Virus record (IMG/VR): IMGVR_UViG_3300043178_000179
Length of the DNA: 64,000 nucleotides
Source of the DNA: a virus
Taxonomy: Duplodnaviria; Heunggongvirae; Uroviricota; Caudoviricetes
Reading direction: 5' to 3' (one strand)
Both the position numbers and the translations under genes were made by a program. This document shows, piece after piece, positions 1-64,000 of this stretch. Below the pieces are notes generated by a model. That model worked only from the letters and a program-made list of their open reading frames with translations, did no database searches and was not told the DNA's origin. How positions within the stretch are numbered: position 1 is the stretch's first letter; the number at the start of each line of letters is the position of its first letter.

Positions 1-140
1 CCCTGCCCGAAGCACGGCACCGCGACGATGGGCCAGGCGCCAACGCCCCCTTCCGCGCCGGCTTCCACGTCCTCGGACGGCACGCTGATCGCGCTCGGGC
101 TCGCTGCCGCCGCTGCCGCGGCGCCCTTCGCGATGAACTG

Positions 141-2696
141 GTGGAGGAACCGGTGAGGCTCCGGCGCCATCGGGTGCGCCTGCCCGAGCGCGCCGGGACC
201 GTCCCGCGCCCGCCGCCGTACTGGCCGGGCATCCCGGAAGTCCGCCCGTTCGAGGACGTCTACGACGGTGACGAGGTCCTGGACGACCTGCTGCTGGAGG
301 TGGACCTGCTGACTGCTCCGAAGAAGGGCTCGAAGCAGGGTGGCTTGTCCGAGCTGGTCAAGGCGAAGGTCGAGGCCGCGACGGCCAAGGCCAAGGCAAA
401 GACGGCGAAGCGAGAGGCCAAGGCTGCGCGAAGCGAGGCGGCCGAGCAGCGCCACGAGGCGCAGGCCGAGCGCGCGGAGACTCGGGAGGTCCGCGCCGAG
501 GGCCGGACGGCCCGCGCCGAGGACGGCGGGGAGTCCGTCGGAGCGGCCCGTTCCGGGATGTTGCCGGTGATGGACCCGGAGCACAACGTCCGGGAGACGG
601 CCAAGCAGCTCGCGCTGTTGGAGGACCACCTCTTCCACCCCGCGAAGCGGTGCGCGGACTGCATCCGCAAGCACCTGCTGACGGCCGAGGCGTTGGCCGA
701 GGAGGCCACGACGCTCGACGTGGACGGTGCGATGGGCGAGGCGACGACGGAGGGTCTGGTCGAGAAGATCCGCGGGTTGCAGCGCGCGTACCTCGCCGGG
801 ATCTCGAAGCGCGACCTCGCGCAGAAGGTCCGGGAGATCCGGAAGGACCTGGCCAAGCGGTCCTTCGGCGCGGTCTCGAAGCAGGCATCCCAGATGCCGG
901 AAGGGAGCCGCGCGGTCCGCGACCGGGTCGGTCCTGAGCCGGTGGAGGGTGGCGACCCGCCGCTCGGGGTTCCGCCTCCCATGGCCTTCTCCCAGGACTC
1001 GGTCGATGGCTTGGGCGGGTCGGCCGACGAGCGGCCGGACCTGGAGACGGCGGTCCAGTCGGCCCGGTCCGAGTGGCTCGGGCGGAACGGGGTGCTGGCG
1101 GTCCGCGCCATCGGTGGTGACACCATCCGGGTGGAGCGCGCGCCGGTCGACGCCCCCGAGCCGCCGGGGACGTACATGGGCTGGCCGGTCGAGACGACGA
1201 CGATCAGGTGCCGGCCCGGGCTGCACCGGGTGTTGCCGCTGGCGCGCTGGACGCTGGTGGGGCAGTACGGGATCGAGTCGGTGGCGCTGGAGAAGAACCC
1301 GTCCCACCGTCCGCTCACGCTCGATCCGGAGTATCGGCTGGTCGCGCTCGTGTCCGGTCGCGGGAAGATGCCGGGGCAGGCGAGGATCCCGGACTCGTAC
1401 ATGGGTTGGCCGATGGTGACCCGGCCGCTTCGGGCCCGCGGCTCCACGGCCCGCGGCTCCTCGGCGCTCATGGAGAGCGATGCACACCGCCGTGGGTTTC
1501 GTGGCGGCGAGGCCGTGATCTTCGGCGTGCCCCGTGCCGATGAGTCCGGGCTCTTCACCTGGCGCCGTGGGCACACGCTCCAGGTCGGCGACCGGTTCGA
1601 CGACGACCTGGTGGAATCGATCCCGCAGCAGGGCTGGGTGGCGGTCCGGGATCCGGCCCGCAACACGGCGCACTGGGTGCCCGAGGCCGCGGTCGTCCGG
1701 GTCCAGCCGAGCCCGATCTCGGATTGGCTGCGGGGCCGGACGCTGACCCGGTTCGACGAGAAGCAGCTCACGGGGGCGGTGGTGAGCCAGCGTCCGCTGA
1801 CCGAGGAGCAACTCGCGATGGCGGACCTCGTGCAGGGCGTGATGGCGCCTCATCTCGCCAACGCCTGCGACTGGGCCGGCATCGACCCGGCCCTGGTGGC
1901 GAACAAGGGGTGCCGGCAGGACGTGCCGCAGAAGCTGCTGGTGGCCGCGCTGGTGAACGCGGCGTACGAATCGAACTTCGACCCCGAGGCCGTCGGAGAC
2001 AAGGGCGCCTCGGTGGGGCTCTTCCAGCTCAACGTCCGGGGTGCCGGCCAGGGGATGTCGGTGGTGGATCGGAAGAACCCGATCCGCAACACGCTCCGGA
2101 TCCTGGAGGTGGCCTCGAAGAAGGCCCCGGCCTTCGCGACGGCGATGGTGAACGACGCCCAGGCCGCGGTCACGGCGCCGATGGTGGGCGCGGCTGAGAT
2201 CGGGACTCCTGTCGGAGAGTACGCGCGGCTCTGGACGGTCCACATCGAGGAGCCGAAGTACGCGGACAAGAAGGGTGCCCTGCGCGGCCGGACGGCCGAC
2301 CTGTTGGTGGCGGCCGGGACGCGCCCGACCGTGGCGACGGACCTGCCGGTGCTGCGTGCCGGCGTCCAAGGCCAAGGGCCGGCCGTCGCGCTGCTCCAGC
2401 AACGGCTGAACGCGCACGGCTACCCAGTGGACGTGGACGGGACCTTCGGACCTCGGACGCTCGCGGCCGTGATCGAGTTCCAGCTGGCCCGCGGGATCGT
2501 GCCCGACGGCGTGGTCGGTCCGAGCACCTGGTCGGCGCTGATGCGCGAGCGCGGCGCGGTTGCCCCGGCGCCCGCCCCGATGGCCCGCACGGCCCCGTCG
2601 GCGCCGAGCGCCGGTCCATCGGCCGGCGTGCTCGTGCTCGGTGGCCTCGCAGCGGCCGCGGCGCTCCTCGGGGTCGCGCTGAGCCGCCCCGGCTGA
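141..2696 (+). CDS. virion-associated murein hydrolase: coiled-coil N-terminus, lytic transglycosylase (SLT) domain, PG_binding_1 domain, C-terminal hydrophobic anchor
   Basis: GTG start. SLT motif 'AAYESNFDPEAVGDKGASVGLFQL'. PG-binding repeat 'LLQQRLNAHGYPVDVDGTFGPRTLAAVIEFQ'. K/A/E-rich coiled coil near the N-terminus. C-terminal 'VLVLGGLAAAAALLGVAL'. Confidence 0.6.
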   Translation: MEEPVRLRRHRVRLPERAGTVPRPPPYWPGIPEVRPFEDVYDGDEVLDDLLLEVDLLTAPKKGSKQGGLSELVKAKVEAATAKAKAKTAKREAKAARSEAAEQRHEAQAERAETREVRAEGRTARAEDGGESVGAARSGMLPVMDPEHNVRETAKQLALLEDHLFHPAKRCADCIRKHLLTAEALAEEATTLDVDGAMGEATTEGLVEKIRGLQRAYLAGISKRDLAQKVREIRKDLAKRSFGAVSKQASQMPEGSRAVRDRVGPEPVEGGDPPLGVPPPMAFSQDSVDGLGGSADERPDLETAVQSARSEWLGRNGVLAVRAIGGDTIRVERAPVDAPEPPGTYMGWPVETTTIRCRPGLHRVLPLARWTLVGQYGIESVALEKNPSHRPLTLDPEYRLVALVSGRGKMPGQARIPDSYMGWPMVTRPLRARGSTARGSSALMESDAHRRGFRGGEAVIFGVPRADESGLFTWRRGHTLQVGDRFDDDLVESIPQQGWVAVRDPARNTAHWVPEAAVVRVQPSPISDWLRGRTLTRFDEKQLTGAVVSQRPLTEEQLAMADLVQGVMAPHLANACDWAGIDPALVANKGCRQDVPQKLLVAALVNAAYESNFDPEAVGDKGASVGLFQLNVRGAGQGMSVVDRKNPIRNTLRILEVASKKAPAFATAMVNDAQAAVTAPMVGAAEIGTPVGEYARLWTVHIEEPKYADKKGALRGRTADLLVAAGTRPTVATDLPVLRAGVQGQGPAVALLQQRLNAHGYPVDVDGTFGPRTLAAVIEFQLARGIVPDGVVGPSTWSALMRERGAVAPAPAPMARTAPSAPSAGPSAGVLVLGGLAAAAALLGVALSRPG

Positions 2697-2757
2697 CCCA
2701 TGCGGGTGCTGGTGATCCAGTGCGGCGCGCGGAAGCGCTCTGGAACGCATCCCGTCC

Positions 2758-3528
2758 GTGCTCTCGGCCGAGCACGGGCTCTTGCCGGAGGCGGCCTTGT
2801 GTCCGGCCTACGACCGGGTACTGGTGCCGTCCGGCTACCGGGGCAGGACGAAGGACGGAAGCCCGGTGCGTCGGGTCGACGAGCTGGTCCCGCGGCTCCG
2901 GCAGCAGCGCGACGAGCACGAGCTTCCCCGCGCGCTCGACTTCGTCGGTGGGAAGCTCTACGCCGAGGCGCTCGTCGCGGCGGGGTACGAGGTCCGGTCG
3001 CTGTCGGCCGCCGGGATCGGGTACAAGCGCGCGGCATTGCGCGAGTACCTGGAAAGCGCGGCTCCGGGAAAGGGAGGGCGGCGCCGGGTGCTGGACGCCA
3101 GCGACGCTCACACTCCGGACGGGAACCTCCTGTACGAGACGAAGGCCGGCCCGGCCGCGGCCTTCTGGGAGTTTCTCTCCCCGCACCGTGGATGGAATGT
3201 CCTCGTTGTCCCATTGAGGCCCCGGCGCATCCCGCTGAGCCCGAGTCTGGCCCGGCGTGTGGCGCAGCGGTTGAGGCTTGTACCTCTTCCGACCGATCCT
3301 GACGGTCTTCGACGGATCAATGCCCTCTCGGAGTCCTCGGACCTGGAAGACCGTGCGCTCTTCTTGCGTGGTTTCGTCGCTGAGCTAGGCCTCTACGGCG
3401 CGGCAAGCCGGTTGGGGGCCCGTTTGGAGGGACTGTCGCCCAGCCTGATACAGCAGCGCTGGGGCCGTCTGGCCGACCTGAACTTTGCCCAGGATGCCAA
3501 GGACTTGGACGCCCAGGAAGAGGATTAG
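2758..3528 (+). CDS. hypothetical protein
   Basis: GTG start. Protein-like composition in frame 1. The upstream frame is closed by a TGA at 2713. Confidence 0.4.
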   Translation: MLSAEHGLLPEAALCPAYDRVLVPSGYRGRTKDGSPVRRVDELVPRLRQQRDEHELPRALDFVGGKLYAEALVAAGYEVRSLSAAGIGYKRAALREYLESAAPGKGGRRRVLDASDAHTPDGNLLYETKAGPAAAFWEFLSPHRGWNVLVVPLRPRRIPLSPSLARRVAQRLRLVPLPTDPDGLRRINALSESSDLEDRALFLRGFVAELGLYGAASRLGARLEGLSPSLIQQRWGRLADLNFAQDAKDLDAQEED

Positions 3529-3608
3529 CCTTGACGGCCAAGCGCATCCCGCGCTAAGGGGGCGTCCATGACCCACTCATTGGATGCCTTCGACTTGGGG
3601 ACCACCCG

Positions 3609-4142
3609 ATGAGCCGAGCGACGCCCAGCGGGCGCACCAAGACGCCGCGCGTGGACCGGGACCGTTGGCGCACGCCACCGGAGGTCGTCGCGGACCTCGC
3701 GCGTCGGTTCGACGTCACCTTCGGCCTCGATGCGGCGGCGACGACGGGGACCGAGGTATGCGCCCGGGGGATCAGCCCGGAGATGAACGCGCTGGCGATG
3801 CGGTGGGCGCCGCTGTGTCCGCCCGACGGGGCCGTGTGGCTGAACCCGCCCTACTCTCAGCGCGGCGGAGGGCTCTTGGCCTGGTCCGAGAAGGCCGCCG
3901 AGGCCGCGGCGGAACGGACCGTGGTGGTCTTGGCTCCGTCGACCCCGGACGCCCGGTGGTTCCGGCTGCTCTGGAAGTGGTCGTCGCGGGTGCTGTTCAG
4001 CGAAGGGCGGATCCAGTTTCTCCAGCCGGACGGCTCGCCGAGCAGGGGCAACCCCGGTGGGTCGAGCGTGTTCCTGCTGCACCGGAACAGCCCAGGCGCA
4101 CCGCGCGTCGAGTTCTGGCCGATTCCCCGGGTGCGCCGGTGA
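3609..4142 (+). CDS. phage N6-adenine DNA methyltransferase (Dam-like, phage_N6A_met family)
   Basis: 'DAAA' followed by the catalytic 'NPPYS' motif in a ~177 aa protein, typical of small phage Dam methylases. Confidence 0.75.
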   Translation: MSRATPSGRTKTPRVDRDRWRTPPEVVADLARRFDVTFGLDAAATTGTEVCARGISPEMNALAMRWAPLCPPDGAVWLNPPYSQRGGGLLAWSEKAAEAAAERTVVVLAPSTPDARWFRLLWKWSSRVLFSEGRIQFLQPDGSPSRGNPGGSSVFLLHRNSPGAPRVEFWPIPRVRR

Positions 4143-4432
4143 ACGTCTGCGTCCGGTGCGGGCACGCGCCGTGTACCGCCTGCTCGACGTGGTGCGACGT
4201 GGTGCTTCGAGACGGAAACCAGAAGGGCGAGGTCGAACTCTGCTGCGACGGGACGTGTCTCTACCCGGACGGGACGGGACTGGACGCCGATACCGACCTG
4301 GCCCGGACCGAGCGCGAGCACGCGGCGCGGCTCGGCCTCGACGTCCTCGGGCTGTATGCGACCCACGTCGCGGTGCCTCGGTGTCACGACGAGGCCGGAG
4401 GATGGGAGATCGACCCCAGGAGTCGGGCATGA
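4139..4432 (+). CDS. small Cys-rich (zinc-finger-like) protein
   Basis: GTG start overlapping the upstream stop (GTGA). 'CVRCGHAPCTACSTWC...CCDGTC'. Confidence 0.35.
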   Translation: MNVCVRCGHAPCTACSTWCDVVLRDGNQKGEVELCCDGTCLYPDGTGLDADTDLARTEREHAARLGLDVLGLYATHVAVPRCHDEAGGWEIDPRSRA

Positions 4433-4644
4433 ACCTCGACCTGTTGCGTGAGGTGCTGCGCGCGGCGCTCCGCCCCAGCGGGGAGGAGATCCGCGCGGTC
4501 GTGAAGGAGTGCATGCCACCGGACGCCTACCAGGAGAGGACGATGAACCTCCGGCCGAAGGTCGGGATCATCGGCGCCGGGGACGGCACCGTCCCCGGAC
4601 GGGCGCCGATCGAAACGTTCCTCGGCGGCTGGGCCGCCGCCTAG
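4429..4644 (+). CDS. small hypothetical protein
   Basis: ATGA overlap with the upstream stop. 71 aa. Confidence 0.3.
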   Translation: MNLDLLREVLRAALRPSGEEIRAVVKECMPPDAYQERTMNLRPKVGIIGAGDGTVPGRAPIETFLGGWAAA

Positions 4645-4735
4645 GGCCTGACGGGTCTCTACGGAGACCCCGCCCGCGGCTATGCGGGCGGGTACGAGGA
4701 GGCCCCATGATCGTGCGCGGGAGACCCCATGACGC

Positions 4736-5002
4736 TTGCCTCGCTCGACTACGTCTCCGACCCCGATCTCTGTGGGCTGCCAGTCGTCCTCGTCTGCTAC
4801 CTCTACGCCCTCGTCGAGCGCGGGGAGGCCACATGGCCGACCGTGTGAGCTTTGGCGCGGCGCGGTCGGTGGCGGACCACGCGACGAAGGGCGAGCCGTG
4901 ACCGCGCTCCCCATTGCCTCCGCCGTCGCCGCGCTGGACCTCCCCGCGACCCGGGCGGCTGCGGCCGTAGTCGAGATGCTGGCGAACCGCGGGGCGCCAT
5001 GA
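4736..5002 (+). CDS. small hypothetical protein; its 3' end carries the shared junction motif '...RAAAAVVEMLA'
   Basis: The C-terminal peptide and its DNA recur at the 3' end of ORF 26236..26553. Start uncertain. Confidence 0.25.
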   Translation: MPRSTTSPTPISVGCQSSSSATSTPSSSAGRPHGRPCELWRGAVGGGPRDEGRAVTALPIASAVAALDLPATRAAAAVVEMLANRGAP

Positions 5003-5634
5003 TCCGCGCCCTCTCGATCAGCGGCGGCAAGGACTCGGCCGCGGCGGCTCTCCACATGGAGGAGCTGGGCCTGGAGGTTCACGCCCGGATCTACATGGAC
5101 ACGGGATGGGAGCACCACGACACCTACGTTCACCTGGATCTACTGGAGCGCAGGCTGGGCCCGATCACGCGCCTGCGCGTCGATGTCCCGATCCTCCCCG
5201 GCTACGAGGCTGAGGTCGCGAAGCTGGAGGCCATGCTTGGGATCTCCCCCTCCGCCATGGTCCGGCTCTGTGTTTGGAAGGGATATTTCCCCGGCCAGGG
5301 TACGCGCTGGTGTACGCAGGTCCTCAAGCACGTCCCCGCCGCGCGCTGGTACGCGGCGCAGGCCGACGACGTGGAGAGCGTGGTCGGGGTCCGCCGCGCC
5401 GAGTCGCTGGCCCGATCCCGGCTTCCCGATCGCGAATCGATGGAGCGCGTCGAAGTGCCGCCGGTGGTCCGTCTCCCGGGTGGGAGCCGGCGGATCGAGC
5501 TGGGCCACGTCGAGCAGTGGAGGCCGCTCGCGGACTGGTCCGAGGAGGAGGTGGTGCGCATCCACCAGCGTCACGGGCTCCCGCTGAACCCGCTCTACAG
5601 GCGGGGTTCGCGGACGATCCGCGGGTCGCAGTGA
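4999..5634 (+). CDS. PAPS reductase-like PP-loop ATP pyrophosphatase
   Basis: PP-loop 'SISGGKDS' near the N-terminus. ATGA overlap with the upstream ORF. Confidence 0.7.
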   Translation: MIRALSISGGKDSAAAALHMEELGLEVHARIYMDTGWEHHDTYVHLDLLERRLGPITRLRVDVPILPGYEAEVAKLEAMLGISPSAMVRLCVWKGYFPGQGTRWCTQVLKHVPAARWYAAQADDVESVVGVRRAESLARSRLPDRESMERVEVPPVVRLPGGSRRIELGHVEQWRPLADWSEEEVVRIHQRHGLPLNPLYRRGSRTIRGSQ

Positions 5635-5960
5635 TCCGTCGCCTGGAGGAGATCGCCAGCGCGCGGGTCCAGGAGCGACGCACGGCCCGCGTCGAGGCCG
5701 GCGTGAAGCAGCGCAAGGACATGCCGCCGCCGGCCTGGTTCCAGGTCCGCGATCCAGTCGCCATCGCGGCGTGGCGAGCCACGCACCCGGACGCAGCCGA
5801 GGACGAGCAGAACCGCCACCTGTGCGCGCCCATCGACCAGGCCCTGGAGTGGGCGCGCACCTCGCGCGGCGGGCGCCAGGTCCAGATGTTCGGCGCACCG
5901 TCGCGGGATTGGGCCTGCTCACGATTCGGCTACTGCGAGACGCGGCCGGAGGAGTCGTGA
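5631..5960 (+). CDS. hypothetical protein
   Basis: GTG start overlapping the upstream TGA. Cys-containing 'CAPIDQALEW...FGYCE'. Confidence 0.4.
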   Translation: MIRRLEEIASARVQERRTARVEAGVKQRKDMPPPAWFQVRDPVAIAAWRATHPDAAEDEQNRHLCAPIDQALEWARTSRGGRQVQMFGAPSRDWACSRFGYCETRPEES

Positions 5961-6307
5961 CCGCCTGGACCGTCACCACCAAGGGGAACCTGCGGTGCCG
6001 GGCACACTTCCGCCGGGAGGGAGCCGCTGCTGGCATTCCCGGCGCGCTCCCCATTGCCTCGGAGTTGATCCGCGCTGCCGTAGTCGCGCTGGACCTCCCC
6101 GCGGTGCGTGCGGCTTTCCACCTGGTACTCCAGGGGTGGCCCGAGCTGGGCGAGTGGACCAAGCGCGGCACCTCCCCGCTGAGTGCGGCGTGGACCAAGG
6201 CGACGGCATACCGCGTCGTCGGTAACGCCGTGCCGCCTTCGCTGGCCGAGGCCGTCGGGCGGGCCGTGATCGAGGCCGATGCCACGTGGCGCAGGGTGGC
6301 GGGGTGA
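5957..6307 (+). pseudogene. remnant of a C5-cytosine DNA methyltransferase (C-terminal motifs IX-X only)
   Basis: 'LQGWPELGEW...YRVVGNAVPPSLAEAVGRAVIEA' is near-identical to the C-terminus of the full methylase at 26550..28334. Motifs I-VIII are absent. Confidence 0.5.
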
Positions 6308-7205
6308 CCCGCCCCCGCGGTCTCTACGTCCCCTTCGCCGGGGCGCTGGGCGAGACGCTGTGCCTGCTCGGGGGGCGGCGACTGTTGCCCCCGTGCGGGT
6401 ACATGGGCTCCAAGCGCGCATACGGGCCGGCGATCCTCGGCGCGCTCGGCCTGCACCCCGGTCAGGGCTGCGACCTCGCTCTGATCGTGGACGCCGGACC
6501 CTGGGGCTGGGCCTGGCAGCACCTCTTCCAGGCGGACACGGCGCGATCCGTCGCGGCCCAACTCCGCGCGTGGCGTGGCGAGGACCCGGTCGGGCTCTGG
6601 CGCCGGCTGGCCGCAGAGCCACCGCCCGGGGATCTGATCGACGGGATCGCGACTTGGCTGTGGCTCCAGGCGCGGTGCGCGAACGCTTGTCCGGTGTGGT
6701 GGGATGATACCGGCTGGCGGATGGGCGACAAGCCGCGGTCGGGTGGGGCGAAGGGTGCGATTCAGCACGGGCACCACGCGGACCCCGACCACCCGCACAT
6801 CCAGTGGGGACGGCGGCCGGCCGCACCCGAGCCGGCCGTTCGACATGCCAGCCGCGAGATCCGCCCCAAGGGCACGGGGCGCGGGACTGTACGCGGCATG
6901 ATCGACCCCGGCACCATCGCCGCGCGGATTGAGGCCATCGCCCACCAGTTTGCGGCGTACCTCTGCCTCCAGGCGGGGGCGGCGCTCAGCAAGCCCGTGG
7001 TCGTGCGCGACGGGAGATGGAAGACGGCGGGTTACGGTCACATCAGCGAATCCGCTCGCGAGCGTGGCTTCGTGGACCGCCTGCGCTCCGACATGATCGC
7101 GCTCTGCGTCGACCGCCTCGCGGAGCTCCGGGCTCCGGCCATCGTCGCCTGCCACGCCCGCGCCGAGGACTGCGTGCCGCAGGGCGACCTGGACGGCTGG
7201 GTCGC
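6127..7205 (+). repeat. direct repeat copy A (~1.08 kb) of the methyltransferase module
   Basis: Near-identical to 28155..29199. Both start at 'ctccaggggtggcccgagctgggcgagtgg'. Confidence 0.8.
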
Positions 7206-7494
7206 GATTCTCGATCCGCCCTACCGCGGCGCGACGAGCTACGCGGCGGACTGCCCGCGCGAGACGGTGCTGGCGATGGCGCTGGACCTGCGAGCCCGCG
7301 GCGCGCGGGTCGCGGTCTGCGAGGCGGAGCCGCTGGCTCTCCCCGGCTGGCATCACCTCGACCTGACGGGCGTGCGCAGCGCGGGCGGGCCCGGATCGTG
7401 GTCCGCACGGCGCGCGAAGGGCGAGTGGCTGACGCTCAGCGACCCGCCGGCGGCGAGGCCGGTGGTCCAGCAAGCGCTCTGGCGGTCCGCATGA
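6303..7494 (+). CDS. DNA methyltransferase, N6A/N4C type
   Basis: 'YVPFAGALGE' (motif I-like) and 'ILDPPYRGATSY' (motif IV, DPPY). GTG start overlapping the upstream stop. Confidence 0.6.
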
Positions 7495-8444
7495 TCCTGC
7501 TCTCCGACGCCATCAGCGCCGGCTATCCGCAGATGCGGCGGGACCTGCTCGCTGCGCGCGGCCCTGACGACATCGCGGCCCTGGTGCTCCAGCGCCTCGG
7601 CCACCTGGCCGGCTCCGCGGCGGCTGCCGCCCGCGCCGCGCTGGAGGCCGAGTGGGCATGGCTCCACCATGGACGGCGCCTGCTCTGGCTGGAGCCGCGC
7701 GTCGTGAACGCTCTGCTGGAGGTCCCCATGGCCCCGGTGGTGGCCCCGCCCTGGCCGTGCGCCGTCCAGTGGGCCCCGCACGACGCGCTGATCCATGGCG
7801 AGACCGGCCTGCACTACATCGGCGGGTGGTTGCTGCCGGCGACACCCGCTGGTCGCGTGCCGCTGCTTTCGGCGTGGGCCGGGCATGGCGGGGACGAGGA
7901 GGTGCTGCTGCCGTCCGACTGGACCCATCTTGGGATTGGCACCCCAACGGACTGGCTGCTCCGGAATCTGTGCGCGGCGCTCTCCGATCCTCGGCTGAGC
8001 ACCAGGCTCCGACTGCGACGGGGCGATCGCCTGGCCCGGAAGGCATCACGCTCCACCGCTCGGCCCCGCGTCGAGCGACTGGAACTGACCCCCGACTACC
8101 GGGGAGTCTGGCGTGAGGTAGTGGTTGGGCCCGCCGAGCACCACGAGGCGGGGACGCGCACCCAGGTCCGAGAGCATGCCGTCTCCGATCACACCGCCCG
8201 CGCGTGGGTGCGGGCAATGCGCAACGAGGACGACGAATGGGTGCCTGTCGAGGCCGGCTACGACTGCGACCTCGAGGCCGGCCAAGTGGTGACGCGCTGT
8301 GGGCGTCGCTCGATCCTGATCGCGGTACGGGTGTCCCGGCGCGGGCACGTCCGGGGACGTGGGCTGATGCCGGCGAGGCTTACGCGGGTGATCGGCCCCT
8401 CCCCGCTCGAAGAGGATCGGCCTCTCGACGGGGACGCTCCGTAG
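7491..8444 (+). CDS. hypothetical protein
   Basis: ATGA overlap with the upstream gene. Protein-like composition. Confidence 0.5.
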   Translation: MILLSDAISAGYPQMRRDLLAARGPDDIAALVLQRLGHLAGSAAAAARAALEAEWAWLHHGRRLLWLEPRVVNALLEVPMAPVVAPPWPCAVQWAPHDALIHGETGLHYIGGWLLPATPAGRVPLLSAWAGHGGDEEVLLPSDWTHLGIGTPTDWLLRNLCAALSDPRLSTRLRLRRGDRLARKASRSTARPRVERLELTPDYRGVWREVVVGPAEHHEAGTRTQVREHAVSDHTARAWVRAMRNEDDEWVPVEAGYDCDLEAGQVVTRCGRRSILIAVRVSRRGHVRGRGLMPARLTRVIGPSPLEEDRPLDGDAP

Positions 8445-8575
8445 GATGGAGGCCCAAGAGAACGCACGCTCAGGTCAGCAGCAGGACCGTGCCGAGGATC
8501 ATTCCAGCGGCAACGAGTCCCACCGCCATCGCACGGACCAGGTCATCGAGGGTGAATCGGTCGGGTGGGCGCGTC

Positions 8576-8824
8576 CTATCCCGGGTCCTGGGTCGCTTCG
8601 ACCCGCGGGACCCCCTTTCGCCCGCCCGCGACGTGCTCCACGCCGTTTCCGGCGACGAAGATGCCGAGCACCATCGCCACCCCGTCGAGCACCACCTTTG
8701 CCTCCTCGACCGTGAGCACGTCCAGCGCGAGGCCCACACCGACGACCGCGAGCAGCAGCATCGAGCGGTCCAGCGCGGTCCCCTTCCGGCCCGGCGTCGA
8801 GAGTAGCGTGAAGAGCGCCTTCAT
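8576..8824 (-). CDS. small membrane protein (holin-like, two predicted TM segments)
   Basis: 'MKALFTLLSTPGRKGTALDRSMLLLAVVGVGLALDVL...VAMVLGIFVAG'. ATGA-coupled to the upstream minus-strand gene. Confidence 0.35.
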   Translation of the reverse strand: MKALFTLLSTPGRKGTALDRSMLLLAVVGVGLALDVLTVEEAKVVLDGVAMVLGIFVAGNGVEHVAGGRKGVPRVEATQDPG

Positions 8825-9201
8825 CGCACGTTCGCCTTGCGTGCTGCCCATGCCGCCTCGTCGCGCTCGATCTCCAGCCACACGGGCTCGCCCCGGGCGA
8901 GGCACGCGGCGATCATCTTGTTCCCCGGATGGATGCGGATCCCCTGGAACCCGGGCACGTCGCAGACCAGCGGCATCTCCCGCTGGAACCGCTTGGAGAA
9001 GGTCATCGTCACCCGGTAGCGTCCGACCGGGATCGCCGTTTCGGCCTTGACCTTCGCGGCCTTGATCTGCGCGTCGGTCATCCCCTGTGAGAGATCGCGA
9101 TCCTCGTCCTCCACTGTGTAGCCGAACGACTTGCCGTCCACGGTGAGCACGCCGAGGGTGGCGGTGGAGCCGAACACGTCGCGGGTCAGCGTGAGCCGCA
9201 T
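8821..9201 (-). CDS. hypothetical protein (possible lysis-associated hydrolase)
   Basis: 127 aa with 'VTMTFSKRFQREMPLVCDVPGFQGIRIHPGN'. Sits immediately upstream of the holin-like gene on the minus strand. Confidence 0.35.
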   Translation of the reverse strand: MRLTLTRDVFGSTATLGVLTVDGKSFGYTVEDEDRDLSQGMTDAQIKAAKVKAETAIPVGRYRVTMTFSKRFQREMPLVCDVPGFQGIRIHPGNKMIAACLARGEPVWLEIERDEAAWAARKANVR

Positions 9202-9404
9202 CAGGACACGGTACCACCCTTCGTCCCGAGACGGACTGTTCCCCCGCCACGAGGGCCCTGTGGCTCGCCCTGGCCTCCAGCCGGAGGCGCGGGTGGAATG
9301 TCGTAGAAGTAGCGGCTTCCACCGCCGCGGGGAAACAGCGTTGTCGCCGCTGCCATCGCGGCAACGGTTCCAAGGGCGAGGACGGTTCCGTCTGAGGTAG
9401 GCAT
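9201..9404 (-). CDS. small hydrophobic protein
   Basis: 'LALGTVAAMAAATTLF' hydrophobic stretch. Weak call. Confidence 0.2.
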   Translation of the reverse strand: MPTSDGTVLALGTVAAMAAATTLFPRGGGSRYFYDIPPAPPAGGQGEPQGPRGGGTVRLGTKGGTVS

Positions 9405-9470
9405 GTCGCCACACTACCACGTCCCGGTCTCGCGCGTGCCACTTCCCGTGCGCCGTGGTAGCCTTCCGGC

Positions 9471-9773
9471 ATGGCCAACCCGAAGATCCTGCATGCGGCC
9501 TACGTTGTCGCCGCCCTGGTGGAACTGGTCGGGGACCTGGCCCCGAAGGTGATCGCGGCGCTAGAGCGCGGCGTGGACGCGCCGGCGGCCGCTGCGGCTG
9601 TGCTGGACATGCTCGGGGAGCACCGGGTCGGCAAGGTGAGTCCGCGCACGCTCCGTTTCTTGACGCTCGGGATCGCGTACCTCGTCGAGGACCTGAACCG
9701 CGAGGCCGCGGGAGAGGCGGCATCGGCGTCCACGGCCTCGACCGAGGTCGTTCCTTTCGGCCACGGGGGTTGA
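9471..9773 (+). CDS. hypothetical protein
   Basis: 100 aa, protein-like composition, ATG start. Confidence 0.4.
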   Translation: MANPKILHAAYVVAALVELVGDLAPKVIAALERGVDAPAAAAAVLDMLGEHRVGKVSPRTLRFLTLGIAYLVEDLNREAAGEAASASTASTEVVPFGHGG

Positions 9774-9776
9774 GCG

Positions 9777-10907
9777 GTGGCTTGCGCGCGCTACGGACAG
9801 GAGACGACGCTTCCGACCGGGGTGATCGGCCAGGTGAAGCCGGACGCCGCGACGCAGCCGCCGACGATCTACCAGGCGCTCGCGGCGGGAGCCGGCTTCA
9901 CGGCGGACGCTGACGGTGCCCGCGAGTTGCGGAAGCGTGGCTTCCAGGCGGACGAGGTGGAGCTGAGCCAGGATGACCGTGCCTGGCTGGTCCGGAACGT
10001 GAACGCGGCCTTCGCGAAGGGGACGGTGTGGCGGATCGCCTGCCCGGCGGGACGTATCGCCCGGGATCTCGCCGGGGATGTCTCCTGTGTGACGCTGGCC
10101 GGGTACGTGGGCCTCGACTTCGCGCAGGCCGCAGCCCAGCGCGGCACGGACCTGTCGAAGGACATGGGCGCGGCCTACTCCTGGGTCTCGCCGACGGCCG
10201 TGAGGTTCCGGTTCCTCAAGGGGACGCAGGGTGCGAGCCCGCAGGCGCTCCAGGACGCGGAGCGCTCGGCTCGCGCGCTGGAGTCGATGGCCAAGGCGGT
10301 CCGGGCGATGGAGCCGGTGATGGCCCAGCTTGCGGAGAAGCTGCCCTGGTCGATCCGGGGTTCCTACGCGCGGGCGCTCACGCTTCTCGTCGAGAGCGCG
10401 CAGCCGCTCCGGGCCTACCGCGCGGCGTATCCCGCGAAGGGGTCGGCCGCGCGGCTCGGAGCGCTTCCCCCGGTCCCCCCGGTGGTGCTGTGGGCGGTGG
10501 TGATCATCGGCGCGATCGGCGGGGTGCTGATCTGGCTGGCCTACAAGCAGGAGGACCACCTCCGCGCGAGCGCGGAACTCCAGGTGGCCCAGAACCAGCT
10601 CCCGCTGGTGTTGGCCGAACTGGCCAGGGACCCGGCGCAGCCCAAGGAGGTACGTCGCGCCGCGGCCCAGGCGCTCCAGGAGTGGATGGAGAAGATGCCT
10701 CCTCCGCCGGCGCCGCCAGCGGACCCGCTGTCCGCGCTGACGGATTTCCTCAAGGTGGCCGCGCCCGTGGCGGGTGTCGGATTCCTCCTGTACGCGGCGG
10801 CCCCGATGCTTCGCGAACTCGGCCGGACCGGCGCGGAACAGGTCCGGCAACGCCGGTCCCAGCGCATGCTTCCGGTCGAGGGCCAACGGGCGAACGGCCG
10901 GGCTTGA
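9777..10907 (+). CDS. membrane protein, hypothetical
   Basis: TM segments 'VVLWAVVIIGAIGGVLIWLAY' and 'VAAPVAGVGFLLYAAAP'. Confidence 0.5.
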   Translation: MACARYGQETTLPTGVIGQVKPDAATQPPTIYQALAAGAGFTADADGARELRKRGFQADEVELSQDDRAWLVRNVNAAFAKGTVWRIACPAGRIARDLAGDVSCVTLAGYVGLDFAQAAAQRGTDLSKDMGAAYSWVSPTAVRFRFLKGTQGASPQALQDAERSARALESMAKAVRAMEPVMAQLAEKLPWSIRGSYARALTLLVESAQPLRAYRAAYPAKGSAARLGALPPVPPVVLWAVVIIGAIGGVLIWLAYKQEDHLRASAELQVAQNQLPLVLAELARDPAQPKEVRRAAAQALQEWMEKMPPPPAPPADPLSALTDFLKVAAPVAGVGFLLYAAAPMLRELGRTGAEQVRQRRSQRMLPVEGQRANGRA

Positions 10908-10909
10908 GC

Positions 10910-11038
10910 GTGGCGGTGCCGCCGTATCCATGGGACTGGAACCGACTGCTGACGGAGCAGGATCCGTTCACCGGTACGACGCCGGTCGAGACGGTCGTGT
11001 CGGAGCTGGCCGGTCTGCCTCGCCGAGCTGGTCGGTGA
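10910..11038 (+). CDS. small hypothetical protein (42 aa)
   Basis: GTG start 3 nt after the upstream stop. Confidence 0.3.
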   Translation: MAVPPYPWDWNRLLTEQDPFTGTTPVETVVSELAGLPRRAGR

Positions 11039-11042
11039 GCGC

Positions 11043-12647
11043 ATGGCTCGCGCCCGCACGCGCCGCTGGCTCGCAGCGCACGACGCCGAGCTGCGCTCCG
11101 TGCGGACTGCCGCCGAGCTCACCGACCTGATCCGGGTCTACGACGCCGAGGTCACCGGCCGCGCCTGGGAGGCGCGCGAGGCGCGGGAGGCGGGTCGCCG
11201 GCGCCACGTCGCCGCGCGGCGGACGGAGCGGGTGCAGGCGCTCCGCGCGGCCGCGGCCGCCGCGGACCCGGGCCCGGTCTCGACGCCGGAGGCGGGCCGA
11301 CGCTGGGCGAGGCTCGGGGTGCTGCCGCGGCCGGTGTACCACGCGACCCGGTTCGGTCCGCAGGTTCTGGCCACGGGACTGCGGAGCCGGTTCCAGCTCG
11401 CGGTGGGGGCGAAGGAGACGGCCCGTCCCCGTCCCGTGGGCCTCGGCGGCGGACCCGACGAGTACGTCTCGGTGACGCCGAGCCGTGTGCTGGCGTTGCG
11501 CCTGGCCGCGGCCTTGCAGGCGATCAACGAGGCGTTCAAGGATCCGGAAGGCGTGAGCGCCTGGTTCCGGGAGCACTGGCTGCCGTGGGTCTATCGGAGC
11601 CGGGTGTGGAGGGAGAAGCACTACTCCGGGGACCGGCCCGGTCCCGAGTTCGTCCGCAGGGTGCTGAACGACGCCTCGCAGGTTGTGTTCGGGAAGCCCT
11701 GGGCTCCTCCACAGGTGCATGTCCCCTGGATCATGGGAGGCCAGTACCCGGTCCCGGCCTCCTCGATCAGCGTGGTGACGGCCTACGTGCAGGCGGACCA
11801 GTTCGTGAGCAGTTCCTGGAAGGCCACCGACCGGACCTGGGGGCTGGTGGTGGACGCTCCGGCCATGCTCCGGCCGGACTGTCCCCGGGTCCGTGGTGGT
11901 CCCCGGACGAACATCGTGGATGCCGTCCGGCCTGCCGAGTACGCGCCGCTGCTCCCCGCGGCGGTGGCGACCGCGACGGAGAACCCTTTCGAGGGGAACG
12001 AGATCCGCGCCTGCCCCGAGGACGTGACCGTGGTAAGTTTCCAGCCGGTACTCAACTGGCGGAGGATCCTCATGCCCCGATCCGGAAGCGCGTCTCGTCA
12101 TTCGCCCGGCCATTCGCCCGGCTACTGCGAGGTCCCCTGGCTGGCGTCGGGCGGTCGCAACGTGACCGCGAAGGTCCCCGCGGCCCTCGCGGAACCCGGT
12201 GTGGATCCCTTCCAGGAGCAGCGGCGTCGGTGCGTGCTCGCGGTCTACAACCGGTTGGTGGCCTCGGGCGAACCGGAGGGTCGGCAGACCACTTCCCGCG
12301 CCTTCGCGATCTGCACGAAGCAGCTCCAGCGGTACGGCTACATCGTCCCAGGGACGGCCCGTCCGACGCAGAAGGGGATGGCCCGCTCGCTGGAGAAGCT
12401 GGCGGGGCCGCAGGCGGCCGAGCGCCGCGCGGCCTACGAGCAGGTGCTCCGGACGGCCCGGCAGGGTCGGCCGTCGCTCAAGGAGCGGCAGCAGGCGCGG
12501 CGGAAGCTGGACGCCCTACTCGCGCAGGCGCAGAAGGAGTCGGCGAAGGTCATCCCGCTGCCGACCGGGATCGACCGGCTGCTGCGCGAGGCGAAGCGGG
12601 CCGCGAAGCGCCGGACCTCGCGCCGCGGGGCCGCGGCCCGCTGGTGA
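11043..12647 (+). CDS. hypothetical protein (534 aa)
   Basis: ATG start, protein-like composition. Confidence 0.5.
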   Translation: MARARTRRWLAAHDAELRSVRTAAELTDLIRVYDAEVTGRAWEAREAREAGRRRHVAARRTERVQALRAAAAAADPGPVSTPEAGRRWARLGVLPRPVYHATRFGPQVLATGLRSRFQLAVGAKETARPRPVGLGGGPDEYVSVTPSRVLALRLAAALQAINEAFKDPEGVSAWFREHWLPWVYRSRVWREKHYSGDRPGPEFVRRVLNDASQVVFGKPWAPPQVHVPWIMGGQYPVPASSISVVTAYVQADQFVSSSWKATDRTWGLVVDAPAMLRPDCPRVRGGPRTNIVDAVRPAEYAPLLPAAVATATENPFEGNEIRACPEDVTVVSFQPVLNWRRILMPRSGSASRHSPGHSPGYCEVPWLASGGRNVTAKVPAALAEPGVDPFQEQRRRCVLAVYNRLVASGEPEGRQTTSRAFAICTKQLQRYGYIVPGTARPTQKGMARSLEKLAGPQAAERRAAYEQVLRTARQGRPSLKERQQARRKLDALLAQAQKESAKVIPLPTGIDRLLREAKRAAKRRTSRRGAAARW

Positions 12648-13183
12648 ACGGAGGCTGGCTGGCGCTCGGCGCGTCCGCCGGGCTCGCCCTGGCCGCCGGC
12701 GTACCGAGAGGAGCGGCCGCGCGCCTGGCCGCACCGATCCGCCGGCAGGTGGTCCCGCTCCAGCGGGCATCCGTGCAGGTGTTCACCTGCGACACGGCCT
12801 TCGGGGACTGCGACCCGGAGCGCCCGTCCAAGGGGCATTGTCTGTTGGCCGCGATGGCACTCCAGGACCTCGTGGGCGGAAGCATCCGGACCGGGACGGT
12901 CCAGGGTACGCCACACTACTGGAACCGGGTCGGCCCCTTCGAGGTGGACCTGACGGCGGACCAGTTCGGGTTCAAGGCCCCCCGCTGGCGCCGCGGCCGA
13001 CTCTACGCCGGGACGAGGTTCCCCCGGGAGGCCGGGGAGGCGCTGGCGCCGGTCGGTCAGAACGAGACGGTGAACGGGCTGTACCGGAGGTTCCGCCGCC
13101 GCCTGGTGCCCCTGTTGCGCGGCGCCGGACTCGCGGGCGCCGCGAAGACGCTCTCACGTCCCTTGACCGTTCTCAGCCGCTGA
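12644..13183 (+). CDS. hypothetical protein
   Basis: GTGA overlap with the upstream stop. 'CDTAFGDCDPERPSKGHCLLAAMAL'. Confidence 0.45.
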   Translation: MNGGWLALGASAGLALAAGVPRGAAARLAAPIRRQVVPLQRASVQVFTCDTAFGDCDPERPSKGHCLLAAMALQDLVGGSIRTGTVQGTPHYWNRVGPFEVDLTADQFGFKAPRWRRGRLYAGTRFPREAGEALAPVGQNETVNGLYRRFRRRLVPLLRGAGLAGAAKTLSRPLTVLSR

Positions 13184-13664
13184 CGCTCACGTAGACGTAG
13201 TGGTCGCCCTGGTCCGTTCGGAGCCAGAAGTACGCCTCGGCATCGGAGCCGACGTTGGCCTTGAGCCGCATGTCCGCCTCGCCGTCCACCTCGTCCGGGA
13301 CGGTGACGACGAGCCAGCCGTACCCGTTGTCCACGGTGATGCCGGTGGCGCAGCCCCGCAGCGAGACGTTCTTGGTCTGCCCGGCGTTCATGGCGATGTA
13401 GTCGGCCACGACGATACCTTCACAGGGCACGGTGTCGCCCGTCTCGTGGCCGCCGGTCTCCGCGGTCTCGACCGCCGTGTCGTCGCCGCCGGTCTCGGGC
13501 GTCCCGGTCTCCTGGACGTCGGAGTCCGAGCCCGAGTCCGAAGGCACGCCGGTGTCGCCGGTGTCGGCGGTGTCCCTCACGATGCCGTCGGGCCGGCGTC
13601 CGTCGGCCATCCGCGCGTTGAGGTCGTCCACGTCCAGCATGACGCAAGCGAGGAGCAGGGTCAC
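13173..13664 (-). CDS. putative lipoprotein with an acidic D/T/G-rich linker
   Basis: 'MTLLLAC' short signal with a lipobox-like LLAC. Tail-to-tail with the upstream plus-strand operon. Confidence 0.5.
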   Translation of the reverse strand: MTLLLACVMLDVDDLNARMADGRRPDGIVRDTADTGDTGVPSDSGSDSDVQETGTPETGGDDTAVETAETGGHETGDTVPCEGIVVADYIAMNAGQTKNVSLRGCATGITVDNGYGWLVVTVPDEVDGEADMRLKANVGSDAEAYFWLRTDQGDHYVYVSVSG

Positions 13665-13714
13665 GAAGCCTCCATGACAGGCTAAGGGAGCCTATCCGCC
13701 CCGCTCCGCGGCTG

Positions 13715-14131
13715 TCAACCGTTCCCCGCCTCCGGCCGCGGAAGCGACAGGTTCGGAGACTGCACGGTGAGCCGCCCCGCGAGGATGTCGTCGCGCACGT
13801 GGTCGGCCATCCTGGCCGCGAGGGCCTGCACGACCTCTTGGTTGAGGCCGTGCCGGTACAGGTTGAACAGCCGCGCCTGGTCGGAGTCCACGTTCCGGGA
13901 GATCCGCCCGATCACCTCGGCCACCGGTCCCTCGCCTACCACGGATTCCTCCGGCAGCAGGCCGAACTCCGCGAGGCGGCACTCCAGGTTGGTGAGCGCG
14001 ATCGCCATGAGCGTGTCGTCGGGCTGTCGGCCCGGTTCGAGGCTCCGGTCATGGCAGGCCGCCAACACCTCGCGCACCGCGAGGACCGCGATCCGCAACT
14101 CCGAGGGGACGTGGACCGGGAAGGTACTCAT
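13715..14131 (-). CDS. hypothetical protein
   Basis: Likely start at 'MSTFPVHV'. Divergent from the plus-strand gene at 14425. Confidence 0.4.
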   Translation of the reverse strand: MSTFPVHVPSELRIAVLAVREVLAACHDRSLEPGRQPDDTLMAIALTNLECRLAEFGLLPEESVVGEGPVAEVIGRISRNVDSDQARLFNLYRHGLNQEVVQALAARMADHVRDDILAGRLTVQSPNLSLPRPEAGNG

Positions 14132-14424
14132 GTGGCCGCCCTTAGCCCCGTAAGGCCAAGGCGTCAAGGCATCGCTTGACATCGCGCCCATGGCGCGCTA
14201 AGCGGGGTTCATGGTCGTCATCGTCAGTCGCGGCGGATGGTCGAGGCGGTCCAGAGGGGCCGGCCGCGCGCCTGTACGGTCCCGCGAGGTGGGTGTGTTC
14301 GGACTGAGCACCGACCACCGGAGACCGACCATGCCGAATGACCTCCTGATCCGCCAGTACGGCCCCCGGCGACCTGCTCGCGGATCTGAGCAATGATCGC
14401 CGCCATGCCCGGGAGCGGGCCCTG

Positions 14425-14883
14425 ATGTCCGGCCAGGTCCCGCTGTTTCCGAGGCCGCCCCGCCGCTACGCCCCGGCGCGATCCGCGCGCCAGGAAGCTG
14501 CCGAGGCCCGCCGAGAGCTGCTTGCCCAGCTCCCCGCCCCGTTGCCGTCCGATGCGCCGGTGGAAGCGCTGGCCCGCGGGGATGCCTGGTGCGAGGCCGA
14601 GGGTCGGTGGACCCGCGTGCTCCGCTTCGGTGAAGCCGCCTTCGATCTCGCGACGGTGGCCCGCTTCACCTGGGGGCCGGCCCCCTGGCCCTGGTGGTGG
14701 GCGGTCCACGACCCCTGGGCCGAGGCGGTGGAGGGCCGCCGCGCCGGTGGCTTCGCGAGCGGGATCGTCCGCGAAGGCGAAGCGGCCATTCTGACGGCCA
14801 TGCGCCGGGCCGACGAGCGGTTGGTGCGGGCCGGGCTCTCCGCGCCGCCGGAAGGCTACCCCGAGGTTCTCCTGCGGGGATAG
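14425..14883 (+). CDS. hypothetical protein
   Basis: Protein-like 152 aa with 'WGPAPWPWWWAVHDPW'. Confidence 0.45.
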   Translation: MSGQVPLFPRPPRRYAPARSARQEAAEARRELLAQLPAPLPSDAPVEALARGDAWCEAEGRWTRVLRFGEAAFDLATVARFTWGPAPWPWWWAVHDPWAEAVEGRRAGGFASGIVREGEAAILTAMRRADERLVRAGLSAPPEGYPEVLLRG

Positions 14884-14892
14884 GCTCCGGCG

Positions 14893-15921
14893 ATGACAAT
14901 CGACGAGTTGCTTCGACGCTCACGCCCCGTCTCGGACTGGTCCGGGGTGACGATCGCCCGCTGGCGGCTTCCGGACTTCGAGCCGATCGCGGTGGCCTTC
15001 TCGGGTGGGAAGGACAGCCTCGCCTGCGTTCTCCATCTCCTGGAGCTGGGCGTGCCGAAGGAGCGGATCGAGCTGTGGCACCACCTGATCGATCCGCCTG
15101 GCCAGCAGTTCATGGACTGGCCGGTGACGCCGGCGTATTGCAAGGCGGTCGCCGACGCCCTGGACCTCCCGATCTACTTCTCCTGGAAGGAGGGAGGGTT
15201 TCTCCGGGAGTTGCTGCGTGAGAACGAGGCGACCGCGCCGGTCGGCTTCGAGACTCCGAGCGGCCGCGTGATCCGCGTCGGTGGAAAGGGCCCTCCAGGG
15301 ACCCGTCGTCGGTTCCCGCAGGTCTCGGCCGATCTCAGCGTGCGGTGGTGCAGCGCGTACCTCAAGATCGACGTCGCCGCGCGGGTGATCACGAACGATC
15401 CGCGCCTGGACGCCGCGACGATGCTGCTCGTGACGGGAGAGCGCGCGGAGGAGTCGCCGGGCCGGGCACGGTATGCCGAGGCGGAGCAGCACAAGACGAC
15501 GACACGCCGGCGTCTTGTGGTCCAGTGGCGCCCGGTGCTGCGCTGGCCGGAGTCGGAGGTCTGGGAGATCATCGAGCGCTGGCGGATCAACCCGCACCCC
15601 GCCTACCGGCTGGGCTGGGGGCGCCTGAGCTGCATGAGCTGCATCTTCGGCGATCCGCGCCAGTGGCGCGCGGTCCAGCAGATCGCGCCCCGGGCTTTCG
15701 CACGGATCGCCGCCTATGAGCAGCAGTTCGGGACCACGATCAGCCGCGAGGGCAACGTCGTGGACCGTGCCCGCTGGGCCGGCGCCGTGGCGCTGCCGCC
15801 AAGCAGCGCGCCCATCGTCGCGAGCGCCATGAGCGAGGAGTTCACCGAGCCCGTGGTGTTGCCCTCCGGCGCCTGGCTGCTTCCCGCCGGCGCGTTCAAG
15901 AGGAGCGGGGGCCCGACTTGA
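14893..15921 (+). CDS. PAPS reductase-like PP-loop ATP pyrophosphatase (second paralog)
   Basis: PP-loop 'AFSGGKDS', 'SVRWCSAYLK', C-terminal 'CMSCIFG'. N-terminus 'MTIDELLRR' resembles the DLDALL motif family. Confidence 0.7.
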   Translation: MTIDELLRRSRPVSDWSGVTIARWRLPDFEPIAVAFSGGKDSLACVLHLLELGVPKERIELWHHLIDPPGQQFMDWPVTPAYCKAVADALDLPIYFSWKEGGFLRELLRENEATAPVGFETPSGRVIRVGGKGPPGTRRRFPQVSADLSVRWCSAYLKIDVAARVITNDPRLDAATMLLVTGERAEESPGRARYAEAEQHKTTTRRRLVVQWRPVLRWPESEVWEIIERWRINPHPAYRLGWGRLSCMSCIFGDPRQWRAVQQIAPRAFARIAAYEQQFGTTISREGNVVDRARWAGAVALPPSSAPIVASAMSEEFTEPVVLPSGAWLLPAGAFKRSGGPT

Positions 15922-16381
15922 ACTCGGAGATCCTCGGCACGTCGCGTCCAAGGTCACACATACGCCGGATGTGAGAGCAAAGGGTGCGAAGCGCGGAAAG
16001 CTCCAATCCGACCCTGGGCGCAACCTGTCTCAGGATCTGGGAGAAACGCACGTCGTCCATGCGCCTTCCCCCGCTGATCTCGCTCCGCACGGCGGCCTCG
16101 ACCTCTTCCATCCCGGCACGCGCCCGCAACGCCTCAGTCGCCCAAGGGCGAGCGGCCACCTTGGTTGGGACGAACCAGCGATACCACCGCTTCGCGAACG
16201 TGTGCCGACTTCCCTTATCGGTCGTATCCAGCGAAGCAAGGATCGTGACGTTCGGTGCATGTCGACGTACCATTGCCGCTTGCTGGTAGGTGACGCGCAC
16301 GAAGCCGGGACGGCCCCCCGAGTTGTCCTCGATCCGCTCGGCGCCCAGAGAATGGCGCGAGCGCCCGACAAACTTTGGCAT
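15896..16381 (-). CDS. hypothetical protein
   Basis: 161 aa in a slightly lower-GC stretch. Contains 'SRHTFAKRWYRWF'. Confidence 0.4.
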   Translation of the reverse strand: MPKFVGRSRHSLGAERIEDNSGGRPGFVRVTYQQAAMVRRHAPNVTILASLDTTDKGSRHTFAKRWYRWFVPTKVAARPWATEALRARAGMEEVEAAVRSEISGGRRMDDVRFSQILRQVAPRVGLELSALRTLCSHIRRMCDLGRDVPRISEFKSGPRSS

Positions 16382-16413
16382 CGCCGGATGATAGCACGCA
16401 CAGCGAGGTTACG

Positions 16414-16914
16414 ATGCGGGGGATGGACCTGGACACCCTGCTCGCACGGGCCCGCCGCGGGGCCCTGGAGGACCTGCTGGCCAGGGCCGCGCCGGTCTGG
16501 CCGGAGCCGTGGCACAGGATCCCCGGTTATGCCCCCGACGGCTACCGGATTCGGCTGAGCGGCCAGGAGCTGTTGGCCTTGCAGTGGCTGCTGGTCGAGG
16601 CCACCGCCCTTCGGAACAGCGCCCTGGTGGAGCTGCGAAAGCTCACCCGTGGCAGGTTCCCTTCGGACCCTCTCGGGCAGGTCGCGGCGCTGCGTCAGCA
16701 CGGGCTCGTGGGTTTCCGCAGGATCTCCGGGAGCGGGGACGGGGACGTGGTGCTGGCGGCTCCGATCGCCCGTGACGTGGAAGGCGCGATTCGGCCCGCG
16801 CTCGCCGCTCCGAGCAAGGGCTACGGGCGACCGACCGCGGCGCAGTTCGAGCTGTTGTCGCAGGCCCTCGACCCCAGCCAGATCGCCAAGCGGCGCTACC
16901 CGAGACCGCGCTGA
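16414..16914 (+). CDS. DLDALL-motif family protein 1
   Basis: N-terminus 'MRGMDLDTLLARARRGALEDLLARAAP'. Confidence 0.5.
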   Translation: MRGMDLDTLLARARRGALEDLLARAAPVWPEPWHRIPGYAPDGYRIRLSGQELLALQWLLVEATALRNSALVELRKLTRGRFPSDPLGQVAALRQHGLVGFRRISGSGDGDVVLAAPIARDVEGAIRPALAAPSKGYGRPTAAQFELLSQALDPSQIAKRRYPRPR

Positions 16915-17558
16915 TGGACCTCGACGCGCTGCTGAGGAGGGCCAAGCGGAGCCGGAGCCCGAAGAGGAAGCCGGCCCTGGACCTGGACCGGTTGCTCGCG
17001 GCCGCCCAAACCCCCGAGGTCGCCCTCGTCGTCCCACCCGCGCCGACAGCCCGGCAGCAGGCCCAGGAGGCGCGGGCGCAGGCGGCCCGGGCCCAGGCCG
17101 CCGTGGCGGCCGTCCAGGGCGCCGTGAGCACGAGGCCGCTGATCGAGTTTCCCGGGCTCGTGCTCGTGTCGCCGCAGGCCCCCGGCGCGCACGGTCGGAT
17201 CTGGTCGACCGACGATCCGGCCATGGCCGCCGCCGCGGCCGTTCGGCTCCCGGGTGACCGCGGCTTCCGCGGCGAGATCATCCTCCTCCGGGGCCGGTTC
17301 GCGATCGTGGCGGACATCCTGGGCACCGGGCTCATCGTCGCCGACACCCAGTGGCCACTGGAGCGCGCGCAGCCGGTTCAGCCGATCGGCGTCGGACGGC
17401 CGAGGCACAACTACGCCTACCTGGTGCTGTCCAGGCTGCGGGACAGTTCGATCACGGAGGTCCGGCGGCAGATGGAGCTCCGCATCTTCCTGGAGAAGAC
17501 CTTGAACGAGGGAAAGCTGCCCCCGATCGCCTACCGGGAGGCCACCCCCTGGCGATAG
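16914..17558 (+). CDS. DLDALL-motif family protein 2
   Basis: 'MDLDALLRRAKRS...ALDLDRLLAAAQ'. ATG overlaps the upstream TGA (TGATG). Confidence 0.55.
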   Translation: MDLDALLRRAKRSRSPKRKPALDLDRLLAAAQTPEVALVVPPAPTARQQAQEARAQAARAQAAVAAVQGAVSTRPLIEFPGLVLVSPQAPGAHGRIWSTDDPAMAAAAAVRLPGDRGFRGEIILLRGRFAIVADILGTGLIVADTQWPLERAQPVQPIGVGRPRHNYAYLVLSRLRDSSITEVRRQMELRIFLEKTLNEGKLPPIAYREATPWR

Positions 17559-17606
17559 GGCTTGTGCGGTCGTGCATCGCGGTTCGCGGCACGGTATGCT
17601 CCTGCC

Positions 17607-18251
17607 ATGTCCGGGTTCCCCCTGTTCGCGGTGCGCGGGAGCCGAGCGCTCGATCTGGACGCGCTGCTCGCGCGGGCCGGAGCCGAGGCGCGACCGAGCC
17701 CGATCGACGCGCTGTTGGCCAAGGCCAAGGTGCTGACGCCGGAAGGGCTCAAGCAGGGGAGAACGGAAGCGGATCTCGCGGGCCTGCGCGCGGTCTTTGG
17801 CAAGGCCGGCCGCCGCTACCTGGACGCGCTCCTGGCGGGACGGAAGACGATCCAGATCCAGGGGCGGAGGTACGAGTTGACGGAGGTATTCCGGGGCAGC
17901 CTTGCTGGGAAGGTCATGCTGGCGGACGGCTACATGGCCTGGCCCGTCGCCCAGGCGCCGGCCGGTGTGAAGGTGGATACCCGGTGGCCCACCTTCGACG
18001 AGATCGGCAGGGACTGGGCGGGCCCCGACTCGGCCGTCGTCCGTTCCATCCTCTTCTCGCCGGAAGGTGACGAGGCCATCCTCGACCCGCCGGATCCTGT
18101 TCGGGTCAACGCGATCCGCCTCGCCGCCATGGCCGAGGCCGTGGACGGGACAGCGCTGCGGACCAACGCAGGCGCTCCACCGAAGGACCTGGCGGCGACG
18201 GTCCGTGTCGATGGCCGGCGCGGTACGGCCTGGCTCGCGGTGCTGCGATGA
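17607..18251 (+). CDS. DLDALL-motif family protein 3
   Basis: 'ALDLDALLARA...IDALLAKAKV...YLDALLAGRK'. An alternative start at 17562 is possible. Confidence 0.5.
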   Translation: MSGFPLFAVRGSRALDLDALLARAGAEARPSPIDALLAKAKVLTPEGLKQGRTEADLAGLRAVFGKAGRRYLDALLAGRKTIQIQGRRYELTEVFRGSLAGKVMLADGYMAWPVAQAPAGVKVDTRWPTFDEIGRDWAGPDSAVVRSILFSPEGDEAILDPPDPVRVNAIRLAAMAEAVDGTALRTNAGAPPKDLAATVRVDGRRGTAWLAVLR

Positions 18252-19025
18252 AGATCGACGACCTGCTGCGGAAGGCCGGTGCGGCCGCGAAGCCGAAGGT
18301 CTCGCTGGACGCGCTGTTGGCCGCCGCCGCGCAGGAAGCGCCCCCGGCGACCCCGGTCTCGTCTCCCCGCGCGGCCCCGCGCCGCCCGTCGCCGCCGCCG
18401 CCCCCGCGCCGACAGCCGGCCGCCCGCGGCCCGGCCATGCCCGGCGCGCGGGCGTTCACCGACGCCGACATCGCGGCCGCCGAGGCGGAACCGCCGAAGG
18501 GATGGCGGGTGCGCAGGTTGGATCCGAAGTCCCTCGTCGGCGGCGCCGTGACCTGGATCCGTCCGATGGACAGGCCGGTGGGTGGCCTGGAGTGGGACGC
18601 GCTGGTCTCGGTGAGCTGGGCCCTGGGCTCCTGGCACGGGGCGTCCGGCAAGGACGGGTGGTGGACGGTCCGGTCGCTGCCTTTCGACGGTGTCGAGCGC
18701 TCCTTCCACGGGGACGACGCGAAGGCCGCGATCCGCCAGGCGTTCGCCTGGATGCGCTCGGCGCCGAAGCGTGGGAGCCGCGCGATGGAGAAGCCGGAGA
18801 TCGCCATCGTCCGTGTCGAGCCGATCCACCAGGGCTTCAAGCCTCACGCGATGGCGAAGGCGGCCGCCCGGGGACGGACCTACGACCCGCGCGAAATCGT
18901 CGCGGTCCGCGTCACGATCGCGGCCGCGGACGCTACCACCGCCCAGAGCGAGTGGGCGAGGCAGGCGGCCCGCGAGGCTGCGTGGAAGGTCACCCGCGGA
19001 CCACGACCTGGGAAGTTTCCTGATG
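18248..19025 (+). CDS. DLDALL-motif family protein 4 (3' end uncertain)
   Basis: 'MKIDDLLRKAGAAAKPKVSLDALLAAAAQ'. ATGA-coupled start. The frame stays open into R/G/P-rich sequence, so the true stop was not identified. Confidence 0.4.
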
Positions 19026-20798
19026 CCGAGCATCGACGCGCTGCTCGCGAAGGCCGCGCGCCAGGCGCCCCGGCAGGCTCCGGGCATGGACCTGGACGCG
19101 CTGCTGGCCCGGGCGGCTCGACAGGCCGCCCCCGCCGCCGGCGTGGCTCGACAGGCCGCCCCTGCCGGCGTGGCCCGGGTCCAGGCCCCTCCGGCGGCCG
19201 CCAAGCCGAAGGGGAAGCTCCGGCGGCTGCACGACCCGAAGCTCGCCCCCGCCAAGGGCGTCGAGGTCACCCAGGTCCGCACCCAGGCCGGCGGCAAGCC
19301 GTTCGAGGTGGACGCGCTCGTCCTCTCCTCGACTCCCGACCTCGTGGTCCACCGTCCGATCAGGGTCTACGACGAGGTCTTCTCGTCCGACGGCTTCGTC
19401 GTGACCCATCGCTGGACCGGCGCCGCGGTCGCCTACGGTCCGCCGGACGCGATCCCCCAGGATGCGATCCCGCTCATTCCTGCCGTCGCCACCTGGCTCC
19501 GGAAGGGCAGGATCGACCTGGCCGAGCGGGACTACGAGAAGCTCAGCGCCGCCAGCCGTGCCTCCGGGTTGGACAAGGGGGAGGTCGAACGGCTCCTCCA
19601 GGATCCCCGGAAGCTGCCGCGGCTGGTCGCCGCGCGCCAGGCCGCGCGGGCGCAGCGGCGGAAGATCGTGCTCGGCCAGGGGATCGGCGATGCCCAGATC
19701 GCGGCGGAGATCCGCGCCGCGATCCGGAGGGACGACGGCCTGGCGCTCTACGGTAACGAGCTGGCCGTGCGCATCGGACCCTTCCCGGCCTTCCACTACC
19801 GGTTCTGTTGGACGGGGAAGAAGGTCGTCCTGGACCCGTGGACTCCGCAGGGCTGGCGTTCCGGTCCCGAGCCCCGGCTCGGGATCGACCAGCCGGTGAT
19901 CCGGAAGCCGTCGAAGGTCGTGCTCGACGCGCTCGACGAGTTCATGTCCGCGGCGACGGCCGCGCGGCTCCGTGGCCGGAAGAAGCTGGCGTGGCCCGTG
20001 CCCGACGCACCGGTCGGGCGGATCCGTCGCGCGAAGCCACTGGACGCCGAGCAGCAGCTCCGGCGGCGCGCGAGCTACCTGCACGCGATGGACCCCGAGG
20101 CGAAGAAGCCGGTCAAGCCGGTCGTCGTCCTGGTCGAGGCCGACAATCGGCTCTGGGTCTGGCACGGCGGCGTGGTGGGGCCGGGTCCGGACAAGATGCT
20201 CTACGAGGTCGTGCCGAAGGCGGCCTGGAAGGGTCCGACCTTCGGCTACAAGGAGAGCGGCCGCGCGCGCTCGCTCGGACTCGTGTTCTGCGACGACGCG
20301 GCCGACGAAGCCGGGCACGAGATCACCGTGCGTGGCCAGTCCTACGTCCACACCGGGCGGACCATGCTCGTCACCGCGCCCATGATCTCGGACGACATGT
20401 TCGCCGAGGGGCTCTTGCTGCTCAAGGACAAGCGACTCGTGATGAGCCTCGGTCCCGTCCAGCGACCGCGGGCCTTTTCCGGCCGCCTCGGTGATGTGGA
20501 TCCGGCGCGGGTGATGGCGGTCGACCTCCGGGACCCGAGGACCGTGGCGATCGCCAAGGCCAAGGTCAAGGGAGCGACGTTCGCGGAGCTGGAAGCGATG
20601 GCCCGGCCGAGGCCCATCGTGGTGCAGCTCGGCGACGTGGCCGAGTACCTGCACCTCCGCACGGCCGAGGAGGAGATCAAGAAGCGCGCGCCGGGCTTCG
20701 ACTGGCAGGTCCGTCAGGCGCTCGCGGCCCTGATGCGCAAGCCGCACGAAGTCGAGGAGCAGGACAGGGACGAGGACGAGGAGGAAGGCGAGGAATGA
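19023..20798 (+). CDS. DLDALL-motif family protein 5 (591 aa, acidic C-terminal tail)
   Basis: 'MPSIDALLAKAARQAPRQAPGMDLDALLARAARQ'. C-terminal 'EVEEQDRDEDEEEGEE'. Confidence 0.55.
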   Translation: MPSIDALLAKAARQAPRQAPGMDLDALLARAARQAAPAAGVARQAAPAGVARVQAPPAAAKPKGKLRRLHDPKLAPAKGVEVTQVRTQAGGKPFEVDALVLSSTPDLVVHRPIRVYDEVFSSDGFVVTHRWTGAAVAYGPPDAIPQDAIPLIPAVATWLRKGRIDLAERDYEKLSAASRASGLDKGEVERLLQDPRKLPRLVAARQAARAQRRKIVLGQGIGDAQIAAEIRAAIRRDDGLALYGNELAVRIGPFPAFHYRFCWTGKKVVLDPWTPQGWRSGPEPRLGIDQPVIRKPSKVVLDALDEFMSAATAARLRGRKKLAWPVPDAPVGRIRRAKPLDAEQQLRRRASYLHAMDPEAKKPVKPVVVLVEADNRLWVWHGGVVGPGPDKMLYEVVPKAAWKGPTFGYKESGRARSLGLVFCDDAADEAGHEITVRGQSYVHTGRTMLVTAPMISDDMFAEGLLLLKDKRLVMSLGPVQRPRAFSGRLGDVDPARVMAVDLRDPRTVAIAKAKVKGATFAELEAMARPRPIVVQLGDVAEYLHLRTAEEEIKKRAPGFDWQVRQALAALMRKPHEVEEQDRDEDEEEGEE

Positions 20799-21427
20799 CC
20801 GAGCACGACTGGCGCGTGAAGTACGGCAAGCTCCGAGCCGCGGCCCACAGCCTCGGGACCGACTGGACCGCCTTCGAGAAGGCCGCTCTGCCGCTGGTGC
20901 CGGAGGGCTTCCGAGCGGGTCTCGGCCGGATCTTCGCGAACGAACGCGAGAAGACCGAGACCTACCTCAACCTCGTGATCTCCATCGCGGAACGCAGAGC
21001 CGAGGGCTCGTCGGCTCGTCGCAACGACGAGGAACGGGCCGACTGGATCGACAACGACGAGGGCCTCTACTCGCTGTGGAAGCGCAGTCGCCTCCCCAAG
21101 CGGGAGTTCATCCGGCGGAACCGAGACCTGATCGACCAGGCGATCGACCGGGTGCTGACCGGAGAAGAGCCCGCGCACTCGCTGCTGTACGGGGTCGGAC
21201 ATCGCGGCGGCTCGGCCGCCGCCCGGCCGAAGGCCAGGATCGCGTTCTACGAGGTGGGCCTGGTCGAGCGTCCCAGCGGCCGTCGCGACCGTCGCCCCAC
21301 GTACGTCTGGAAGCCCGGGTACAGCAGGCGGCCCGATGGCGGCGCCCAGCCCTGGCGCACGCGGAGGGAAGCCGAGGCCCAGGCCCGCGCGCAGGGGGCA
21401 CGGGCGCGGTTCATCCATCGCCGGTAG
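20795..21427 (+). CDS. hypothetical protein
   Basis: ATGA overlap with the upstream gene. 210 aa protein-like. Confidence 0.5.
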   Translation: MTEHDWRVKYGKLRAAAHSLGTDWTAFEKAALPLVPEGFRAGLGRIFANEREKTETYLNLVISIAERRAEGSSARRNDEERADWIDNDEGLYSLWKRSRLPKREFIRRNRDLIDQAIDRVLTGEEPAHSLLYGVGHRGGSAAARPKARIAFYEVGLVERPSGRRDRRPTYVWKPGYSRRPDGGAQPWRTRREAEAQARAQGARARFIHRR

Positions 21428-21459
21428 TCCTTGCGCCTGTGACAGGTCCATGGTAGGCG

Positions 21460-21786
21460 ATGGACATGAAGTTCACCGTCAAGTTGCCCGCCGCACCGAC
21501 GACGCGCGATGAGCTGCTGGCCCAAGCAGCGGCCATGGGCATTGAGCTGGCCGGGGAGTGGATCTGTCCATGCTGTCGCGGCGCGGCGTACCTCAGCGCC
21601 TCGATGGAGACAGCCTGGAGTCTCGTGGCGGACTTGGCGGAGCCCTTCGTCGTTTGCGGCGTGGGCCCCTGGGGCTTCACCTGTGGGACCGCGCAGAAGG
21701 CGTCGCTGCGGCCGCCGCTGGACACGCTGTCCTTCCTTCGGGAGCAGGCCGCGCTGGAGCCGCAGGAAGCTGCGGAGGCCGGGTGA
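21460..21786 (+). CDS. small Cys-containing protein
   Basis: 'EWICPCCRGAAY...VVCGVGPWGFTCG'. Confidence 0.4.
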   Translation: MDMKFTVKLPAAPTTRDELLAQAAAMGIELAGEWICPCCRGAAYLSASMETAWSLVADLAEPFVVCGVGPWGFTCGTAQKASLRPPLDTLSFLREQAALEPQEAAEAG

Positions 21787-22385
21787 TCCACGCGCTCGGT
21801 GCCGACCCCGGTTCCAGCGCCGCGTGGGCGCTGGTCGAACTGGAACGCGGGAGCCTGCCGCGTTTCCTCGCACTGGCCGAGGTCCACGGGTCGGAGGACA
21901 AGTGGCTCTCGCGGGCGAGGGACGGCCTCCGCGCGTGTCTCGACCGGGTCCCCGAAGCCTCGCCGGACCTCTGCTGGATCGAGCGGCCGCCGGATCGGGT
22001 CCGTCGGGATGCCAGCGTCCGGCATCACGCGAGCGCGGCCGGCCTGGGGATCCGCGCCGGGATGATGGCGGGGGTCTACTACATGGCGACGGGGAAGTCC
22101 GCCGAGCTGGTGGACCCTGGTACGTGGCAGCAACGGGCATGGGGCCGGGGGCGGGTAGGTCCGAAGGCCCAGGGTGCGGACAAGGCGCAGGTGGCGCTCC
22201 AGCGTGTGAGGCTCGCGGCGTCGCTGGTCCCGGGGTCCCGTCCGGTTCTCGAAGCGATCAGCATGTCGCGCCAGGCGGACTGCGCCGAGGCGGTGCTGAT
22301 CGCCGGGGCCGCGGCCCTGGCCTGTTTGGCGCGGCAGACGACGCCGGCCCTGGGGCGCCGTGCACCGCGCCAGGAGGACGAATGA
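21783..22385 (+). CDS. RuvC-like Holliday junction resolvase
   Basis: N-terminal 'VIHALGADPGSSAAWALVE' matches the RuvC 'ILGIDPGSxxTG' signature. GTGA overlap with the upstream gene. Confidence 0.6.
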   Translation: MIHALGADPGSSAAWALVELERGSLPRFLALAEVHGSEDKWLSRARDGLRACLDRVPEASPDLCWIERPPDRVRRDASVRHHASAAGLGIRAGMMAGVYYMATGKSAELVDPGTWQQRAWGRGRVGPKAQGADKAQVALQRVRLAASLVPGSRPVLEAISMSRQADCAEAVLIAGAAALACLARQTTPALGRRAPRQEDE

Positions 22386-22777
22386 TGCGGCGCGTGTCCC
22401 CGGAGGAGCGCGCCGCCTACGACGCGCGGGTGGCCGAGCTTCGCGCGTCGAGCGCGATCGAGGATCGGATCGTCGGGATCCTCCTCGATGCGACGATCGG
22501 CAGCAAGGAGCCGACCGCAGAGGCGATGTACCGGGTCAAGGCCGCCGTGATCCTCGCGGAGGTCGTACGCCCCCTCACCGTGGGCGATCCGTGTCCGGTG
22601 TGCGGGCTTCCCGGCTTGAAGTGGCACCCGGGCACCGCGTTGCAGAGCGCGACCCGGATCGAGTGCCCGGAGCTTTGGGACGGGCCCCTCTACTGCCCTA
22701 CCTGCGGGTTCATGGTGCCCGGGACGCCCCCGTCGCCCCCGTCGCCCCCGGCGCCCCCGGCCGCCGCCGGTGCATAG
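22382..22777 (+). CDS. zinc-ribbon protein
   Basis: 'CPVCGLPG...CPTCGF'. ATGA overlap. Pro-rich C-terminus. Confidence 0.45.
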   Translation: MMRRVSPEERAAYDARVAELRASSAIEDRIVGILLDATIGSKEPTAEAMYRVKAAVILAEVVRPLTVGDPCPVCGLPGLKWHPGTALQSATRIECPELWDGPLYCPTCGFMVPGTPPSPPSPPAPPAAAGA

Positions 22778-22789
22778 CCGTCGTCGCCC

Positions 22790-22817
22790 TTGCGCGGCGG
22801 TCGCCCCATGTTAGGAT
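22790..22817 (+). promoter_or_regulatory. candidate promoter (TTGCGC-16nt-TAGGAT) upstream of the 22849 ORF
   Basis: A -35-like and TANNNT -10-like hexamer pair in a 70-nt intergenic gap. Confidence 0.25.
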
Positions 22818-22848
22818 ACGGAACCGTCCTGGAGTGCCGATGACCTCG

Positions 22849-23022
22849 ACGACCGAACACGGGCCCGAATGCTGGCGCCAGCCGGCGCACCACGCCTGCG
22901 CGATCGAGGAGATCGACCGGCTCCAGCGCAGCGCGCGCCGGACGCGGGACGAGGCGGAGCTGCGCCGCCGTCGCGAGCGGGTGCTCGACGACATCCTCCG
23001 CACGCTTCCGCGGGTGCGCTGA
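22849..23022 (+). CDS. small hypothetical protein (57 aa)
   Basis: ATG preceded by a promoter-like element. R-rich coiled C-terminus. Confidence 0.35.
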   Translation, partial: TTEHGPECWRQPAHHACAIEEIDRLQRSARRTRDEAELRRRRERVLDDILRTLPRVR

Positions 23023-23645
23023 TGGCCCTCGAACTCTGGGTCATGCCGGGGGTGCCCCAAGGCGCCGAGGCGCCGGTCGACGGCCTGCGCCGCGCGACGG
23101 TGGACGACCTGCTGGCGCACCCGTTGGTCCGCGACGCGGTGGAAGACGACGGGACGCTCGCGGAGGACGAGGACGGCTGTTTCGAGGACGGCGAAGCCGA
23201 CGAGGTGGAGTGCCCGCGCTGCCATGCCACGGCCGAGCACTGTCCGGCGTGCGGTGGGACCGGAGCCGTCTCCAGCCGGATCGAGGACCTGATCGAGATT
23301 TGGATGATCTACGACGGCGAGGGCACCCGTGGCTGGGTGCTGACGGTCGGGCTCGCGCGCCTCGGCCTGCCCGAGCTGGAGGTCCGGGGCCTCCCGCGCT
23401 TCCTGATGCGGTCGGCCGGCGGCATGCTCAACGCGGTCGCGGACTACATGCTCCATGGCGAGCCTGTCGCGGCCGGGGAGAACATGATCATGGGTGACAA
23501 CCCGGCCTTCAAGTTCGTCCAGGCGGACCCGATTCCGGGCCAGGAGCAGTTCTACCGCGACGTGCGCCTGCTGATCGTGGACGACGAGGACAACCCGCCC
23601 GAGTGCGTGGTCTGCGCGGCCGGCCCGCACGAGAGTCACCATTGA
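23022..23645 (+). CDS. hypothetical CxxC...CxxC protein
   Basis: 'ECPRCHATAEHCPACGGTG'. ATG overlaps the upstream TGA. Confidence 0.45.
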   Translation: MALELWVMPGVPQGAEAPVDGLRRATVDDLLAHPLVRDAVEDDGTLAEDEDGCFEDGEADEVECPRCHATAEHCPACGGTGAVSSRIEDLIEIWMIYDGEGTRGWVLTVGLARLGLPELEVRGLPRFLMRSAGGMLNAVADYMLHGEPVAAGENMIMGDNPAFKFVQADPIPGQEQFYRDVRLLIVDDEDNPPECVVCAAGPHESHH

Positions 23646-23950
23646 ACCGGGTGCTGCTGGTCCGTGGTGGTGAGACCCTGGTGGCTGAGGACCGGGTCTC
23701 GCTCTTCGCGCTTCTCGACGAAGTGCGGCGTCGTGCTCCCTTCGACGTCGTGCGGCACGACGGCGTGCCGCTGGTGGCCGCCTGGGCGCGGAGCAATCGC
23801 ATCCGGGAGGAGGAGGGCATCCCGGACGAGGCCCCTGGCGTCGTCGTCGGGCTGGTGCTCCCGGGTCCTCCGGGCACGCCGCCGCCCACGGCGGCCGAGA
23901 TCCCGAGTCTCCCGAGGAGCAAGGTCTTCCGGGCTGCGTGGGCCCGCTGA
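23642..23950 (+). CDS. hypothetical protein
   Basis: TTG (or GTG at 23651) start overlapping the upstream stop. Confidence 0.4.
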   Translation: MNRVLLVRGGETLVAEDRVSLFALLDEVRRRAPFDVVRHDGVPLVAAWARSNRIREEEGIPDEAPGVVVGLVLPGPPGTPPPTAAEIPSLPRSKVFRAAWAR

Positions 23951-24072
23951 TGATCGTCCACCCGGTACTGCTCGCGGGAGCGCTCGCCGGGGCGGTCGCG
24001 TGGCTGGTGCACGAACTACGCGAACGCACCGCGGCCCTGTCCGCCCGTGGCGAGCACTGGAGGGCCTCGTGA
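23950..24072 (+). CDS. small membrane peptide (40 aa)
   Basis: 'MIVHPVLLAGALAGAVAWLV'. Coupled to both flanking genes. Confidence 0.3.
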   Translation: MIVHPVLLAGALAGAVAWLVHELRERTAALSARGEHWRAS

Positions 24073-25076
24073 TCGACAGCCGCATCGAATGGTGCGACGA
24101 CACGGTGAACCCCTGGTGGGGGTGCGAGAAGGTATCTCCGGCCTGTCGCTTCTGCTACGCGGAGGCGCTGGACGCCCGCAACCTCCACGGCGACGGTTTC
24201 CACTGGGGCTCCGGGGCCCCGCGGAGGTTCCGGGTCGAGAAGGCGCTGCACGAGTTGGAGCGGTCGATCCGGCGCGCGACCCGAGAGGATCGCGTGCGAC
24301 GGGTCTTCGTCGCGTCGATGGCGGACGTGTTCGAGGACCGGGCGGACGTAGCCGATGCGCGGCTGGCGTTCCTGACCGGCGCACGCGGTCTGGCGGAGAG
24401 CTGGCGCGCGACCCGCGACCTGGCGGCGGACGCCTTGGGGTATGGACCGCAGGATCCCGATGGGCCGCCGCCGATCCGGCTCCTGCTGCTCACGAAGCGT
24501 CCGCATGTCATGGCGGCCTGGGCAGCGCGGCACGGCTGGGAGCCCTGGTGGTGGGCGGGGACGACGGTCGAGGACCAGGAGCGGGCGGCCGAGCGCATCC
24601 CGCACCTCTTCGAGGTTCCGGCTCGGGTGCGGTTTCTGAGCTGCGAGCCGCTGCTGGAGCGGGTCGTGCTCGGCGATGCCCTGGGTGGGTGTCGCTGCGC
24701 CGTCGAGATGATGGAGGGCGCCGGCCAGCACGCGGTCGGGTGTCCCGCCACGAAGCCTCGCGTCGACTGGGTCATCGCGGGCGGCGAGAGCGGCGCAAGC
24801 GCACGGCCCGCGCACCCGGACTGGTTCCGGTCGCTGCGCGAGGAGTGCCGCGCGGCCGATGTCCCGTTCTTCTTCAAGCAGTGGGGCGCGTGGTCGCCGC
24901 AGCCGCTGCCCTGGGACGTGGACGAAGTGGCCGCGGCCGGACCGTCGGGCTTCGCGCCCTGGAAGGACAAGTCGTCGGGCGAGAACATGGCGGTCCTCCG
25001 CATGGGTCGGCGGGCCTCGGGTCGTTTCCTCGATGGACAGCGCTGGGACCAGGTTCCAGAAGGAGTGGCCGCGTGA
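24069..25076 (+). CDS. phage Gp37/Gp68-family protein (DUF5131-like)
   Basis: 'WCDDTVNPWWGCEKVSPACRFCYAE' and 'SCEPLLE...WVIAGGESG...PFFFKQWG'. Confidence 0.6.
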   Translation: MIDSRIEWCDDTVNPWWGCEKVSPACRFCYAEALDARNLHGDGFHWGSGAPRRFRVEKALHELERSIRRATREDRVRRVFVASMADVFEDRADVADARLAFLTGARGLAESWRATRDLAADALGYGPQDPDGPPPIRLLLLTKRPHVMAAWAARHGWEPWWWAGTTVEDQERAAERIPHLFEVPARVRFLSCEPLLERVVLGDALGGCRCAVEMMEGAGQHAVGCPATKPRVDWVIAGGESGASARPAHPDWFRSLREECRAADVPFFFKQWGAWSPQPLPWDVDEVAAAGPSGFAPWKDKSSGENMAVLRMGRRASGRFLDGQRWDQVPEGVAA

Positions 25077-25573
25077 TCGTCGTCAAGGTCTGCATGTGGC
25101 CCGGTGGAGATCCGGCCCATGAGCGGGTCGAGTGCATCGGCCTGATCGATTTCCAGGCCCAGGCGAAGACCGATGACGCCTCCCTCGGCGTTCGCCAGGG
25201 CGAGCGGGCCTACCGGGTCCGGCTCTTGAAGATGCCGCAGTTCGGCGGGCCGGATGGCTCCGACCCGGAGAGGCTTCGCGCCCCGCGCGCTTCCGACGTC
25301 TGGCGCGAAGGCTACGTCCGTGGGCACCAGCCGGGACCCCGCGGCGCATGGGACCTCCTCGGTGGCGCATTGGCGGTCTTGCTGGGCTCTCGGTTGGGAG
25401 GCTACGTCCGGTACGGTGGGGCTCCCGCGCCCGCCCGGGATGCTCCCATCCGGTGCGGAGCGAAGCTCGAAGACGAGGACGGCCGCTGCGCGCGTGTCGA
25501 CGGGCACAACGGCCGGCACTCGCTCTACCCGCTGAACGAGGCGGACGAGTTGGTCGCGGAGGAACGGACATGA
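25073..25573 (+). CDS. hypothetical protein
   Basis: GTGA-coupled, 166 aa. Confidence 0.45.
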   Translation: MIVVKVCMWPGGDPAHERVECIGLIDFQAQAKTDDASLGVRQGERAYRVRLLKMPQFGGPDGSDPERLRAPRASDVWREGYVRGHQPGPRGAWDLLGGALAVLLGSRLGGYVRYGGAPAPARDAPIRCGAKLEDEDGRCARVDGHNGRHSLYPLNEADELVAEERT

Positions 25574-25779
25574 GCGACGGTCTGCACTGGCCGGCTTCGG
25601 AGACCGCGAAGCGCGGCGCCTACCTCCACTCCTACGTCGAGTTCGGACGGCTTGGTCGCCGCCTGGAGTTCTGGCAGCTCCGGGACAACCGCCCCCGCTG
25701 GCGCACGTTGTTGTCGCCGGCGTGGTGGTCCCGCTTTCGGGTCCGGGTCACCCCATCCGGGCATGGAGAGAGGACATGA
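25570..25779 (+). CDS. small hypothetical protein
   Basis: ATGA-coupled, 69 aa. Confidence 0.4.
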   Translation: MSDGLHWPASETAKRGAYLHSYVEFGRLGRRLEFWQLRDNRPRWRTLLSPAWWSRFRVRVTPSGHGERT

Positions 25780-26000
25780 ACACCAGGGACATCGCGCGCG
25801 GCGAGGCGCGCATGTACCAGGACGCCGATCCGCTCGTCTGCTACCTCGTGGCGGACGGCTGGGCCGAGGTCCTGCACCTGCGGGCGTGGGACACGCACGC
25901 GCCGTACCGGGTGCGCCCCGGGACGGTCGTGGAGGTCCGGCGGCAGCGTGAGCTGCATCGGCTCCCCGATGGCTGGGCCGAGCGCCAGGTGCAGGACTGA
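25776..26000 (+). CDS. small hypothetical protein
   Basis: ATGA-coupled, 74 aa. Confidence 0.4.
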   Translation: MNTRDIARGEARMYQDADPLVCYLVADGWAEVLHLRAWDTHAPYRVRPGTVVEVRRQRELHRLPDGWAERQVQD

Positions 26001-26239
26001 TGTCCGCCCTGCTCGAAGCACTGGACGCACGCCTCATGGAGACGTGTACCGATCCGGGTGGTCTGCTGGATCCACTGGATTACGATGTGTGGGTCCGAAA
26101 GCGGCGACTGCCGGACTTTCGAGCCACCCGCGATCTTGTCGCAGGTGTGTGCCAGGATCTACGGCTTCCCCCGGAGGAGACCCATCGGATCATGGTGTCC
26201 ATCTTCGGGTGGGCGTGCTGCCGCAGGACTGAGCTGTGA
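26000..26239 (+). CDS. small hypothetical protein
   Basis: ATG overlaps the upstream TGA. 79 aa. Confidence 0.4.
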   Translation: MSALLEALDARLMETCTDPGGLLDPLDYDVWVRKRRLPDFRATRDLVAGVCQDLRLPPEETHRIMVSIFGWACCRRTEL

Positions 26240-26553
26240 CCTCGCGCGACCTCGCCCTCCTCCTCCCGGCCCTGGACCGCGCCACCGGCCGGCCGTGGAC
26301 GACGTGCGTGTGCGGCGACGGGCGGCTGCTCGCGTGGCCCGCGGGCGATGGCGGTCGCATCGGTGGCCAGCTTGCGCTCATCGAGTGCTGGACGCAGGAC
26401 GCCTACCGCTCAATGCCGCACACGATCCGGCGCGTGGTTCTCCGGTCGCAGTTCCGCGCGCTGGATGGCGACCGGCGGGACATTGAGGCCGGGCCCGGCT
26501 GGCCGATCCGGGCGGCTGCGGCCGTAGTCGAGATGCTGGCGGCGCGGACGTGA
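26236..26553 (+). CDS. small hypothetical protein ending in the shared '...RAAAAVVEMLA' junction motif
   Basis: GTG start. The 3' end is DNA-identical to the 3' end of ORF 4736..5002. Confidence 0.4.
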   Translation: MTSRDLALLLPALDRATGRPWTTCVCGDGRLLAWPAGDGGRIGGQLALIECWTQDAYRSMPHTIRRVVLRSQFRALDGDRRDIEAGPGWPIRAAAAVVEMLAART

Positions 26554-28334
26554 TCGCCGTTGACCTTTTCGCTGGTGGCGGCGGCGCAGCGCTGGGCCTC
26601 GCTCGCGCCGGCATCGAGCACGCGGCCTGCGTGGACTTCGATGAGGACGCCGTAGTGGTCGCCCGGCGCCTCGGCCTGCCTGCTGTCTGCGCGCGGGTGG
26701 AGGAGTGGACGCCGCCGTCAGGCTCGGTCGATCTCGTGTGGGCGAGCTGCCCCTGCCAGGACTGGAGTACCGCCGGGAAGCGCAGAGGGGCGCAAGGGCA
26801 GCGCAACGGCTACCCCGCGCTGTTCGCGGCACTCGACCGGATGGCCGAGGCGGGCTGCTCCCCGAGGTGGCTCCTGGGCGAGCAGGTCCCCGGGATCCTC
26901 GCCCACAAGAGTGCTGCGGAGTGCGACGAGGGGCGCGACCCGCGGCCCATCGACTGCCCCGCCTGCTACTGGCACGCCGAGCTGGTTCCCGAGTTCCGCC
27001 GCCGCTTCGCGGTCGTCCAGTGGCGCGTGCTCGACGCGGCGGACTACGGCGTCCCCCAGCGGCGACGGCGGGTGATCCTCGTCTGCGGTCCCGTGCCGAT
27101 CCGCTGGCCGGCGTCCACCCACAGCCGCGAGGCGCTGGTGTGGGCCAAGTGGGGACGCGGCGAGCTGGGGGGCGTCCAGGGCGGATCCTACTGGATCGAG
27201 CACGGGATCTCGCCCGTCGGAGAGCCATCCCGAGAGGAGCGCCGGGTGCTGAGCCAGATGCGATCCGTCGGCCTATTCGGCGTGCCGTGGGCGCCGCAGC
27301 GGTGGCGGACCGTGCGGGACGCGCTGGGGCTGGCCCAATGGGCGACCGAGACGCGATTCAGCGGCGGACTCCTGGCGGTCACGGGGCCCGAGCGGAGCGC
27401 GGCCCCGCAGTCGGTGCGCGTGCTCACCGCAGATGAACCCTCGGATACGCTGAGCGGCGGCACACCGACGGGGAGTCATCGAGCGCCGTTGGTCCAGATG
27501 ATCGGGGGCAACCGAGGGCGGGCGCAAGGTGGTGTGCTGCGTGGCCCGATGATCAACGGGGTAGATCAACCCGGATGGACGGTAGATCGCACCCCCACAA
27601 GCCTCCGTGTCATCGGTGGTGGACATCATCCACCCGCCGACCAGGAGGCCACGCGCACCCTCAGCGACCTGACAGACGAGCCATCCACGACGATTCCGGC
27701 GGGGTACGTCGGAAGCAACGGGCCGTGGGTGCTCGGCACCGGCGCGGAGACAGCGAGCCGCGCTCGGCGCGTGCTCAATGCGAAGCATCCGCCCGCTGAC
27801 CCGGATGCGCCGATGCCGACCTGTCGTTCGGGCGGCGACGGACATACCGCCCCGCCGCTCTACTTGCGCACCGAACAGGTGGGTGCCTCCGCGACGAGCG
27901 TGGATGAACCGAGCCCGACGCAGCCAACGGTCGGGAACCAGTACCTCCACCCGGCCGATCCGGGAGTGCGCCGCAAGGGTGACCTGCTGGATCTCGATGC
28001 CGCCTCACCGACGATCCGCGCGCAGTCGTCCGTGGACGCCTCGGGGCACCAGGGCGGGCACGCGGCGCCGTTCGTCGCCCTCGGTGACAGCGAGAGCGAC
28101 GCGGTGTTCCTCGCCACCGGAATCCGCCGCCTTACGCCTGGGGAGTGCGCTATACTCCAGGGGTGGCCCGAGCTGGGCGAGTGGCGCCGAGGTGGCGACT
28201 ACCCGCTGAGCGCAGCGCGCACGAAGAGCATGGCATACCACGTCGTCGGTAACGCCGTGCCGCCTTCGCTTGCCGAGGCCGTCGGGCGGGCCGTGATCGA
28301 GGCCGATGCCACGTGGCGCAGGGCGGCGAAGTGA
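26550..28334 (+). CDS. DNA (cytosine-5)-methyltransferase
   Basis: Motif I 'VDLFAGGGGAALGL', motif IV 'SCPCQDWSTAGKRRG', motif X 'GNAVPP'. GTGA-coupled start. Confidence 0.8.
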   Translation: MIAVDLFAGGGGAALGLARAGIEHAACVDFDEDAVVVARRLGLPAVCARVEEWTPPSGSVDLVWASCPCQDWSTAGKRRGAQGQRNGYPALFAALDRMAEAGCSPRWLLGEQVPGILAHKSAAECDEGRDPRPIDCPACYWHAELVPEFRRRFAVVQWRVLDAADYGVPQRRRRVILVCGPVPIRWPASTHSREALVWAKWGRGELGGVQGGSYWIEHGISPVGEPSREERRVLSQMRSVGLFGVPWAPQRWRTVRDALGLAQWATETRFSGGLLAVTGPERSAAPQSVRVLTADEPSDTLSGGTPTGSHRAPLVQMIGGNRGRAQGGVLRGPMINGVDQPGWTVDRTPTSLRVIGGGHHPPADQEATRTLSDLTDEPSTTIPAGYVGSNGPWVLGTGAETASRARRVLNAKHPPADPDAPMPTCRSGGDGHTAPPLYLRTEQVGASATSVDEPSPTQPTVGNQYLHPADPGVRRKGDLLDLDAASPTIRAQSSVDASGHQGGHAAPFVALGDSESDAVFLATGIRRLTPGECAILQGWPELGEWRRGGDYPLSAARTKSMAYHVVGNAVPPSLAEAVGRAVIEADATWRRAAK

Positions 28335-36795: not shown

Positions 36796-38268
36796 ATGGG
36801 TCTCTCCGAATCCTGGTTCACGGTCGATCGCAAGGGCCTCGCGAAGCTGCTGGAGCGCCGCGGCCTGGCCTTCGCGGTGCTGGAGCTCGTCCAGAACGCC
36901 TGGGACGAGCCCGGCGTCACCGAGGTGGATGTCACGTTGGAGCCGGTCCCGGGTCGGCCGCTGGTGCGGCTGACCGTGGGCGACGACGCCCCGGCGGGTT
37001 TCCAGCGGCTCTCGGACGCCTGGACGCTCTTCGCCGAGAGCGCCAAGAAGGGGAACCCTTCGCAGCGTGGCCGGTTCAACCTGGGCGAGAAGCTGGTGCT
37101 CTCGCTCTGCGAGGAGGCGACGATCGTGACGACGACGGGCGGAGTCCGCTTCGACATCGCGGGACGCCATGCCCTGCGGCAGCGTCGCGAACGAGGTTCG
37201 CTCGTGACGCTGATCCTGCGGATGACGCGCGAGCAACTCGCGGAGGTCCGTGCCGTCGCCGCGATGCTGATCCCTCCCGACACGATCCGCACGGTGTTCG
37301 ACGGGCAGGTGCTTTCTTCCCCGACCCCGGCCGGCCGGTGCGAGGTTGTGCTCCCGACCGAGCTATCCGACGAGGACGGGTTCCTCCGGCCCTCCGCGCG
37401 GAAGAGCGCGGTCACGGTCTACGAGGCGCCCAGCGGAGGCTGGCTCTACGAGATGGGGATCCCCGTCGTGGAGACGGGCGACCGCTGGCACTACGACGTG
37501 GGCCAGAAGGTCCCGCTCACGATGGACCGGCAGAACGTGCCGCCGTCCTTTCTCCGCAAGGTCCGCGCCGGGGTGCTCAACGCGCTCGCGGACCGGCTCC
37601 GGGACGAGGACGGGGCCGAGGGGTGGGTGCGGGAGGCCGCGGCCAGCCCCGAGTGCGAGCCCGCGGCCTTCGCGTCCGCGCTGACGTCGCGCTTCGGCGC
37701 GAACCGGGTGATCTACGACCCCTCGGACCCGGAGGCGAACCACCGGGCGGTGGCCGCCGGGTACACGTTGGTCCGGGGGAACCAGCTCTCGGCCGGCGAG
37801 CGGCAGAACCTCCAGCGGTTCCGGGACATGGGCCACCAGACCTTGCCGCCCGCGGGTCGGGTCTTCCCGACGAGGCCGACGGCGAAGGAGCCGACGCTGC
37901 CCGAGCGTCTGACCCCCGGCATGGAGCGGGTCTGTGACTACTCGGCGCATGTCGGGACGGTGCTGCTTGGTCTCCCGGTGTCGGCCCGGGTGATCGAGGA
38001 CCGGGAGATCACGGTGCTCGCGAGCTACGGCAACCGCCGGGTGACCTTCAACGCCGCCCGGCTGCACCCGGCCTTCTTCGACCGCACCGACGCCGACGGG
38101 CTGTTCTCCGTCCACGCCCTGCTCCTGCACGAGCTGGCGCACGAGTCCGAGGGCAACCACCTGGCCGACGGGTACCACGACGCGCTGTGCGACCTGGGCG
38201 CGGGCCTGGCCCGGGCGCTGCTGGACGGTTCGATCCGCCCCCGGGCCTACGGCTTCGATGTACCGTGA
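36796..38268 (+). CDS. GHKL-type (histidine kinase/Hsp90-like) ATPase domain protein with a C-terminal HExxH motif
   Basis: N-box 'LELVQNAWDE', 'GNPSQRGRFNLGEK'. C-terminal 'LLLHELAHESEGNH'. RBS AAGGAG. Confidence 0.55.
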   Translation: MGLSESWFTVDRKGLAKLLERRGLAFAVLELVQNAWDEPGVTEVDVTLEPVPGRPLVRLTVGDDAPAGFQRLSDAWTLFAESAKKGNPSQRGRFNLGEKLVLSLCEEATIVTTTGGVRFDIAGRHALRQRRERGSLVTLILRMTREQLAEVRAVAAMLIPPDTIRTVFDGQVLSSPTPAGRCEVVLPTELSDEDGFLRPSARKSAVTVYEAPSGGWLYEMGIPVVETGDRWHYDVGQKVPLTMDRQNVPPSFLRKVRAGVLNALADRLRDEDGAEGWVREAAASPECEPAAFASALTSRFGANRVIYDPSDPEANHRAVAAGYTLVRGNQLSAGERQNLQRFRDMGHQTLPPAGRVFPTRPTAKEPTLPERLTPGMERVCDYSAHVGTVLLGLPVSARVIEDREITVLASYGNRRVTFNAARLHPAFFDRTDADGLFSVHALLLHELAHESEGNHLADGYHDALCDLGAGLARALLDGSIRPRAYGFDVP

Positions 38269-38271
38269 CCT

Positions 38272-38659
38272 GATGGCTTCGCCGCTCCCGCTGCTCGGGC
38301 CCGCATGGCGCCCGGTGCACACGCTGATCGTCTCGCTCTCGCCCGACGGCACCGGCGGGCCGTTCCACGCCTCCCCTGGTCGGGTGCTTCTCCGGGGACC
38401 CGTCATGCAGGCGACGTTGTCCGTGCCGCTGCCGACCCGGACGGGATGGGTCAGCCGCCCGTGTCCGAGTGCGGTTCCGTTCGATGCGCTGGCGCTGCAC
38501 GGAGCCGATGGGGTCATCGACCCGGCCGTGCTGGTGGAGGTGGTCGGAGCCAAGAGGAGCCGTGATTTCTTCCTCGTGCCATCCGACGTGGCGCTCGCCG
38601 CGCTTGTCGAGATCCCGTACCCTGGGCGGTGGTCCGTCCTGCTCCGGGTCATGCGATGA
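38272..38659 (+). CDS. hypothetical protein
   Basis: 128 aa downstream of the GHKL gene. Confidence 0.4.
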
Positions 38660-39015
38660 CCGAACGCGAGGCGTTCGAGTTGATGCTCACCGCGCACGCT
38701 GCCGAGGAGCGGGTTCGCGCGGGAGTCCAGGAATGGTTTCGGGAGGCCGGGTTCCAGGCCACCCCGTGGTGGGTCGAGTTGGAGGTTGGAGCGGCGACGA
38801 TCGTCGCTTCGGCCGGCCTCGGTGCGAGGTGGTCTGTGCGTCTTTCCGTCGTCCCCGGCAGCGCGGTCGCGCACTTGTGCTCGGCCGCGGGCTTGGTGTT
38901 CTACGCGACCGCATCTGGACGGACGGCGGTAGAAGCGCTCCGCGCCCTGACCGCGAAGCCCGAGTTCCCCAGAGGGTTCACCACCGTGCACGTTTCTGGC
39001 ACCGAGCCCCGGTGA
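38656..39015 (+). CDS. hypothetical protein
   Basis: ATGA-coupled. Confidence 0.4.
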   Translation: MTEREAFELMLTAHAAEERVRAGVQEWFREAGFQATPWWVELEVGAATIVASAGLGARWSVRLSVVPGSAVAHLCSAAGLVFYATASGRTAVEALRALTAKPEFPRGFTTVHVSGTEPR

Positions 39016-39497
39016 ACTCCACGCCGGCGTTCCAGTCCGATCTTCCGCTGGCGGTTCCCCCGCGGAGCCATCCGGACCTCTTGGCTCTTGCACGGGCCAC
39101 GCTCTCGCGGGAGCGCGCTCGGACCGAGGAGCGCTTCGGCCGTGGGTTGCGACTTCGAGAGGCCCGTGGTCGGGTCGAGCTGTTGCGGGGCTGGACGTTG
39201 CTCAGCAGCGCGGCCTGCCATCCGGCGCCGGTGCCCCACTCGCTGGACGCCGTGGGCTGGGTCCTGCGCGAGGCGCGTGCCTGGTGGGTGGTCCGTCGCG
39301 CCGCCGCCTGCTGGCGGTGCGGCCGTCCAGGGCCCCCGACCTGCGAGGAGTGCCGTGTCGCCTGGCGCGCGGAGAACGCGCTCTGCGTGGAGCAGCTCAA
39401 GCTGCCGCTCGTCGGTCTCGTGGGCCGCGGCCGGCGTCGGCGCCCACCGCAGGTCGAGGACGAGGACGACCTTGACGACGCATCCATGCCGGACTAA
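39012..39497 (+). CDS. zinc-ribbon protein
   Basis: GTGA-coupled. 'CWRCGRPGPPTCEECRVAWRAENALC'. Confidence 0.4.
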   Translation: MNSTPAFQSDLPLAVPPRSHPDLLALARATLSRERARTEERFGRGLRLREARGRVELLRGWTLLSSAACHPAPVPHSLDAVGWVLREARAWWVVRRAAACWRCGRPGPPTCEECRVAWRAENALCVEQLKLPLVGLVGRGRRRRPPQVEDEDDLDDASMPD

Positions 39498-39526
39498 GGG
39501 CCTGGCAGGAGGATCGATGACTCTCA

Positions 39527-39927
39527 ACGAGATCGAGCGGCTGCTCACCTACCAGCCCCCGCGACCCGGGGAGGCCGCGGCACACGAGCTGCTGCGCAAG
39601 CAGGAGCAGATCATGTGGGAGATCGTGCAGGCGCTCCCGATCATCAAGCCCAGCCACGAGTCGATCGACGCCGCGGTCTTGGCCTTCGGCCGGGTGATCG
39701 TCGACGTCGTTCCCGAGGGCCCGGACAGTGTCGCGATCGGGCACCTCGCGCTCGCGCGGACCGCGCTGCACGAGCGGCTCCTGCTCGCTCTCCGGAGCGC
39801 CCCCAACGAGTTGGCGTCGGACGTCCCGCGCCTCACGGACCTCGCCTGGGCGGAGCTTCGCCGCGCTCGTCACATCGCCAGTACCGGCATCGCGATGCGT
39901 GGCCTGCGGAGCCGCGACGTGGCATGA
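39527..39927 (+). CDS. hypothetical protein
   Basis: Good RBS (CAGGAGGAT) before the ATG. Confidence 0.5.
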
Positions 39928-40168
39928 CGGCGGAAGCGAAGCTCCACTGGCTGACAGATCCACCGGAATGGTCTCGTGGATCCGGAGGGAGTCGGACGCC
40001 CGCCCGCGCGAGCCGAAACTGATCGGCACGCCGCGGACCTTGAGGCTACGCACGACCAAGTCGTGGCCAGCAAACAGCGCAGAAAGCCGCCCCGGTTCCG
40101 GGATTCCGAGTATCCGCCGGCCCGGTCCGGCCACCTCGAACTTGTTCATGCCCGAAGGGTAACCCCTT

Positions 40169-40831
40169 GTGCTGGCATGGCAACGCCGTGCAGGAGCGCC
40201 CACGGCGTGCCATGTTGTCGAGGTGGCGTTCCCGGAGAACCACTACCAGGTCCTCGGCGTCCTCCCGACGGCGCCGCGGGAGGAGCTGCGGGCCGCGTGG
40301 CTCCGGGTCGTCAAGCAGACGCACCCGGACCGGAATCCCGGGGACCGTGAGGCCGAGCGCCGGTGCAAGCAGGCGAACGCGGCCTGGCAGGTGCTCCAGG
40401 ATCCGGCCACCCGGGCGGCCTACGACCAGGAGCTCGCGCGTCAGGCGGCACGTCCCGCGCCGCCGCCCGCGCCGCCGCCGTCGGCCCCGACGCCGCCGCC
40501 ACGCCCGCCGTCCGGGCGCTTCCGGCACCGCCGGCACCAGGAGGCGCCGCCGCCTCCTCCACCTCCGCGGAGCAGTTGGTCCCCGCCCCCACCGCCCCCG
40601 CCTCCTCCTCGGAGTGGCTGGCCGCCGCCACCGTCCTGGGACGTTCCGCCGTGGACTCCACCGCGCCCCGCGTGGACGCCGCCGCCCTTCGCCCCAGCTC
40701 CGCTGGCGCCGCGCTTCGAGCCGTTCCGCCCGATGACGCCCACGGGTGGTCAGGTGCGCCTGGAGCGACAGTACGGGCGCTTCGGGGTCTGGAAGCGCAA
40801 CGGCATGCGCGTGACCTGGGACGAGGACTAG
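40169..40831 (+). CDS. J-domain (DnaJ-like) protein with a proline-rich C-terminal region
   Basis: 'HYQVLGVLPTAPREELRAAWLRVVKQTHPDRNPGD' contains the HPD motif. Confidence 0.6.
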   Translation: MLAWQRRAGAPTACHVVEVAFPENHYQVLGVLPTAPREELRAAWLRVVKQTHPDRNPGDREAERRCKQANAAWQVLQDPATRAAYDQELARQAARPAPPPAPPPSAPTPPPRPPSGRFRHRRHQEAPPPPPPPRSSWSPPPPPPPPPRSGWPPPPSWDVPPWTPPRPAWTPPPFAPAPLAPRFEPFRPMTPTGGQVRLERQYGRFGVWKRNGMRVTWDED

Positions 40832-41043
40832 TCCCGGAGCTTCTTCCAGGCGACGGTTGCCCCTAGGACGACGACGGCTGGTAGCACGACGACGTCGAAG
40901 AAGGCGTCCATCCGATCCTGGCAGCCCGGCGCGGCGCTCGGGCGCCGGCAGATGGTCACGAGCTGGGTGGACGCGAGCCAGGCCGCGCCGAGCAGGGCGA
41001 GCCCCGTCCCGTCCCGGTCCTGGTCTACCACCACTTGGCCCAT
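40828..41043 (-). CDS. holin-like small membrane protein
   Basis: 71 aa with two hydrophobic segments. Immediately downstream of the endolysin on the same strand. Confidence 0.45.
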   Translation of the reverse strand: MGQVVVDQDRDGTGLALLGAAWLASTQLVTICRRPSAAPGCQDRMDAFFDVVVLPAVVVLGATVAWKKLRD

Positions 41044-41855
41044 CCGCGTAGCTTCGACTTCGGCCGGTTGTAGGTGCCGACCCGGTTCGAGACGTTCCCT
41101 TCGATCGTGGCGACGGTCCCATCCCGGTTGTCCGCCACGACGAAGCCGGTGTGGCCGGCCTTGGCCGCGGCCGCGGCATCGGAACCGGAGTCGGCCCGGG
41201 CCATGGTGAAGATCGCGCCGCTCGGAATGACGGTCGCACCGCCGGCGACCCAGACCTTGCGCTTCTGAGCCCAGCTCTCGATCTGGGCCGCGCCCCCGAG
41301 CCAGGCGCCGAACGGGATCTCGCTCCAGCCGCCGACTCCGAGCCCCGCCTTCAAGGCCCAGCTCACGAAGATGGCGCACCAGGGCGGCATGGTCTTCAAG
41401 GTCTCGGGGTCGGTGATCTTCCAGTAGAGGTAGTAGGCGCTCGGCGCCTTGCCGTCCCCTCCCTCGTCCACGATGTGGCCGAGTTCCGGGCCGCCGTTGG
41501 AGCCCTCGGGGATCTCCCTGCGCCCGAGCTGCCGGACGGCGCTCTCCAGGACCGAGCGTACGGCCGCGGGCGCATCGGCAGGGATCCGGCCCAGCAGGGC
41601 CTTGCGCTGCGCCTCCAGGACGTCGTCCGGAGTCGGAGCGGTGCCGGTGCTCATCAGGAGGTTCCAGGTGAGCGGCCCGACGACTCCGTCCGGATCGATG
41701 CCCCGGCTGACCTGGAACTGCTCGACGGCCGCCTCGGTCTTGGCTCCGAAGTCCCCGTCGGCCATCACGGTGTAGCCGTGCGCGCTGAGCCGCTGCTGGA
41801 GGAGCGTCACGGCCGAGCCCTTGTCTCCGAGCCGCAGGGTGGGTTGGGTCGCCAT
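41025..41855 (-). CDS. endolysin: PG_binding_1 domain plus CHAP amidase/peptidase domain
   Basis: 'LRLGDKGSAVTLLQQRLSAHGYTV...DGDFGAKTEAAVEQFQ'. CHAP Cys 'PPWCAIFVSWALK' and His 'GHTGFVV'. Confidence 0.75.
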   Translation of the reverse strand: MATQPTLRLGDKGSAVTLLQQRLSAHGYTVMADGDFGAKTEAAVEQFQVSRGIDPDGVVGPLTWNLLMSTGTAPTPDDVLEAQRKALLGRIPADAPAAVRSVLESAVRQLGRREIPEGSNGGPELGHIVDEGGDGKAPSAYYLYWKITDPETLKTMPPWCAIFVSWALKAGLGVGGWSEIPFGAWLGGAAQIESWAQKRKVWVAGGATVIPSGAIFTMARADSGSDAAAAAKAGHTGFVVADNRDGTVATIEGNVSNRVGTYNRPKSKLRGWAKWW

Positions 41856-42035
41856 CGGGCCCTCCAGGATCCAGTGTATCGCCTCTTGACGCCTGGTGCC
41901 GCCGGGGGTAGCTTCCCCTCGTGACCTGCGCCTTCACCTCCTTGCGTCTCTCCCTCGGGCTGTTTCCCAGCTCGTGGTATCTGCGCGAGCCGGAGGAGGC
42001 GCAGGGCTGACGGATCCAACCAAGCCCGCCTGAAC

Positions 42036-42076
42036 GCCCCCTCCGGTCAGTCCGGAGGGGGCGTTCTCGTTTCTGG
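42036..42076 (+). terminator. rho-independent terminator (11-bp GC stem plus U-tract)
   Basis: gccccctccgg-tcagt-ccggagggggc followed by gttctcgtttct. Confidence 0.6.
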
Positions 42077-42113
42077 GCTTCACGTTCGTTGACATCGCTG
42101 GCAGTTGGTCCCT

Positions 42114-42196
42114 GCGCGGATGGCGGAAACGGCAGACGCACCGAGCTCAAGCCTCGGCTCCCACGGGAACTGCGGGTTCGACTCCCGCTCCGCGCA
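42114..42196 (+). tRNA. tRNA-Leu (CAA)
   Basis: Acceptor GCGCGGA/TCCGCGC. Anticodon loop cTCAAgc. Long variable arm. T-loop TTCGACT. Confidence 0.8.
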
Positions 42197-42201
42197 CTCG
42201 T

Positions 42202-42287
42202 CCCGGTGTAGACGTCTATGGAGGACGGGCGGGCTGTAAACCCGTCGCCTTCGGGCCAGGGAGGTTCGATTCCTTCCACCGGGACCA
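42202..42287 (+). tRNA. tRNA-Tyr (GTA), CCA encoded
   Basis: Acceptor CCCGGTG/CACCGGG. Loop ctGTAaa. Long variable arm. Confidence 0.8.
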
Positions 42288-42291
42288 TCTT

Positions 42292-42380
42292 GGAGAGGCC
42301 GTCCTGCGTCGGCGCCAGGTACGCGGTTGGAAACCGCGTGGCCCTCATGGGGTCCGGGGGTTCGACTCCCTTCCTCTCCG
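42292..42380 (+). tRNA. tRNA-Ser (GGA)
   Basis: Acceptor GGAGAGG/CCTCTCC. Loop ttGGAaa. Long variable arm. Confidence 0.75.
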
Positions 42381-42385
42381 CTTGT

Positions 42386-42473
42386 GGCCGGGTGGTGGAA
42401 CTTTGGTAGACACGCCGCGCTCAGGACGCGGTGCTTTCGGGCGCTGAGGGTTCGACTCCCTCCCCGGTCACCA
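42386..42473 (+). tRNA. tRNA-Leu (CAG), CCA encoded
   Basis: Acceptor GGCCGGG/CCCGGTC. Loop ctCAGga. Long variable arm. Confidence 0.8.
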
Positions 42474-42477
42474 TCGT

Positions 42478-42563
42478 GTGCTCGTGGTGGAACATGGTAG
42501 ACACGCCGGGTTGAGGCCCGGTGCCCTCGGGCGGTGAGGGTTCGACTCCCTCCGAGCACACCA
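42478..42563 (+). tRNA. tRNA-Leu (GAG), CCA encoded
   Basis: Acceptor GTGCTCG/CGAGCAC. Loop ttGAGgc. Long variable arm. Confidence 0.8.
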
Positions 42564-42567
42564 TCAC

Positions 42568-42638
42568 AGGGGTCGTACAGGGTACGGGCTGGACTCCAAA
42601 TCCGGCCTTGAAGGGTTCGAGTCCCTTGGCCCCTGCCA
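42568..42638 (+). tRNA. tRNA-Trp (CCA), CCA encoded; compact D-arm
   Basis: Acceptor AGGGGTC/GGCCCCT. Loop ctCCAaa. T-arm aaggg-ttcgagt-ccctt. Confidence 0.65.
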
Positions 42639-42639
42639 C

Positions 42640-42726
42640 GGGAGCGTGGCCGAGAGGAAAGGCACCGGCTTGCTAAGCCGGCGAGGGTCCGGTGGGCCCG
42701 CGCGGGTTCGAGTCCCGCCGCTTCCG
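42640..42726 (+). tRNA. tRNA-Ser (GCT)
   Basis: Acceptor GGGAGCG/CGCTTCC. Loop ttGCTaa. Long variable arm. Confidence 0.75.
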
Positions 42727-42731
42727 CCTCT

Positions 42732-42804
42732 GGACAGGTAGCCCAGTCGGTAGAGCACTCGATTGAAGATCGGGGTGTCGGCGGTTCGATTCCGTCCCTG
42801 TCCA
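42732..42804 (+). tRNA. tRNA-Phe (GAA)
   Basis: Perfect acceptor GGACAGG/CCTGTCC. Loop ttGAAga. Confidence 0.85.
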
Positions 42805-42808
42805 CCTT

Positions 42809-42894
42809 GGAGGGTGTGCGCTCGTCGGCGAAGCGCGCTGGCCCCGAACGTCAGTGGTCCGATGGACCCGAGGGTTCGACTCCCTCACCCTCCG
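42809..42894 (+). tRNA. tRNA-Ser (CGA)
   Basis: Acceptor GGAGGGT/ACCCTCC. Loop ccCGAac. Long variable arm. Confidence 0.75.
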
Positions 42895-42898
42895 CCTT

Positions 42899-42986
42899 GG
42901 AGGACGTGCGCTCGTCGGCGAAGCGCACCGGCCTTGAACACCGGCGGCCCGTCTCGGGCCCGAGGGTTCGACTCCCTCGTCCTCCG
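42899..42986 (+). tRNA. tRNA-Ser (TGA)
   Basis: Acceptor GGAGGAC/GTCCTCC. Loop ctTGAac. Long variable arm. One C-A at the anticodon stem base. Confidence 0.65.
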
Positions 42987-43023
42987 CCTTGCCGCGCGGC
43001 CCATGCCGCGATATGGACCAGCC

Positions 43024-44184
43024 ATGAGCTGGGAGACCGCGAGCCCGGAGTTCCGACAGCAGGTGATCCGTCGGATCGAGCAGTCGGCCCGGAGGACCTA
43101 TCGCCAGCGCCTGCGGGATCCCGCCGCGCAGGACTTCCTCGCGTCGGTCGAGTTCGGTTGTCGGCGCCTCGACGCCGCGTGGGCGCGCGTCGGCTACACC
43201 TGGCCGGGCTGGACCTCCGGCCACGTCGCCCAAGTGAAGGCGATGTCCGAGCCGGTCCTGGGCCTCCCGCCCGGGACGATGGAGTCCAAGGTCGACGACG
43301 ACCTGGTGCTTTGCCAGATCCTCGGTCGGCGGTACGGCGGTCCCCTCTGGGTCCTGGAGGAGGACTGTGCCCGGGCGCTGGCCGCGACCGACCCGCCGAT
43401 CGACCTGATCTCGACGGAGGTGATGGAGTGCCGGCTGCGGCTGCCCTTTCCGTCGATCTGCCTCCAGCTCCCGCCGGTCTTCGAGCTGCACGACGAGCAG
43501 ACCGGCCGCGAGCACCCGGTCGAGGCGATCGAGGTCTGCATGACCTGGGGGCTGAACCTCGACCCCGAGCAGGCGCTCCGTTACCCGAACGCCCTGGCCG
43601 CGCGCCAGGCGCACGAGCCGATGCCGATGCTGCTGATCGTCGCGATCGGCAAGGCCCGAGGGTGTTTCGTCGGGGACGACGGCGTCCCGGTGCTCGACGA
43701 CACGCTCCGCAGCTTCACGCTCGGCGCCGGCCGCCGGGTGAGCGACTTCGGCAAGGTCTCGGGCCTCGACGCGGTCTACGTGGTGCTGAACCTCCTGATG
43801 GCCCTGAACGCGGGCTACCTGGAATCGCGCACGGTGGTCCCTTCCGGGCCGAAGAACCCGGCCAAGGCCGAGAAGCGCGAGCGCCGCGGCGAGGTGCTGG
43901 AGCGCCACACGCTGATCCGGCTCGGCCAGCGGGCGAGGGCGGCGTCCCCGCCGCGGCCCGCCCCGGCATCCGGTGAGCGCGACCCGGTGTCCGCGCACTT
44001 CGTCCGGGGCCACTGGCACTGCTACTGGGTGCGGGAGCCCGGAGACGACCCGGTCCTGTCGCGCAAGCCGGGGAAGAAGGGCGACGGCGAGCTGCACCTC
44101 GTCGCCCGGTGGGTGTTTCCCTTTCAGCGCGGGAGCGGGGGCCCGCCGGAGCCTCGCTATCGGGTCGCCGGATCGAAAAGTTGA
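43024..44184 (+). CDS. hypothetical protein (386 aa) embedded inside the tRNA array
   Basis: ATG start right after tRNA-Ser(TGA). Protein-like composition with no recognisable motif. Confidence 0.5.
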   Translation: MSWETASPEFRQQVIRRIEQSARRTYRQRLRDPAAQDFLASVEFGCRRLDAAWARVGYTWPGWTSGHVAQVKAMSEPVLGLPPGTMESKVDDDLVLCQILGRRYGGPLWVLEEDCARALAATDPPIDLISTEVMECRLRLPFPSICLQLPPVFELHDEQTGREHPVEAIEVCMTWGLNLDPEQALRYPNALAARQAHEPMPMLLIVAIGKARGCFVGDDGVPVLDDTLRSFTLGAGRRVSDFGKVSGLDAVYVVLNLLMALNAGYLESRTVVPSGPKNPAKAEKRERRGEVLERHTLIRLGQRARAASPPRPAPASGERDPVSAHFVRGHWHCYWVREPGDDPVLSRKPGKKGDGELHLVARWVFPFQRGSGGPPEPRYRVAGSKS

Positions 44185-44192
44185 CGACCCGC

Positions 44193-44220
44193 TTGACACC
44201 GCTCCATCGGGTGGTAAGGT
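44193..44220 (+). promoter_or_regulatory. candidate promoter TTGACA-16nt-TAAGGT (a second TTGACG sits 12 nt upstream)
   Basis: Consensus -35 plus TANNNT-like -10, directly before a 38-codon ORF and a strong terminator. Confidence 0.35.
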
Positions 44221-44367
44221 TCGCTCCATGAGAACGCGCTCCAACGAAGCGACCTGTCATCCGGCCCAGGCCGGACGACCGGTCGCGTGCGTGGAGAAGC
44301 GCATCGGTCGGCCGGATACCGACCGGGAGGTCTCCAAGGGATAGTCGCAGCGAGCGAAACCCGACGA

Positions 44368-44405
44368 GGCCCCCGGCACCGAGAGGTCCGGGGGCCTTGT
44401 CGTCT
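44368..44405 (+). terminator. hairpin terminator-like element (9-bp GC stem) immediately before tRNA-Arg
   Basis: ggcccccgg-(11 nt loop)-ccgggggcc followed by ttgtcgtct. Confidence 0.45.
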
Positions 44406-44478
44406 GGGCCCGAAGCTCAAATGGATGAGCGCCGGTCTCCGGAACCGGAGGTTGCGGGTTCGAGTCCCACCGGGCCTA
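44406..44478 (+). tRNA. tRNA-Arg (CCG)
   Basis: Acceptor GGGCCCG/CGGGCCT with G1-U72. Loop ctCCGga. One T-stem mismatch. Confidence 0.7.
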
Positions 44479-44545
44479 CCTTCAATCCTTGAAATCGCGA
44501 AACGAATGGCTGTCGGGCGGGCCGCCTCACGCTGGCCCGCCTCGT

Positions 44546-44621
44546 GTCCCCGAAGCTCAACTGGACGAGCGCCAGGCTACGGACCTGGATGTTGAGGGTT
44601 CGAGTCCCTCCGGGGATACCA
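44546..44621 (+). tRNA. tRNA-Arg (ACG), CCA encoded
   Basis: Acceptor GTCCCCG/CGGGGAT with G1-U72. Loop ctACGga. Confidence 0.8.
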
Positions 44622-44625
44622 TCAT

Positions 44626-44763
44626 GGCGAGGACGCCCTCCGGTTGGGCACAGCTTGAACACAGCTGCCTGCAAAGCAACACGCTGGCCTCCTCGGCCCG
44701 GGCGACCGGGCCCCCACGGCGAAGCGAACACGCTCCAAGTTGGTTCGATTCCAACCCTCGCCA
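44626..44763 (+). ncRNA. tRNA-shaped element (138 nt) with a ~68-nt insertion in the variable-loop position
   Basis: Perfect 7-bp acceptor GGCGAGG/CCTCGCC. D-arm gccc/gggc. Hairpin cagct-tgaacac-agctg. T-arm gttgg-ttcgatt-ccaac. The insert carries the hairpins ggcc-tcctc-ggcc and cccgg-gcgac-ccggg. Confidence 0.4.
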
Positions 44764-44771
44764 CCTCTCTT

Positions 44772-44908
44772 GGGGATGAAGCCTGTTGGTTCAGGCACAG
44801 GTACTCGGCACCTGCTTTCCGCAATCCCGCTGGCCTCCTCGGCCCGGACGACCGGGCCTCCTTCTGGCGAAGCGAACATGCTCAGGGGTTCGACTCCCCG
44901 CATCCCCA
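44772..44908 (+). ncRNA. second tRNA-shaped element (137 nt) with a homologous ~65-nt variable-region insertion
   Basis: Perfect acceptor GGGGATG/CATCCCC. D-arm gcct/aggc. Hairpin caggt-actcggc-acctg. The insert shares 'gctggcctcctcggcccgg.cgaccgggcc...gcgaagcgaaca' with the first element. Confidence 0.4.
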
Positions 44909-44965
44909 CCTTCTCGCCCCCGGCGTCGCTGGAGCCTTCCGGCTCGCGACGGCCGGCGAAACGCT

Positions 44966-45041
44966 GTGGTCGTAGCTCAACGGCTCAGAGCGCCGGGTTG
45001 TGGCCCCGGAGGTGCGGGTTCAACTCCCGCCGATCACCCCA
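44966..45041 (+). tRNA. tRNA-His (GTG), CCA encoded, C73
   Basis: Acceptor GTGGTCG/CGATCAC. Loop ttGTGgc. Discriminator C. Confidence 0.75.
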
Positions 45042-45042
45042 T

Positions 45043-45120
45043 GGTCTCGTGGTGAAGCCTGGAGTTCACGCTGGCCTGTCACGCCAGAGGTCGCGGGTTC
45101 AAATCCCGTCGGGACCGCCA
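45043..45120 (+). tRNA. tRNA-Asp (GTC), CCA encoded
   Basis: Acceptor GGTCTCG/CGGGACC. Loop ctGTCac. Confidence 0.8.
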
Positions 45121-45121
45121 T

Positions 45122-45194
45122 GGATCCATAGCTCAGATGGTAGAGCAGCGGCCTCTTAAGCCGACGGTCCAGGGTTCAAGTCCCTGTGGATCCA
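45122..45194 (+). tRNA. tRNA-Lys (CTT)
   Basis: Acceptor GGATCCA/TGGATCC. Loop ctCTTaa. Confidence 0.75.
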
Positions 45195-45246
45195 CCTTCA
45201 TTCGAGAGGAGGTTCGATGCACCCCAAACGCATCCCTGTGAGCTGC

Positions 45247-45319
45247 GGGCCCGAAGCTCACGGGTGAGCACCGGCCTTTTAAGCCGACAGGCAGGGTTCA
45301 AGTCCCTACGGGCCCACCA
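45247..45319 (+). tRNA. tRNA-Lys (TTT), CCA encoded
   Basis: Acceptor GGGCCCG/CGGGCCC. Loop ctTTTaa. Confidence 0.75.
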
Positions 45320-45393
45320 CCGGGTGTAGCTCAGCCTGGAAGAGCACCAGCCTTGGGCGCTGGACGTCGCAGGTTCAACCCCTGTCACCCGGA
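45320..45393 (+). tRNA. tRNA-Pro (TGG)
   Basis: C1-G72 acceptor CCGGGTG/CACCCGG. Loop ctTGGgc. Confidence 0.8.
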
Positions 45394-45440
45394 CCTGGAG
45401 GACACCATGTTCCGTCGACAACGACGCCTCGATTCGTCGC

Positions 45441-45510
45441 CGGGGCGTCCGCGGGAAGCGGCAGCCGGCCCTTGAAGCCGGTCAACTCGGTTCGATTCCG
45501 AGCGCCCCCG
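45441..45510 (+). tRNA. atypical tRNA-like (TTG anticodon, Gln-like) with C1-C72 mismatch and C33
   Basis: Anticodon hairpin ccggc-ccTTGaa-gccgg. T-arm ctcgg-ttcgatt-ccgag. Compact D-arm. Possibly a pseudogene. Confidence 0.35.
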
Positions 45511-45514
45511 CCTC

Positions 45515-45587
45515 CGCAGCGTAGCTCGGCTGGTAGAGCACCCGGCTCATACCCGGGCGGGCGTGGGTTCGAGTCCCACCGCTGCGA
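45515..45587 (+). tRNA. tRNA-Met (CAT), elongator or Ile2-type
   Basis: Acceptor CGCAGCG/CGCTGCG. Loop ctCATac. Lacks initiator features. Confidence 0.75.
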
Positions 45588-45590
45588 CTT

Positions 45591-45668
45591 CGGGCTGTGG
45601 CGAAGCCTGGTCATCGCGCCGGTCTGGGGGACCGGAGATCGCCGGTTCAAGTCCGGCCAGCCCGACCA
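45591..45668 (+). tRNA. tRNA-Pro (GGG), CCA encoded
   Basis: C1-G72 acceptor CGGGCTG/CAGCCCG. Loop ctGGGgg. Confidence 0.8.
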
Positions 45669-45672
45669 TCGT

Positions 45673-45747
45673 GCTCCCGTCGTCTAGCCCGGTCAGGACG
45701 GCGGCCCCTCAAGCCGCAAACGCAGGGTTCAACTCCCTCCGGGAGCA
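45673..45747 (+). tRNA. tRNA-Glu (CTC)
   Basis: Acceptor GCTCCCG/CGGGAGC. Glu-type 3-bp D-stem (t-cgtc-tag...gac). Loop ccCTCaa with C33. Confidence 0.7.
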
Positions 45748-45758
45748 CTTACCTTCCT

Positions 45759-45831
45759 GGATCCCAAGCTCAAGTGGTCGAGCGCGCGACTGTTAATCGC
45801 GTGGTGCTGGGTTCGAGTCCCAGGGGATCCG
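45759..45831 (+). tRNA. tRNA-Asn (GTT)
   Basis: Perfect acceptor GGATCCC/GGGATCC. Loop ctGTTaa. Confidence 0.85.
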
Positions 45832-45838
45832 CCTCCTT

Positions 45839-45913
45839 CCGGTCGCAGCTCGATGGTGGAGCATCCGCCTGATACGCGGGAGGCTGCTGGTTCAAGTCCA
45901 GCCGACCGGACCA
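45839..45913 (+). tRNA. tRNA-Ile (GAT), CCA encoded
   Basis: Acceptor CCGGTCG/CGACCGG. Loop ctGATac. Confidence 0.8.
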
Positions 45914-45917
45914 TCGC

Positions 45918-45991
45918 TGACCCTTAGCTCAACTGGCAGCAGCGCCCGGCTCTGGACCGGGAGGTTCCAGGTTCGACTCCTGGAGGGTCAA
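45918..45991 (+). tRNA. tRNA-Gln (CTG)
   Basis: U1-A72 acceptor TGACCCT/AGGGTCA. Loop ctCTGga. Confidence 0.75.
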
Positions 45992-45995
45992 CTTC

Positions 45996-46067
45996 GACGA
46001 CGTGGCCGAGAGGTGAGGCAACGGTCTGCAAAGCCGTTCGACGCCGGTTCGACTCCGGCCGTCGTCT
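45996..46067 (+). tRNA. tRNA-Cys (GCA), U73
   Basis: Acceptor GACGACG/CGTCGTC. Loop ctGCAaa. Discriminator U. Confidence 0.8.
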
Positions 46068-46126
46068 CTTGGGGCCGGCCCGTGGCCCCTGGGCGTGCCG
46101 ATGCCCAAGTCCGGTCGCGCTTGGCA

Positions 46127-46218
46127 GCTCTTCGGAGCACCGGGACTGCCGTCCCGGGTTGCGCTTGGCGCGGGCAGCTCTTCGGAGCGCCGGGACTGCC
46201 GTCCCGGGTGGACGACGC
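46127..46218 (+). repeat. tandem ~45-nt repeat, each unit carrying two hairpins (gctc-TTCG-gagc and cccggga-ctgccg-tcccggg)
   Basis: 'gcgcttggc[...]agctcttcggagc(a/g)ccgggactgccgtcccgggt' occurs twice back to back between tRNA-Cys and tRNA-Pro. Confidence 0.6.
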
Positions 46219-46305
46219 GGGAAGCCGCAGCTCGAAGCGACGCTGGCACCGTCGCCGACGGCACCGCAATCGCGGCCAGGGGAGGTAGACGGTAGCCTTC
46301 CCATC

Positions 46306-46379
46306 TCGGGGTGTAGCTCAGCCTGGAAGAGCGGCGGTTTCGGGAGCCGCAGGCCGTGGGTTCGAGTCCCGCCACCCCG
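46306..46379 (+). tRNA. tRNA-Pro (CGG)
   Basis: C1-G72 acceptor CGGGGTG/CACCCCG. Loop ttCGGga. Confidence 0.8.
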
Positions 46380-46813
46380 ACTTCGATCGCTTCCGAGTGC
46401 CCGCCTCGGAATCCGGATTCAGGGCGGCTGGATCGCCGCGGGCTGGTGGAGGGCAACCGCTGCCCCCAGTGCCTTGGGCATCCAGCGCCCTCGGCACACC
46501 CCTCTGGGGATGAAACGGTCTCGACGGGGTACGCAGGCTCGAATCGGCGTCGCAGGCGAGGAGCGGCCTTGACAGCCCACACGGCAAACTGCCAACAACA
46601 ACAACCACTTCGAGGCCCGCGCCGCGGCGTAGGCTTCGAGGTCCAGGGGCTTCGAGCCCCTGGCGTTCGGGGAGGAAGCTGGCCGAGCTTCCCTGGGCGC
46701 ATCCCAGGCCCGGCAGGTCCACTGGTGAACGCGACTCGACCGGTGGATCGGAGTGCATCGAGCGCTGACTGCCCGGGAAAGACGGGCGACACCCGCCGCT
46801 GGGTCACGCGGCA

Positions 46814-46874
46814 GGCGACGTAGCTGGTGACGGTGAGCGTGTTCCGGACGCGGGTTCGACTCCCGCCATCTCCA
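46814..46874 (+). pseudogene. truncated or degenerate tRNA (Gly-TCC-like anticodon hairpin, no variable region, 2 acceptor mismatches)
   Basis: D-arm plus hairpin gcgt-gTTCCgg-acgc, abutting the T-arm gcggg-ttcgact-cccgc. Confidence 0.3.
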
Positions 46875-46878
46875 CTTT

Positions 46879-46952
46879 GCGGCTGAGACCTCGAAGGTGA
46901 GGGCCCGCCTTGCCAGGGCGGGATGGGACGGGTTCGACTCCCGCCAGCCGCT
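46879..46952 (+). tRNA. tRNA-Gly (GCC), U73
   Basis: Acceptor GCGGCTG/CAGCCGC. 6-bp anticodon stem. Loop ttGCCag. Irregular D region. Confidence 0.6.
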
Positions 46953-47022
46953 CCTCGACGTGATCCCTGATCCTCCTTTGTGTCCAGAACCGATCGTGTG
47001 TCCAATCCAGGGGTCGCGTCCT

Positions 47023-47095
47023 GCCCTCGTAGCTCAGCCGGAAGAGCGCCGGTTTCGTAAACCGGAGGTCCGGGGTTCGATGCCCCGCGGGGGCT
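47023..47095 (+). tRNA. tRNA-Thr (CGT)
   Basis: Acceptor GCCCTCG/CGGGGGC. Loop ttCGTaa. Confidence 0.8.
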
Positions 47096-47100
47096 CCTTG

Positions 47101-47172
47101 GCCCGGGTAGCTCAGTGGTGGAGCACCGCCTTGGTAAGGCGGCGGCCATGGGTTCAAGTCCCATCCCGGGCT
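47101..47172 (+). tRNA. tRNA-Thr (GGT)
   Basis: Perfect acceptor GCCCGGG/CCCGGGC. Loop ttGGTaa. Confidence 0.8.
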
Positions 47173-47339
47173 CCTCGTCACCGGCCGGTCTCCGGCCGTC
47201 GCTGACGTTGGGACGAGCGGTGGCCAGTCCCCGCCGGAACCACGCCCGTTCGCGCGGGCGCCGGCGGAAGACCCTGGGCCATCCGAAAGGCTGGCTATAA
47301 ACCGGCTCGACCGGAGCAAACAGGGTTCCACCGCACTTC

Positions 47340-47411
47340 GCGGCCATGGCCGAGAGGTCAGGCACCGCGTTCCCAGCGCGGACGACGCGGGTTCGAGTCC
47401 CGCTGGCCGCT
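47340..47411 (+). tRNA. tRNA-Gly (CCC), U73
   Basis: Acceptor GCGGCCA/TGGCCGC. Loop ttCCCag. Confidence 0.7.
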
Positions 47412-47541
47412 CTTCGAGGAAGCGCAGCGGACGAGGCTTTGGCCCGGCCCGCGACCGTTTCACCGCGGGAGGGCGTTCGCCCGGACCACGGCGCGGTGTT
47501 GGGCCGGGGTGGGTAGCGAGCGGCTGACCAGCTTCCTCTTC

Positions 47542-47614
47542 GCAGGCGAGAGGCCAACGGTGGCCGCCTGGCCTTCCAAGCCGGGACGGACGGGTTCGAT
47601 CCCCGTCGCCTGCT
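47542..47614 (+). tRNA. tRNA-Gly (TCC), U73
   Basis: Acceptor GCAGGCG/CGCCTGC. Loop ctTCCaa. Confidence 0.7.
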
Positions 47615-47618
47615 CCTT

Positions 47619-47691
47619 GCCCGCAGGAGTGCGACTGGCAGCATGCTGGCCTTGTAAGCCGGCCGTCCCGGTTCGAGTCCGGGTGCGGGCT
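47619..47691 (+). tRNA. tRNA-Thr (TGT)
   Basis: Acceptor GCCCGCA/TGCGGGC. Loop ctTGTaa. Irregular D-arm. Confidence 0.65.
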
Positions 47692-47696
47692 TTCGG

Positions 47697-47772
47697 CGGC
47701 GCGTAGCTCAGGTGGGAGAGCACCAGCTCGACAAGCTGGGGGTCGCAGGTTCGAGCCCTGCCGCGCCGACCA
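47697..47772 (+). tRNA. tRNA-Val (GAC), CCA encoded
   Basis: Acceptor CGGCGCG/CGCGCCG. Loop tcGACaa with C33. Confidence 0.7.
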
Positions 47773-47915
47773 TCGACTGCACGGACACTCCTACACAAGT
47801 CCTCCGGATGCCCTGTCCGTGCGCCGCTGCGGGCGGTTTCGTTGGGGCGACAGGGGCTCAGGCTGGCCGGCGGGCCGAAGCACGCGCCTGGTAGAAGGCG
47901 CGTGGCGCCGGCAAC

Positions 47916-47988
47916 GGGGACGTAGCTCAGTTGGGAGAGCGCGGCGTTCGCAACGCCGAGGCCACGGGTTCGACTCCCGTCGTCTCCA
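47916..47988 (+). tRNA. tRNA-Ala (CGC) with the G3-U70 identity pair
   Basis: Acceptor GGGGACG/CGTCTCC. Loop ttCGCaa. Confidence 0.85.
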
Positions 47989-47992
47989 CCTT

Positions 47993-48065
47993 GGGGTCGT
48001 AGCTCACCTGGGAGAGCGCCAGAATGGCATTCTGGAGGTAGAGGGTTCGAGTCCCTTCGACTCCA
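47993..48065 (+). tRNA. tRNA-Ala (GGC) with the G3-U70 identity pair
   Basis: Acceptor GGGGTCG/CGACTCC. Loop atGGCat. Confidence 0.85.
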
Positions 48066-48067
48066 CT

Positions 48068-49336
48068 TCACCTCGGGCAGGCGAGCCCGGTGCTGGGCGC
48101 GTCCCAGCGCTCGTACTCCTTGGCGAGCACGTCCTCGATCCCGGCTCTCGGGTTCTCGGCTCGCCAGGCGGCGACCTGTTCGCGGATCGGGACGAAGCCG
48201 TAGGCGACGTTCTTGTCCTCGAACACGGTGATCGGTCGGCCCTCGCGCTTCCACCGGGCCACGACGGGGTTCCAGGTCCCGGTCCTCCGGAGCTTGGCGA
48301 CGCGCTTCTCGGGGAAGAGCGCCATCTGCGCGCCCCGCAGCGCGACGGCCTCGGCCTCCCACCGTTCGACCTCGCGGAAGAAGGCCGGCTCGATGACCGA
48401 CAGCGCCCAGTACCAGGACACGTCTTGGTACTTGCACATCATGCAGCCGGACTTCTGGACCCCGGAGAAGCCGCCGGCCGCGAGGATGCTCGGCTCGTCG
48501 AAGTGGGTGAGCCCGATCTGCCGCGCGGCCTTCTTCCGGGCCGCGGCGATCCGGTCTCGGTCGACCTTGGGGAGGCCGTCCAGGTCCTCGCGCTTGGTGA
48601 CCCCCATCTCGACGAGCGGGTAGGCGTCGCCCTCCCAGGCGAAGCGGCCCTTCTGGCTCGGCTCCAGCCGCAGCGCGCGCCGGGCCTCGTCGGCCGCGAT
48701 GCCGAGCAGCACGAGGTGGGACCGCCGGCGTCCCGCGAGCACGAACCGGTTCCACTCGGCGGTTCCGACGCCGAACCGTTCTCGACTCAGGTCGTCCATG
48801 AGTTCGCGGCCTGGCTCGACCTTGTGGTTCATGGTGCAGTCGGCCGGCTTCTTGAGGATGATCATGCGCCGGCTGGCGTAGTCGTCGAGGATCGGCGGTC
48901 GCCGGTGGTAGTAGCCCCGCGCGGCGCGGGCCTCGATGCTCTTCGGCGGGTCGCGCCGCCAGGGCGGGGTCAGCACGGGCAGGCGTTGCCCGGGCCGGGC
49001 CTCGCGCATCCGGCCGAGCTCGCGCAGCCAGGCGATCCACCCGTCGGGGCCCTTGGCCGGGGGCTTGCGCTGGACGATGAACCGCAGTCCGTGCCGGCTG
49101 GTGAGCTTCTCGATCCTCGGGATCAGGTCGTAGGTCGCGGGCCACTCGGCGCCGGGATCGGTGAACACGACGGCGTCCACGTCGCCCGGCCGGATGGTCT
49201 CGCCGTCCGCGATCAGTCCGGGCCCGACGAGCAGCAGCAGCATGGTGATGCTGTCGCGGCCCAGGCCGAGTCGGAGCACGACGAGGCGGTCCTTCTTCGC
49301 GCCCTTCGCGGCGTCGAGCAGCGCGTCGAGGTCCAT
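48068..49336 (-). CDS. PAPS reductase-like PP-loop family protein (third, divergent paralog) carrying the N-terminal DLDALL motif; lies inside the tRNA array
   Basis: 'MDLDALLDAAKGAKKDR' then 'LVVLRLGLGRDSITMLLLL' (degenerate PP-loop). 'GCMMCKY'. Confidence 0.5.
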   Translation of the reverse strand: MDLDALLDAAKGAKKDRLVVLRLGLGRDSITMLLLLVGPGLIADGETIRPGDVDAVVFTDPGAEWPATYDLIPRIEKLTSRHGLRFIVQRKPPAKGPDGWIAWLRELGRMREARPGQRLPVLTPPWRRDPPKSIEARAARGYYHRRPPILDDYASRRMIILKKPADCTMNHKVEPGRELMDDLSRERFGVGTAEWNRFVLAGRRRSHLVLLGIAADEARRALRLEPSQKGRFAWEGDAYPLVEMGVTKREDLDGLPKVDRDRIAAARKKAARQIGLTHFDEPSILAAGGFSGVQKSGCMMCKYQDVSWYWALSVIEPAFFREVERWEAEAVALRGAQMALFPEKRVAKLRRTGTWNPVVARWKREGRPITVFEDKNVAYGFVPIREQVAAWRAENPRAGIEDVLAKEYERWDAPSTGLACPR

Positions 49337-49394
49337 GGCCTCAAGCGTAGCCCGGCTTGACCTCCGCCGGCCACGGAACTACGTCGCGGTCGTG

Positions 49395-49607
49395 AGCGAG
49401 CCTCCGACCCCCGAGCGCATCGTGGCCGCGATCGAGTCCTGGCAGGCGGACCCTTACGTCCACCCGCTGACTTGCGGCTGGGACTCGCAGAACCACCGGC
49501 CGCTGCGGCCCCGCCGCGACGGGGACCAGGTGGTGCTGGTCTGCGAGGACTGCGACTACGTCCAGCGCTGGGTTCCGGCCGTGGTGCTGGGCCGCACGGG
49601 AGCGTAG
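49395..49607 (+). CDS. small Cys-containing protein
   Basis: GTG start. 'LTCGWDS...LVCEDCDYV'. The 3' end overlaps tRNA-Ala by 10 nt. Weak call. Confidence 0.25.
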   Translation, partial: SEPPTPERIVAAIESWQADPYVHPLTCGWDSQNHRPLRPRRDGDQVVLVCEDCDYVQRWVPAVVLGRTGA

Positions 49608-49670
49608 CTCAGTTGGGAGAGCATCGGCTTTGCAAGCCGGGGGTCGCGGGTTCGAGTCCCGCCGCTTCCA
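49598..49670 (+). tRNA. tRNA-Ala (TGC) with the G3-U70 identity pair
   Basis: Acceptor GGGAGCG/CGCTTCC. Loop ttTGCaa. Confidence 0.85.
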
Positions 49671-49677
49671 CCTTTCG

Positions 49678-49761
49678 AGCAGGGGTGCAGCATCGGTTCC
49701 GCTGGGAGGGCTCATAACCCTCCGGCTTCGGCCCAACCGGGTTCGACTCCCGGCCCTGCGT
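49678..49761 (+). tRNA. atypical class-II-like tRNA: CAU anticodon plus a 14-nt variable arm, A1-G72 mismatch
   Basis: D-stem cagc/gctg. Anticodon hairpin gaggg-ctCATaa-ccctc. Variable hairpin cggc-ttcg-gccc. T-arm ccggg-ttcgact-cccgg. Confidence 0.4.
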
Positions 49762-49769
49762 CCTTCTTT

Positions 49770-49841
49770 GCCCGCGTAGCCGACTGGGAAGGCGGCGGTC
49801 CTACAAACCGCTTCATGCAGGTTCGATTCCTGTCGCGGGTA
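49770..49841 (+). tRNA. tRNA-Val (TAC)
   Basis: Acceptor GCCCGCG/CGCGGGT. Loop ccTACaa. Confidence 0.8.
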
Positions 49842-49848
49842 CTTCGTC

Positions 49849-49923
49849 GCTGCCGAAGACGAAGCGGTCCAGTCACTGGTCTTTCAAGCCCGTCATTAGC
49901 GGGTTCGAGTCCCGCCGGCAGCA
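49849..49923 (+). tRNA. tRNA-Glu (TTC)
   Basis: Perfect acceptor GCTGCCG/CGGCAGC. 3-bp D-stem. Loop ctTTCaa. One U-C mismatch in the anticodon stem. Confidence 0.6.
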
Positions 49924-49930
49924 CCTTCAC

Positions 49931-50003
49931 GCGCCCGTAGCTCAGCTGGAAGAGCACCGACCTTCTACGTCGAGAGTCGTGGGTTCGATTCCCTCCGGGC
50001 GTA
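49931..50003 (+). tRNA. tRNA-Arg (TCT)
   Basis: Acceptor GCGCCCG/CGGGCGT. Loop ctTCTac. Confidence 0.7.
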
Positions 50004-50004
50004 C

Positions 50005-50078
50005 GTCCCCGAAGCTCAATGGAGGAGCGCCGGTTTCCTAAACCGGGCCAGTTGCGGGTTCGAGTCCCGCCGGGGACA
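50005..50078 (+). tRNA. tRNA-Arg (CCT)
   Basis: Perfect acceptor GTCCCCG/CGGGGAC. Loop ttCCTaa. Confidence 0.75.
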
Positions 50079-50123
50079 CCTTTCGTCCTGTCCGACAGCC
50101 ACGTTTGCGATTATGGATCGGTC

Positions 50124-50738
50124 ATGGAGACCACCGTACTGGTCCTGGACGCGGCGTACCAGCCGCTCAAGGTCGTCCCCTGGCAGAGGGCGATCGAGCT
50201 GATCGTCTCGCAGAAGGCGAACCTCGTCCAGGAGTACGCCGGCCGCGTCGTGCGGTCCGCGAAGCTGACCCTGCCGCTCCCGGCGGTGGTCGTGCTCCGC
50301 CGGTACGTCCGGCTCCGCAACCGGGTGAAGTTCAACCGCCGGAACGTGCTCGCGCGCGACGCGCACCGCTGCGGCTACTGCGGGACCCGTCCGCTCCGTC
50401 GCGACGGAAAGGTGGACCTGGCCGAGCTGACGATCGACCACGTCGTCCCCCGGGCGCAGGCTCGGGACGGCCGGGTACGGCTGCCCGGGGGCCGCGAGGT
50501 CCCGGTGACCTGCTGGGAGAACGTGGCGACGGCGTGCATCCCCTGCAACATGAAGAAGGCGGACCGTCGGCCCGACCAGGTCGGGATGACGCTCCGCCTG
50601 ACGCCCCGGAAGCCGAACGAGCTGGACATCCTGCGCATGGCGCTTTCCCGGGTGCAGGTCCCCGAGGAGTGGAAGGACTACCTGCCCAAGGACTCCTCCT
50701 GGGTGGACTACTGGGACGTCCAGCTCGACGCAGACTGA
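50124..50738 (+). CDS. HNH endonuclease
   Basis: 'RDAHRCGYCG...LTIDHVVPRAQ...WENVATACIPCNMKKADR' (CxxC...H-N-H...CxxC). Confidence 0.7.
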   Translation: METTVLVLDAAYQPLKVVPWQRAIELIVSQKANLVQEYAGRVVRSAKLTLPLPAVVVLRRYVRLRNRVKFNRRNVLARDAHRCGYCGTRPLRRDGKVDLAELTIDHVVPRAQARDGRVRLPGGREVPVTCWENVATACIPCNMKKADRRPDQVGMTLRLTPRKPNELDILRMALSRVQVPEEWKDYLPKDSSWVDYWDVQLDAD

Positions 50739-50751
50739 CCAAGGAGAGGAC

Positions 50752-51168
50752 ATGATCGCCAGCTTCACCGGCACCCGGAAAGGCATGACGCCCGAGCAGC
50801 GTGAAGCCTTCCGAGACTTGCTCCGGACGCAGGGTGTGGAGACGCTTGTCCACGGAGACTGCGTGGGCGCGGACGAGGACGCGGACCGCATCGCCAGCAC
50901 GCTCGGCGTCGCCCGGAACATCCGGCCCTGCAACGTCCGCGACATGCGAGCCCGCTGCGACCTTCGCGGAGCGCGCCCCGTGGAGGGGGAGCGTCCCCCG
51001 TTGGAGCGCAACCGCGACGTCGTCAACGACGGTGCCTGCCTCATCGCGTGCCCCTCCGGCTTCAAGGAGGAGCGGCGCTCAGGGACGTGGGCGACGGTGC
51101 GATACGCCCGTTCCATCCACCGGGACCTCTACATCATCTGGCCCGATGGGCGTGCGGAGCACGGGTGA
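50752..51168 (+). CDS. phage SLOG-family protein (DUF2493/YspA-like)
   Basis: 'IASFTGTRKGMTPEQ...LVHGDCVGADEDAD...ACPSG'. Size fits. Confidence 0.4.
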   Translation: MIASFTGTRKGMTPEQREAFRDLLRTQGVETLVHGDCVGADEDADRIASTLGVARNIRPCNVRDMRARCDLRGARPVEGERPPLERNRDVVNDGACLIACPSGFKEERRSGTWATVRYARSIHRDLYIIWPDGRAEHG

Positions 51169-51181
51169 CCCTGCGGGCTCA

Positions 51182-51448
51182 GTGAGGCCGTGTCGGGCCA
51201 AGGGGTGCGCTGAGGCGCCGGAGTCGGGCCTGTTCTGCCGCCCGCACTGGATGACGCTGCATCCGACGACCCGCGACTCACTCAGGACCGCGCTGGTCTT
51301 CTACGACGCGCACCGCGAGGACACGGCCCTCGCGCGGAGGTTTCTTCTCGCCATCGACACGGCGGTGGCCGAGTTGGCGCTCCGCGAAGGGGACTGGATG
51401 GTCGAGGACGCCCTGGAATGGCTGGGCTCTCGTGCGCCGCCGCGGTAG
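51182..51448 (+). CDS. small Cys/His protein
   Basis: GTG start. 'CRAKGCAEAPESGLFCRPHW'. Confidence 0.35.
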   Translation: MRPCRAKGCAEAPESGLFCRPHWMTLHPTTRDSLRTALVFYDAHREDTALARRFLLAIDTAVAELALREGDWMVEDALEWLGSRAPPR

Positions 51449-51457
51449 AGTCCAACC

Positions 51458-52300
51458 GTGGAAGGTGTCCCGCTCGCGCTGGTGCTGAGTTCGCTGCTGG
51501 CGGCCCCCGTCGTGCTGCGTCCCCGCGGGTCCGGAGACCGTCGTCCCCACCCCCAGGTCGCCGCCGTGATGGCCCCGCATCCCGACGCCGCGGCGTTGCT
51601 CGGCTACCTCGCGAGGCCCTCGCTCGTGGGCTGGCAACAGGTCCGAAACATGGTGATCCCCCGGTCGGGAGAGCTTGGTCCGCCGTTCGGTGGGCCCACG
51701 GTCTGGCAGGCGGTGGTCGAGTACGGCTGGTCCCAGGCCGGAGGCGGCGAGTCCGCGGCGCCCTGGAACTGGGAGGACCCGCGGGCCTACCCCGACCGGC
51801 TGGGTCTCCATCCGCCGCCCGTCGTCGTCGAGAAGGCGATCCTGTCCGCGCTGGGGCGGCCGTACCTCGGGGAGGTCGAGTCGGAAGCGCCGCTCCGGCA
51901 GCGGGCAGCGCCCGCGAGGCCGGCGCCCCGGACGCTTCCGGGTCCGGCCATCCCGCTCTACTACGGCGAGAACCGTCAGCAGCGGTTCTGGCAGGGGGCA
52001 CCGGTCGAGATCGGGCTCCGGGTGTTGCTCTTCGAGCACAAGCGCGAGCCGGGATACTGGACGGTGATCACGCAGGCCCGCGGCGAGAGCCCGCGGGTGT
52101 TGACCCGTCGCCGGAGCGGCCGGACGACGGAGACCGTCTCCGCTGGCGGCCCAACGGCCGCCGCCGCGCTGCGGGATGTCGCGCGGCATCACGCCTTGAA
52201 GCTCACGCTCTCGCAGGACTACCACTGGGGGCTCCGCCGCGGTAAGGTGGCGCTGGTGGCCGGCCCCTGGCGCGGCGAGATCCTGGAGCCCGAGCGATGA
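51458..52300 (+). CDS. hypothetical protein
   Basis: GTG start, 280 aa. Confidence 0.45.
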   Translation: MEGVPLALVLSSLLAAPVVLRPRGSGDRRPHPQVAAVMAPHPDAAALLGYLARPSLVGWQQVRNMVIPRSGELGPPFGGPTVWQAVVEYGWSQAGGGESAAPWNWEDPRAYPDRLGLHPPPVVVEKAILSALGRPYLGEVESEAPLRQRAAPARPAPRTLPGPAIPLYYGENRQQRFWQGAPVEIGLRVLLFEHKREPGYWTVITQARGESPRVLTRRRSGRTTETVSAGGPTAAAALRDVARHHALKLTLSQDYHWGLRRGKVALVAGPWRGEILEPER

Positions 52301-52845
52301 AGGACGGAGCGGTACTGGCGATCGGCGCGGCCGCGCTTGCGGCCGCCGGCGCCGCGCTCGCGCGGTCGTCCGGAAGCCGTGCCGCGCTCGCCGGTCGGGT
52401 GGTCCACCGGTTCCCGGACGGCTGGACGGTCCAGGACCTCTTCAACCCGATCAACCCGATCCTGCTGATCTCGGAGGGCCAGGCGCTCCAGAACACGGTC
52501 CTGCACCCGATCTGGTTCGAGGGGATGTTGCGGGGGAAGTGGCGGGTCCAGAGCCTGCGTCGCCCGGACGGCGAGTCCATGCTGACGCTGATCGTGACCA
52601 AGGACAACCGGGTCGGGGTGGCCCGCGGCCACTGGGACCGCCTGCCCGGCAGCTTCGTTCCCGGGTTCACGGACACGCCCACGACCGTCCGCGAGGAGCT
52701 GACCGAGAAGTTGACCGAGGAGCTTCTCCAGACGGAGTGTGAGCACCTCGTCGCCTACGTTCGCACGATCCAGCCAACCGGCCCGCTGCGCGCGGACGTC
52801 CGCGCCTGCATGGAACGGCTCGGCATCGAGGAAGAGGAGGACTGA
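52297..52845 (+). CDS. paralog family member (short): N-terminal A/L/G-rich segment plus the conserved 'RFPDGWTVQ...SLRRP...GHWDR' C-terminal domain
   Basis: ATGA-coupled. The domain is shared with the 52849 and 55457 genes. Confidence 0.5.
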   Translation: MKDGAVLAIGAAALAAAGAALARSSGSRAALAGRVVHRFPDGWTVQDLFNPINPILLISEGQALQNTVLHPIWFEGMLRGKWRVQSLRRPDGESMLTLIVTKDNRVGVARGHWDRLPGSFVPGFTDTPTTVREELTEKLTEELLQTECEHLVAYVRTIQPTGPLRADVRACMERLGIEEEED

Positions 52846-52848
52846 GAG

Positions 52849-54000
52849 ATGGCCGTTCGTAGTGGTGCAGCGGTCGCGCTCGGCGCGGTGGCCGCGATGG
52901 CGGCGGTCGCGGCCGTGGGTTCCCGTCGCGGGTCGTTCCAGCAGGTCACGCCGTTCATCCAGGCGCTGCTGCGGATCCGCAACGAGTACGGGGCCGACCC
53001 CGAGGTGGTCATCCGAGCGCAGGACTTCGTGCTCCGGGCCTCGATCGAGGGCGTCCAGGTCCTCGCGGGCACGGACGGCCCGACCTCGATGCTGGAGGAC
53101 GAGGCGACGAACATCCCCGGCCCGGGGGGTCTGCTCGGCTACATGGACTTCCAGGCCGGGCTGTTGCGTGCCGGCCGCTACTACGTCGACACGGTGAGCC
53201 GCGCGTTGCCGACGCACGAGTCCAGGTACCAGCGGTTCATCCCCTGGATCGCCCGCGAGGTCGCCCGGATGGTCCGAGCGGAGCGCGCGAAGCGCTCGAA
53301 GGACCAGCAGAGCCTGATCGCGGACCTCGCGGCTTTCAACCGGGAGCTCCCCCGGATCGCGGACTACGCCGGGACCGCGCGGCCGAACCTCCTCCAGATG
53401 ACCTGGCCGCAGGCGAAGGAAGCCTCGGACCGGTGGCACACCGAGATGCAGGAGGTCCTGCGCCAGCGGGCGGAGAAGGCGAAGCTCAAGGCGCTCAAGC
53501 AGGGCGGCCGGGTGATCCACCGCTTCCCGAACGGCTGGACGATCCAGGAACTCTACACCAAGGCCCACCTCGACGTCGAGGGCGACTACATGCACCACTG
53601 CGTCGGGAGTTCGACGCACTACTGGAACGAGGTGCAGCGCGGGAACTACAAGATTGTGAGCCTCCGGCGTCCCACGGGCGAGTCGATGCTCACGATCACG
53701 GTGCAGCTCCCCGGGAACACGATCCTCTACGCGCTGGGGCACTTCGACCGGGCGGCCGGCACCCGCGAGCGGGTGGAGTCCTACGCCCCGGGCATCGCGA
53801 AGATGCTGACGGACGAGATGCTCCTGGACGAGTGCCGCGCGCTGTTGGAGTACCAGCAGATGCTGACGCCCGGTGCTCAGCCCACGGGGCACCTGGCTCG
53901 CTGCGCCGAACGGGTGCACGCGGCCGAGGAGAAGGCTCGGCGCCAGCTCGCGGCCCGCCAAGGCGGCCCCCAGGGTCGTCATCAGGGCCGTCGTCGGTGA
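52849..54000 (+). CDS. paralog family member (long form) with the 'RFPNGWTIQ...HHCVG...SLRRP...GHFDR' domain
   Basis: N-terminus 'MAVRSGAAVALGAVAAMAAVAAVGSRRGS'. The N-terminal region also parallels the 55457 gene. Confidence 0.5.
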   Translation: MAVRSGAAVALGAVAAMAAVAAVGSRRGSFQQVTPFIQALLRIRNEYGADPEVVIRAQDFVLRASIEGVQVLAGTDGPTSMLEDEATNIPGPGGLLGYMDFQAGLLRAGRYYVDTVSRALPTHESRYQRFIPWIAREVARMVRAERAKRSKDQQSLIADLAAFNRELPRIADYAGTARPNLLQMTWPQAKEASDRWHTEMQEVLRQRAEKAKLKALKQGGRVIHRFPNGWTIQELYTKAHLDVEGDYMHHCVGSSTHYWNEVQRGNYKIVSLRRPTGESMLTITVQLPGNTILYALGHFDRAAGTRERVESYAPGIAKMLTDEMLLDECRALLEYQQMLTPGAQPTGHLARCAERVHAAEEKARRQLAARQGGPQGRHQGRRR

Positions 54001-55460
54001 TCGCGTCCTCGCTGGCGCTCGGCGCGGCCGCGGCGCTCGCCATGGCCGGATCGGCCGCCGCCCGCAGGATCTGGTCCCGCGAGGACGCGGTGCGCTTGCG
54101 CCGGCGGTTCGATGCTGGCGAGACGACCGCCCAGATCGCCGCGGCGGAGGGCGTCACGCTCCAGGCCGTGGCCGACCTGTGGCGCCGGCACCGCCTGTCC
54201 GGTCACGTTCGCGGCCGGCGTCGGGTCTACACCGACGAGCAGGCGGCCGCGTGGCGTCGGATGTACCTCGACGGCATGAGTTGGGCCGAGGTCGGCGCGA
54301 CGGTGGGCTTGTCGGCCAACGTCGTCCGCAAGCGGGTCGAGCGGTGGGAGTCCCGCCGCTGGCCTTCCGGGTCGATGGCCCGCTTCGACTACGGCACCGC
54401 CGATCGCCTGCTGGGCGCCCGGGCATCGAAGCGGCTGTCCGGCCGGGAGACCCGGCTGGAGCGGGACGGGAACGACATTCGGGTGGTCTACCACCGCACG
54501 CCCGTGGTGACGCTTCACCCGGACGGGACCTACACGCTCCGCGCCAACGGCTGGGAGACCCTCAGCACCTTGCAGCGGTTCCACGACTACTCCCCGGCGC
54601 GAGTCTTCGGGCGTGGCAGGCCGATCGACACCTTCTACATCGCGCACCGGAGCGACCCGTTCCACGAGCGCTTCTTCGACGGTGCCCGCGTGGACGCCTC
54701 GGGCGTGCTGCTCAACCCCCGAGAACCCGTCCGCCGGATCGGGTCGACCAATGGCCGGCCCTTCGCGTTTGCCGCCGGCGATCTGCTGGTCGGTGATCAA
54801 GGCGGTGGCATCCCGGTCTTCCTGGAGGTTCTCGCTGTCAAGCCCAGGGCGGTCCTCGCCAGGAGGTATGGCTTCAAGATGACCCTCCAGGGGGAGGACG
54901 GCGAGCCCGTGTTCGTGATGGACCGCGCGAAGTCCATGGGTGAGCTGGACTACCTCCTGGAGCCGGACGGCTCGCTGTTCGGCGTCCAGCGCCTGCGGCG
55001 CTCCGGAGGTCGAGTCCCGCAGGGAAGCCTCAACCCGAGGGATCTCGGCAGTCCGGCCCGCAAGCGGGGCCTCACCTCGTCCGAGGTCGCGGCCGCGTGG
55101 GCCGGATCCCGTTTCGGCGTGTCCAAGACGGGGGACTACTGGACCGACGGCGAGACGCTCTGGTCCTACAAGCTCACGATCGGGCAGACCATCGACGGCC
55201 GGAAGATCGTCTGGGACTATCGCGCCTCTCCCCATCGCCGCTCGGTGAGCCTGACGACCTCGCGGCACGTCGACCGGGCCGCCGCGGTCGCGGACGAGGT
55301 CTGGCCGCCCGAGGGCGTCGCGCGCCTCGATCGCCCGCGGATCGGTCCGCCGGACCGCCCTCCTCCGCGGCACGAGCTGCGTCCGCCCCGCCCCGGCTCC
55401 ATCTGGCGGCCCATCGATCCCGTCACGGGCCGGGTCTGGCGCCCGCGGGGCCGCCTGTGA
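53997..55460 (+). CDS. hypothetical protein with HTH motifs and a hydrophobic N-terminus
   Basis: GTGA-coupled. 'TTAQIAAAEGVTLQAVADLWRRH' and 'MSWAEVGATVGLSANVVRKRVERW'. Confidence 0.5.
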   Translation: MIASSLALGAAAALAMAGSAAARRIWSREDAVRLRRRFDAGETTAQIAAAEGVTLQAVADLWRRHRLSGHVRGRRRVYTDEQAAAWRRMYLDGMSWAEVGATVGLSANVVRKRVERWESRRWPSGSMARFDYGTADRLLGARASKRLSGRETRLERDGNDIRVVYHRTPVVTLHPDGTYTLRANGWETLSTLQRFHDYSPARVFGRGRPIDTFYIAHRSDPFHERFFDGARVDASGVLLNPREPVRRIGSTNGRPFAFAAGDLLVGDQGGGIPVFLEVLAVKPRAVLARRYGFKMTLQGEDGEPVFVMDRAKSMGELDYLLEPDGSLFGVQRLRRSGGRVPQGSLNPRDLGSPARKRGLTSSEVAAAWAGSRFGVSKTGDYWTDGETLWSYKLTIGQTIDGRKIVWDYRASPHRRSVSLTTSRHVDRAAAVADEVWPPEGVARLDRPRIGPPDRPPPRHELRPPRPGSIWRPIDPVTGRVWRPRGRL

Positions 55461-56599
55461 ACGGGACGTCCCTCGCCATCGGTCTCGCGGCGGTCGTCGC
55501 GCTGCCTTCGGTCCTCCGCCGTGGCGGTTCCCTCGCGCGCTCCGGCTTGCAGGAGCAGTTGTTGCGCCTCAAGAACCAGTGGAAGGCCGATCCCGAGGTG
55601 GCGATCCGGGCGCAGGACCTCGTGCTGACGATCCTCCCCGGCGATCCGGTCGGTCCGGCCGGGCTGCCGGGCCTGTGGGAGACCAACGCGCAGCTCCTGT
55701 ACGACGTTCGCAAGCTCGGCGGCCACGGCCTGGACGACTACCTGGCGCTGGTAAGCCGGCAGATCGCGGCCAACGAGCACTTCTCGAAGCGCCTGTTGTC
55801 GGTCGACATCGCCTGGCAGCGGTACATCCCCTGGATCGGCCGCGAGGTGGGTCGCCTGATCCGGGCGTCCCGCCGGAACGAGATCCCGGTGCGGCAGCCT
55901 CGCTGGGGCTCGTCCGAGTCGCAGGAGTCCGCGCTGTTGCGCGAGATGCAGTCCCTGCGGAACCAGTTGCCCCGGGTCCTGGACTGGGCGATGGCGACCG
56001 GGCCGGACCTGATGACGCTGCGGTTCAAGCAGGCGAAGGCCAGGTCCGACCGTTGGCACGCGCAGGGCGCAGGCGGTGAGGGGCTCACGGTCGCCCGAGG
56101 GGTGCCGCTGCCCGGCGAGGTCGTCTACCGCTTCGCCGACGGTTGGACGGTGCAGCGCCTGGGGAGCTTTCGCCACCTCCAGTCCGAGGGCCAGGTGCTC
56201 CACCACTGTGTCGGTCGGGGGACCTACTACTGGGACGGTGTCGTCTCCGGGAAGTGGACCATCGAGTCGCTCCGCGATCCGAAGGGGAAGCCCTACGTGA
56301 CGCTGACGGTTCTGCCAAACGGCCGGATCATCTACGCGAAGGGGCACTTCGACCGTTTGGCCGGCGAGCGCATGGAGCGGCGCTACGCTCCGTCCACCTA
56401 CGACAAGCTGACCGACGAGGCGCTCGACCTGGAGTGCCTGCGCCTCGACGAGTACCAGCGCTTCCGGGATCCGCCCCCCGGGGATGTCGCGAGCGACCTC
56501 GTCACCTGCGCGCGTCGCCTGGAGCTGATCCAGGCCCGCGCCGCCGCGCAGGCTCAGGCCAAGGCCCGTGCCCAGGGCCAGGGGCGTTCCACGGGATGA
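55457..56599 (+). CDS. paralog family member (long form) with the 'RFADGWTVQ...HHCVG...SLRDP...GHFDR' domain
   Basis: GTGA-coupled. N-terminus 'VNGTSLAIGLAAVVALPSVLRRGGS'. Confidence 0.5.
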   Translation: MNGTSLAIGLAAVVALPSVLRRGGSLARSGLQEQLLRLKNQWKADPEVAIRAQDLVLTILPGDPVGPAGLPGLWETNAQLLYDVRKLGGHGLDDYLALVSRQIAANEHFSKRLLSVDIAWQRYIPWIGREVGRLIRASRRNEIPVRQPRWGSSESQESALLREMQSLRNQLPRVLDWAMATGPDLMTLRFKQAKARSDRWHAQGAGGEGLTVARGVPLPGEVVYRFADGWTVQRLGSFRHLQSEGQVLHHCVGRGTYYWDGVVSGKWTIESLRDPKGKPYVTLTVLPNGRIIYAKGHFDRLAGERMERRYAPSTYDKLTDEALDLECLRLDEYQRFRDPPPGDVASDLVTCARRLELIQARAAAQAQAKARAQGQGRSTG

Positions 56600-57186
56600 T
56601 CGCGCTCCGGCCGCTGCCCTGGTCCGCCGACGCGCTGGAAGGGTGGCTCTCGGCGCGGACGGTCGCGGCGCACCACGGGCAGCACGAGGCGGGGTACGTC
56701 CAGGCGCTGAACCGGATGACGGCCGCGGCGCCGGGTCTTCGCAATCTTCCCGTCGAGCGGCTGATGCTCGGGCGGACCGATGCCCGCCCGATCGCCGCAC
56801 AGGTCTACAACCACCGCTTCTACTGGGAAGGGCTCGCGCCGACTGCCACGCCCTCGCCGCCGCCGCCCGGTCCGCTCCAAGCGGAGATCGAGCGGACGTT
56901 CGGGTCTCTCGGTCGGCTCCGTGGCCGGTTCCTCTTCCTCGCGAACGCGGTCCTGGGATCGGGATGGTGCTGGCTCACCTGGAACGGCCGGGCGCTCGTC
57001 GTCGAGGTGACGAAGGACGCGGACAACCCCGTGCAGGCGGGCCGAGTACCGCTGTTGGCCTGCGACGTGTGGGAGCACGCCTACTACCTCGACTACGAGA
57101 GCCGCCGCGGCGACTACCTCAAGGGGTTCTGGAACGCGGTCGCCTGGGACGTCGTCGCGCTGCGTCTCCGCCTCGCGCGCCTCTGA
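56596..57186 (+). CDS. Fe/Mn superoxide dismutase
   Basis: 'AAHHGQHEAGYVQALN' (HHxxHHxxYV) and 'DVWEHAYYLDYESRRGDYLKGFWNAVAWDVV' (SOD C-terminal signature). ATGA-coupled. Confidence 0.85.
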   Translation: MIALRPLPWSADALEGWLSARTVAAHHGQHEAGYVQALNRMTAAAPGLRNLPVERLMLGRTDARPIAAQVYNHRFYWEGLAPTATPSPPPPGPLQAEIERTFGSLGRLRGRFLFLANAVLGSGWCWLTWNGRALVVEVTKDADNPVQAGRVPLLACDVWEHAYYLDYESRRGDYLKGFWNAVAWDVVALRLRLARL

Positions 57187-57202
57187 GCCGGTCCGTCCCG
57201 CG

Positions 57203-58411
57203 GTGCGCCCGGGTTATCCTAACGAGGCCGTGGCCAGAGCGCTCCGACATCGTCGCGGTTCCCGCGCATCGCCGCCGACGCTGACCCGCGACGGCTTCCC
57301 CTGGCCGCCCGGGGTGGACCTGTACCACGCCACGACCGGGCTCCGTGCGATCCGCCGCGAGGGTTTCAGGACCCGCCGCGAGCTGGGTGCCGCCGCGCTG
57401 GGCGGCGGGCCGTCGACGGCCGTGAGCCTGACGATCGACTTCCGGGTGGCCGCGAGCATCGCGCTCGGCCTCCGGGTGCTCTCGCTGGGGGCGCGGCGCG
57501 ATCTGTCGCTCCGGGACCTGCTCGACTTCGCCGCGGTCGAGACGCCGAAGGCATTGCGCGCAATCCAGGCCGGGGCCAAGAGGGACTACGGTCTCGACGA
57601 CGAGACGATCGCGAGGCTGGACGACGGTTGGGTGCTGGAGCGGACGCCCGGGATGCTGAGCGGTCGTCGGCTGCCTCCCGGCGCGCTCCCAGGCCAGCCC
57701 TACTTCATGGGTCGCCGGGACGTCTCGGGTCATCCATTGGAGTACGTCTCCTGGTGGATCCGCGGCCCGGCTGCCACCGAGGAGTGGGCGGTCCGCTCCT
57801 GGCAGGGGAACGAGCCCTTCTACAACCTCTACCAGCTCATCCTGGCCCACGGTGAAGGCGAGAAGGAGTGCTTCAACCCGCTCTTCTTCGGCACGGACCT
57901 GGCGTCGCTCGGGCGCGTGTCGGCCGACGACATCGGTGTGCTCGCGGTCCAGGCGGACATCCCGCGGGTCTGTCCGGACGTGCCCGGGACGGTGGGGCTC
58001 GGGTATCTCGATGAGCGCCTGGCCCGCTACTGGGCGGGGTGGTTGAACGACACGTTCGGCTACGACTGTCCGCAGGACCTCTCGTGCCTCGCCGAGCACG
58101 GGAAGCCGTTCCGCTCCACGCGGCGCAGCATCCTGGACTACCCAGGTCCGGCGAAGCCGGAGATCGGCCCGTGGCGGGTCCTGGACGAGGGCGAGCGTCG
58201 GCCGCAGGATACGATGGCCTACCTCAGCTCGCTCGCGGAGTTCCGGGTGTACGACCCGCGCCGGATCCGTGTGCTGGAGGCCACGTCGATCCTGGAGTTG
58301 CAGCGCAGCTCCCGCTGGGGCGGTCGCGCGACCTACCCGTACTTCCGGCCGGGCGAGGACCTCGTCGGCCTCCGCCCGGGCACCCGGGTGCTGGCCGGGG
58401 CTGTCGCGTGA
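57203..58411 (+). CDS. hypothetical protein
   Basis: 402 aa, protein-like. Confidence 0.45.
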   Translation: MRPGYPNEAVARALRHRRGSRASPPTLTRDGFPWPPGVDLYHATTGLRAIRREGFRTRRELGAAALGGGPSTAVSLTIDFRVAASIALGLRVLSLGARRDLSLRDLLDFAAVETPKALRAIQAGAKRDYGLDDETIARLDDGWVLERTPGMLSGRRLPPGALPGQPYFMGRRDVSGHPLEYVSWWIRGPAATEEWAVRSWQGNEPFYNLYQLILAHGEGEKECFNPLFFGTDLASLGRVSADDIGVLAVQADIPRVCPDVPGTVGLGYLDERLARYWAGWLNDTFGYDCPQDLSCLAEHGKPFRSTRRSILDYPGPAKPEIGPWRVLDEGERRPQDTMAYLSSLAEFRVYDPRRIRVLEATSILELQRSSRWGGRATYPYFRPGEDLVGLRPGTRVLAGAVA

Positions 58412-59493
58412 AGGCGCGGCTGCACCCCTACGCATCGGCCACGCCGGGCGAGCTGCACGGAGCTGGGGCGCTGTGGCATAGCCAGTCCGAGCGCGGCCTG
58501 AGCCCGCGCCGGATGGACTGGCGGTACGAGCCGGCCTACCCGGTCGCCTCGCTCAAGCCGCTGATGCCCGAACGTGCCACCTGGCGGAGCTGGTGGGAGA
58601 CCGAGGTCCAGTATCGGACCGCGGAGTGGGGCTGGTCGGCCGAGCGCTTCGTCGAGTGGTGGCTCACCTCGCCCGAGGCCCAGCTCTGGGGTCCAAGCTG
58701 GAAGTGGGCCGTGAACGAAACCGGAGGGTCCATGGCCAAGAAGCCGAAGCCCGGCCGCGGCTGGCGGTACCGTGTGCTCACGGCGCTGATCGTCCCGACC
58801 GCGTTTCTCCGCGAGTTGTCGCAGCGTGGCGACCCACGCTTCTTCGCGCCCCGGTCGGGTCGCCTGTATCGCATGGGCTGTCCGTGGCTCCGTTGGCCGC
58901 CGTTCGACGTCCACTACGAGCTGCGGGTCCGCGCCCCTGTGACCGCCAGTCCAGAGCCGGTCGGCCCAGCTGCCGCGGTGCCGGCATCCAGCATCGTCGT
59001 CGAGACGACCATCTGGGCCAACCACGACATGTCGCAAGAAAACGCGGCGAACATCGCCTGGGGCATCATCGAGGACCAACTGCTCGACCGTGTCCCGCTG
59101 CCGCCGCCCGACCTTTCGGTGCTCGGTCCGCCACCGACGCCGAGACCGTTCCGTTGGGAGGTCCTGCGCGCGCACGAAATCTGGCGGCCGACCTGGAAGC
59201 TCTCCCCGCGCCAGCGGAGGACCATGGGCAGCCGCGCCATCGTCCATCCCCGCACCTGGCGGGTCGACGGTGTCGTCGAGTTCGGTGCGTCACGGTCCGG
59301 CCAGTTCTACGTCAAGGCCGGATCCGCGCGCGGCGCGGAGAAGGTTGCCGAGCGAGTGCTCCGTGGCGAGCGGATCCGTGGCCAGCCGCTTCTCAGGGAC
59401 ATCGAGTGGCGGACGAGCCGCCAATGGCACGGCGTCCGGGCCTACAACGCGGAGCACATCCCGCTCCCGAGCGACCCACCGAGGCGCAGGTGA
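58408..59493 (+). CDS. hypothetical protein
   Basis: GTGA-coupled, 361 aa, Trp-rich. Confidence 0.45.
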   Translation: MKARLHPYASATPGELHGAGALWHSQSERGLSPRRMDWRYEPAYPVASLKPLMPERATWRSWWETEVQYRTAEWGWSAERFVEWWLTSPEAQLWGPSWKWAVNETGGSMAKKPKPGRGWRYRVLTALIVPTAFLRELSQRGDPRFFAPRSGRLYRMGCPWLRWPPFDVHYELRVRAPVTASPEPVGPAAAVPASSIVVETTIWANHDMSQENAANIAWGIIEDQLLDRVPLPPPDLSVLGPPPTPRPFRWEVLRAHEIWRPTWKLSPRQRRTMGSRAIVHPRTWRVDGVVEFGASRSGQFYVKAGSARGAEKVAERVLRGERIRGQPLLRDIEWRTSRQWHGVRAYNAEHIPLPSDPPRRR

Positions 59494-61202
59494 CGACACA
59501 AGAATACGTGTACGCCGGGTCGAGCGAGCATTGCCTCACGGTCCTCGCCCGTGGCCTCGTCGCGCCATCTTGGCTTCCGGGTGTACCGCTCACGACGGAC
59601 CCGGCCCGCGCCGAGCGCCGCGCGATCCCTGGGCCACTCCTGGTCGCTGGGGTGTACCGGGCGCCTCGGAGCAAGATCGGGGGGATGCGCCCGGACCCCC
59701 GCCCCGGGGCCATCTCCGGCGTCGACTTCGTCGCGCCGCGCGTCCCGCCGGAGACGCTGGAGGTGCAGGAGCAGGAGGATGGCCCGTGGGAGCCGATCGA
59801 GGACGTCCTCGGGCACCTCCAAGAGGGGATCGCGGTGTCGGTGCGCCGTGCGCGTCGCGGGAGCGCCGGCGCGCTTCCGCCCGTGCTGCTCACGGAGGAC
59901 GTGCAGTCGCTCCGGCGACTGCTCTCGGGCGACTCGCTTAGCCCCGTGGCGCTCTGGCTCGACCTGGCCGCCGGCGCGCTCCGGGCCTTCGGCTCGGGCA
60001 GGGGCGAGGTCATCTTCGAGATCCAGCCGCGGCACCGCCGCATCATCATCGACGGCGCGACGCTCTACGAGATCGCGGTGCTGCGTGCCCTTCGAGAGCT
60101 CCATCGGAGGATCCCTACCATGCGCCCCTGGCAGGTGACGGTGGACAACACGCCGCCCCTGACGCTGCACGAGGTCGTCTTCAATCCGCCGACGGACCTT
60201 GCCCGTGGACTTCCGCCGCTCTACCACGGGACGAGCGACTCTGCGTGGCGGAGGATCCAGTTCGAGGGTCTGCGTCCTCGCGGCGAGGGTGGCCCGGTCT
60301 ACGGGGGTGTCCTGAACCCTTCCAGGCCGGATCGGGTCTACCTCACGACCTGGGACTCGATGGGCGTCGCGCTCTTCGCCGCCCGCGCGGCCGTCAAGGC
60401 TCACGGTGGTGAGCGCGTGGTGCTCCGGATCGCGCCGGAGGCCCTGGATCCGAAGTTGCTGGAGCCCGACGAGGACTCGCGGATGTTCACCTGGCAAGGG
60501 AGCATCCGCCGGACGGGGACCGTGGCCTACCGCGGAGTCATCCCGCCCACGGAGATCACGCTGGCCTACGAGCCGGACCACGAGGACGCGCCGCCCTTCG
60601 AGGGGAGCCGCGCCCGGGTCCTTGCTGCGATGCCGCGAGACGAGCTGGATCGCCTTGCCGCTGGCGGTGGGCCGATCCGGCTCGGTGAAGCTGCGCCATT
60701 CCGGATCCGGTGGAAGCCGATGGACGAGGACTGGAAGCGGCGCTTCGACCAGCACACCGGGGATCCCTTCGAGCTGCCGGTCGGCTGTCGCGACTTGCCA
60801 CCGGCTGTGGTGCAGGCGGATCGCGCCCGGAAGGAGCAGCTCCTGGCGGGGCTCCTCGCCTGGGGCGGGGACCGCGTGAGCCTTTCGCGCTGGGACGACG
60901 ACTTGCCGCTCATCGTCTCGCACGGGCAACTGTGGAGTGGCCGCGGAGCCCTTCGCCGCCCGGGCGAGCCGGGCCGGTGTCACGGAAATGTCGCACGATT
61001 CTGGGAGCGGAGTCCGGAGAAGCTGCTCATCGCGACCGGGTACGGGCTCTCGGCGGACGGGATGTGGCGGCAGCACACCTTCGGCGTCGAGCTGGCGGGC
61101 GGCCGACCCCGGATCGTCGAGACGACGGTCCCCCGCGTGGCCTATTTCGGCGCCGTGCTGGACGCGGCGCAGTCCCGGCGGTTCGCCCGGGAGAACGGGT
61201 GA
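59490..61202 (+). CDS. hypothetical protein with a possible ADP-ribosyltransferase-fold (Tpt1/KptA-like) segment
   Basis: 'PPLYHGTSDSAWRRIQFEGLRP' resembles the Tpt1 'FLYHGTAxxxxxxIxxxGL' motif. GTGA-coupled. Confidence 0.4.
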   Translation: MTTQEYVYAGSSEHCLTVLARGLVAPSWLPGVPLTTDPARAERRAIPGPLLVAGVYRAPRSKIGGMRPDPRPGAISGVDFVAPRVPPETLEVQEQEDGPWEPIEDVLGHLQEGIAVSVRRARRGSAGALPPVLLTEDVQSLRRLLSGDSLSPVALWLDLAAGALRAFGSGRGEVIFEIQPRHRRIIIDGATLYEIAVLRALRELHRRIPTMRPWQVTVDNTPPLTLHEVVFNPPTDLARGLPPLYHGTSDSAWRRIQFEGLRPRGEGGPVYGGVLNPSRPDRVYLTTWDSMGVALFAARAAVKAHGGERVVLRIAPEALDPKLLEPDEDSRMFTWQGSIRRTGTVAYRGVIPPTEITLAYEPDHEDAPPFEGSRARVLAAMPRDELDRLAAGGGPIRLGEAAPFRIRWKPMDEDWKRRFDQHTGDPFELPVGCRDLPPAVVQADRARKEQLLAGLLAWGGDRVSLSRWDDDLPLIVSHGQLWSGRGALRRPGEPGRCHGNVARFWERSPEKLLIATGYGLSADGMWRQHTFGVELAGGRPRIVETTVPRVAYFGAVLDAAQSRRFARENG

Positions 61203-62335
61203 CCGGCCTCGCGCTGGCTCTTGCGCCGGCCGCGATCCTCGCGGTCGCCGGGGTCCGTGGCAGCCGCGCCACGGCCAGGGCGCTGCGCGCCATGGCGCGC
61301 CGCACGCTCGCGAGCGGGATCTGTGGGGAGAAGCCGGAGTTCTTCCACGTCACCGTGGCCCGGTCGATGCCGGGCATCGTCGCGCACGGGCTGGTGCCAC
61401 CGGCCGAGCGCGGCGAGATCGTCTCGACCTTCGGTGAACGACTCGCACCGTGGGTCGCGGACAAGGTCTTCCTCACGGTCGGGGAAGAAGGGATCTCCAT
61501 CTGGGAGGACAACTGGCTCGTCTCCGACTCGGATCTCTCCATCGACGACCTCGTCGTGCTCCGGGTGCGGCCGGAGGCCGGGATCGAGAGGTTCGTCCGC
61601 GTGGACGAGAAGGCCAGGTCCGACGTGGGCGACGACTGCGCCTTCTACGTCAAGCGCCGGATCCCGCCCGAGCACCTCGACTTCTTCGACCGGAACAGGT
61701 TGGGCTGGCACCCGCTGAGCGGCTGGGCGGCGCGTCGCGCGTCGCCCTCCGGCGGCCGAAACGTAGTCGCGCCGAGCGGCTATCACCGGACGGCGCTGGC
61801 CCGCCGCGGCGCGAGCGTGCCGTTGCGGGTGGTCCAGGAGCGGTTTCCGGAGTGGCTGGGCGGCTCGGTGTTGGACTACGGGGCCGGTCGCGGGGCCGAC
61901 TGCAAGGTGTTGTCGCGGCGCGGTCGCGCAGCCTGCTACGACCCGCACCATCCGGATCCGAAGATGCGACGCCGCCCGGCCGGCACCTTCGGGATCGTGA
62001 TGCTCAGCTACGTGCTGAACGTGTTGCCGCCGAAGCCCCGCGCGCAGGCGCTACGGGAGGCCGCGCGCCATGTCGCGGTTTCGGGCCACCTCGTCGTCGC
62101 GGTCCGCGGGAAGGACGAGTCGGCCTGGGCGCAGGTGCGATCCAGTTGGTCGAAGTGCGAGGACGGCTACGTCCAGCGCGACGCGGCCGGGAGCGTCGAG
62201 AGGTTCCAGCGGTTCTTCACGCCGGCCGAGCTGCGCGCGTACTGCCGGCGGGTGCTGGGCGCCGCCTTCGTGGAGGAGCCGGGCCTGGTCGCGCCGTCCG
62301 GCACGGCGATGATGGCGCTCCGGAGGGTCCGCTGA
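61199..62335 (+). CDS. class I SAM-dependent methyltransferase domain protein (C-terminal) with a hydrophobic N-terminus
   Basis: 'VLDYGAGRGADCKVLSRRG' motif I. N-terminus 'VTGLALALAPAAILAVAGVRGS'. Confidence 0.5.
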   Translation: MTGLALALAPAAILAVAGVRGSRATARALRAMARRTLASGICGEKPEFFHVTVARSMPGIVAHGLVPPAERGEIVSTFGERLAPWVADKVFLTVGEEGISIWEDNWLVSDSDLSIDDLVVLRVRPEAGIERFVRVDEKARSDVGDDCAFYVKRRIPPEHLDFFDRNRLGWHPLSGWAARRASPSGGRNVVAPSGYHRTALARRGASVPLRVVQERFPEWLGGSVLDYGAGRGADCKVLSRRGRAACYDPHHPDPKMRRRPAGTFGIVMLSYVLNVLPPKPRAQALREAARHVAVSGHLVVAVRGKDESAWAQVRSSWSKCEDGYVQRDAAGSVERFQRFFTPAELRAYCRRVLGAAFVEEPGLVAPSGTAMMALRRVR

Positions 62336-63162
62336 TGCCGAAGCGGGTCGCCGGCAAGCTCTACGTCCATCGCACGGCCGTGCACACCTTGCCGCTGTGG
62401 GCCCAATCGGCGATCTCCCGCGCGCTCCCGCTGTTGCCGGCCGGCTTCCGGTGGACGCTGGTGCGGGTCGCCCCCGGCGAGGTCATGTTCGGTCGGACGA
62501 TGCCGTTTTCGCGGCCGCACCCGGAGCTGCTGGAGCGGATCCTCGTTCGCCGCGGCCGGGTCGTGGACCGCAGGTGGTATCGCGGGAACGGGCCCATCTA
62601 CCACCGGATCGAGCAGATGCTGGCGCCTGGGAGCAAGCACCGCGCCGAGGCGGAGCGTCGGACGCGACAGGAAGAGGCGCTCGGGTTGCTGGGTCGTCCC
62701 GACATCGGGACCGCGAGGGCCTGGCGCCGCGCCGGTGGCAGCATGGCCCGTGCTCCCTGGTTGTCCTGGCCATCGGTCACGGCCGGGGAGGTCTGGGCGC
62801 ACGTCGAAGCGGCCTGTCCGCACCGGGGTGGCCCTCGGGACGCGCGCCAGGCGATGGTCCCGCTGGAGAACTACGAGTGGTACGGCCCCGGCTCGATCGA
62901 CGTCCACCACCCGATGTTCCGGCGGCTCGAACCCGCGAGCGACCGCGACGTGCGCCGATACGCCAAGGCGATGCGCGCCGGTCGTGTGCCTCCCGCGGTC
63001 GTGCTGGTTGTCGACAACGACGGACAGAACGAGGAGCGGTTTTTCGTCGAGGACGGCGCCTCATGGCCCGGGGCCTGGTCCGTCGCGAACTGCGCCGGAC
63101 CGACGACCGGACCCGTCGCTCCTGGTTCTATTCCGCACCCATCGGCCATCCGGATTAGGATG
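62335..63162 (+). CDS. hypothetical protein (no in-frame stop before the next candidate start)
   Basis: ATG overlaps the upstream TGA. Frame 1 stays open to the end of the window, so this ORF is absent from the supplied ORF track. Confidence 0.35.
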
Positions 63163-64000
63163 TTTGTGATGACGGCCTTGGCGCTCGCGCTCGCTCCGGT
63201 CGCCGCGCTCGCGGCCGCAGGAACCCTGGCGCGCGGGAGCGCCACGCGGCCGGTGACGCTGCCCGAGGGGCTCCGGGTGCACGTCGCGCGTCCTTACGTC
63301 TCGCCTCGGGAGCGTCCGCTGACGCCGTCGGAGGCTTGGGTACGGGAGGTGGCCTACGGCTTGAAGGTACCCGAGCGCTGGGCGATCGAAGCCGCCGCGG
63401 CCGAGATGGCGCGGAGCGTGCCGGTCGGTCTGGGTGGCCGCCATCACCCGCACGTCTTGGTCCCGGTGCCCGCTTCCTCGGGCTCGGTGGCCGCGAACGC
63501 GGCGCTGGCAGCGGCCATCGCGCGCCGCACGGGCGGCCGGGTACGTTCGTTGCTGGGCCGGGCGGCCGCGGTCGCGCCATCGCACGTCCGCCATCGTGCC
63601 GGCCTTTCTCCTCTCTCCGAGGCGCAGCACCGGATGCTCTCTACGGGCGTGCCGCAGGTGCCCGTGGTCTACCTGGTGGACAACGTGCTCACGAGCGGGA
63701 ACACGCTGCGCGCGGCTCGCGCCGCGCTGGGAGCGGGGGAGGGCCTCGTCTGGGCGAGCCACCATGTCCGGCCCTCGGTCGGAAGCCGCGCGGCGCATCG
63801 CGCATCGCCCCAGGAGTTCGGCGAGCTGACCTTCGAGAGCGCGGCTGCTCCGGGCTGGAGCCTGACCTGGAGCTGGGAGGGCGAGGGGCTCTCCGGGGAC
63901 TACGAGCCCGACGATCCGGACGACGTGCCGGTGCTTCGGGCGACGCTGGCCCGGGACCGCGAGATCGTCGACGATGGCAGCTACGCGACGCTGGCCCCGA
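63163..64000 (+). CDS. ComF/GntX-like phosphoribosyltransferase-domain protein (3' partial), hydrophobic N-terminus
   Basis: 'MFVMTALALALAPVAALAAAGTLARGS'. PRTase motif 'VPVVYLVDNVLTSGNTLRAARAAL'. Confidence 0.45.

Follow-up and report, generated by a model that had tools for sequence, protein, structure and literature searches.

Introduction

A mismatch at position 1:72 is a defining feature of bacterial initiator tRNAs (PMC11231383, PMC9976931). The unpaired 1:72 and three G:C pairs within the anticodon stem are published determinants of formylation and P-site binding (PMC11231383, PMC9976931), and together they shut a tRNA out from EF-Tu and from the A site while favouring the P site (PMC11231383). 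Minor determinants of formylation are G2:C71, C3:G70, G4:C69 and A73 (PMC9976931). Long variable arms are restricted in reviews to tRNA-Leu, tRNA-Ser and tRNA-Tyr, plus tRNA-Sec (PMC7609411). As to recognition of these tRNAs, LeuRS of E. coli depends crucially on A73 (PMC9976931), and SerRS reportedly recognises G73 and the long arm (PMC7609411).

Non-canonical tRNAs with long variable arms, partly encoded in tRNA clusters of uncultured phages, have been described as allo-tRNAs and (8/4) phage tRNAs; these have 8/4 or 9/3 branches and Ser (or His) identity (Mukai et al., PMC5389517), and initiator tRNAs are unmentioned in that paper. An expanded initiator-type tRNA is also known from a phage isolate, namely the annotated tRNA-Met of Streptomyces phage GiJojo (PP725410, 6126-6206), which has further relatives. 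We found no description in the literature of a long variable arm on an initiator tRNA. Here we analyse a tRNA gene of this unusual appearance in a 64-kb stretch of phage DNA (hereafter the window, meaning the whole stretch that was analysed), and compare it with the kinds of tRNA described above.

Results

ARAGORN places a tRNA(cat) at 49678-49763 of the window, 86 nt long including an encoded CC. The parts of the gene are as follows.

49678-49761, + strand: whole tRNA gene, position 1 through discriminator U73, predicted initiator-type, anticodon CAU, long variable region (ARAGORN, RNAfold, model R1)
49678-49684, + strand: 5' strand of the acceptor stem, AGCAGGG; A1 unpaired with G72, then G2:C71 and C3:G70
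49685-49687, + strand: connector GTG from acceptor to D stem, 3 nt, 1 nt longer than the canonical U8 + N9 (sequence)
49688-49704, + strand: D arm, stem CAGC/GCTG, loop ATCGGTTCC with G18 G19 (RNAfold, sequence)
49706-49722, + strand: anticodon arm GAGGG-CTCATAA-CCCTC, loop CTCATAA at 49711-49717, anticodon CAT at 49713-49715
49723-49736, + strand: variable region CGGCTTCGGCCCAA, 14 nt, made up of 1 unpaired nt, a hairpin and 3 unpaired nt (CAA)
49724-49733, + strand: variable-arm hairpin GGC/GCC with a C(UUCG)G tetraloop, 3-bp stem (RNAfold)
49737-49753, + strand: T arm CCGGG-TTCGACT-CCCGG (RNAfold, sequence)
49754-49763, + strand: 3' strand of the acceptor stem, CCCTGCG, then discriminator T (49761) and CC (49762-49763) (sequence)

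The minimum-free-energy and centroid structures from RNAfold are both exactly this cloverleaf. The D stem pairs as C10:G25, A11:U24, G12:C23 and C13:G22 around a 9-nt loop, G26 lies between the D arm and the anticodon arm, and three consecutive G:C pairs (29-31:39-41) adjoin the anticodon loop, with a possible sixth pair of the anticodon stem between G49705 and C49723. The 7-bp acceptor stem (AGCAGGG/CCCTGCG) has no Watson-Crick pair at 1:72, where A49678 faces G49760, and together with the 5-bp T stem it forms a 7/5 branch. Folds with an 8-bp acceptor, or resembling tRNA-Sec or allo-tRNAs, were rejected, as the register does not pair. At the 3' end CC is encoded and the final A is not, and the same N73-CC ending occurs in neighbouring tRNA genes.

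An intact cloverleaf with a CAU anticodon and a hairpin-forming variable region at 49678-49761 on the + strand is hence confirmed. The first-pass annotation, made from the sequence alone, had already described this anticodon together with a long hairpin-forming arm, on which ARAGORN, RNAfold and the sequence agree, and its D stem and anticodon hairpin are the same in the RNAfold cloverleaf. Its 14-nt variable hairpin needs adjusting: the region is indeed 14 nt, but the stem has 3 bp (GGC/GCC, closed by UUCG) rather than 4, the outer C and C being unpaired. Folding with covariance models, which it had proposed as a check on the anticodon, places CAU identically in two alignments, one to the Rfam tRNA-Sec model and one to R1, a model that we built from 51 long-arm initiator-type sequences with this gene excluded.

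The gene lies in a large tRNA array, whose relevant parts are listed below.

42114-50080, + strand: main block of an array of 43 tRNAs plus a tmRNA, including the gene at 49678
33246-33321 and 34276-34351: tRNA genes outside the main block
45515-45588, + strand: second CAU tRNA, elongator-type, with C1:G72 paired, C:G at 11:24, C:G at 29:41 and a 5-nt variable loop

The array tRNAs cover all 20 amino acids. According to ARAGORN, the gene at 49678 stands 5-6 nt from its neighbours, a spacing as tight as elsewhere in the array, and this spacing together with the R1 score (see below) shows that it is no chance match. It is the sole initiator-type gene and the sole GGGCTCATAACCC in the 64-kb window. 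Most ORFs of the window had no match in Pfam or PHROG, and an SPFH protein encoded in it is only ~32% identical to proteins of unrelated phages.

The elements that mark bacterial initiators, which are the published determinants of formylation and P-site binding (PMC11231383, PMC9976931), are present in this gene: A1 x G72, G2:C71, C3:G70, A11:U24, G29-31:C39-41 and the loop CUCAUAA, of which A11:U24 (A49689:T49703) depends on CAGC/GCTG being read as 10-13/22-25 after a 3-nt connector. These elements (at 1:72, the lack of a pair), as well as the 7/5 branch, are shared with bacterial tRNA-fMet. Among the minor formylation determinants, G2:C71 and C3:G70 are present, while position 4:69 is A:U and position 73 is U. 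The gene differs from tRNA-fMet in these last two positions (U73, not A73), in its A x G at 1:72 in place of the usual C x A, and above all in departing from the class I scaffold, with a hairpin-bearing variable region of 14 nt instead of the canonical 5-nt AGGUC-type loop and a connector of 3 nt instead of 2 nt. A x G at 1:72 is rare, being found in 1 of 101 sequences of the long-arm set (this gene itself) and in 2 of 102 canonical ones. This rarity and the departures at 4:69 and 73 speak against the initiator reading. An acceptor stem identical to that at 49678, also followed by U73, is found in one canonical initiator-type tRNA (L147), and the gene is up to 0.77 identical to canonical initiator-type tRNAs on other viral contigs. 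On the strength of these sequence elements we predict that the gene is probably a phage initiator tRNA of the tRNA-fMet type built on a class-II-like scaffold. The first-pass annotation had mentioned initiator-like decoding in passing, and the initiator marks indicate that this aside pointed the right way.

Several of the same features could also be taken as signs of a decaying, non-functional tRNA pseudogene, as the first-pass annotation had suggested. The A x G at 1:72, the extra connector nucleotide, the unusual D-loop positions and U73 would fit such decay, the fold z-score is weak (-1.47), and the gene stays under the cut-off of the generic Rfam tRNA model. However, all helices are perfectly paired except at 1:72, where the mismatch, named in the first-pass annotation as something that could score the gene as a pseudogene, is a defining feature of initiators and prevails among the related sequences, and both the T loop TTCGACT and the D-loop G18 G19 are intact. 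The neighbours are spaced as tightly as in the rest of the array. Furthermore, the 1:72 mismatch, the long arm, the extra connector nucleotide and U73 recur in many independent phage lineages, in which the variable stem covaries (see below). Decay is thus an improbable explanation of the gene.

An elongator tRNA with a long arm, reading AUG as Met or, after lysidine modification, AUA as a tRNA-Ile2, would carry the same anticodon, as CAU is common to all three kinds of tRNA, and the ARAGORN label is indeed Met. Arrays can carry several CAU species, since three of them adjoin each other in a 735-kb phage genome. Against an elongator, the unpaired 1:72 and the three G:C pairs are marks of tRNAs kept off EF-Tu and out of the A site (PMC11231383), and the window has a separate elongator-type tRNA-Met at 45515 with a paired C1:G72. 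Codon usage, which the first-pass annotation had recommended examining, can be given for AUA with a caveat: there are 0 AUA codons among 9,559 in 35 ORFs, a set picked for high GC3 and so biased against AUA. Within that set, the absence of AUA argues against a demand for a lysidine-bearing tRNA-Ile2. We consider either form of elongator unlikely.

The principal suggestion of the first-pass annotation was an anticodon-switched tRNA of Leu or Ser type, to which Tyr may be added, that is, a class II body that acquired CAU and would insert the wrong amino acid at AUG. The helical variable arm is shared with class II tRNAs, and its layout (3 bp, a UUCG tetraloop and 3 unpaired nt on the 3' side) resembles the arms of the tRNA-Tyr and tRNA-Leu(cag) of the window, which have a 3-bp stem, a tetraloop and 3 unpaired nt at the same place. 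The two highest identities of the gene in the window are to tRNA-Ser(tga) (0.70) and tRNA-Ser(cga) (0.69). Yet these values lie within the range for all tRNAs of the window (0.58-0.70; 0.59-0.70 for class II and 0.58-0.68 for class I), so no parent is recognisable, and the arm is not of the Ser type, as in the four tRNA-Ser genes of the window the variable stem has 4-5 bp and a single unpaired nt comes after it. Identity elements of Leu, Ser or Tyr are absent: the discriminator is U73, neither the A73 of Leu and Tyr nor the G73 of Ser. TyrRS requires A73 and G34/U35, and CAU is itself the main determinant for E. coli MetRS. A Leu or Ser body would moreover have had to acquire the 1:72 mismatch, A11:U24 and the three G:C pairs jointly and by coincidence. 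The same combination of long arm and initiator marks is carried by more than 60 unrelated phage sequences. A switched class II tRNA causing missense is therefore highly improbable.

tRNA-Sec (RF01852) also has a long arm, and the possible 6-bp anticodon stem is a further likeness; it is the only Rfam match to remain after clan competition. However, the score is 27.3 bits against a gathering threshold of 47, the anticodon is CAU rather than UCA, the branch is 7/5 rather than 8/5, and the D stem has 4 rather than 6 bp. The 7/5 branch and the initiator marks likewise set the gene apart from the allo-tRNAs, to which its non-canonical form, long arm and place in a phage tRNA cluster liken it. The tRNA-Met of GiJojo and its relatives is initiator-type and expanded in the part that follows the anticodon stem and precedes the T loop, as is the gene at 49678, but the expansion there is unpaired, ~7 nt long and placed in the T stem's 5' strand (AGGTCGTCTCAAACGG), and there is no variable-arm hairpin.

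The R1 model ranks the gene first in the window with 63.7 bits (E ~3e-13). Its margin is at least 11 bits over the class II Leu and Tyr tRNAs of the window, which score 47-52 bits, and only 3.5 bits over the elongator-type tRNA at 45515. With R2, a model of canonical initiators, the gene scores 37.4 bits and ranks 28th in the array, the tRNA at 45515 being first with 73 bits, but insertion penalties dominate R2 scores and we rejected R2 as an uninformative test of isotype. The excess of R2 over the generic Rfam tRNA model is at least 10 bits for the gene (37.4 versus at most 27.3) and 6.6 bits for the tRNA at 45515, and it is negative for the three other tRNAs compared.

We then define a provisional class of tRNAs in which an initiator anticodon arm is followed by a variable region of 11-25 nt with a short tetraloop-capped hairpin and, 3' of it, about three unpaired nt. 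IMG/VR was searched with the pattern GGGCTCATAACCC-N15-30-GGTTCRANTCC, which matches 93 loci, mostly in tRNA arrays and often on contigs longer than 100 kb. At least three tRNAs lie within 2.5 kb at 67 of these 93 loci, compared with 44 of 120 matches with canonical spacing. A canonical initiator-type gene is also present in the fetched flank of only four long-arm loci, the other 89 having none.

Sequences of the related set share the initiator marks: 1:72 is mismatched or weakly paired in 100 of 101, 2:71 is G:C in 95 and 3:70 is C:G in 93. U73 is not unique to the gene at 49678, as 16 of the 101 have a U discriminator. The connector measures at least 3 nt in 23 of 51 initiators with a long variable arm, and 2 nt in all of 55 canonical ones. 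A11:U24 is present in 38/51 and 43/55, respectively. Of 78 variable regions, 63 fold into a hairpin, with GNRA loops in 30, and the layout seen at 49678 (1 nt, 3 bp, a 4-nt loop, 3 nt) is the commonest. The variable stem covaries: in 16 related sequences with a 14-nt region each of the three pairs shows substitutions in both strands, with 91.7% of cells paired.

A scan of 185,579 species genomes gave only 38 loci, comprising assembly artefacts, archaeal insert-bearing genes and about 12 of the hairpin type, most of these in tRNA arrays on MAG contigs. Outside such array-bearing MAG contigs the long-arm initiator design is essentially absent from these genomes. It is present in the published genome of a 735-kb uncultured phage, in which three CAU tRNAs stand side by side and the long-arm copy adjoins a canonical copy. 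When five family representatives were compared with INPHARED, the only matches were to this phage, GiJojo, Pseudomonas phage D3 and, in an unrelated match over 35 nt, an Inovirus record. The tRNA-Met matched in phage D3 has a normal length (its record gives 75 bp), as have both tRNA-Met genes of Streptomyces phage Peebs. Phage initiator-type genes overall show at least three kinds of expansion, namely a hairpin in the variable region, a bulged T stem and a D-loop hairpin. No recurrent partner protein, such as a formyltransferase or a nuclease, was found beside the long-arm genes, where only ORFs resembling HNH and GIY-YIG-type homing endonucleases recur.

No close relative of the gene at 49678 itself was found in IMG/VR, the metagenome collection, GTDB genomes or INPHARED. 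Against INPHARED, megablast with 1.6 kb gave no match; blastn with the tRNA alone gave only a 20-nt match to the T arm, and the neighbouring 422-aa protein had no match in IMG/VR. Two target-specific patterns were run on the metagenomes, of which the first gave 0 matches and the second 37, with no ortholog among them. Most of these 37 represent another tRNA-like sequence, which is repeated and has CTCATAAG as well as a longer insert. By its variable-region layout, its R1 score and its position as the sole initiator-type gene in a dense array, the gene at 49678 is most likely one example of a widespread and apparently undescribed kind of phage initiator tRNA.

Discussion

From established knowledge of the initiation pathway, the predicted initiator tRNA at 49678 would be transcribed with the array and excised by RNase P and 3' processing enzymes, and its 3' end would be completed by the host CCA-adding enzyme. 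Host MetRS would then charge it with methionine through the CAU anticodon, and Met-tRNA formyltransferase would formylate it through the unpaired 1:72, G2:C71, C3:G70 and A11:U24. Finally, IF2 would deliver it to the P site of the 30S subunit, where the three G:C pairs would be read. The variable hairpin is expected to project from the elbow, on a side that these partners would not use. Direct entry into the P site would also spare an initiator the clash with the A-site finger that long arms meet during A-to-P translocation, so the initiator may be the tRNA best able to tolerate a long arm. With low confidence, we propose that the hairpin acts as a sequence-independent steric tag that is tolerated in Met charging, formylation and P-site binding. 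Such a tag would separate the phage initiator from that of the host, for example by letting it evade either a host factor or a shut-off factor of the phage that acts on the host's initiator tRNA.

A role outside translation may also be considered, in which the RNA would be a tRNA-like decoy or sponge for a host toxin or nuclease that attacks initiator tRNA, or a regulatory RNA. The variety of expansions in phage initiator-type genes (at least three kinds) would suit a decoy, and the long-arm copy beside a canonical copy in the 735-kb phage hints at divided roles. However, the long-arm gene is the sole initiator-type gene seen at 89 of 93 loci and in the window, which better fits a working initiator, and the elements that would serve charging and formylation are kept. 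We therefore regard a non-translational role as having only a slim chance of being correct, and retain the prediction of a working initiator tRNA.

To conclude, a long variable arm is found here on a predicted initiator tRNA, and dozens of unrelated phage tRNA arrays, some of them in very large phages, show the same design. Annotation with generic tRNA models may miss or mislabel such genes, as the sub-threshold Rfam score at 49678 illustrates. It is a tentative and rather doubtful suggestion that expanded initiators of the three kinds arose repeatedly in phages, above all in large ones with tRNA arrays, and that, being physically distinct from the host initiator, they would offer a private or immune channel of initiation that evades a host defence or phage shut-off factor directed at the initiator tRNA of the host. 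If these tRNAs are true initiators, then MetRS, the formyltransferase, IF2 and the P site must all tolerate a class II arm, which would be useful for engineering orthogonal initiators, and the arm would be a candidate marker that separates phage from host initiation.

Anatomy of the tRNA gene

On its + strand the window has, according to ARAGORN, a tmRNA and 43 tRNA genes, and one of the latter, an 86-nt tRNA(cat) at 49678-49763, joins a CAU anticodon to a long variable region. Direct reading of the sequence gave the following parts:

Acceptor stem, 5' strand: AGCAGGG
Acceptor/D-stem connector: GTG
D arm: CAGC-ATCGGTTCC-GCTG, then G26
Anticodon arm: GAGGG-CTCATAA-CCCTC
Variable region, 14 nt: C-GGC-TTCG-GCC-CAA
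T arm: CCGGG-TTCGACT-CCCGG
Acceptor stem, 3' strand: CCCTGCG, discriminator T, then CC

RNAfold returns this cloverleaf as its minimum-free-energy structure and again as its centroid, and the agreement of ARAGORN, RNAfold and direct reading confirms that the long-armed CAU tRNA reported in the first-pass annotation is real. Its 14-nt variable region and hairpin also stood, but the stem, there described as 4 bp, is actually 3 bp under a C(UUCG)G tetraloop. The gene did not reach the threshold of the generic Rfam tRNA model, and after Rfam clan competition tRNA-Sec was the sole survivor, with 27.3 bits where the gathering score is 47. Covariance alignments to Rfam tRNA-Sec and to R1, a model of 51 long-variable-arm initiator-type tRNAs from which this gene was excluded, placed the CAU anticodon identically and offered no other. 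The discriminator and CC are followed by T, not A (49761-49766), as where the adjacent tRNA-Ala gene ends (49670-49673), so the terminal A of both would need post-transcriptional addition. Some other genes of the array encode the full CCA, e.g. 42386-42473 and 42478-42563.

Probable initiator identity

All structural marks that separate bacterial initiators from elongators are present in this tRNA. By direct reading, 1:72 is unpaired (A x G) and is followed by G2:C71 and C3:G70; A11:U24 supplies purine 11 and pyrimidine 24, given the reading of a 3-nt connector; and the CUCAUAA loop is closed by three consecutive G:C pairs. Such marks are determinants of formylation, A-site exclusion and P-site binding (PMC11231383; PMC9976931). 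A x G is a rare kind of 1:72 mismatch, and A4:U69 and U73 deviate from minor formylation determinants (PMC9976931). The window holds a second CAU tRNA:

45515-45588, + strand, elongator-type tRNA-Met

Here C1:G72 is paired and is accompanied by C11:G24, C29:G41 and the loop CUCAUAC, all of the elongator kind. The sequence GGGCTCATAACCC occurs once in the whole 64 kb, and the tRNA array serves all 20 amino acids. As for the unusual AUA usage proposed earlier as a check, AUA was absent from 9,559 codons in 35 ORFs, although these were picked for high GC3, which itself biases against AUA; its absence speaks against a call for a lysidine tRNA-Ile2. Together, the initiator marks, the elongator features of the second CAU tRNA, the single GGGCTCATAACCC and the lack of AUA assign the initiator slot to the long-arm gene and the elongator slot to 45515-45588. 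We therefore consider it likely that the long-arm gene encodes an initiator tRNA built on a class-II-like scaffold.

The first-pass annotation had instead suggested a Leu/Ser-type tRNA with a switched anticodon, for which we found no supporting evidence. Leaving out the variable region, identity to the class II tRNAs of the window (0.59-0.70) falls inside the span covered by all its tRNAs (0.58-0.70). Identity to canonical initiator-type tRNAs on other viral contigs reaches 0.77, and one of these (L147) has an identical acceptor stem and U73. The U73 of the long-arm gene differs from the A73 on which E. coli LeuRS depends (PMC9976931) and from the G73 that SerRS reportedly uses along with the long arm (PMC7609411). 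The variable arms of the window's four tRNA-Ser have 4-5 bp and 1 unpaired nt, whereas this one has 3 bp and 3 unpaired nt. A tRNA-Sec identity was rejected because the defining 8/5 fold misfits, as was an allo-tRNA identity, defined by 8/4 and 9/3 folds (PMC5389517).

R1 gave the gene 63.7 bits, the highest score in the window. Under R2, a canonical-initiator covariance model, it ranked only 28th among the window's tRNAs (37.4 bits) and 45515-45588 came first at 73 bits; we attribute the low score to insertion penalties and the low information content of the model. Relative to generic Rfam tRNA, R2 raised the long-arm tRNA by at least 10 bits and 45515-45588 by 6.6, and three other compared tRNAs lost.

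A class of long-arm initiator-type tRNAs

This tRNA is one member of a wider class. An IMG/VR scan for a T loop lying 15-30 nt downstream of an initiator anticodon arm (canonical spacing, 10 nt) returned 93 loci and 70 distinct ARAGORN-called tRNA sequences; among the matches listed, 28 of 80 contigs were at least 100 kb and 14 of 80 at least 200 kb. Adding the genome matches and requiring a well-paired acceptor stem gave a set of 101 distinct sequences, all but one of which have a mismatch or weak pair at 1:72 (UU 31, CU 15, UA 14, AU 10, CA 10, others). Position 2:71 is G:C in 95 of the 101 and 3:70 is C:G in 93; as discriminator, 80 carry A and 16 carry U. The pair A11:U24 is found in 38 of 51 aligned long-arm members versus 43 of 55 canonical initiator-type tRNAs. 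An extra connector nucleotide, as in the gene studied here, occurs in 23 of the 51 long-arm members versus none of the 55.

Variable regions of the class span 11-25 nt, and 63 of 78 form a hairpin, with GNRA loops in 30 and a C-G closing pair in 37 of 54; the most frequent layout (1 nt, 3 bp, 4-nt loop, 3 nt) is that of our gene. Among 16 sequences whose variable region measures 14 nt, each of the three stem pairs shows two-sided changes, with 91.7% of cells paired; none of 500 shuffles attained the whole-structure measures, and shifted registers collapse. The closest structural relatives are high-GC members with a 3-nt connector (L010, L019, L034, L109, L111, L121, L130), none of them a close sequence relative, and no ortholog was found by blastn against INPHARED or with target-specific metagenome patterns.

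Long-arm genes sit largely in arrays: three or more tRNAs lie within 2.5 kb (median 6) at 67 of the 93 viral loci, compared with 44 of the 120 canonical-spacing matches listed, and 68 of those 120 are solitary. Only four of the 93 are accompanied by a canonical initiator-type gene within the flank examined. The same pattern in 185,579 species genomes gave only 38 loci, comprising 13 with runs of N or duplicated sequence where assemblies join, about six direct duplications or truncated genes, seven archaeal initiators with insert sequences, and about 12 of the hairpin type, mostly on MAG contigs and within tRNA arrays (of 18, 17, 13, 11, 8 and 7 tRNAs). A 91-nt member lies in LR756501, a published 735-kb phage genome whose record is unannotated (locus L291):

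1494-1837 of L291, three consecutive CAU tRNAs, then tRNA-Ile(UAU)
CAU tRNA 1, 91-nt long-arm initiator-type, odd T loop CCGAATC
CAU tRNA 2, initiator-type with canonical arm
CAU tRNA 3, C1 x A72, without the three G:C pairs

On two Bacteroidota MAG contigs (L117, L118), otherwise host-like initiator tRNAs with no array around them carry a GC-rich variable-region palindrome (TCCGCC..GGCGGA), either an inserted repeat, perhaps, or a case of cellular origin. The archaeal initiator genes (L096, L100, L102, L103, L105, L106, L125) have A1:U72 and 19-25 nt between anticodon and T stems; we read these inserts as probable non-canonical introns, and these genes are unrelated to the phage class.

Two further kinds of expansion were seen in phage initiator-type tRNAs. 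One adds about 7 unpaired nt to the T-stem 5' strand (AGGTCGTCTCAAACGGTTCGAATCCTAC) and is present in L017, L038, L044, L048, L057, L060, L070, L073 and in an isolate where it is annotated merely as tRNA-Met:

L252 3000-3080, Streptomyces phage GiJojo PP725410 6126-6206, T-stem bulge

The other is a D-loop hairpin of the GGC-GTAA-GCC type with a 20-22-nt variable region (L029, L050, L082, L088).

Genomic context and other unusual tRNAs

The window is 71% G+C throughout and carries phage-type genes, encoding an endolysin-like protein that contains SLT and peptidoglycan-binding domains, a DNA methyltransferase, an SPFH protein and two PAPS-reductase-like proteins. Most of its ORFs had no family match, and no close relative was found in INPHARED or IMG/VR. 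Four further RNA genes were noted:

33246-33321, + strand, tRNA with Leu anticodon CAA on a class I scaffold, 5-nt variable loop
34276-34351, + strand, tRNA with anticodon UUA, Rfam tRNA 55.6 bits
42478-42563, + strand, class II tRNA, 6-nt anticodon loop UUGAGG
46506-46875, + strand, tmRNA within the tRNA array, tag peptide ANNNNHFEARAAA, Rfam 63 bits

The first, an anomaly the reverse of the long-arm tRNA's, has 55% G+C, and its position 37 is C; tRNA-Leu(tag) genes of 75-76 nt are likewise annotated in Streptomyces phage Peebs (L290). The second lies about 1 kb from it, outside the main array, and is a possible ochre suppressor, since its anticodon would read the UAA stop. The third, which ARAGORN returned as '???' with anticodon 'ga', probably represents a Leu(GAG)-like gene whose anticodon loop is shortened.

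Proposed working and role of the variable arm

Searches of full-text literature with partial journal coverage, among it reviews on tRNA identity, tRNA engineering and non-canonical tRNAs, turned up no account of a long-variable-arm initiator tRNA, and the class appears previously undescribed. The tRNA would be cut out of the array transcript by processing and completed by the CCA-adding enzyme, only N73-CC being encoded. It would then be methionylated via CAU, formylated via its marks at the acceptor end and in the D stem, and directed to the P site by the three G:C pairs. No recurrent partner protein was found beside long-arm genes except homing-endonuclease-like ORFs: HNH and GIY-YIG types recur near seven of them (L010, L034, L068, L093, L101, L121, L130), and one directly follows the array of the gene studied here:

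50019-50738, + strand, HNH endonuclease ORF

Long arms reportedly must reposition past the A-site finger during A-to-P translocation (PMC11231383). As initiators skip this step, they may be unusually tolerant of a long arm. The shortness of the arm, its ultra-stable tetraloops of varied sequence and its covarying stem argue for selection on shape rather than sequence. Together with the two further kinds of expansion in phage initiators, these signs weakly favour the arm as a steric tag that would set the phage initiator apart from the host's.

Follow-up and report, generated by a model that had tools for sequence, protein, structure and literature searches.

In reverse signal-anchors such as the Pf3 coat protein and TMD1 of the lambda holin S105, a short N-tail of zero or negative charge precedes a single hydrophobic helix with a positively charged C-flank; cleavage is not required, and the cargo or tail remains cytoplasmic. 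N-out insertion depends on N-tail charge, YidC and the pmf (PMC8548208). The SAR domains of phage endolysins and pinholins are also N-terminal helices, rich in Ala, Gly, Ser and Thr, but they lie N-in/C-out behind a basic n-region and take enzymes that degrade the cell wall into the periplasm. For T4 IPIII and P1 DarB, N-terminal capsid-targeting sequences no longer than 30 residues are established (PMC9024508), and Iyer et al. assign DNA methylases, among other enzymes, to the packaged and injected polyvalent proteins and to the P1 Dar system (PMC5512222). The LPXTG, PEP-CTERM, GlyGly-CTERM and MYXO-CTERM signals combine a signature motif, a helix and an Arg cluster on many unrelated proteins; they are C-terminal, their cargo ends outside, and a sortase-type enzyme is known. 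Here we describe an N-terminal tag of about 30 residues, translated, portable, kept by selection as a peptide and probably a sorting signal, in the 64,000-nt DNA of an uncultured large phage (IMGVR_UViG_3300043178_000179; the whole stretch is called the window).

The tag stands at the start of at least eight genes of this element, with two divergent copies and one decayed copy in addition (Table 1). Its first part is a short cap, neutral or acidic, in which a Gly is conserved (...N/T-D/N/S-G-x). Next come a weakly hydrophobic Ala/Leu/Gly helix of 16 residues opening W/L-L-A-L-G-A and a hinge of basic character, R-(R)-G-S-(R), and a flexible linker leads on to the cargo domain. The Gly lies two residues ahead of the Trp in 29 of 32 tags, and the constant spacing between Trp at position 0 and Arg at positions 16-17 resembles that of interface anchors. 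The first-pass annotation had listed six such N-termini between 52297 and 64000, all ending in (R)GS, and the six (52297, 52849, 53997, 55457, 61199 and about 63160) are present as quoted. Of the six, g4 has RR without GS, and the range takes in these tags but misses two tagged genes, g14 and g12. The segment had also been called a second N-terminal signature besides the DLDALL-type tags, which is borne out: the tag is distinct from them, and the two types co-occur in the same genomes. The membership of g1 is uncertain: its N-terminus matches the tag regular expression, yet it fails the canonical tag HMM.

Table 1. Genes carrying the tag, a divergent form or a remnant of it, with matches of the encoded proteins and tag HMM scores.
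Gene	Product	Position	Strand	Tag	N-terminus	Matches	Tag HMM (bits)
g14	67 aa, tagged	9201..9404	minus	9312-9404 MPTSDGTVLALGTVAAMAAATTLFPRGGGSR			17.4
g12	YunG-domain protein	12644..13183	plus	12644-12724, canonical VNGGWLALGASAGLALAAGVPRGAAAR		Pfam YunG 1e-14	24.7-27.2
g1	280 aa, without assigned function	51458..52300	plus	51458-51544, divergent, tag-like VEGVPLALVLSSLLAAPVVLRPRGSGDRR			-4
g2	Short PcfJ-like paralogue	52297..52845	plus	52297-52380	MKDGAVLAIGAAALAAAGAALARSSGSR		20.1
g3	PcfJ-like protein	52849..54000	plus	52849-52935	MAVRSGAAVALGAVAAMAAVAAVGSRRGS	Pfam PcfJ 7.6e-11	25.5
g4	HTH-type DNA-binding protein	53997..55460	plus	53997-54080	VIASSLALGAAAALAMAGSAAARRIWSR	PHROG 323 7.9e-8	22-23
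g5	PcfJ-like paralogue	55457..56599	plus	55457-55540	VNGTSLAIGLAAVVALPSVLRRGGS	Pfam PcfJ 1.1e-7	32.5
g7	Protein with decayed tag	57203..58411	plus	57203-57265, remnant VRPGYPNEAVARALRHRRGSR			
g10	ART/Tpt1-like motif region and dnd-related SAM methyltransferase	61199..62335	plus	61199-61267, divergent VTGLALALAPAAILAVAGVRGSR	VTGLALALAPAAILAVAGVRGS	Methyltransf_23 1.3e-7; TIGR04096 4.5e-14	4.8
g11	Single open frame; 620 aa in L003	62335..64000 (runs past window; end in L003 equivalent to 64197)	plus	63160-63249 MFVMTALALALAPVAALAAAGTLARGSATR	MFVMTALALALAPVAALAAAGTLARGS (at about 63160)	PyrR 0.036	20.8 (isolated peptide)
g13	Tagged; putative LAS/M15-motif peptidase domain (motif read by eye only)	L003:7129, just past window					

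At the 71% GC of this genome, Ala, Gly, Leu and Arg codons dominate, and several tagged genes contain downstream alternative starts, as would be expected if the tag were a compositional accident or a product of mis-called starts; a repeated DNA element at gene junctions is a related explanation. We find all of these hardly credible. A six-frame regular expression (at least 14 uncharged hydrophobic residues followed by R..GS) gave six matches in the window, all at these gene starts, and a single match elsewhere, in related loci totalling about 0.6 Mb. True tags scored 17-43 bits with the tag HMM; noise did not exceed 12 bits over about 0.9 Mb, nor 16 bits in viral DNA chosen beforehand for its GxWLALGA codon pattern (770 kb). 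The tag also recurs in other phages at 61-67% GC. Mis-assigned start codons had been named as one of two results that would overturn the observation, but the starts are well supported: they abut or overlap upstream stop codons (ATGA at the start of g2, GTGA at those of g4 and g5) and are the same in independent gene calls on two other assemblies. A strong Shine-Dalgarno sequence (GAGGAGGA) lies upstream of g3, and the g14 stop shares nucleotides with the ATG of the gene behind it (TGATG). As to repeated DNA, the column identity of the tags is just 57% at the DNA level, and within the window different codons are used for 54% of the identical tag residues. The six GEWLALGAVAALA tags of L075 show an identity of 0.90 at codon positions 1 and 2 versus 0.49 at position 3, and the L166 tags 0.88 versus 0.60. 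A peptide that is kept while third codon positions are scrambled is the mark of purifying selection on the peptide, not of a DNA repeat, and the comparison indicates that this selection is strong.

Beyond this element, the tag stands at the start of 5-12 genes on each of five further contigs from related, uncultured phages, and in a set of 1.84 billion representative proteins it also begins many PcfJ-like homologues. Of the 174 predicted proteins of tag-bearing contigs, 33 are tagged and carry unrelated cargo; the g4 homologue L075:20352 is likewise tagged. The same cargo families also occur elsewhere without the tag. The orthologue check proposed in the first-pass annotation has a double outcome: other phages keep the segment, and many distantly related homologues of the cargo proteins lack it. 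Inside one genome the tags are near-identical as peptides, and they drift between genomes. None of the Pfam and NCBIfam models matches the tag, and its sequence strings gave no match in the literature searched.

The tagged cargoes comprise C5 and SAM methyltransferases, ART-PolyVal, an ART-like motif protein, a ParB-C-like protein, HTH, PcfJ-like and YunG domains, a ComF-like PRTase motif and a RadC fragment, and judging from these domains they are cytoplasm-type proteins. Among the domain labels given earlier, methyltransferase is solid; HTH is below the Pfam thresholds (Sigma70_r4, GcrA and HTH_23 are all sub-threshold) and matches a PHROG regulator family; PRTase has weak support, a motif and the PyrR match. 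The gene earlier placed at 63163 is not a separate one, as one frame is open from 62335 past the window end. It encodes g11a, the C-terminal domain of a TIGR04096-type family, then the tag and then g11b, the ComF-like PRTase motif region; in P0003 the methyltransferase and the g11a domain are joined in one protein. The g11 tag is therefore internal, except if translation restarts at ATG 63160, GTG 63166 or ATG 63169, and AGGA lies 5-8 nt ahead of the latter two.

The charge pattern of the tag is strongly asymmetric. The net charge ahead of the helix is zero or negative in 38 of 43 tags (mean -0.14), in agreement with the earlier remark that a positively charged n-region is absent, while the first 10 residues past the helix carry a mean charge of +2.5, and the charge after the helix exceeds that before it in 42 of the 43. 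N-tails have 0-12 residues, acidic residues often stand just ahead of the helix, and 2-4 Arg follow it directly. An ordinary cleavable Sec signal peptide, the other refuting result named in the first-pass annotation, would export these proteins to the periplasm. It shares with the tag its N-terminal position, hydrophobicity, Ala-richness and A-x-A-like triplets near the helix end, and a classical lipoprotein signal does occur in the element, at 31574. This explanation is nevertheless very unlikely: the charge grammar is the reverse of that of a Sec signal peptide, the Arg cluster right after the helix blocks export of the downstream chain, and A-x-A is unavoidable in an Ala-rich sequence. For Sec/SPase I, moreover, the early mature region would be neutral or acidic and not at +2.5, and the cargo (C5 DNA methylase, SAM methyltransferase, HTH) needs DNA, SAM or PRPP and is not extracytoplasmic.

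A type IV prepilin (class III) signal has a basic leader, Gly at -1, Glu at +5 and cargo outside the cell, whereas the leader of the tag is neutral or acidic, with the conserved Gly two residues ahead of the Trp, no Glu at +5 and a cytoplasmic cargo. The Tat signal has S/T-R-R-x-F-L-K before the helix, whereas the Arg pair of the tag comes after it, and no lipobox Cys is present. Some tags contain a G-S-L/R-A-K/R string, but it is N-terminal and follows the Arg, unlike the C-terminal hydrophobic-x-G-S-L-K/R of microcompartment and encapsulin encapsulation peptides, and the tag helix has no polar face. The fraction of Ala, Gly, Ser and Thr in the best 19-residue stretch of the tags, 0.47-0.74, is SAR-like, and the membrane propensity of the tag is similarly borderline to that of what we take to be the P1 Lyz and R21 SAR sequences. 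The type II orientation and muralytic cargo of a SAR domain are not found here; the charge is reversed and the cargo cytoplasmic. The CHAP endolysin of the element (41025-41855) is untagged.

The short N-tail without net positive charge and the basic C-flank are those of a reverse signal-anchor, and we tentatively favor the reading that the tag is one, N-out/C-in, which may tether its cargo to the cytoplasmic face of the membrane. The charge asymmetry, the Trp/Arg spacing, the uncharged run, averaging 19 residues, and the cytoplasmic cargo substrates (DNA, SAM, PRPP), which mean that the cargo must stay inside the cell, all argue for it. In the AF2 model of g3 the tag is a detached low-confidence helix with a coil linker and no confident packing onto the pLDDT-90 domain (helix 6-24 at pLDDT 48-57, linker 25-34, domain at about 90), as suits an anchor. 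In the g13 protein a +3 loop is followed by another hydrophobic segment and then by a domain with the SxHxxGxAxD and HxH motifs of LAS/M15 peptidases; such a hairpin is expected if a wall-acting domain must end outside. Among phage proteins, phi29 p16.7, an N-terminal membrane anchor with a DNA-binding domain, is a DNA-binding protein at the membrane analogous to g4, although it is one protein, not a family-wide tag, and has no sequence similarity to the tag. The Kyte-Doolittle mean over 19 residues is 1.3-2.2. Against a membrane anchor stand the weak hydrophobicity, with 19-residue Hessa sums of +0.3 to +5 where genuine TM segments in this window reach -2 to -2.6, a core of only 16 residues, frequent Gly and, unless an internal start is used, the internal position of the g11 tag. 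The tag helix is far less hydrophobic than known reverse signal-anchors and differs from them also in its nearly residue-by-residue conservation, its presence on dozens of unrelated large enzymes and its specific RRGS end; a generic anchor would not need GxWLALGAxAAL residue by residue.

The existence of the tag, its translation, portability, peptide-level selection and charge asymmetry, and its separation from the fold in the AF2 model are observed, and we infer membrane insertion, its topology, a partner and any role of RRGS. The helix would insert in the cytoplasmic membrane, its uncharged or acidic N-tail flipping outside by YidC/pmf-type insertion, and the Arg cluster would stay inside and hold the DNA and SAM methyltransferases and the ART-like, ParB-like, HTH, PcfJ-like and PRTase-like domains on the cytoplasmic membrane face. 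Because the exact peptide is kept far beyond the need of a generic anchor, the helix probably also docks through its small-residue face on a common, likely phage-encoded partner, and the tagged enzymes would thereby be brought together. One signal shared by many unrelated proteins of a genome, as in LPXTG and the CTERM systems, likewise suggests a dedicated recognition partner, although the tag is N-terminal with its cargo on the Arg, cytoplasmic side. The RRGS hinge may serve in processing or regulation, and it outlives the helix: g7, homologous to tagged L075:4784-6307, has lost the helix and retained RRGSR, and an internal tag copy in P0023 keeps RRGS though its helix has decayed. This suggests a role for RRGS beyond the positive-inside rule and weighs against a simple tether.

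The cargo repertoire points in another direction. DNA methylases, ART-PolyVal, a ParB-C-like protein and a RadC fragment, with lysozyme and PG-binding genes adjoining tagged genes, are the types that Iyer et al. describe as packaged and injected (PMC5512222), a parallel that counts against a membrane tether, and the PcfJ-like domain also occurs inside proteins of 1,000-3,500 aa. The tag could be a virion-targeting propeptide. It would dock on a head-assembly component (capsid or ejection complex) and bring a set of individual enzymes for anti-defence and host takeover into the particle, to be injected along with the DNA as a 'disassembled polyvalent protein' arsenal; RRGS would be the maturation-protease site. 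Like the sequences of the T4 internal proteins, Alt and P1 DarB (N-terminal 30 residues), the tag is a short N-terminal peptide, portable between anti-restriction and host-modifying enzymes. That the tags match to the residue inside a genome and drift from one genome to the next is consistent with a receptor, encoded by the phage, that co-evolves with them. The retention of RRGS without the helix also speaks for this reading, and the internal g11 tag is easier to account for as a cleavage or address module. In related phages the same protein family carries a different, basic tag (KKRTSRR..RRNP), suggesting that the family needs some address label. We nonetheless consider virion targeting less likely than a membrane tether. 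An Arg-flanked uncharged helix of 16-19 residues should enter the membrane and not stay soluble for head loading, and g13 carries an apparent membrane hairpin. Known capsid-targeting sequences are amphipathic or polar, and the P1 Dar proteins lack a common consensus, whereas the tag is hydrophobic with a clear one and its packaging is putative. Prohead proteases cut at L/I-x-E in T4 and at S/A/G-x-E in phiKZ; neither was found after the tag, where the conserved RRGS stands instead, a motif not known as a prohead-protease site. Beside the tagged clusters, no gene for a head, portal or protease protein could be recognized.

The sequence-specific selection on the helix, the independent retention of RRGS and the absence of confident tag-domain packing in AF2 would also fit a soluble docking or oligomerization tag, tied to neither membrane nor virion, whose helix would attach to some phage hub or compartment, or hold the tagged proteins together in a bundle. 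RRGS, an R-R-x-S basophilic kinase consensus, could then be phosphorylated as a switch by phage Ser/Thr kinase-like proteins, for which there are candidate genes in the same element (L003:7776, a sub-threshold Pkinase match at E=3.8e-4; L069:5164, with a GxGxFGxV loop). This is improbable, as the helix lacks a polar face and a free, fully hydrophobic helix in the cytosol is prone to aggregate, the kinase assignments are weak, and clustering of the proteins of tag-bearing contigs gave no partner.

The first-pass suggestion of a membrane anchor or second targeting peptide is supported as a class by translation, portability, conservation in other phages, selection and the detached predicted helix, and the observation is real and larger than first reported. 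The tag probably sends all its bearers to one place, most likely the inner membrane face and possibly the virus particle.

A co-directional gene run extends from 51458 to beyond the window end, with nearly all starts overlapping or abutting the preceding stop. Its tagged members open with a segment of about 30 residues, comprising a neutral or acidic cap, a 16-residue Ala/Leu/Gly helix and an R-(R)-G-S-(R) hinge (the tag; MSGEWLALGAVAALAAAGSRRGSR is one example). Genes were called with a codon-usage caller trained on the window itself, and the same start codons appear in independent gene calls of two other assemblies. All six N-termini quoted in the first-pass annotation were found in the sequence; at the 53997 gene, which had been listed with an (R)GS ending, RR is present and GS is absent. 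The run reported at 52297-64000 is confirmed, and the tagged copies in g12 and g14 fall outside it. By a profile HMM of the tag, g2, g3, g4 and g5 (genes starting at 52297, 52849, 53997 and 55457), g11b (a PRTase-like region), g12, g13 and g14 are canonical, while g10 (4.8 bits) and g1 (-4 bits) have only the architecture in common with the tags. A homologue of g7 in another phage carries the tag. The tagless genes within the run are SOD, g8, g9 and g11a.

The segment at 63163, first taken for the start of a separate gene, lies inside a single open frame (g11, 62335-64197, 620 aa), in which it separates g11a from g11b. Just upstream, the sequence is richer in AT and contains AGGA as well as three start codons in frame. 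Every tag that the caller put at an internal position has a Met in frame immediately before it, which makes independent initiation of g11b plausible. Since one 496-aa protein, P0003, with a methyltransferase and a C-terminal domain, matches g10 plus the N-terminal 275 aa of g11 (compare window 61199-64000 and, on the contig L003 carrying the same element, 4134-7132), the family is split here at a TGATG junction. The C-terminal part of this split TIGR04096-type family (g11a) is fused in frame with the following tagged gene. We also observed in g7, g9 and g10 a common region with the motif (L/F)(Y/F)H(G/A/V)T...G(L/F), which recalls Tpt1/ART folds and has no Pfam match; g9 and g10 match each other by BLASTP at 1e-4.

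Features of the element and of related contigs (window coordinates unless a contig is named)
Feature	Position	Strand	Description
g1	51458		divergent tag
g7	57203-58411		decayed tag: RHRRGSR retained, helix gone
g9	59490-61202
g10	61199-62335		methyltransferase, TIGR04096 dnd-related
g12	12644		YunG domain; canonical tag
g13	L003:7129-7776 (window-equivalent 64194-64841)		just beyond window; canonical tag, second hydrophobic segment
g14	9201-9404	minus	67 aa; canonical tag
(M)DLDALLxRA signature, often duplicated	16414, 16914, 17607, 19023; L003:7776; L069:2900; L075:14635; L073:1733
(M)DLDALLxRA signature	48068-49336	minus
Basic-tag loci	L011 269-7557 and 14370; L022/L030 697-9709; L067 13052-15577; L068 386; L004 2351
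SLT + PG_binding_1 protein	141-2696		851 aa
Paired genes	6286-7494 and 28313-29503		~400 aa each, 22 kb apart
Protein after SPFH lipoprotein gene	32467-32703		78 aa, start MIATSSVALVALLLLGFVLGRS; comparison anchor
tRNA cluster and tmRNA	33246-50080		ARAGORN; 43 tRNA genes
Suppressor-type tRNA	34276-34351		ARAGORN; anticodon TTA, predicted to read UAA
Odd tRNA	42478-42563		ARAGORN; anticodon called as 2 bases
tmRNA	46506-46875		ARAGORN; tag peptide ANNNNHFEARAAA

In an ungapped alignment of 33 tags numbered from Trp as 0, Gly occupies position -2 (29/32), Trp position 0 (18/33), Leu position 1 (26/33), Ala position 2 (27/33), Leu positions 3 (28/33) and 9 (22/33), Gly position 4 (25/33, Ala in the others) and Arg positions 16 and 17 (16/33 and 12/33); directly behind the Arg pair, Gly and Ser are commonest. 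Across 43 tags, GS is found in 65%, and the charge before the helix is zero or negative in 38, bearing out the reported lack of a positively charged n-region. The charge behind the helix averages +2.5 and exceeds that before it in 42 of the 43. The hydrophobicity of the tag is weak, far below that of the genuine transmembrane segments of the window and similar to that of SAR sequences. In an AF2 model of g3 (20-sequence alignment, mean pLDDT 88), the tag forms a helix at residues 6-24 (pLDDT 48-57) followed by coil at 25-34, with no confident packing between tag and domain; a Foldseek comparison of the g3 model (m44fc0ce8a275, 52849-54000) with the PDB gave no significant match, the best being weakly GNAT-like at E >0.4. 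The 78-aa protein encoded after the SPFH lipoprotein gene shows a tag-like layout, with an uncharged n-region and Arg behind the helix, but its helix is strongly hydrophobic and it scores about 0 with the tag HMM; it is an ordinary N-terminal anchor.

A six-frame regex gave six matches in the window, every one at a listed tag start, and a single one across some 0.6 Mb from other, related loci, of which many have 66-70% GC. The tag HMM, built from 17 tags (consensus MDGTWLALGAAAALAAAGAARRGSRARLS), scores true tags at 17-43 bits; the best other six-frame scores are 12.3 bits at L075:19030, a probable weak tag, and 10 bits or less for the rest. In IMG/VR the exact DGTWLALGA codon pattern has no match and the looser GxWLALGA pattern retrieves 86 stretches, all of which lack a full tag; as a negative control, 770 kb of IMG/VR DNA preselected for the looser pattern reached at most 16.4 bits, again without any full tag. 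A protein of contig L030 (MKTGTMVALGVGALAVFVLLRGSATRQVT) has a hinge like that of g11b (13/30) but scores only about 2-4 bits and was not counted. We regard an artefact as hardly credible.

A DNA repeat at gene junctions is ruled out by the column identity of only 57% among nine aligned tag DNAs and by their third-position divergence: third codon positions vary most, and different codons are used at 54% of identical residues. Among six tags of contig L075 with near-identical peptides, identity at codon positions 1+2 is 0.90, compared with 0.49 at position 3; the corresponding values are 0.88 and 0.60 for the L166 tags, and 0.95 and 0.84 for those of L165, which are recent copies. The retention of positions 1+2 together with the divergence of position 3 indicates, at the codon level, that the tag is under strong purifying selection as an exact peptide, beyond mere hydrophobicity. 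Such selection points to recognition of the tag by a common partner. That the tag acts simply as a soluble docking tag, possibly phospho-regulated, seems improbable to us.

The genes g2, g3 and g5 are PcfJ-like paralogues, and a full HMMER search through 1.84 billion representative proteins brought up 2,406 relatives; the PcfJ-like domain occurs also within proteins of 1,000-3,500 aa. The retention of the segment in orthologues of related phages, a check proposed at first pass, holds for many closer PcfJ-like relatives, which open with the tag (e.g., MSNGTWLALGALGVLGLAGAARGSRAV, MDGTWLALAVAGLLAVTGGRQRGSRAL and MARPTDGTLLAMAALGTLGALAVTRRGSLAKS), and fails for distant homologues (IMG/VR, JGI metagenomes and one Lentisphaeraceae MAG). 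Contigs that encode these tagged relatives bear the tag on many unrelated genes: L075 (61% GC; at least 11, including those of a C5 DNA methylase (4e-41), a protein with an LFHVTT ART-like motif and a ParB-C-like protein), L070 (three), L165 (67% GC; at least eight) and L166 (61% GC; at least eight, including that of an ART-PolyVal, adjoining lysozyme and PG-binding genes). The tag is present on 33 of the 174 proteins predicted for the tag-bearing contigs, and its presence on a given cargo can differ between phages, as it does for the C5 methylase; one match bears the tag on a RadC fragment. Word-index searches for homologues were swamped by low-complexity words, g3 retrieving only itself, and a word-indexed search with the tag profile returned 12 short proteins, most of them genuine tags, which is not a census. 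No Pfam or NCBIfam model matched the tag region in the proteins scanned, and the strings WLALGA, GTWLAL and GEWLAL were not found in the literature searched.

The window has 71% GC throughout and encodes HNH, Dam and C5 methylases, DUF5131, PAPS-reductase-like genes, a CHAP endolysin and an SLT/PG-binding protein; no structural genes were identified in the element. The size of its tRNA complement suggests a large or 'huge' phage, and we treat the window as a piece of a large uncultured phage. Identical sequence is present on metagenome contigs of Logan SRR12687342 and JGI 3300043243, the longest recorded contig with the element's sequence being 95 kb, and BLAST of the region, g3 and g13 against a 50,697-record phage collection gave no match. 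Samples with members of the clade are SRR26786816, SRR12687342, JGI 3300072910 and 3300045300. Two genes, each behind a methylase-rich stretch, have near-identical N-termini (VAQGG[GE]VTRPRGLYVPFAGALGETLCLLGG...) and look like a recent duplication.

DLDALL-type tags, the acidic N-terminal signature of the same element, co-occur with the hydrophobic tag in related phage genomes. Their cargo differs (a PAPS-reductase-like protein, a kinase-like protein and a 750-aa C5 methylase in L075), and in L075 the C5 methylase enzyme type bears either tag. In more distant phages with PcfJ-like genes, we observed a different, basic tag, (K/R)(K/R)(R)TSR(R/G)..RRN(P/E), on runs of large proteins (e.g., MSEPKKKRTSRRNPEPE and MTRKTSRGRRMRRNEGP), the PcfJ-like protein itself being among the carriers.

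Tat, lipoprotein and type IV prepilin readings were rejected, as their defining features are missing, and the tag likewise lacks those of Sec, SAR and encapsulation signals. Both the charge grammar and the cargo, with its need for DNA, SAM or PRPP, contradict a Sec signal peptide, which we consider very unlikely. C-terminal sortase-type signals have the same motif-helix-Arg cluster layout, but at the opposite protein end and on the opposite membrane side. The tag would act most like a reverse signal-anchor or a capsid-targeting sequence, and we rate it as a shared protein-sorting signal.

The strings SGTRTAAEQ, SRHMVGDAFD and PHLHVE in g13 fit the LAS/M15 zinc-peptidase pattern, a motif-level match suggesting an LAS/M15-type domain, which Pfam, PHROGs, NCBIfam, PDB sequences and tblastn do not support; BLAST links g13 to the untagged L165:16708. 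Separately, the SLT + PG_binding_1 protein is without an N-terminal signal, and its C-terminus is a hydrophobic Ala/Leu/Gly segment that ends ...LGGLAAAAALLGVALSRPG at the stop codon, the profile of virion-associated wall hydrolases and of ejection proteins.

An uncharged N-terminal helix that follows an acidic or neutral tail and precedes an Arg cluster inserts by default N-out/C-in. Because of this default fate and the hairpin layout of g13, we tentatively favour, between the membrane anchor and the second targeting peptide proposed at first pass, a membrane tether on the cytoplasmic face that would also dock on a common partner. The tag helix would insert N-out/C-in, and the cargo would be held at the cytoplasmic face, docked to that partner; in g13, the second hydrophobic segment would create a membrane hairpin and place a wall-acting domain outside. 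N-out/C-in insertion is governed by N-tail charge, YidC and pmf (PMC8548208).

The main rival, a virion-targeting propeptide, is possible but less probable. The cargo repertoire resembles that of the anti-restriction and host-modifying proteins known to be packaged (PMC5512222, PMC9024508), the tag is conserved residue for residue, RRGS outlasts helix loss, and related phages label the same protein family with the different, basic tag. However, the tag helix is hydrophobic throughout and no linkage with head genes emerged: among the neighbours of the tagged clusters, PHROG scans detected no family of head, portal, protease or tail proteins. When the full protein set of the tag-bearing contigs, which are fragments, was clustered with tags masked, no conserved candidate receptor appeared. 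A short capsid-targeting sequence exists in T4 and is demonstrated in P1 for DarB only (PMC9024508); the P1 Dar proteins have no common consensus (PMC9024508), whereas the 30-residue tag has a clear one. In its fullest form, likewise possible but less probable, a phage-encoded receptor might read the tag as a dedicated address and bring an arsenal of individual anti-defence enzymes (methylases, ARTs, ParB-like, PcfJ-like and RadC-like proteins) to the virion or to the ejection complex, with RRGS as the maturation cleavage site; the clade of large phages would then carry a 'disassembled polyvalent protein' to the next host, with two orthogonal N-terminal codes (hydrophobic WLALGA...RRGS and acidic DLDALL) for two destinations or timings.

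To our knowledge, portable sorting signals common to many phage proteins are rare. Strong selection keeps the tag in several uncultured large phages, and on some contigs up to half of the genes are tagged, among them those of DNA methylases and ADP-ribosyltransferases. The tag could serve as a tool for protein tethering or delivery. Whatever the destination, it makes a set of co-localised host-takeover and anti-defence proteins recognisable directly from sequence, and it flags dozens of function-unknown proteins as parts of one functional system.

Follow-up and report, generated by a model that had tools for sequence, protein, structure and literature searches.

PcfJ-like paralogs with a shared N-terminal leader in one operon of a very large phage with high GC

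Three neighboring genes, P1, P2 and P3, in the window (the whole 64 kb stretch of phage DNA analyzed here) encode proteins that almost certainly belong to the PcfJ-like family, PF14284, a functionally uncharacterized domain that is widespread in phages and plasmids. An earlier note on this DNA had described the C-terminal domain shared by the three as unrecognised. The domain is already catalogued: PF14284 matches P2 with 42.5 bits (E 7.6e-11) and P3 with 32.2 bits (E 1.1e-7), both above the gathering cut-off of 25 bits. The outcome is thus mostly deflationary for the finding as posed, since the domain already has a name. The family itself was named after PcfJ of the Enterococcus faecalis plasmid pCF10.

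The operon and its surroundings

The window has a GC content of 71%, and the coding signature of P1, P2 and P3 is supported by third-position GC (GC3) of 0.92-0.94. The genes of the block are as follows.

51458..52300, + strand: 280-aa protein, function unassigned, with a leader followed by RPRGS (GC3 gene call)
52297..52845, + strand: P1, 182 aa, leader and PcfJ core only (ORF call, family HMM, BLASTP)
52849..54000, + strand: P2, 383 aa, leader, helical N-domain and PcfJ core (ORF call, Pfam)
53997..55460, + strand: 487-aa protein between P2 and P3, with the same type of leader and helix-turn-helix (HTH) segments
55457..56599, + strand: P3, 380 aa, GTG start, P2-like architecture (ORF call, Pfam, family HMM)
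56596..57186, + strand: Fe/Mn superoxide dismutase, SOD (Pfam Sod_Fe_C 4.3e-31, Sod_Fe_N 1.6e-11)

Because of ATGA or GTGA overlaps at the gene junctions, 51458-57186 is read as a single operon, coupled in translation, within a very large phage genome of high GC. The stop of the 280-aa gene overlaps the start of P1 at an ATGA junction, the 487-aa gene shares 4 nt (GTGA) with P2 at one end and with P3 at the other, and the SOD gene, which overlaps P3 at ATGA, forms the end of the coupled run. The 280-aa protein has no match in Pfam, PHROG, NCBIfam or PADLOC; public gene calls elsewhere also give 280 aa for the gene upstream of P1, and those of two other contigs give three paralog lengths identical to 182, 383 and 380 aa. 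The HTH segments of the 487-aa protein resemble sigma-70 region 4 and GcrA-like proteins at a sub-threshold level, and this protein is not a further PcfJ paralog. Long antisense ORFs across the region (587, 463 and 527 aa) were dismissed as GC artefacts, and a scan for promoters and terminators gave no signal over the shuffled background. Immediately upstream of the operon are a tRNA/tmRNA island and an HNH gene. The window as a whole is phage-like, with a tightly packed plus-strand array, 43 tRNA genes and a tmRNA gene, and further phage-type genes (HNH, SLT/PG-binding and DNA methylase).

Paralogy, family membership and the predicted core

Judged from their sequences, P1, P2 and P3 are real paralogs with similarity far beyond chance. 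In BLASTP, P2 and P3 align with 200 bits (E 1.4e-63) at 37% identity across about 355 aa, and P1 aligns with P3 at 87 bits and with P2 at 86 bits (both about 1e-23). The earlier note was therefore right about three paralogs of 182, 383 and 380 aa, which ORF calls, GC3 and BLASTP all bear out, and about the N-terminal blocks DPEVxIRAQDxVL, YQRFIPWIAREV and QAKxxSDRWH, which are common to the two long forms. Its reading of the shared module stands only in part: the paralogy holds, the "unrecognised" status does not, and within the C-terminal motif GH[FW]DR and ECxxL are shared by all three, whereas HHCVG is found only in P2 and P3, P1 having LQNTVLH there. In the three-paralog alignment, the invariant His, Cys and Asp of GH[FW]DR and ECxxL are subfamily-specific and not family-wide.

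P1 falls below the PF14284 threshold and has no Pfam match; a family HMM, built in this analysis from 195 family domains, scores P1 at 52 bits (E 1.6e-15) and P3 at 95.5 bits. A six-frame scan of the 64 kb window with this HMM found exactly three copies, P1, P2 and P3. It had also been stated that the fold could not be assigned. When Foldseek was run against BFVD, the best matches were phage proteins, most of them named PcfJ-like (E 2.4e-6 to 1e-4, probability 1.0), and a GNAT-like fold was predicted. Relatives number 2291 at E <= 1e-3 (representatives after clustering at 50% identity) and occur in phage and plasmid records; among 77 aligned relatives, 72 carry the PcfJ Pfam match. Other searches returned little. 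NCBIfam and PADLOC gave no match for the three proteins, PDB sequence searches, including one with the domain profile, gave noise only, and tblastn with the P2 domain found zero matches in 50,697 phage records and 72,556 plasmid records. The SOD gene was the sole match of 50001-58000 to phages in blastn, and an initial related-locus search of viral contigs found nothing. A full-length P2 search returned only P2 itself and a 23-sequence full-length alignment only two proteins, probably through crowding of the list of candidates by low-complexity words rich in Ala; the domain-only alignment gave 49 short matches.

In P2, aa 1-29 (nt 52849-52935) form the leader, aa 35-217 (nt 52951-53499) the helical N-domain and aa 218-306 (nt 53500-53766) the PcfJ alpha/beta core; C-terminal helices and a basic tail follow. 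The core of P3 spans aa 218-305 (nt 56108-56371) and that of P1, which is without the helical N-domain, about aa 32-118 (nt 52390-52650). The helical N-domain of P2 and P3 is conserved also in the wider family. P2 and P3 share with the family the motifs DGWT, EG..M.HCVG..Y, SLRD, T and Q.KG..N and the occurrence in phages and conjugative plasmids, but they form a divergent subfamily, in which P2 has W173Y, D274R, P279S, E284T, Q294Y and N300D, and which adds the RRGS-bearing hydrophobic leader, a helical extension with Cys at the C-terminus and the basic tail. The polar constellation of the core is Glu-x5-His-Cys, Tyr, Ser-x-Arg(-Asp), Thr and Gln-x-x-Gly-x-x-Asn across the family. In P2 numbering, the family-wide positions are conserved in the 195 domains as follows: E244 98%, H250 88%, C251 98%, Y258 95%, S271 and R273 100%, and T282 88%. 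The set E-x5-H-C, Y, S-x-R, T is complete in P2 and P3, and P3 has the full family-conserved set (HHCVG, SLRD, T). P1 has lost part of it (H250 to N, C251 to T and Y258 to W, with QNT for HHC) while retaining E, S-x-R, T and GHWDR. P1 thus reads as a degenerate copy and is probably non-catalytic.

The predicted order of the core, strand-helix-helix-strand-strand-strand-helix, is that of the GNAT acyl-CoA N-acyltransferase fold, and on the basis of the models the core is likely to be GNAT-like. The resemblance is at fold level only (Z below 8, sequence identity 4-19%), and none of the GNAT Pfam families was matched by the 77 members, even at E <= 1. The complete GNAT topology is beta1-alpha1-alpha2-beta2-beta3-beta4-alpha3-beta5-alpha4-beta6. 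The beta5-alpha4-beta6 half, which completes the acetyl-CoA cleft, appears to be missing, because DSSP of the predicted models found no strands beyond the helix equivalent to alpha3; unlike in the GNAT superfamily, the second half of the CoA cleft would be lacking or have helices in its place. The family consensus Q-x-K-G-K-x-N mirrors GNAT motif A (Q/R-x-x-G-x-G/A) only loosely, with the final G/A missing, and the same position reads Y-A-L-G-H-F-D in P2 and Y-A-K-G-H-F-D in P3. The invariant residues of PcfJ lie mainly in the alpha1-alpha2 region and in beta2-beta3, parts that vary within GNATs.

The N-terminal leader

P1, P2 and P3 each begin with a short hydrophobic helix rich in Ala, Gly and Leu, followed by basic residues and RGS. 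This leader is carried by eight different proteins in the window, which is the most unusual side feature seen, and also by unrelated proteins in related phage contigs. All seven leaders analyzed have the signal-anchor pattern of about 19 hydrophobic residues with a positive C-terminal flank: Kyte-Doolittle hydropathy is 1.6-2.1 across 19 aa, and the N-terminal flank of the helix carries a net charge of -1 to +1, against +1 to +5 on the C-terminal flank. In hydropathy and charge asymmetry the leader resembles N-out/C-in signal-anchor helices, and by these properties the helix would, somewhat more probably than otherwise, be a membrane tether that leaves the proteins on the cytoplasmic face. A cleavable Sec signal peptide, with the proteins acting in the periplasm or cell envelope, would also account for the hydrophobic N-terminus and for the small residues ahead of the basic stretch (ALA|R in P1, AMA|G in the 487-aa protein). 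However, there is no net positive charge ahead of the helix, Arg directly follows the hydrophobic core, and the leader cargoes (HTH protein, methyltransferase and AcrVA2-like protein) have typical cytoplasmic activities. Export of the C-terminal part is disfavored by the charge distribution and the positive-inside rule, and the Sec signal was rejected on that distribution as barely probable.

The leader may instead be a sorting signal, because its sequence (GDWLALGAxGALA...RGS) is far more conserved than that of a generic anchor. We know of no described signal that it matches. As one short N-terminal module found on many proteins that are otherwise unrelated, in this phage and in related ones, the leader resembles the capsid-targeting sequence shared by the internal proteins of phage T4, but it is far more hydrophobic than that sequence.

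Contexts, proposed function and competing explanations

Neighbors of PcfJ genes on plasmids encode relaxase, topoisomerase III, ArdC and large helicases, and those in related phages encode RadC, AcrVA2-like and NUDIX proteins. In relatives, variable repeat modules (LRV/HEAT and LRR-like) follow PcfJ at the C-terminus in the same protein, a layout consistent with an effector domain that is coupled to one for targeting. A single polypeptide can contain as many as four PcfJ domains, and multi-domain relatives with 2-4 tandem copies reach 3507 aa. The polyvalent proteins of phages and conjugative elements, reportedly described by Iyer et al. in 2017, are comparable in that PcfJ relatives of 1,000-3,500 aa contain several PcfJ domains and that plasmid PcfJ adjoins ArdC, topoisomerase III and giant helicase genes; the proteins of the window differ in being small, single-domain and predicted to be membrane-tethered. 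In those giant relatives that were tested, Pfam detected no further effector domains, and a literature search found no experiment or functional study on any PcfJ protein.

The best overall explanation, to which we give about an even chance, is a coupled operon of PcfJ paralogs that are membrane-tethered GNAT-like enzymes for host takeover or establishment, with P1 as a non-catalytic member. The hydrophobic helix would hold P1, P2 and P3 at the cytoplasmic face of the membrane. P2 and P3 would be the active enzymes, most likely transferring an acyl or other group or carrying out thiol-dependent chemistry, on a target that belongs to the host or is associated with nucleic acid, during takeover or while the mobile element becomes established. 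P1, with His, Cys and Tyr lost, could serve as a non-catalytic partner or decoy. That PcfJ is an enzyme rather than a binding module is slightly favored on balance: the near-invariance of Glu, His, Cys, Ser, Arg and Thr in 195 domains points to chemistry or to binding of a specific ligand, not to a scaffold, whereas up to four domains per polypeptide are more usual for binding modules. Acyl transfer specifically is doubtful.

If PcfJ were a non-catalytic binding or scaffold module, the proteins could be virion-associated or internal proteins delivered with the DNA, and the leader a signal for capsid targeting or for processing, perhaps with cleavage close to RGS. The tandem proteins with 2-4 PcfJ domains would fit, as would the conservation of the leader on unrelated proteins inside one phage clade and its likeness to the T4 signal, although the strong hydrophobicity of the leader tells against that likeness. 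A PcfJ-domain protein of Yersinia phage YerA41, YerA41_160 (639 aa), is labeled "structural protein" in its record annotation, and the "structural protein" of PA5oct is a weak structural match (E 0.014). LC-MS/MS identified 63 particle-associated proteins of YerA41 (PMC7354516). Against a virion role stand the near-invariant polar residues and the non-structural genes around the block (HNH, SOD, methyltransferase), and we consider it possible but unlikely. The tRNA island next to the operon raises another idea, a GNAT-fold enzyme acting on tRNA or aminoacyl-tRNA in a phage translation-takeover module. However, most other PcfJ loci have no tRNA gene within 8-10 kb, and on plasmids PcfJ lies in DNA-transfer modules that lack genes for translation. 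Across 11 further loci the adjacency held only in one closely related contig, so that the idea was demoted to a weak, quite improbable rival; because the phages are closely related, the synteny with the tRNA array is essentially one observation. The earlier note had suggested a peptidase, ADP-ribosyltransferase or nuclease using the conserved His, Cys, Arg and Asp. The family does conserve His-Cys, Glu, Arg and Asp/Asn, and adjacent His and Cys with an acidic residue could in principle make a thiol-based active site, but neither by fold nor by profile was any similarity to the three classes found, and this suggestion is now disfavored as highly improbable.

Returning to the reading as membrane-tethered GNAT-like enzymes, the near-invariant residues and the reproducible GNAT-like fold prediction give a concrete hypothesis, testable by mutation, and because one copy in the operon is degenerate and the other two are intact, a control is built in. 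It is conceivable, if rather unlikely, that PcfJ is a Cys/His/Glu-bearing offshoot of the GNAT fold and a new enzyme class used by phages and conjugative plasmids at entry or establishment, and that the leader marks an undescribed phage sorting, co-assembly or packaging system. If so, the conserved leader (a hydrophobic GDWLALGAxGALA-type helix, then RGS) would, in this clade of large phages with high GC, address a set of otherwise unrelated proteins: PcfJ, the HTH protein, a methyltransferase, an AcrVA2-like protein and others. Should the leader be a real sorting signal, it would help to find proteins linked by function in a clade of large phages that is so far unstudied.

Three PcfJ-like paralogs

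Three plus-strand genes of the window encode proteins that share a C-terminal domain.

52297-52845, +, P1, 182 aa
52849-54000, +, P2, 383 aa
55457-56599, +, P3, 380 aa, GTG start

These are the three ORFs described in the earlier note, with a third-position GC of 0.92-0.94 and lengths identical to those in independent public gene calls. Long antisense ORFs over the region were rejected as composition artefacts (GC3). The paralogy also holds: BLASTP gives 200 bits for P2-P3, 87 for P1-P3 and 86 for P1-P2, and a six-frame scan of the window with family HMMs finds exactly three copies, P1, P2 and P3. P2 and P3 indeed have N-terminal blocks in common, as had been noticed. The label "unrecognised" must be dropped, since by sequence the domain is the already catalogued Pfam PF14284 (PcfJ-like), to which P2 (42.5 bits) and P3 (32.2 bits) score above the gathering cut-off of 25 bits; otherwise the original observation stands, apart from one motif in P1 and the proposed activities. 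P1 has no match in Pfam and scores 52 bits against an HMM made from 195 family domains. PHROGs matches are to function-unknown families only, and NCBIfam and PADLOC scans gave no match. Full-text literature on PcfJ yielded no functional study, with incidental mentions only (plasmid annotations, a DGR target-gene domain), and PDB sequence searches found no solved structure related to the domain. It is therefore catalogued but uncharacterised, and the peptidase, ADP-ribosyltransferase and nuclease candidates suggested earlier are without support.

Conserved core, predicted fold and the wider family

An exhaustive HMMER search with a P2+P3 profile against 1.84 billion cluster representatives found 2291 relatives at E <= 1e-3 and 591 at E <= 1e-10; the whole P2/P3 architecture is present in about 20 matches. 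In 195 family cores, E244, H250, C251, Y258, S271, R273, T282, G229, G265 and P279 (P2 numbering) are near-invariant, with Asn at the H250 position in about 10%. D172, W173, W196 and H197 are conserved before the core, and Q294, G297 and N300 near its end; this residue set is family-wide in the alignments. The QAKxxSDRWH block falls within the Pfam model, and conservation of the remaining N-terminal blocks extends beyond its boundaries. The HHCVG motif had been ascribed to all three paralogs and is not in P1, which reads LQNTVLH there. P1 still has E, S-x-R, T and GHWDR, and shows sequence degeneration in the change of His-Cys to Asn-Thr and of Tyr258 to Trp. Because these residues are replaced, and Cys is absent from only 3 of the 195 cores, P1 is most likely non-catalytic.

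AlphaFold2 modelling of P2 with 23 aligned relatives (mean pLDDT 87.7, pTM 0.68) gave a low-confidence N-terminal helix (aa 6-24), a helical domain (35-217), strands 221-225 and 231-234, helices 238-248 and 256-263, strands 267-273, 279-286 and 291-296, and helices 322-339 and 348-371. Modelling of residues 160-383 with 77 sequences reproduced these elements (pLDDT 92.8, pTM 0.76). The core is predicted to adopt a GNAT-like fold. However, the models have no strands beyond the helix equivalent to GNAT alpha3, GNAT motif A has only a loose counterpart (Q-x-x-G-x-x-N), and none of the 77 PcfJ members matches a GNAT Pfam family at E <= 1. Since the resemblance is confined to the fold level, the core is termed GNAT-like and not filed as GNAT.

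Two to four cores per polypeptide occur in 32 of the 149 top matches with a detected core, so multiplication of the PcfJ domain is a general theme. Family proteins reach 3507 aa; among giant relatives, Pfam finds PcfJ alone in four and LRV/HEAT repeats in a fifth. Two relatives on viral or MAG contigs (L003:7848-9140 and L006:7845-10460) carry C-terminal LRR-like repeats of the pattern GYxHPLPxxLxxVGGxLxL and the H-to-N variant motif VQNCL. Such a fusion suggests an effector-plus-targeting architecture.

Coupled genes and a shared leader

The gene order is 280-aa protein, P1, P2, 487-aa protein, P3 and Fe/Mn superoxide dismutase. The run is translationally coupled, with ATGA overlaps at 52297 (280-aa protein/P1) and 56596 (P3/superoxide dismutase), a 3-nt gap at 52849 (P1/P2) and GTGA overlaps at 53997 (P2/487-aa protein) and 55457 (487-aa protein/P3). 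The 487-aa protein contains helix-turn-helix segments. A scan for promoter-like and terminator-like signals found none above shuffled background. The phage-encoded dismutase coupled to P3 (56596-57186) matches Pfam Sod_Fe_C at 4.3e-31.

The paralogs also share, by sequence, a leader with other proteins: a 17-20-residue Ala/Gly/Leu-rich helix (Kyte-Doolittle hydropathy 1.6-2.1), then Arg residues and Gly-Ser. Its flanks are uncharged before the helix and +1 to +5 after it. The consensus is recognisable (GDWLALGAxGALA type, then RGS; for example RGDWLALGAVGALAAGG...KGS).

Starts of leader-bearing genes
Window (at least eight): 12644; 51458 (280-aa protein); 52297 (P1); 52849 (P2); 53997 (487-aa HTH protein); 55457 (P3); 61199 (methyltransferase); 63160
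L020, a closely related phage contig: 1584; 4925 (minus strand)
L022, a related phage contig: 2534; 5251; 8401 (minus strand); 13771; 16610
L024, likewise: 3025; 3549; 7426

Unrelated proteins, one of them AcrVA2-like, carry the leader too on contigs with full-length P2/P3 homologs. It occurs in about one-sixth of the top 150 family matches; loci of other PcfJ subfamilies lack it. The simplest reading is a membrane anchor that leaves the C-terminal domain in the cytoplasm. The conservation of the leader sequence suggests a more specific function, for example as a signal for co-assembly or sorting; the leader could be an anchor, or else a signal for sorting or packaging that is specific to the clade. 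The ORF from 63160 continues past the window end, and the 555-aa GC3 gene call at 62335-64000 probably merges two genes, this ORF and one at about 62335-63158. DLDALLARA-like repeats, a second shared N-terminal element, open five proteins (starts 16414, 16914, 17607, 19023 and, on the minus strand, 48068).

Genomic setting and possible role

The window has 71% GC throughout. A third-position-GC gene finder places about 69 genes on it, densely packed and with few exceptions on the plus strand, and most of the products lack a family assignment. It also encodes an HNH endonuclease, an SLT/peptidoglycan-binding protein, a C5 DNA methylase, a NUDIX protein and a Band-7 protein. Its genes recur on public metagenome contigs of up to 95 kb, and it is read as a section of a large high-GC genome from an uncultured phage. 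Its tRNA island is very large.

RNA genes (ARAGORN)
33246-50080 (33.2-50.1 kb), tRNA island, 43 tRNA genes and a tmRNA gene
34276-34351, suppressor-type tRNA, anticodon TTA
42478-42563, tRNA with aberrant anticodon call
46506-46875, tmRNA gene, tag ANNNNHFEARAAA

Three PP-loop/PAPS-reductase-like proteins (4999-5634 and 14947-15921, both with SGGKDS, and 48068-49336 on the minus strand, matching PHROG 424) may be connected with the modification of DNA or tRNA. A segmental duplication within the window links 5957-7494 and 28150-29503: over about 300 aa, the products of 6286-7494 and 28313-29503 share 89% identity, and a 116-aa ORF (5957-6307) matches the C-terminal end of the C5 DNA methylase (26655-28334) with 81% identity. 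A peptidoglycan-binding domain is common to 153-2696 and 41025-41855 (minus strand; 59% identity, 76 aa), the larger protein (153-2696) adding an SLT domain and a C-terminal hydrophobic segment.

Elsewhere, tblastn with a typical PcfJ core found 12 phage and 56 plasmid records. In a Xylella plasmid the gene has topoisomerase III on one side and an 1858-aa helicase on the other, with TrbA and primase near; in a Listeria plasmid T4SS genes lie on one side and MobP2 relaxase, TopB and ArdC on the other; in Pseudomonas plasmids a DEAD-box helicase is near. Yersinia phage YerA41 has a 639-aa PcfJ-domain protein annotated as "structural protein"; 63 proteins were found associated with YerA41 particles by LC-MS/MS (PMC7354516). 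RadC, AcrVA2-like and NUDIX genes lie near full-length P2/P3 homologs. On L020, such a homolog lies 2.4 kb upstream of a 24-tRNA array (5209-9989), and the HNH gene after the array (10061-10630) is 45% identical to that of the window (50124-50738); this region shows partial synteny with the window. On other large phage contigs short PcfJ proteins adjoin PheRS-like, CCA-adding and tRNA-ligase genes, and most loci inspected have no tRNA link. We infer that PcfJ proteins may be enzymes, that the paralogs may be tethered to the membrane, and that they may act in takeover or in establishment of a mobile element.
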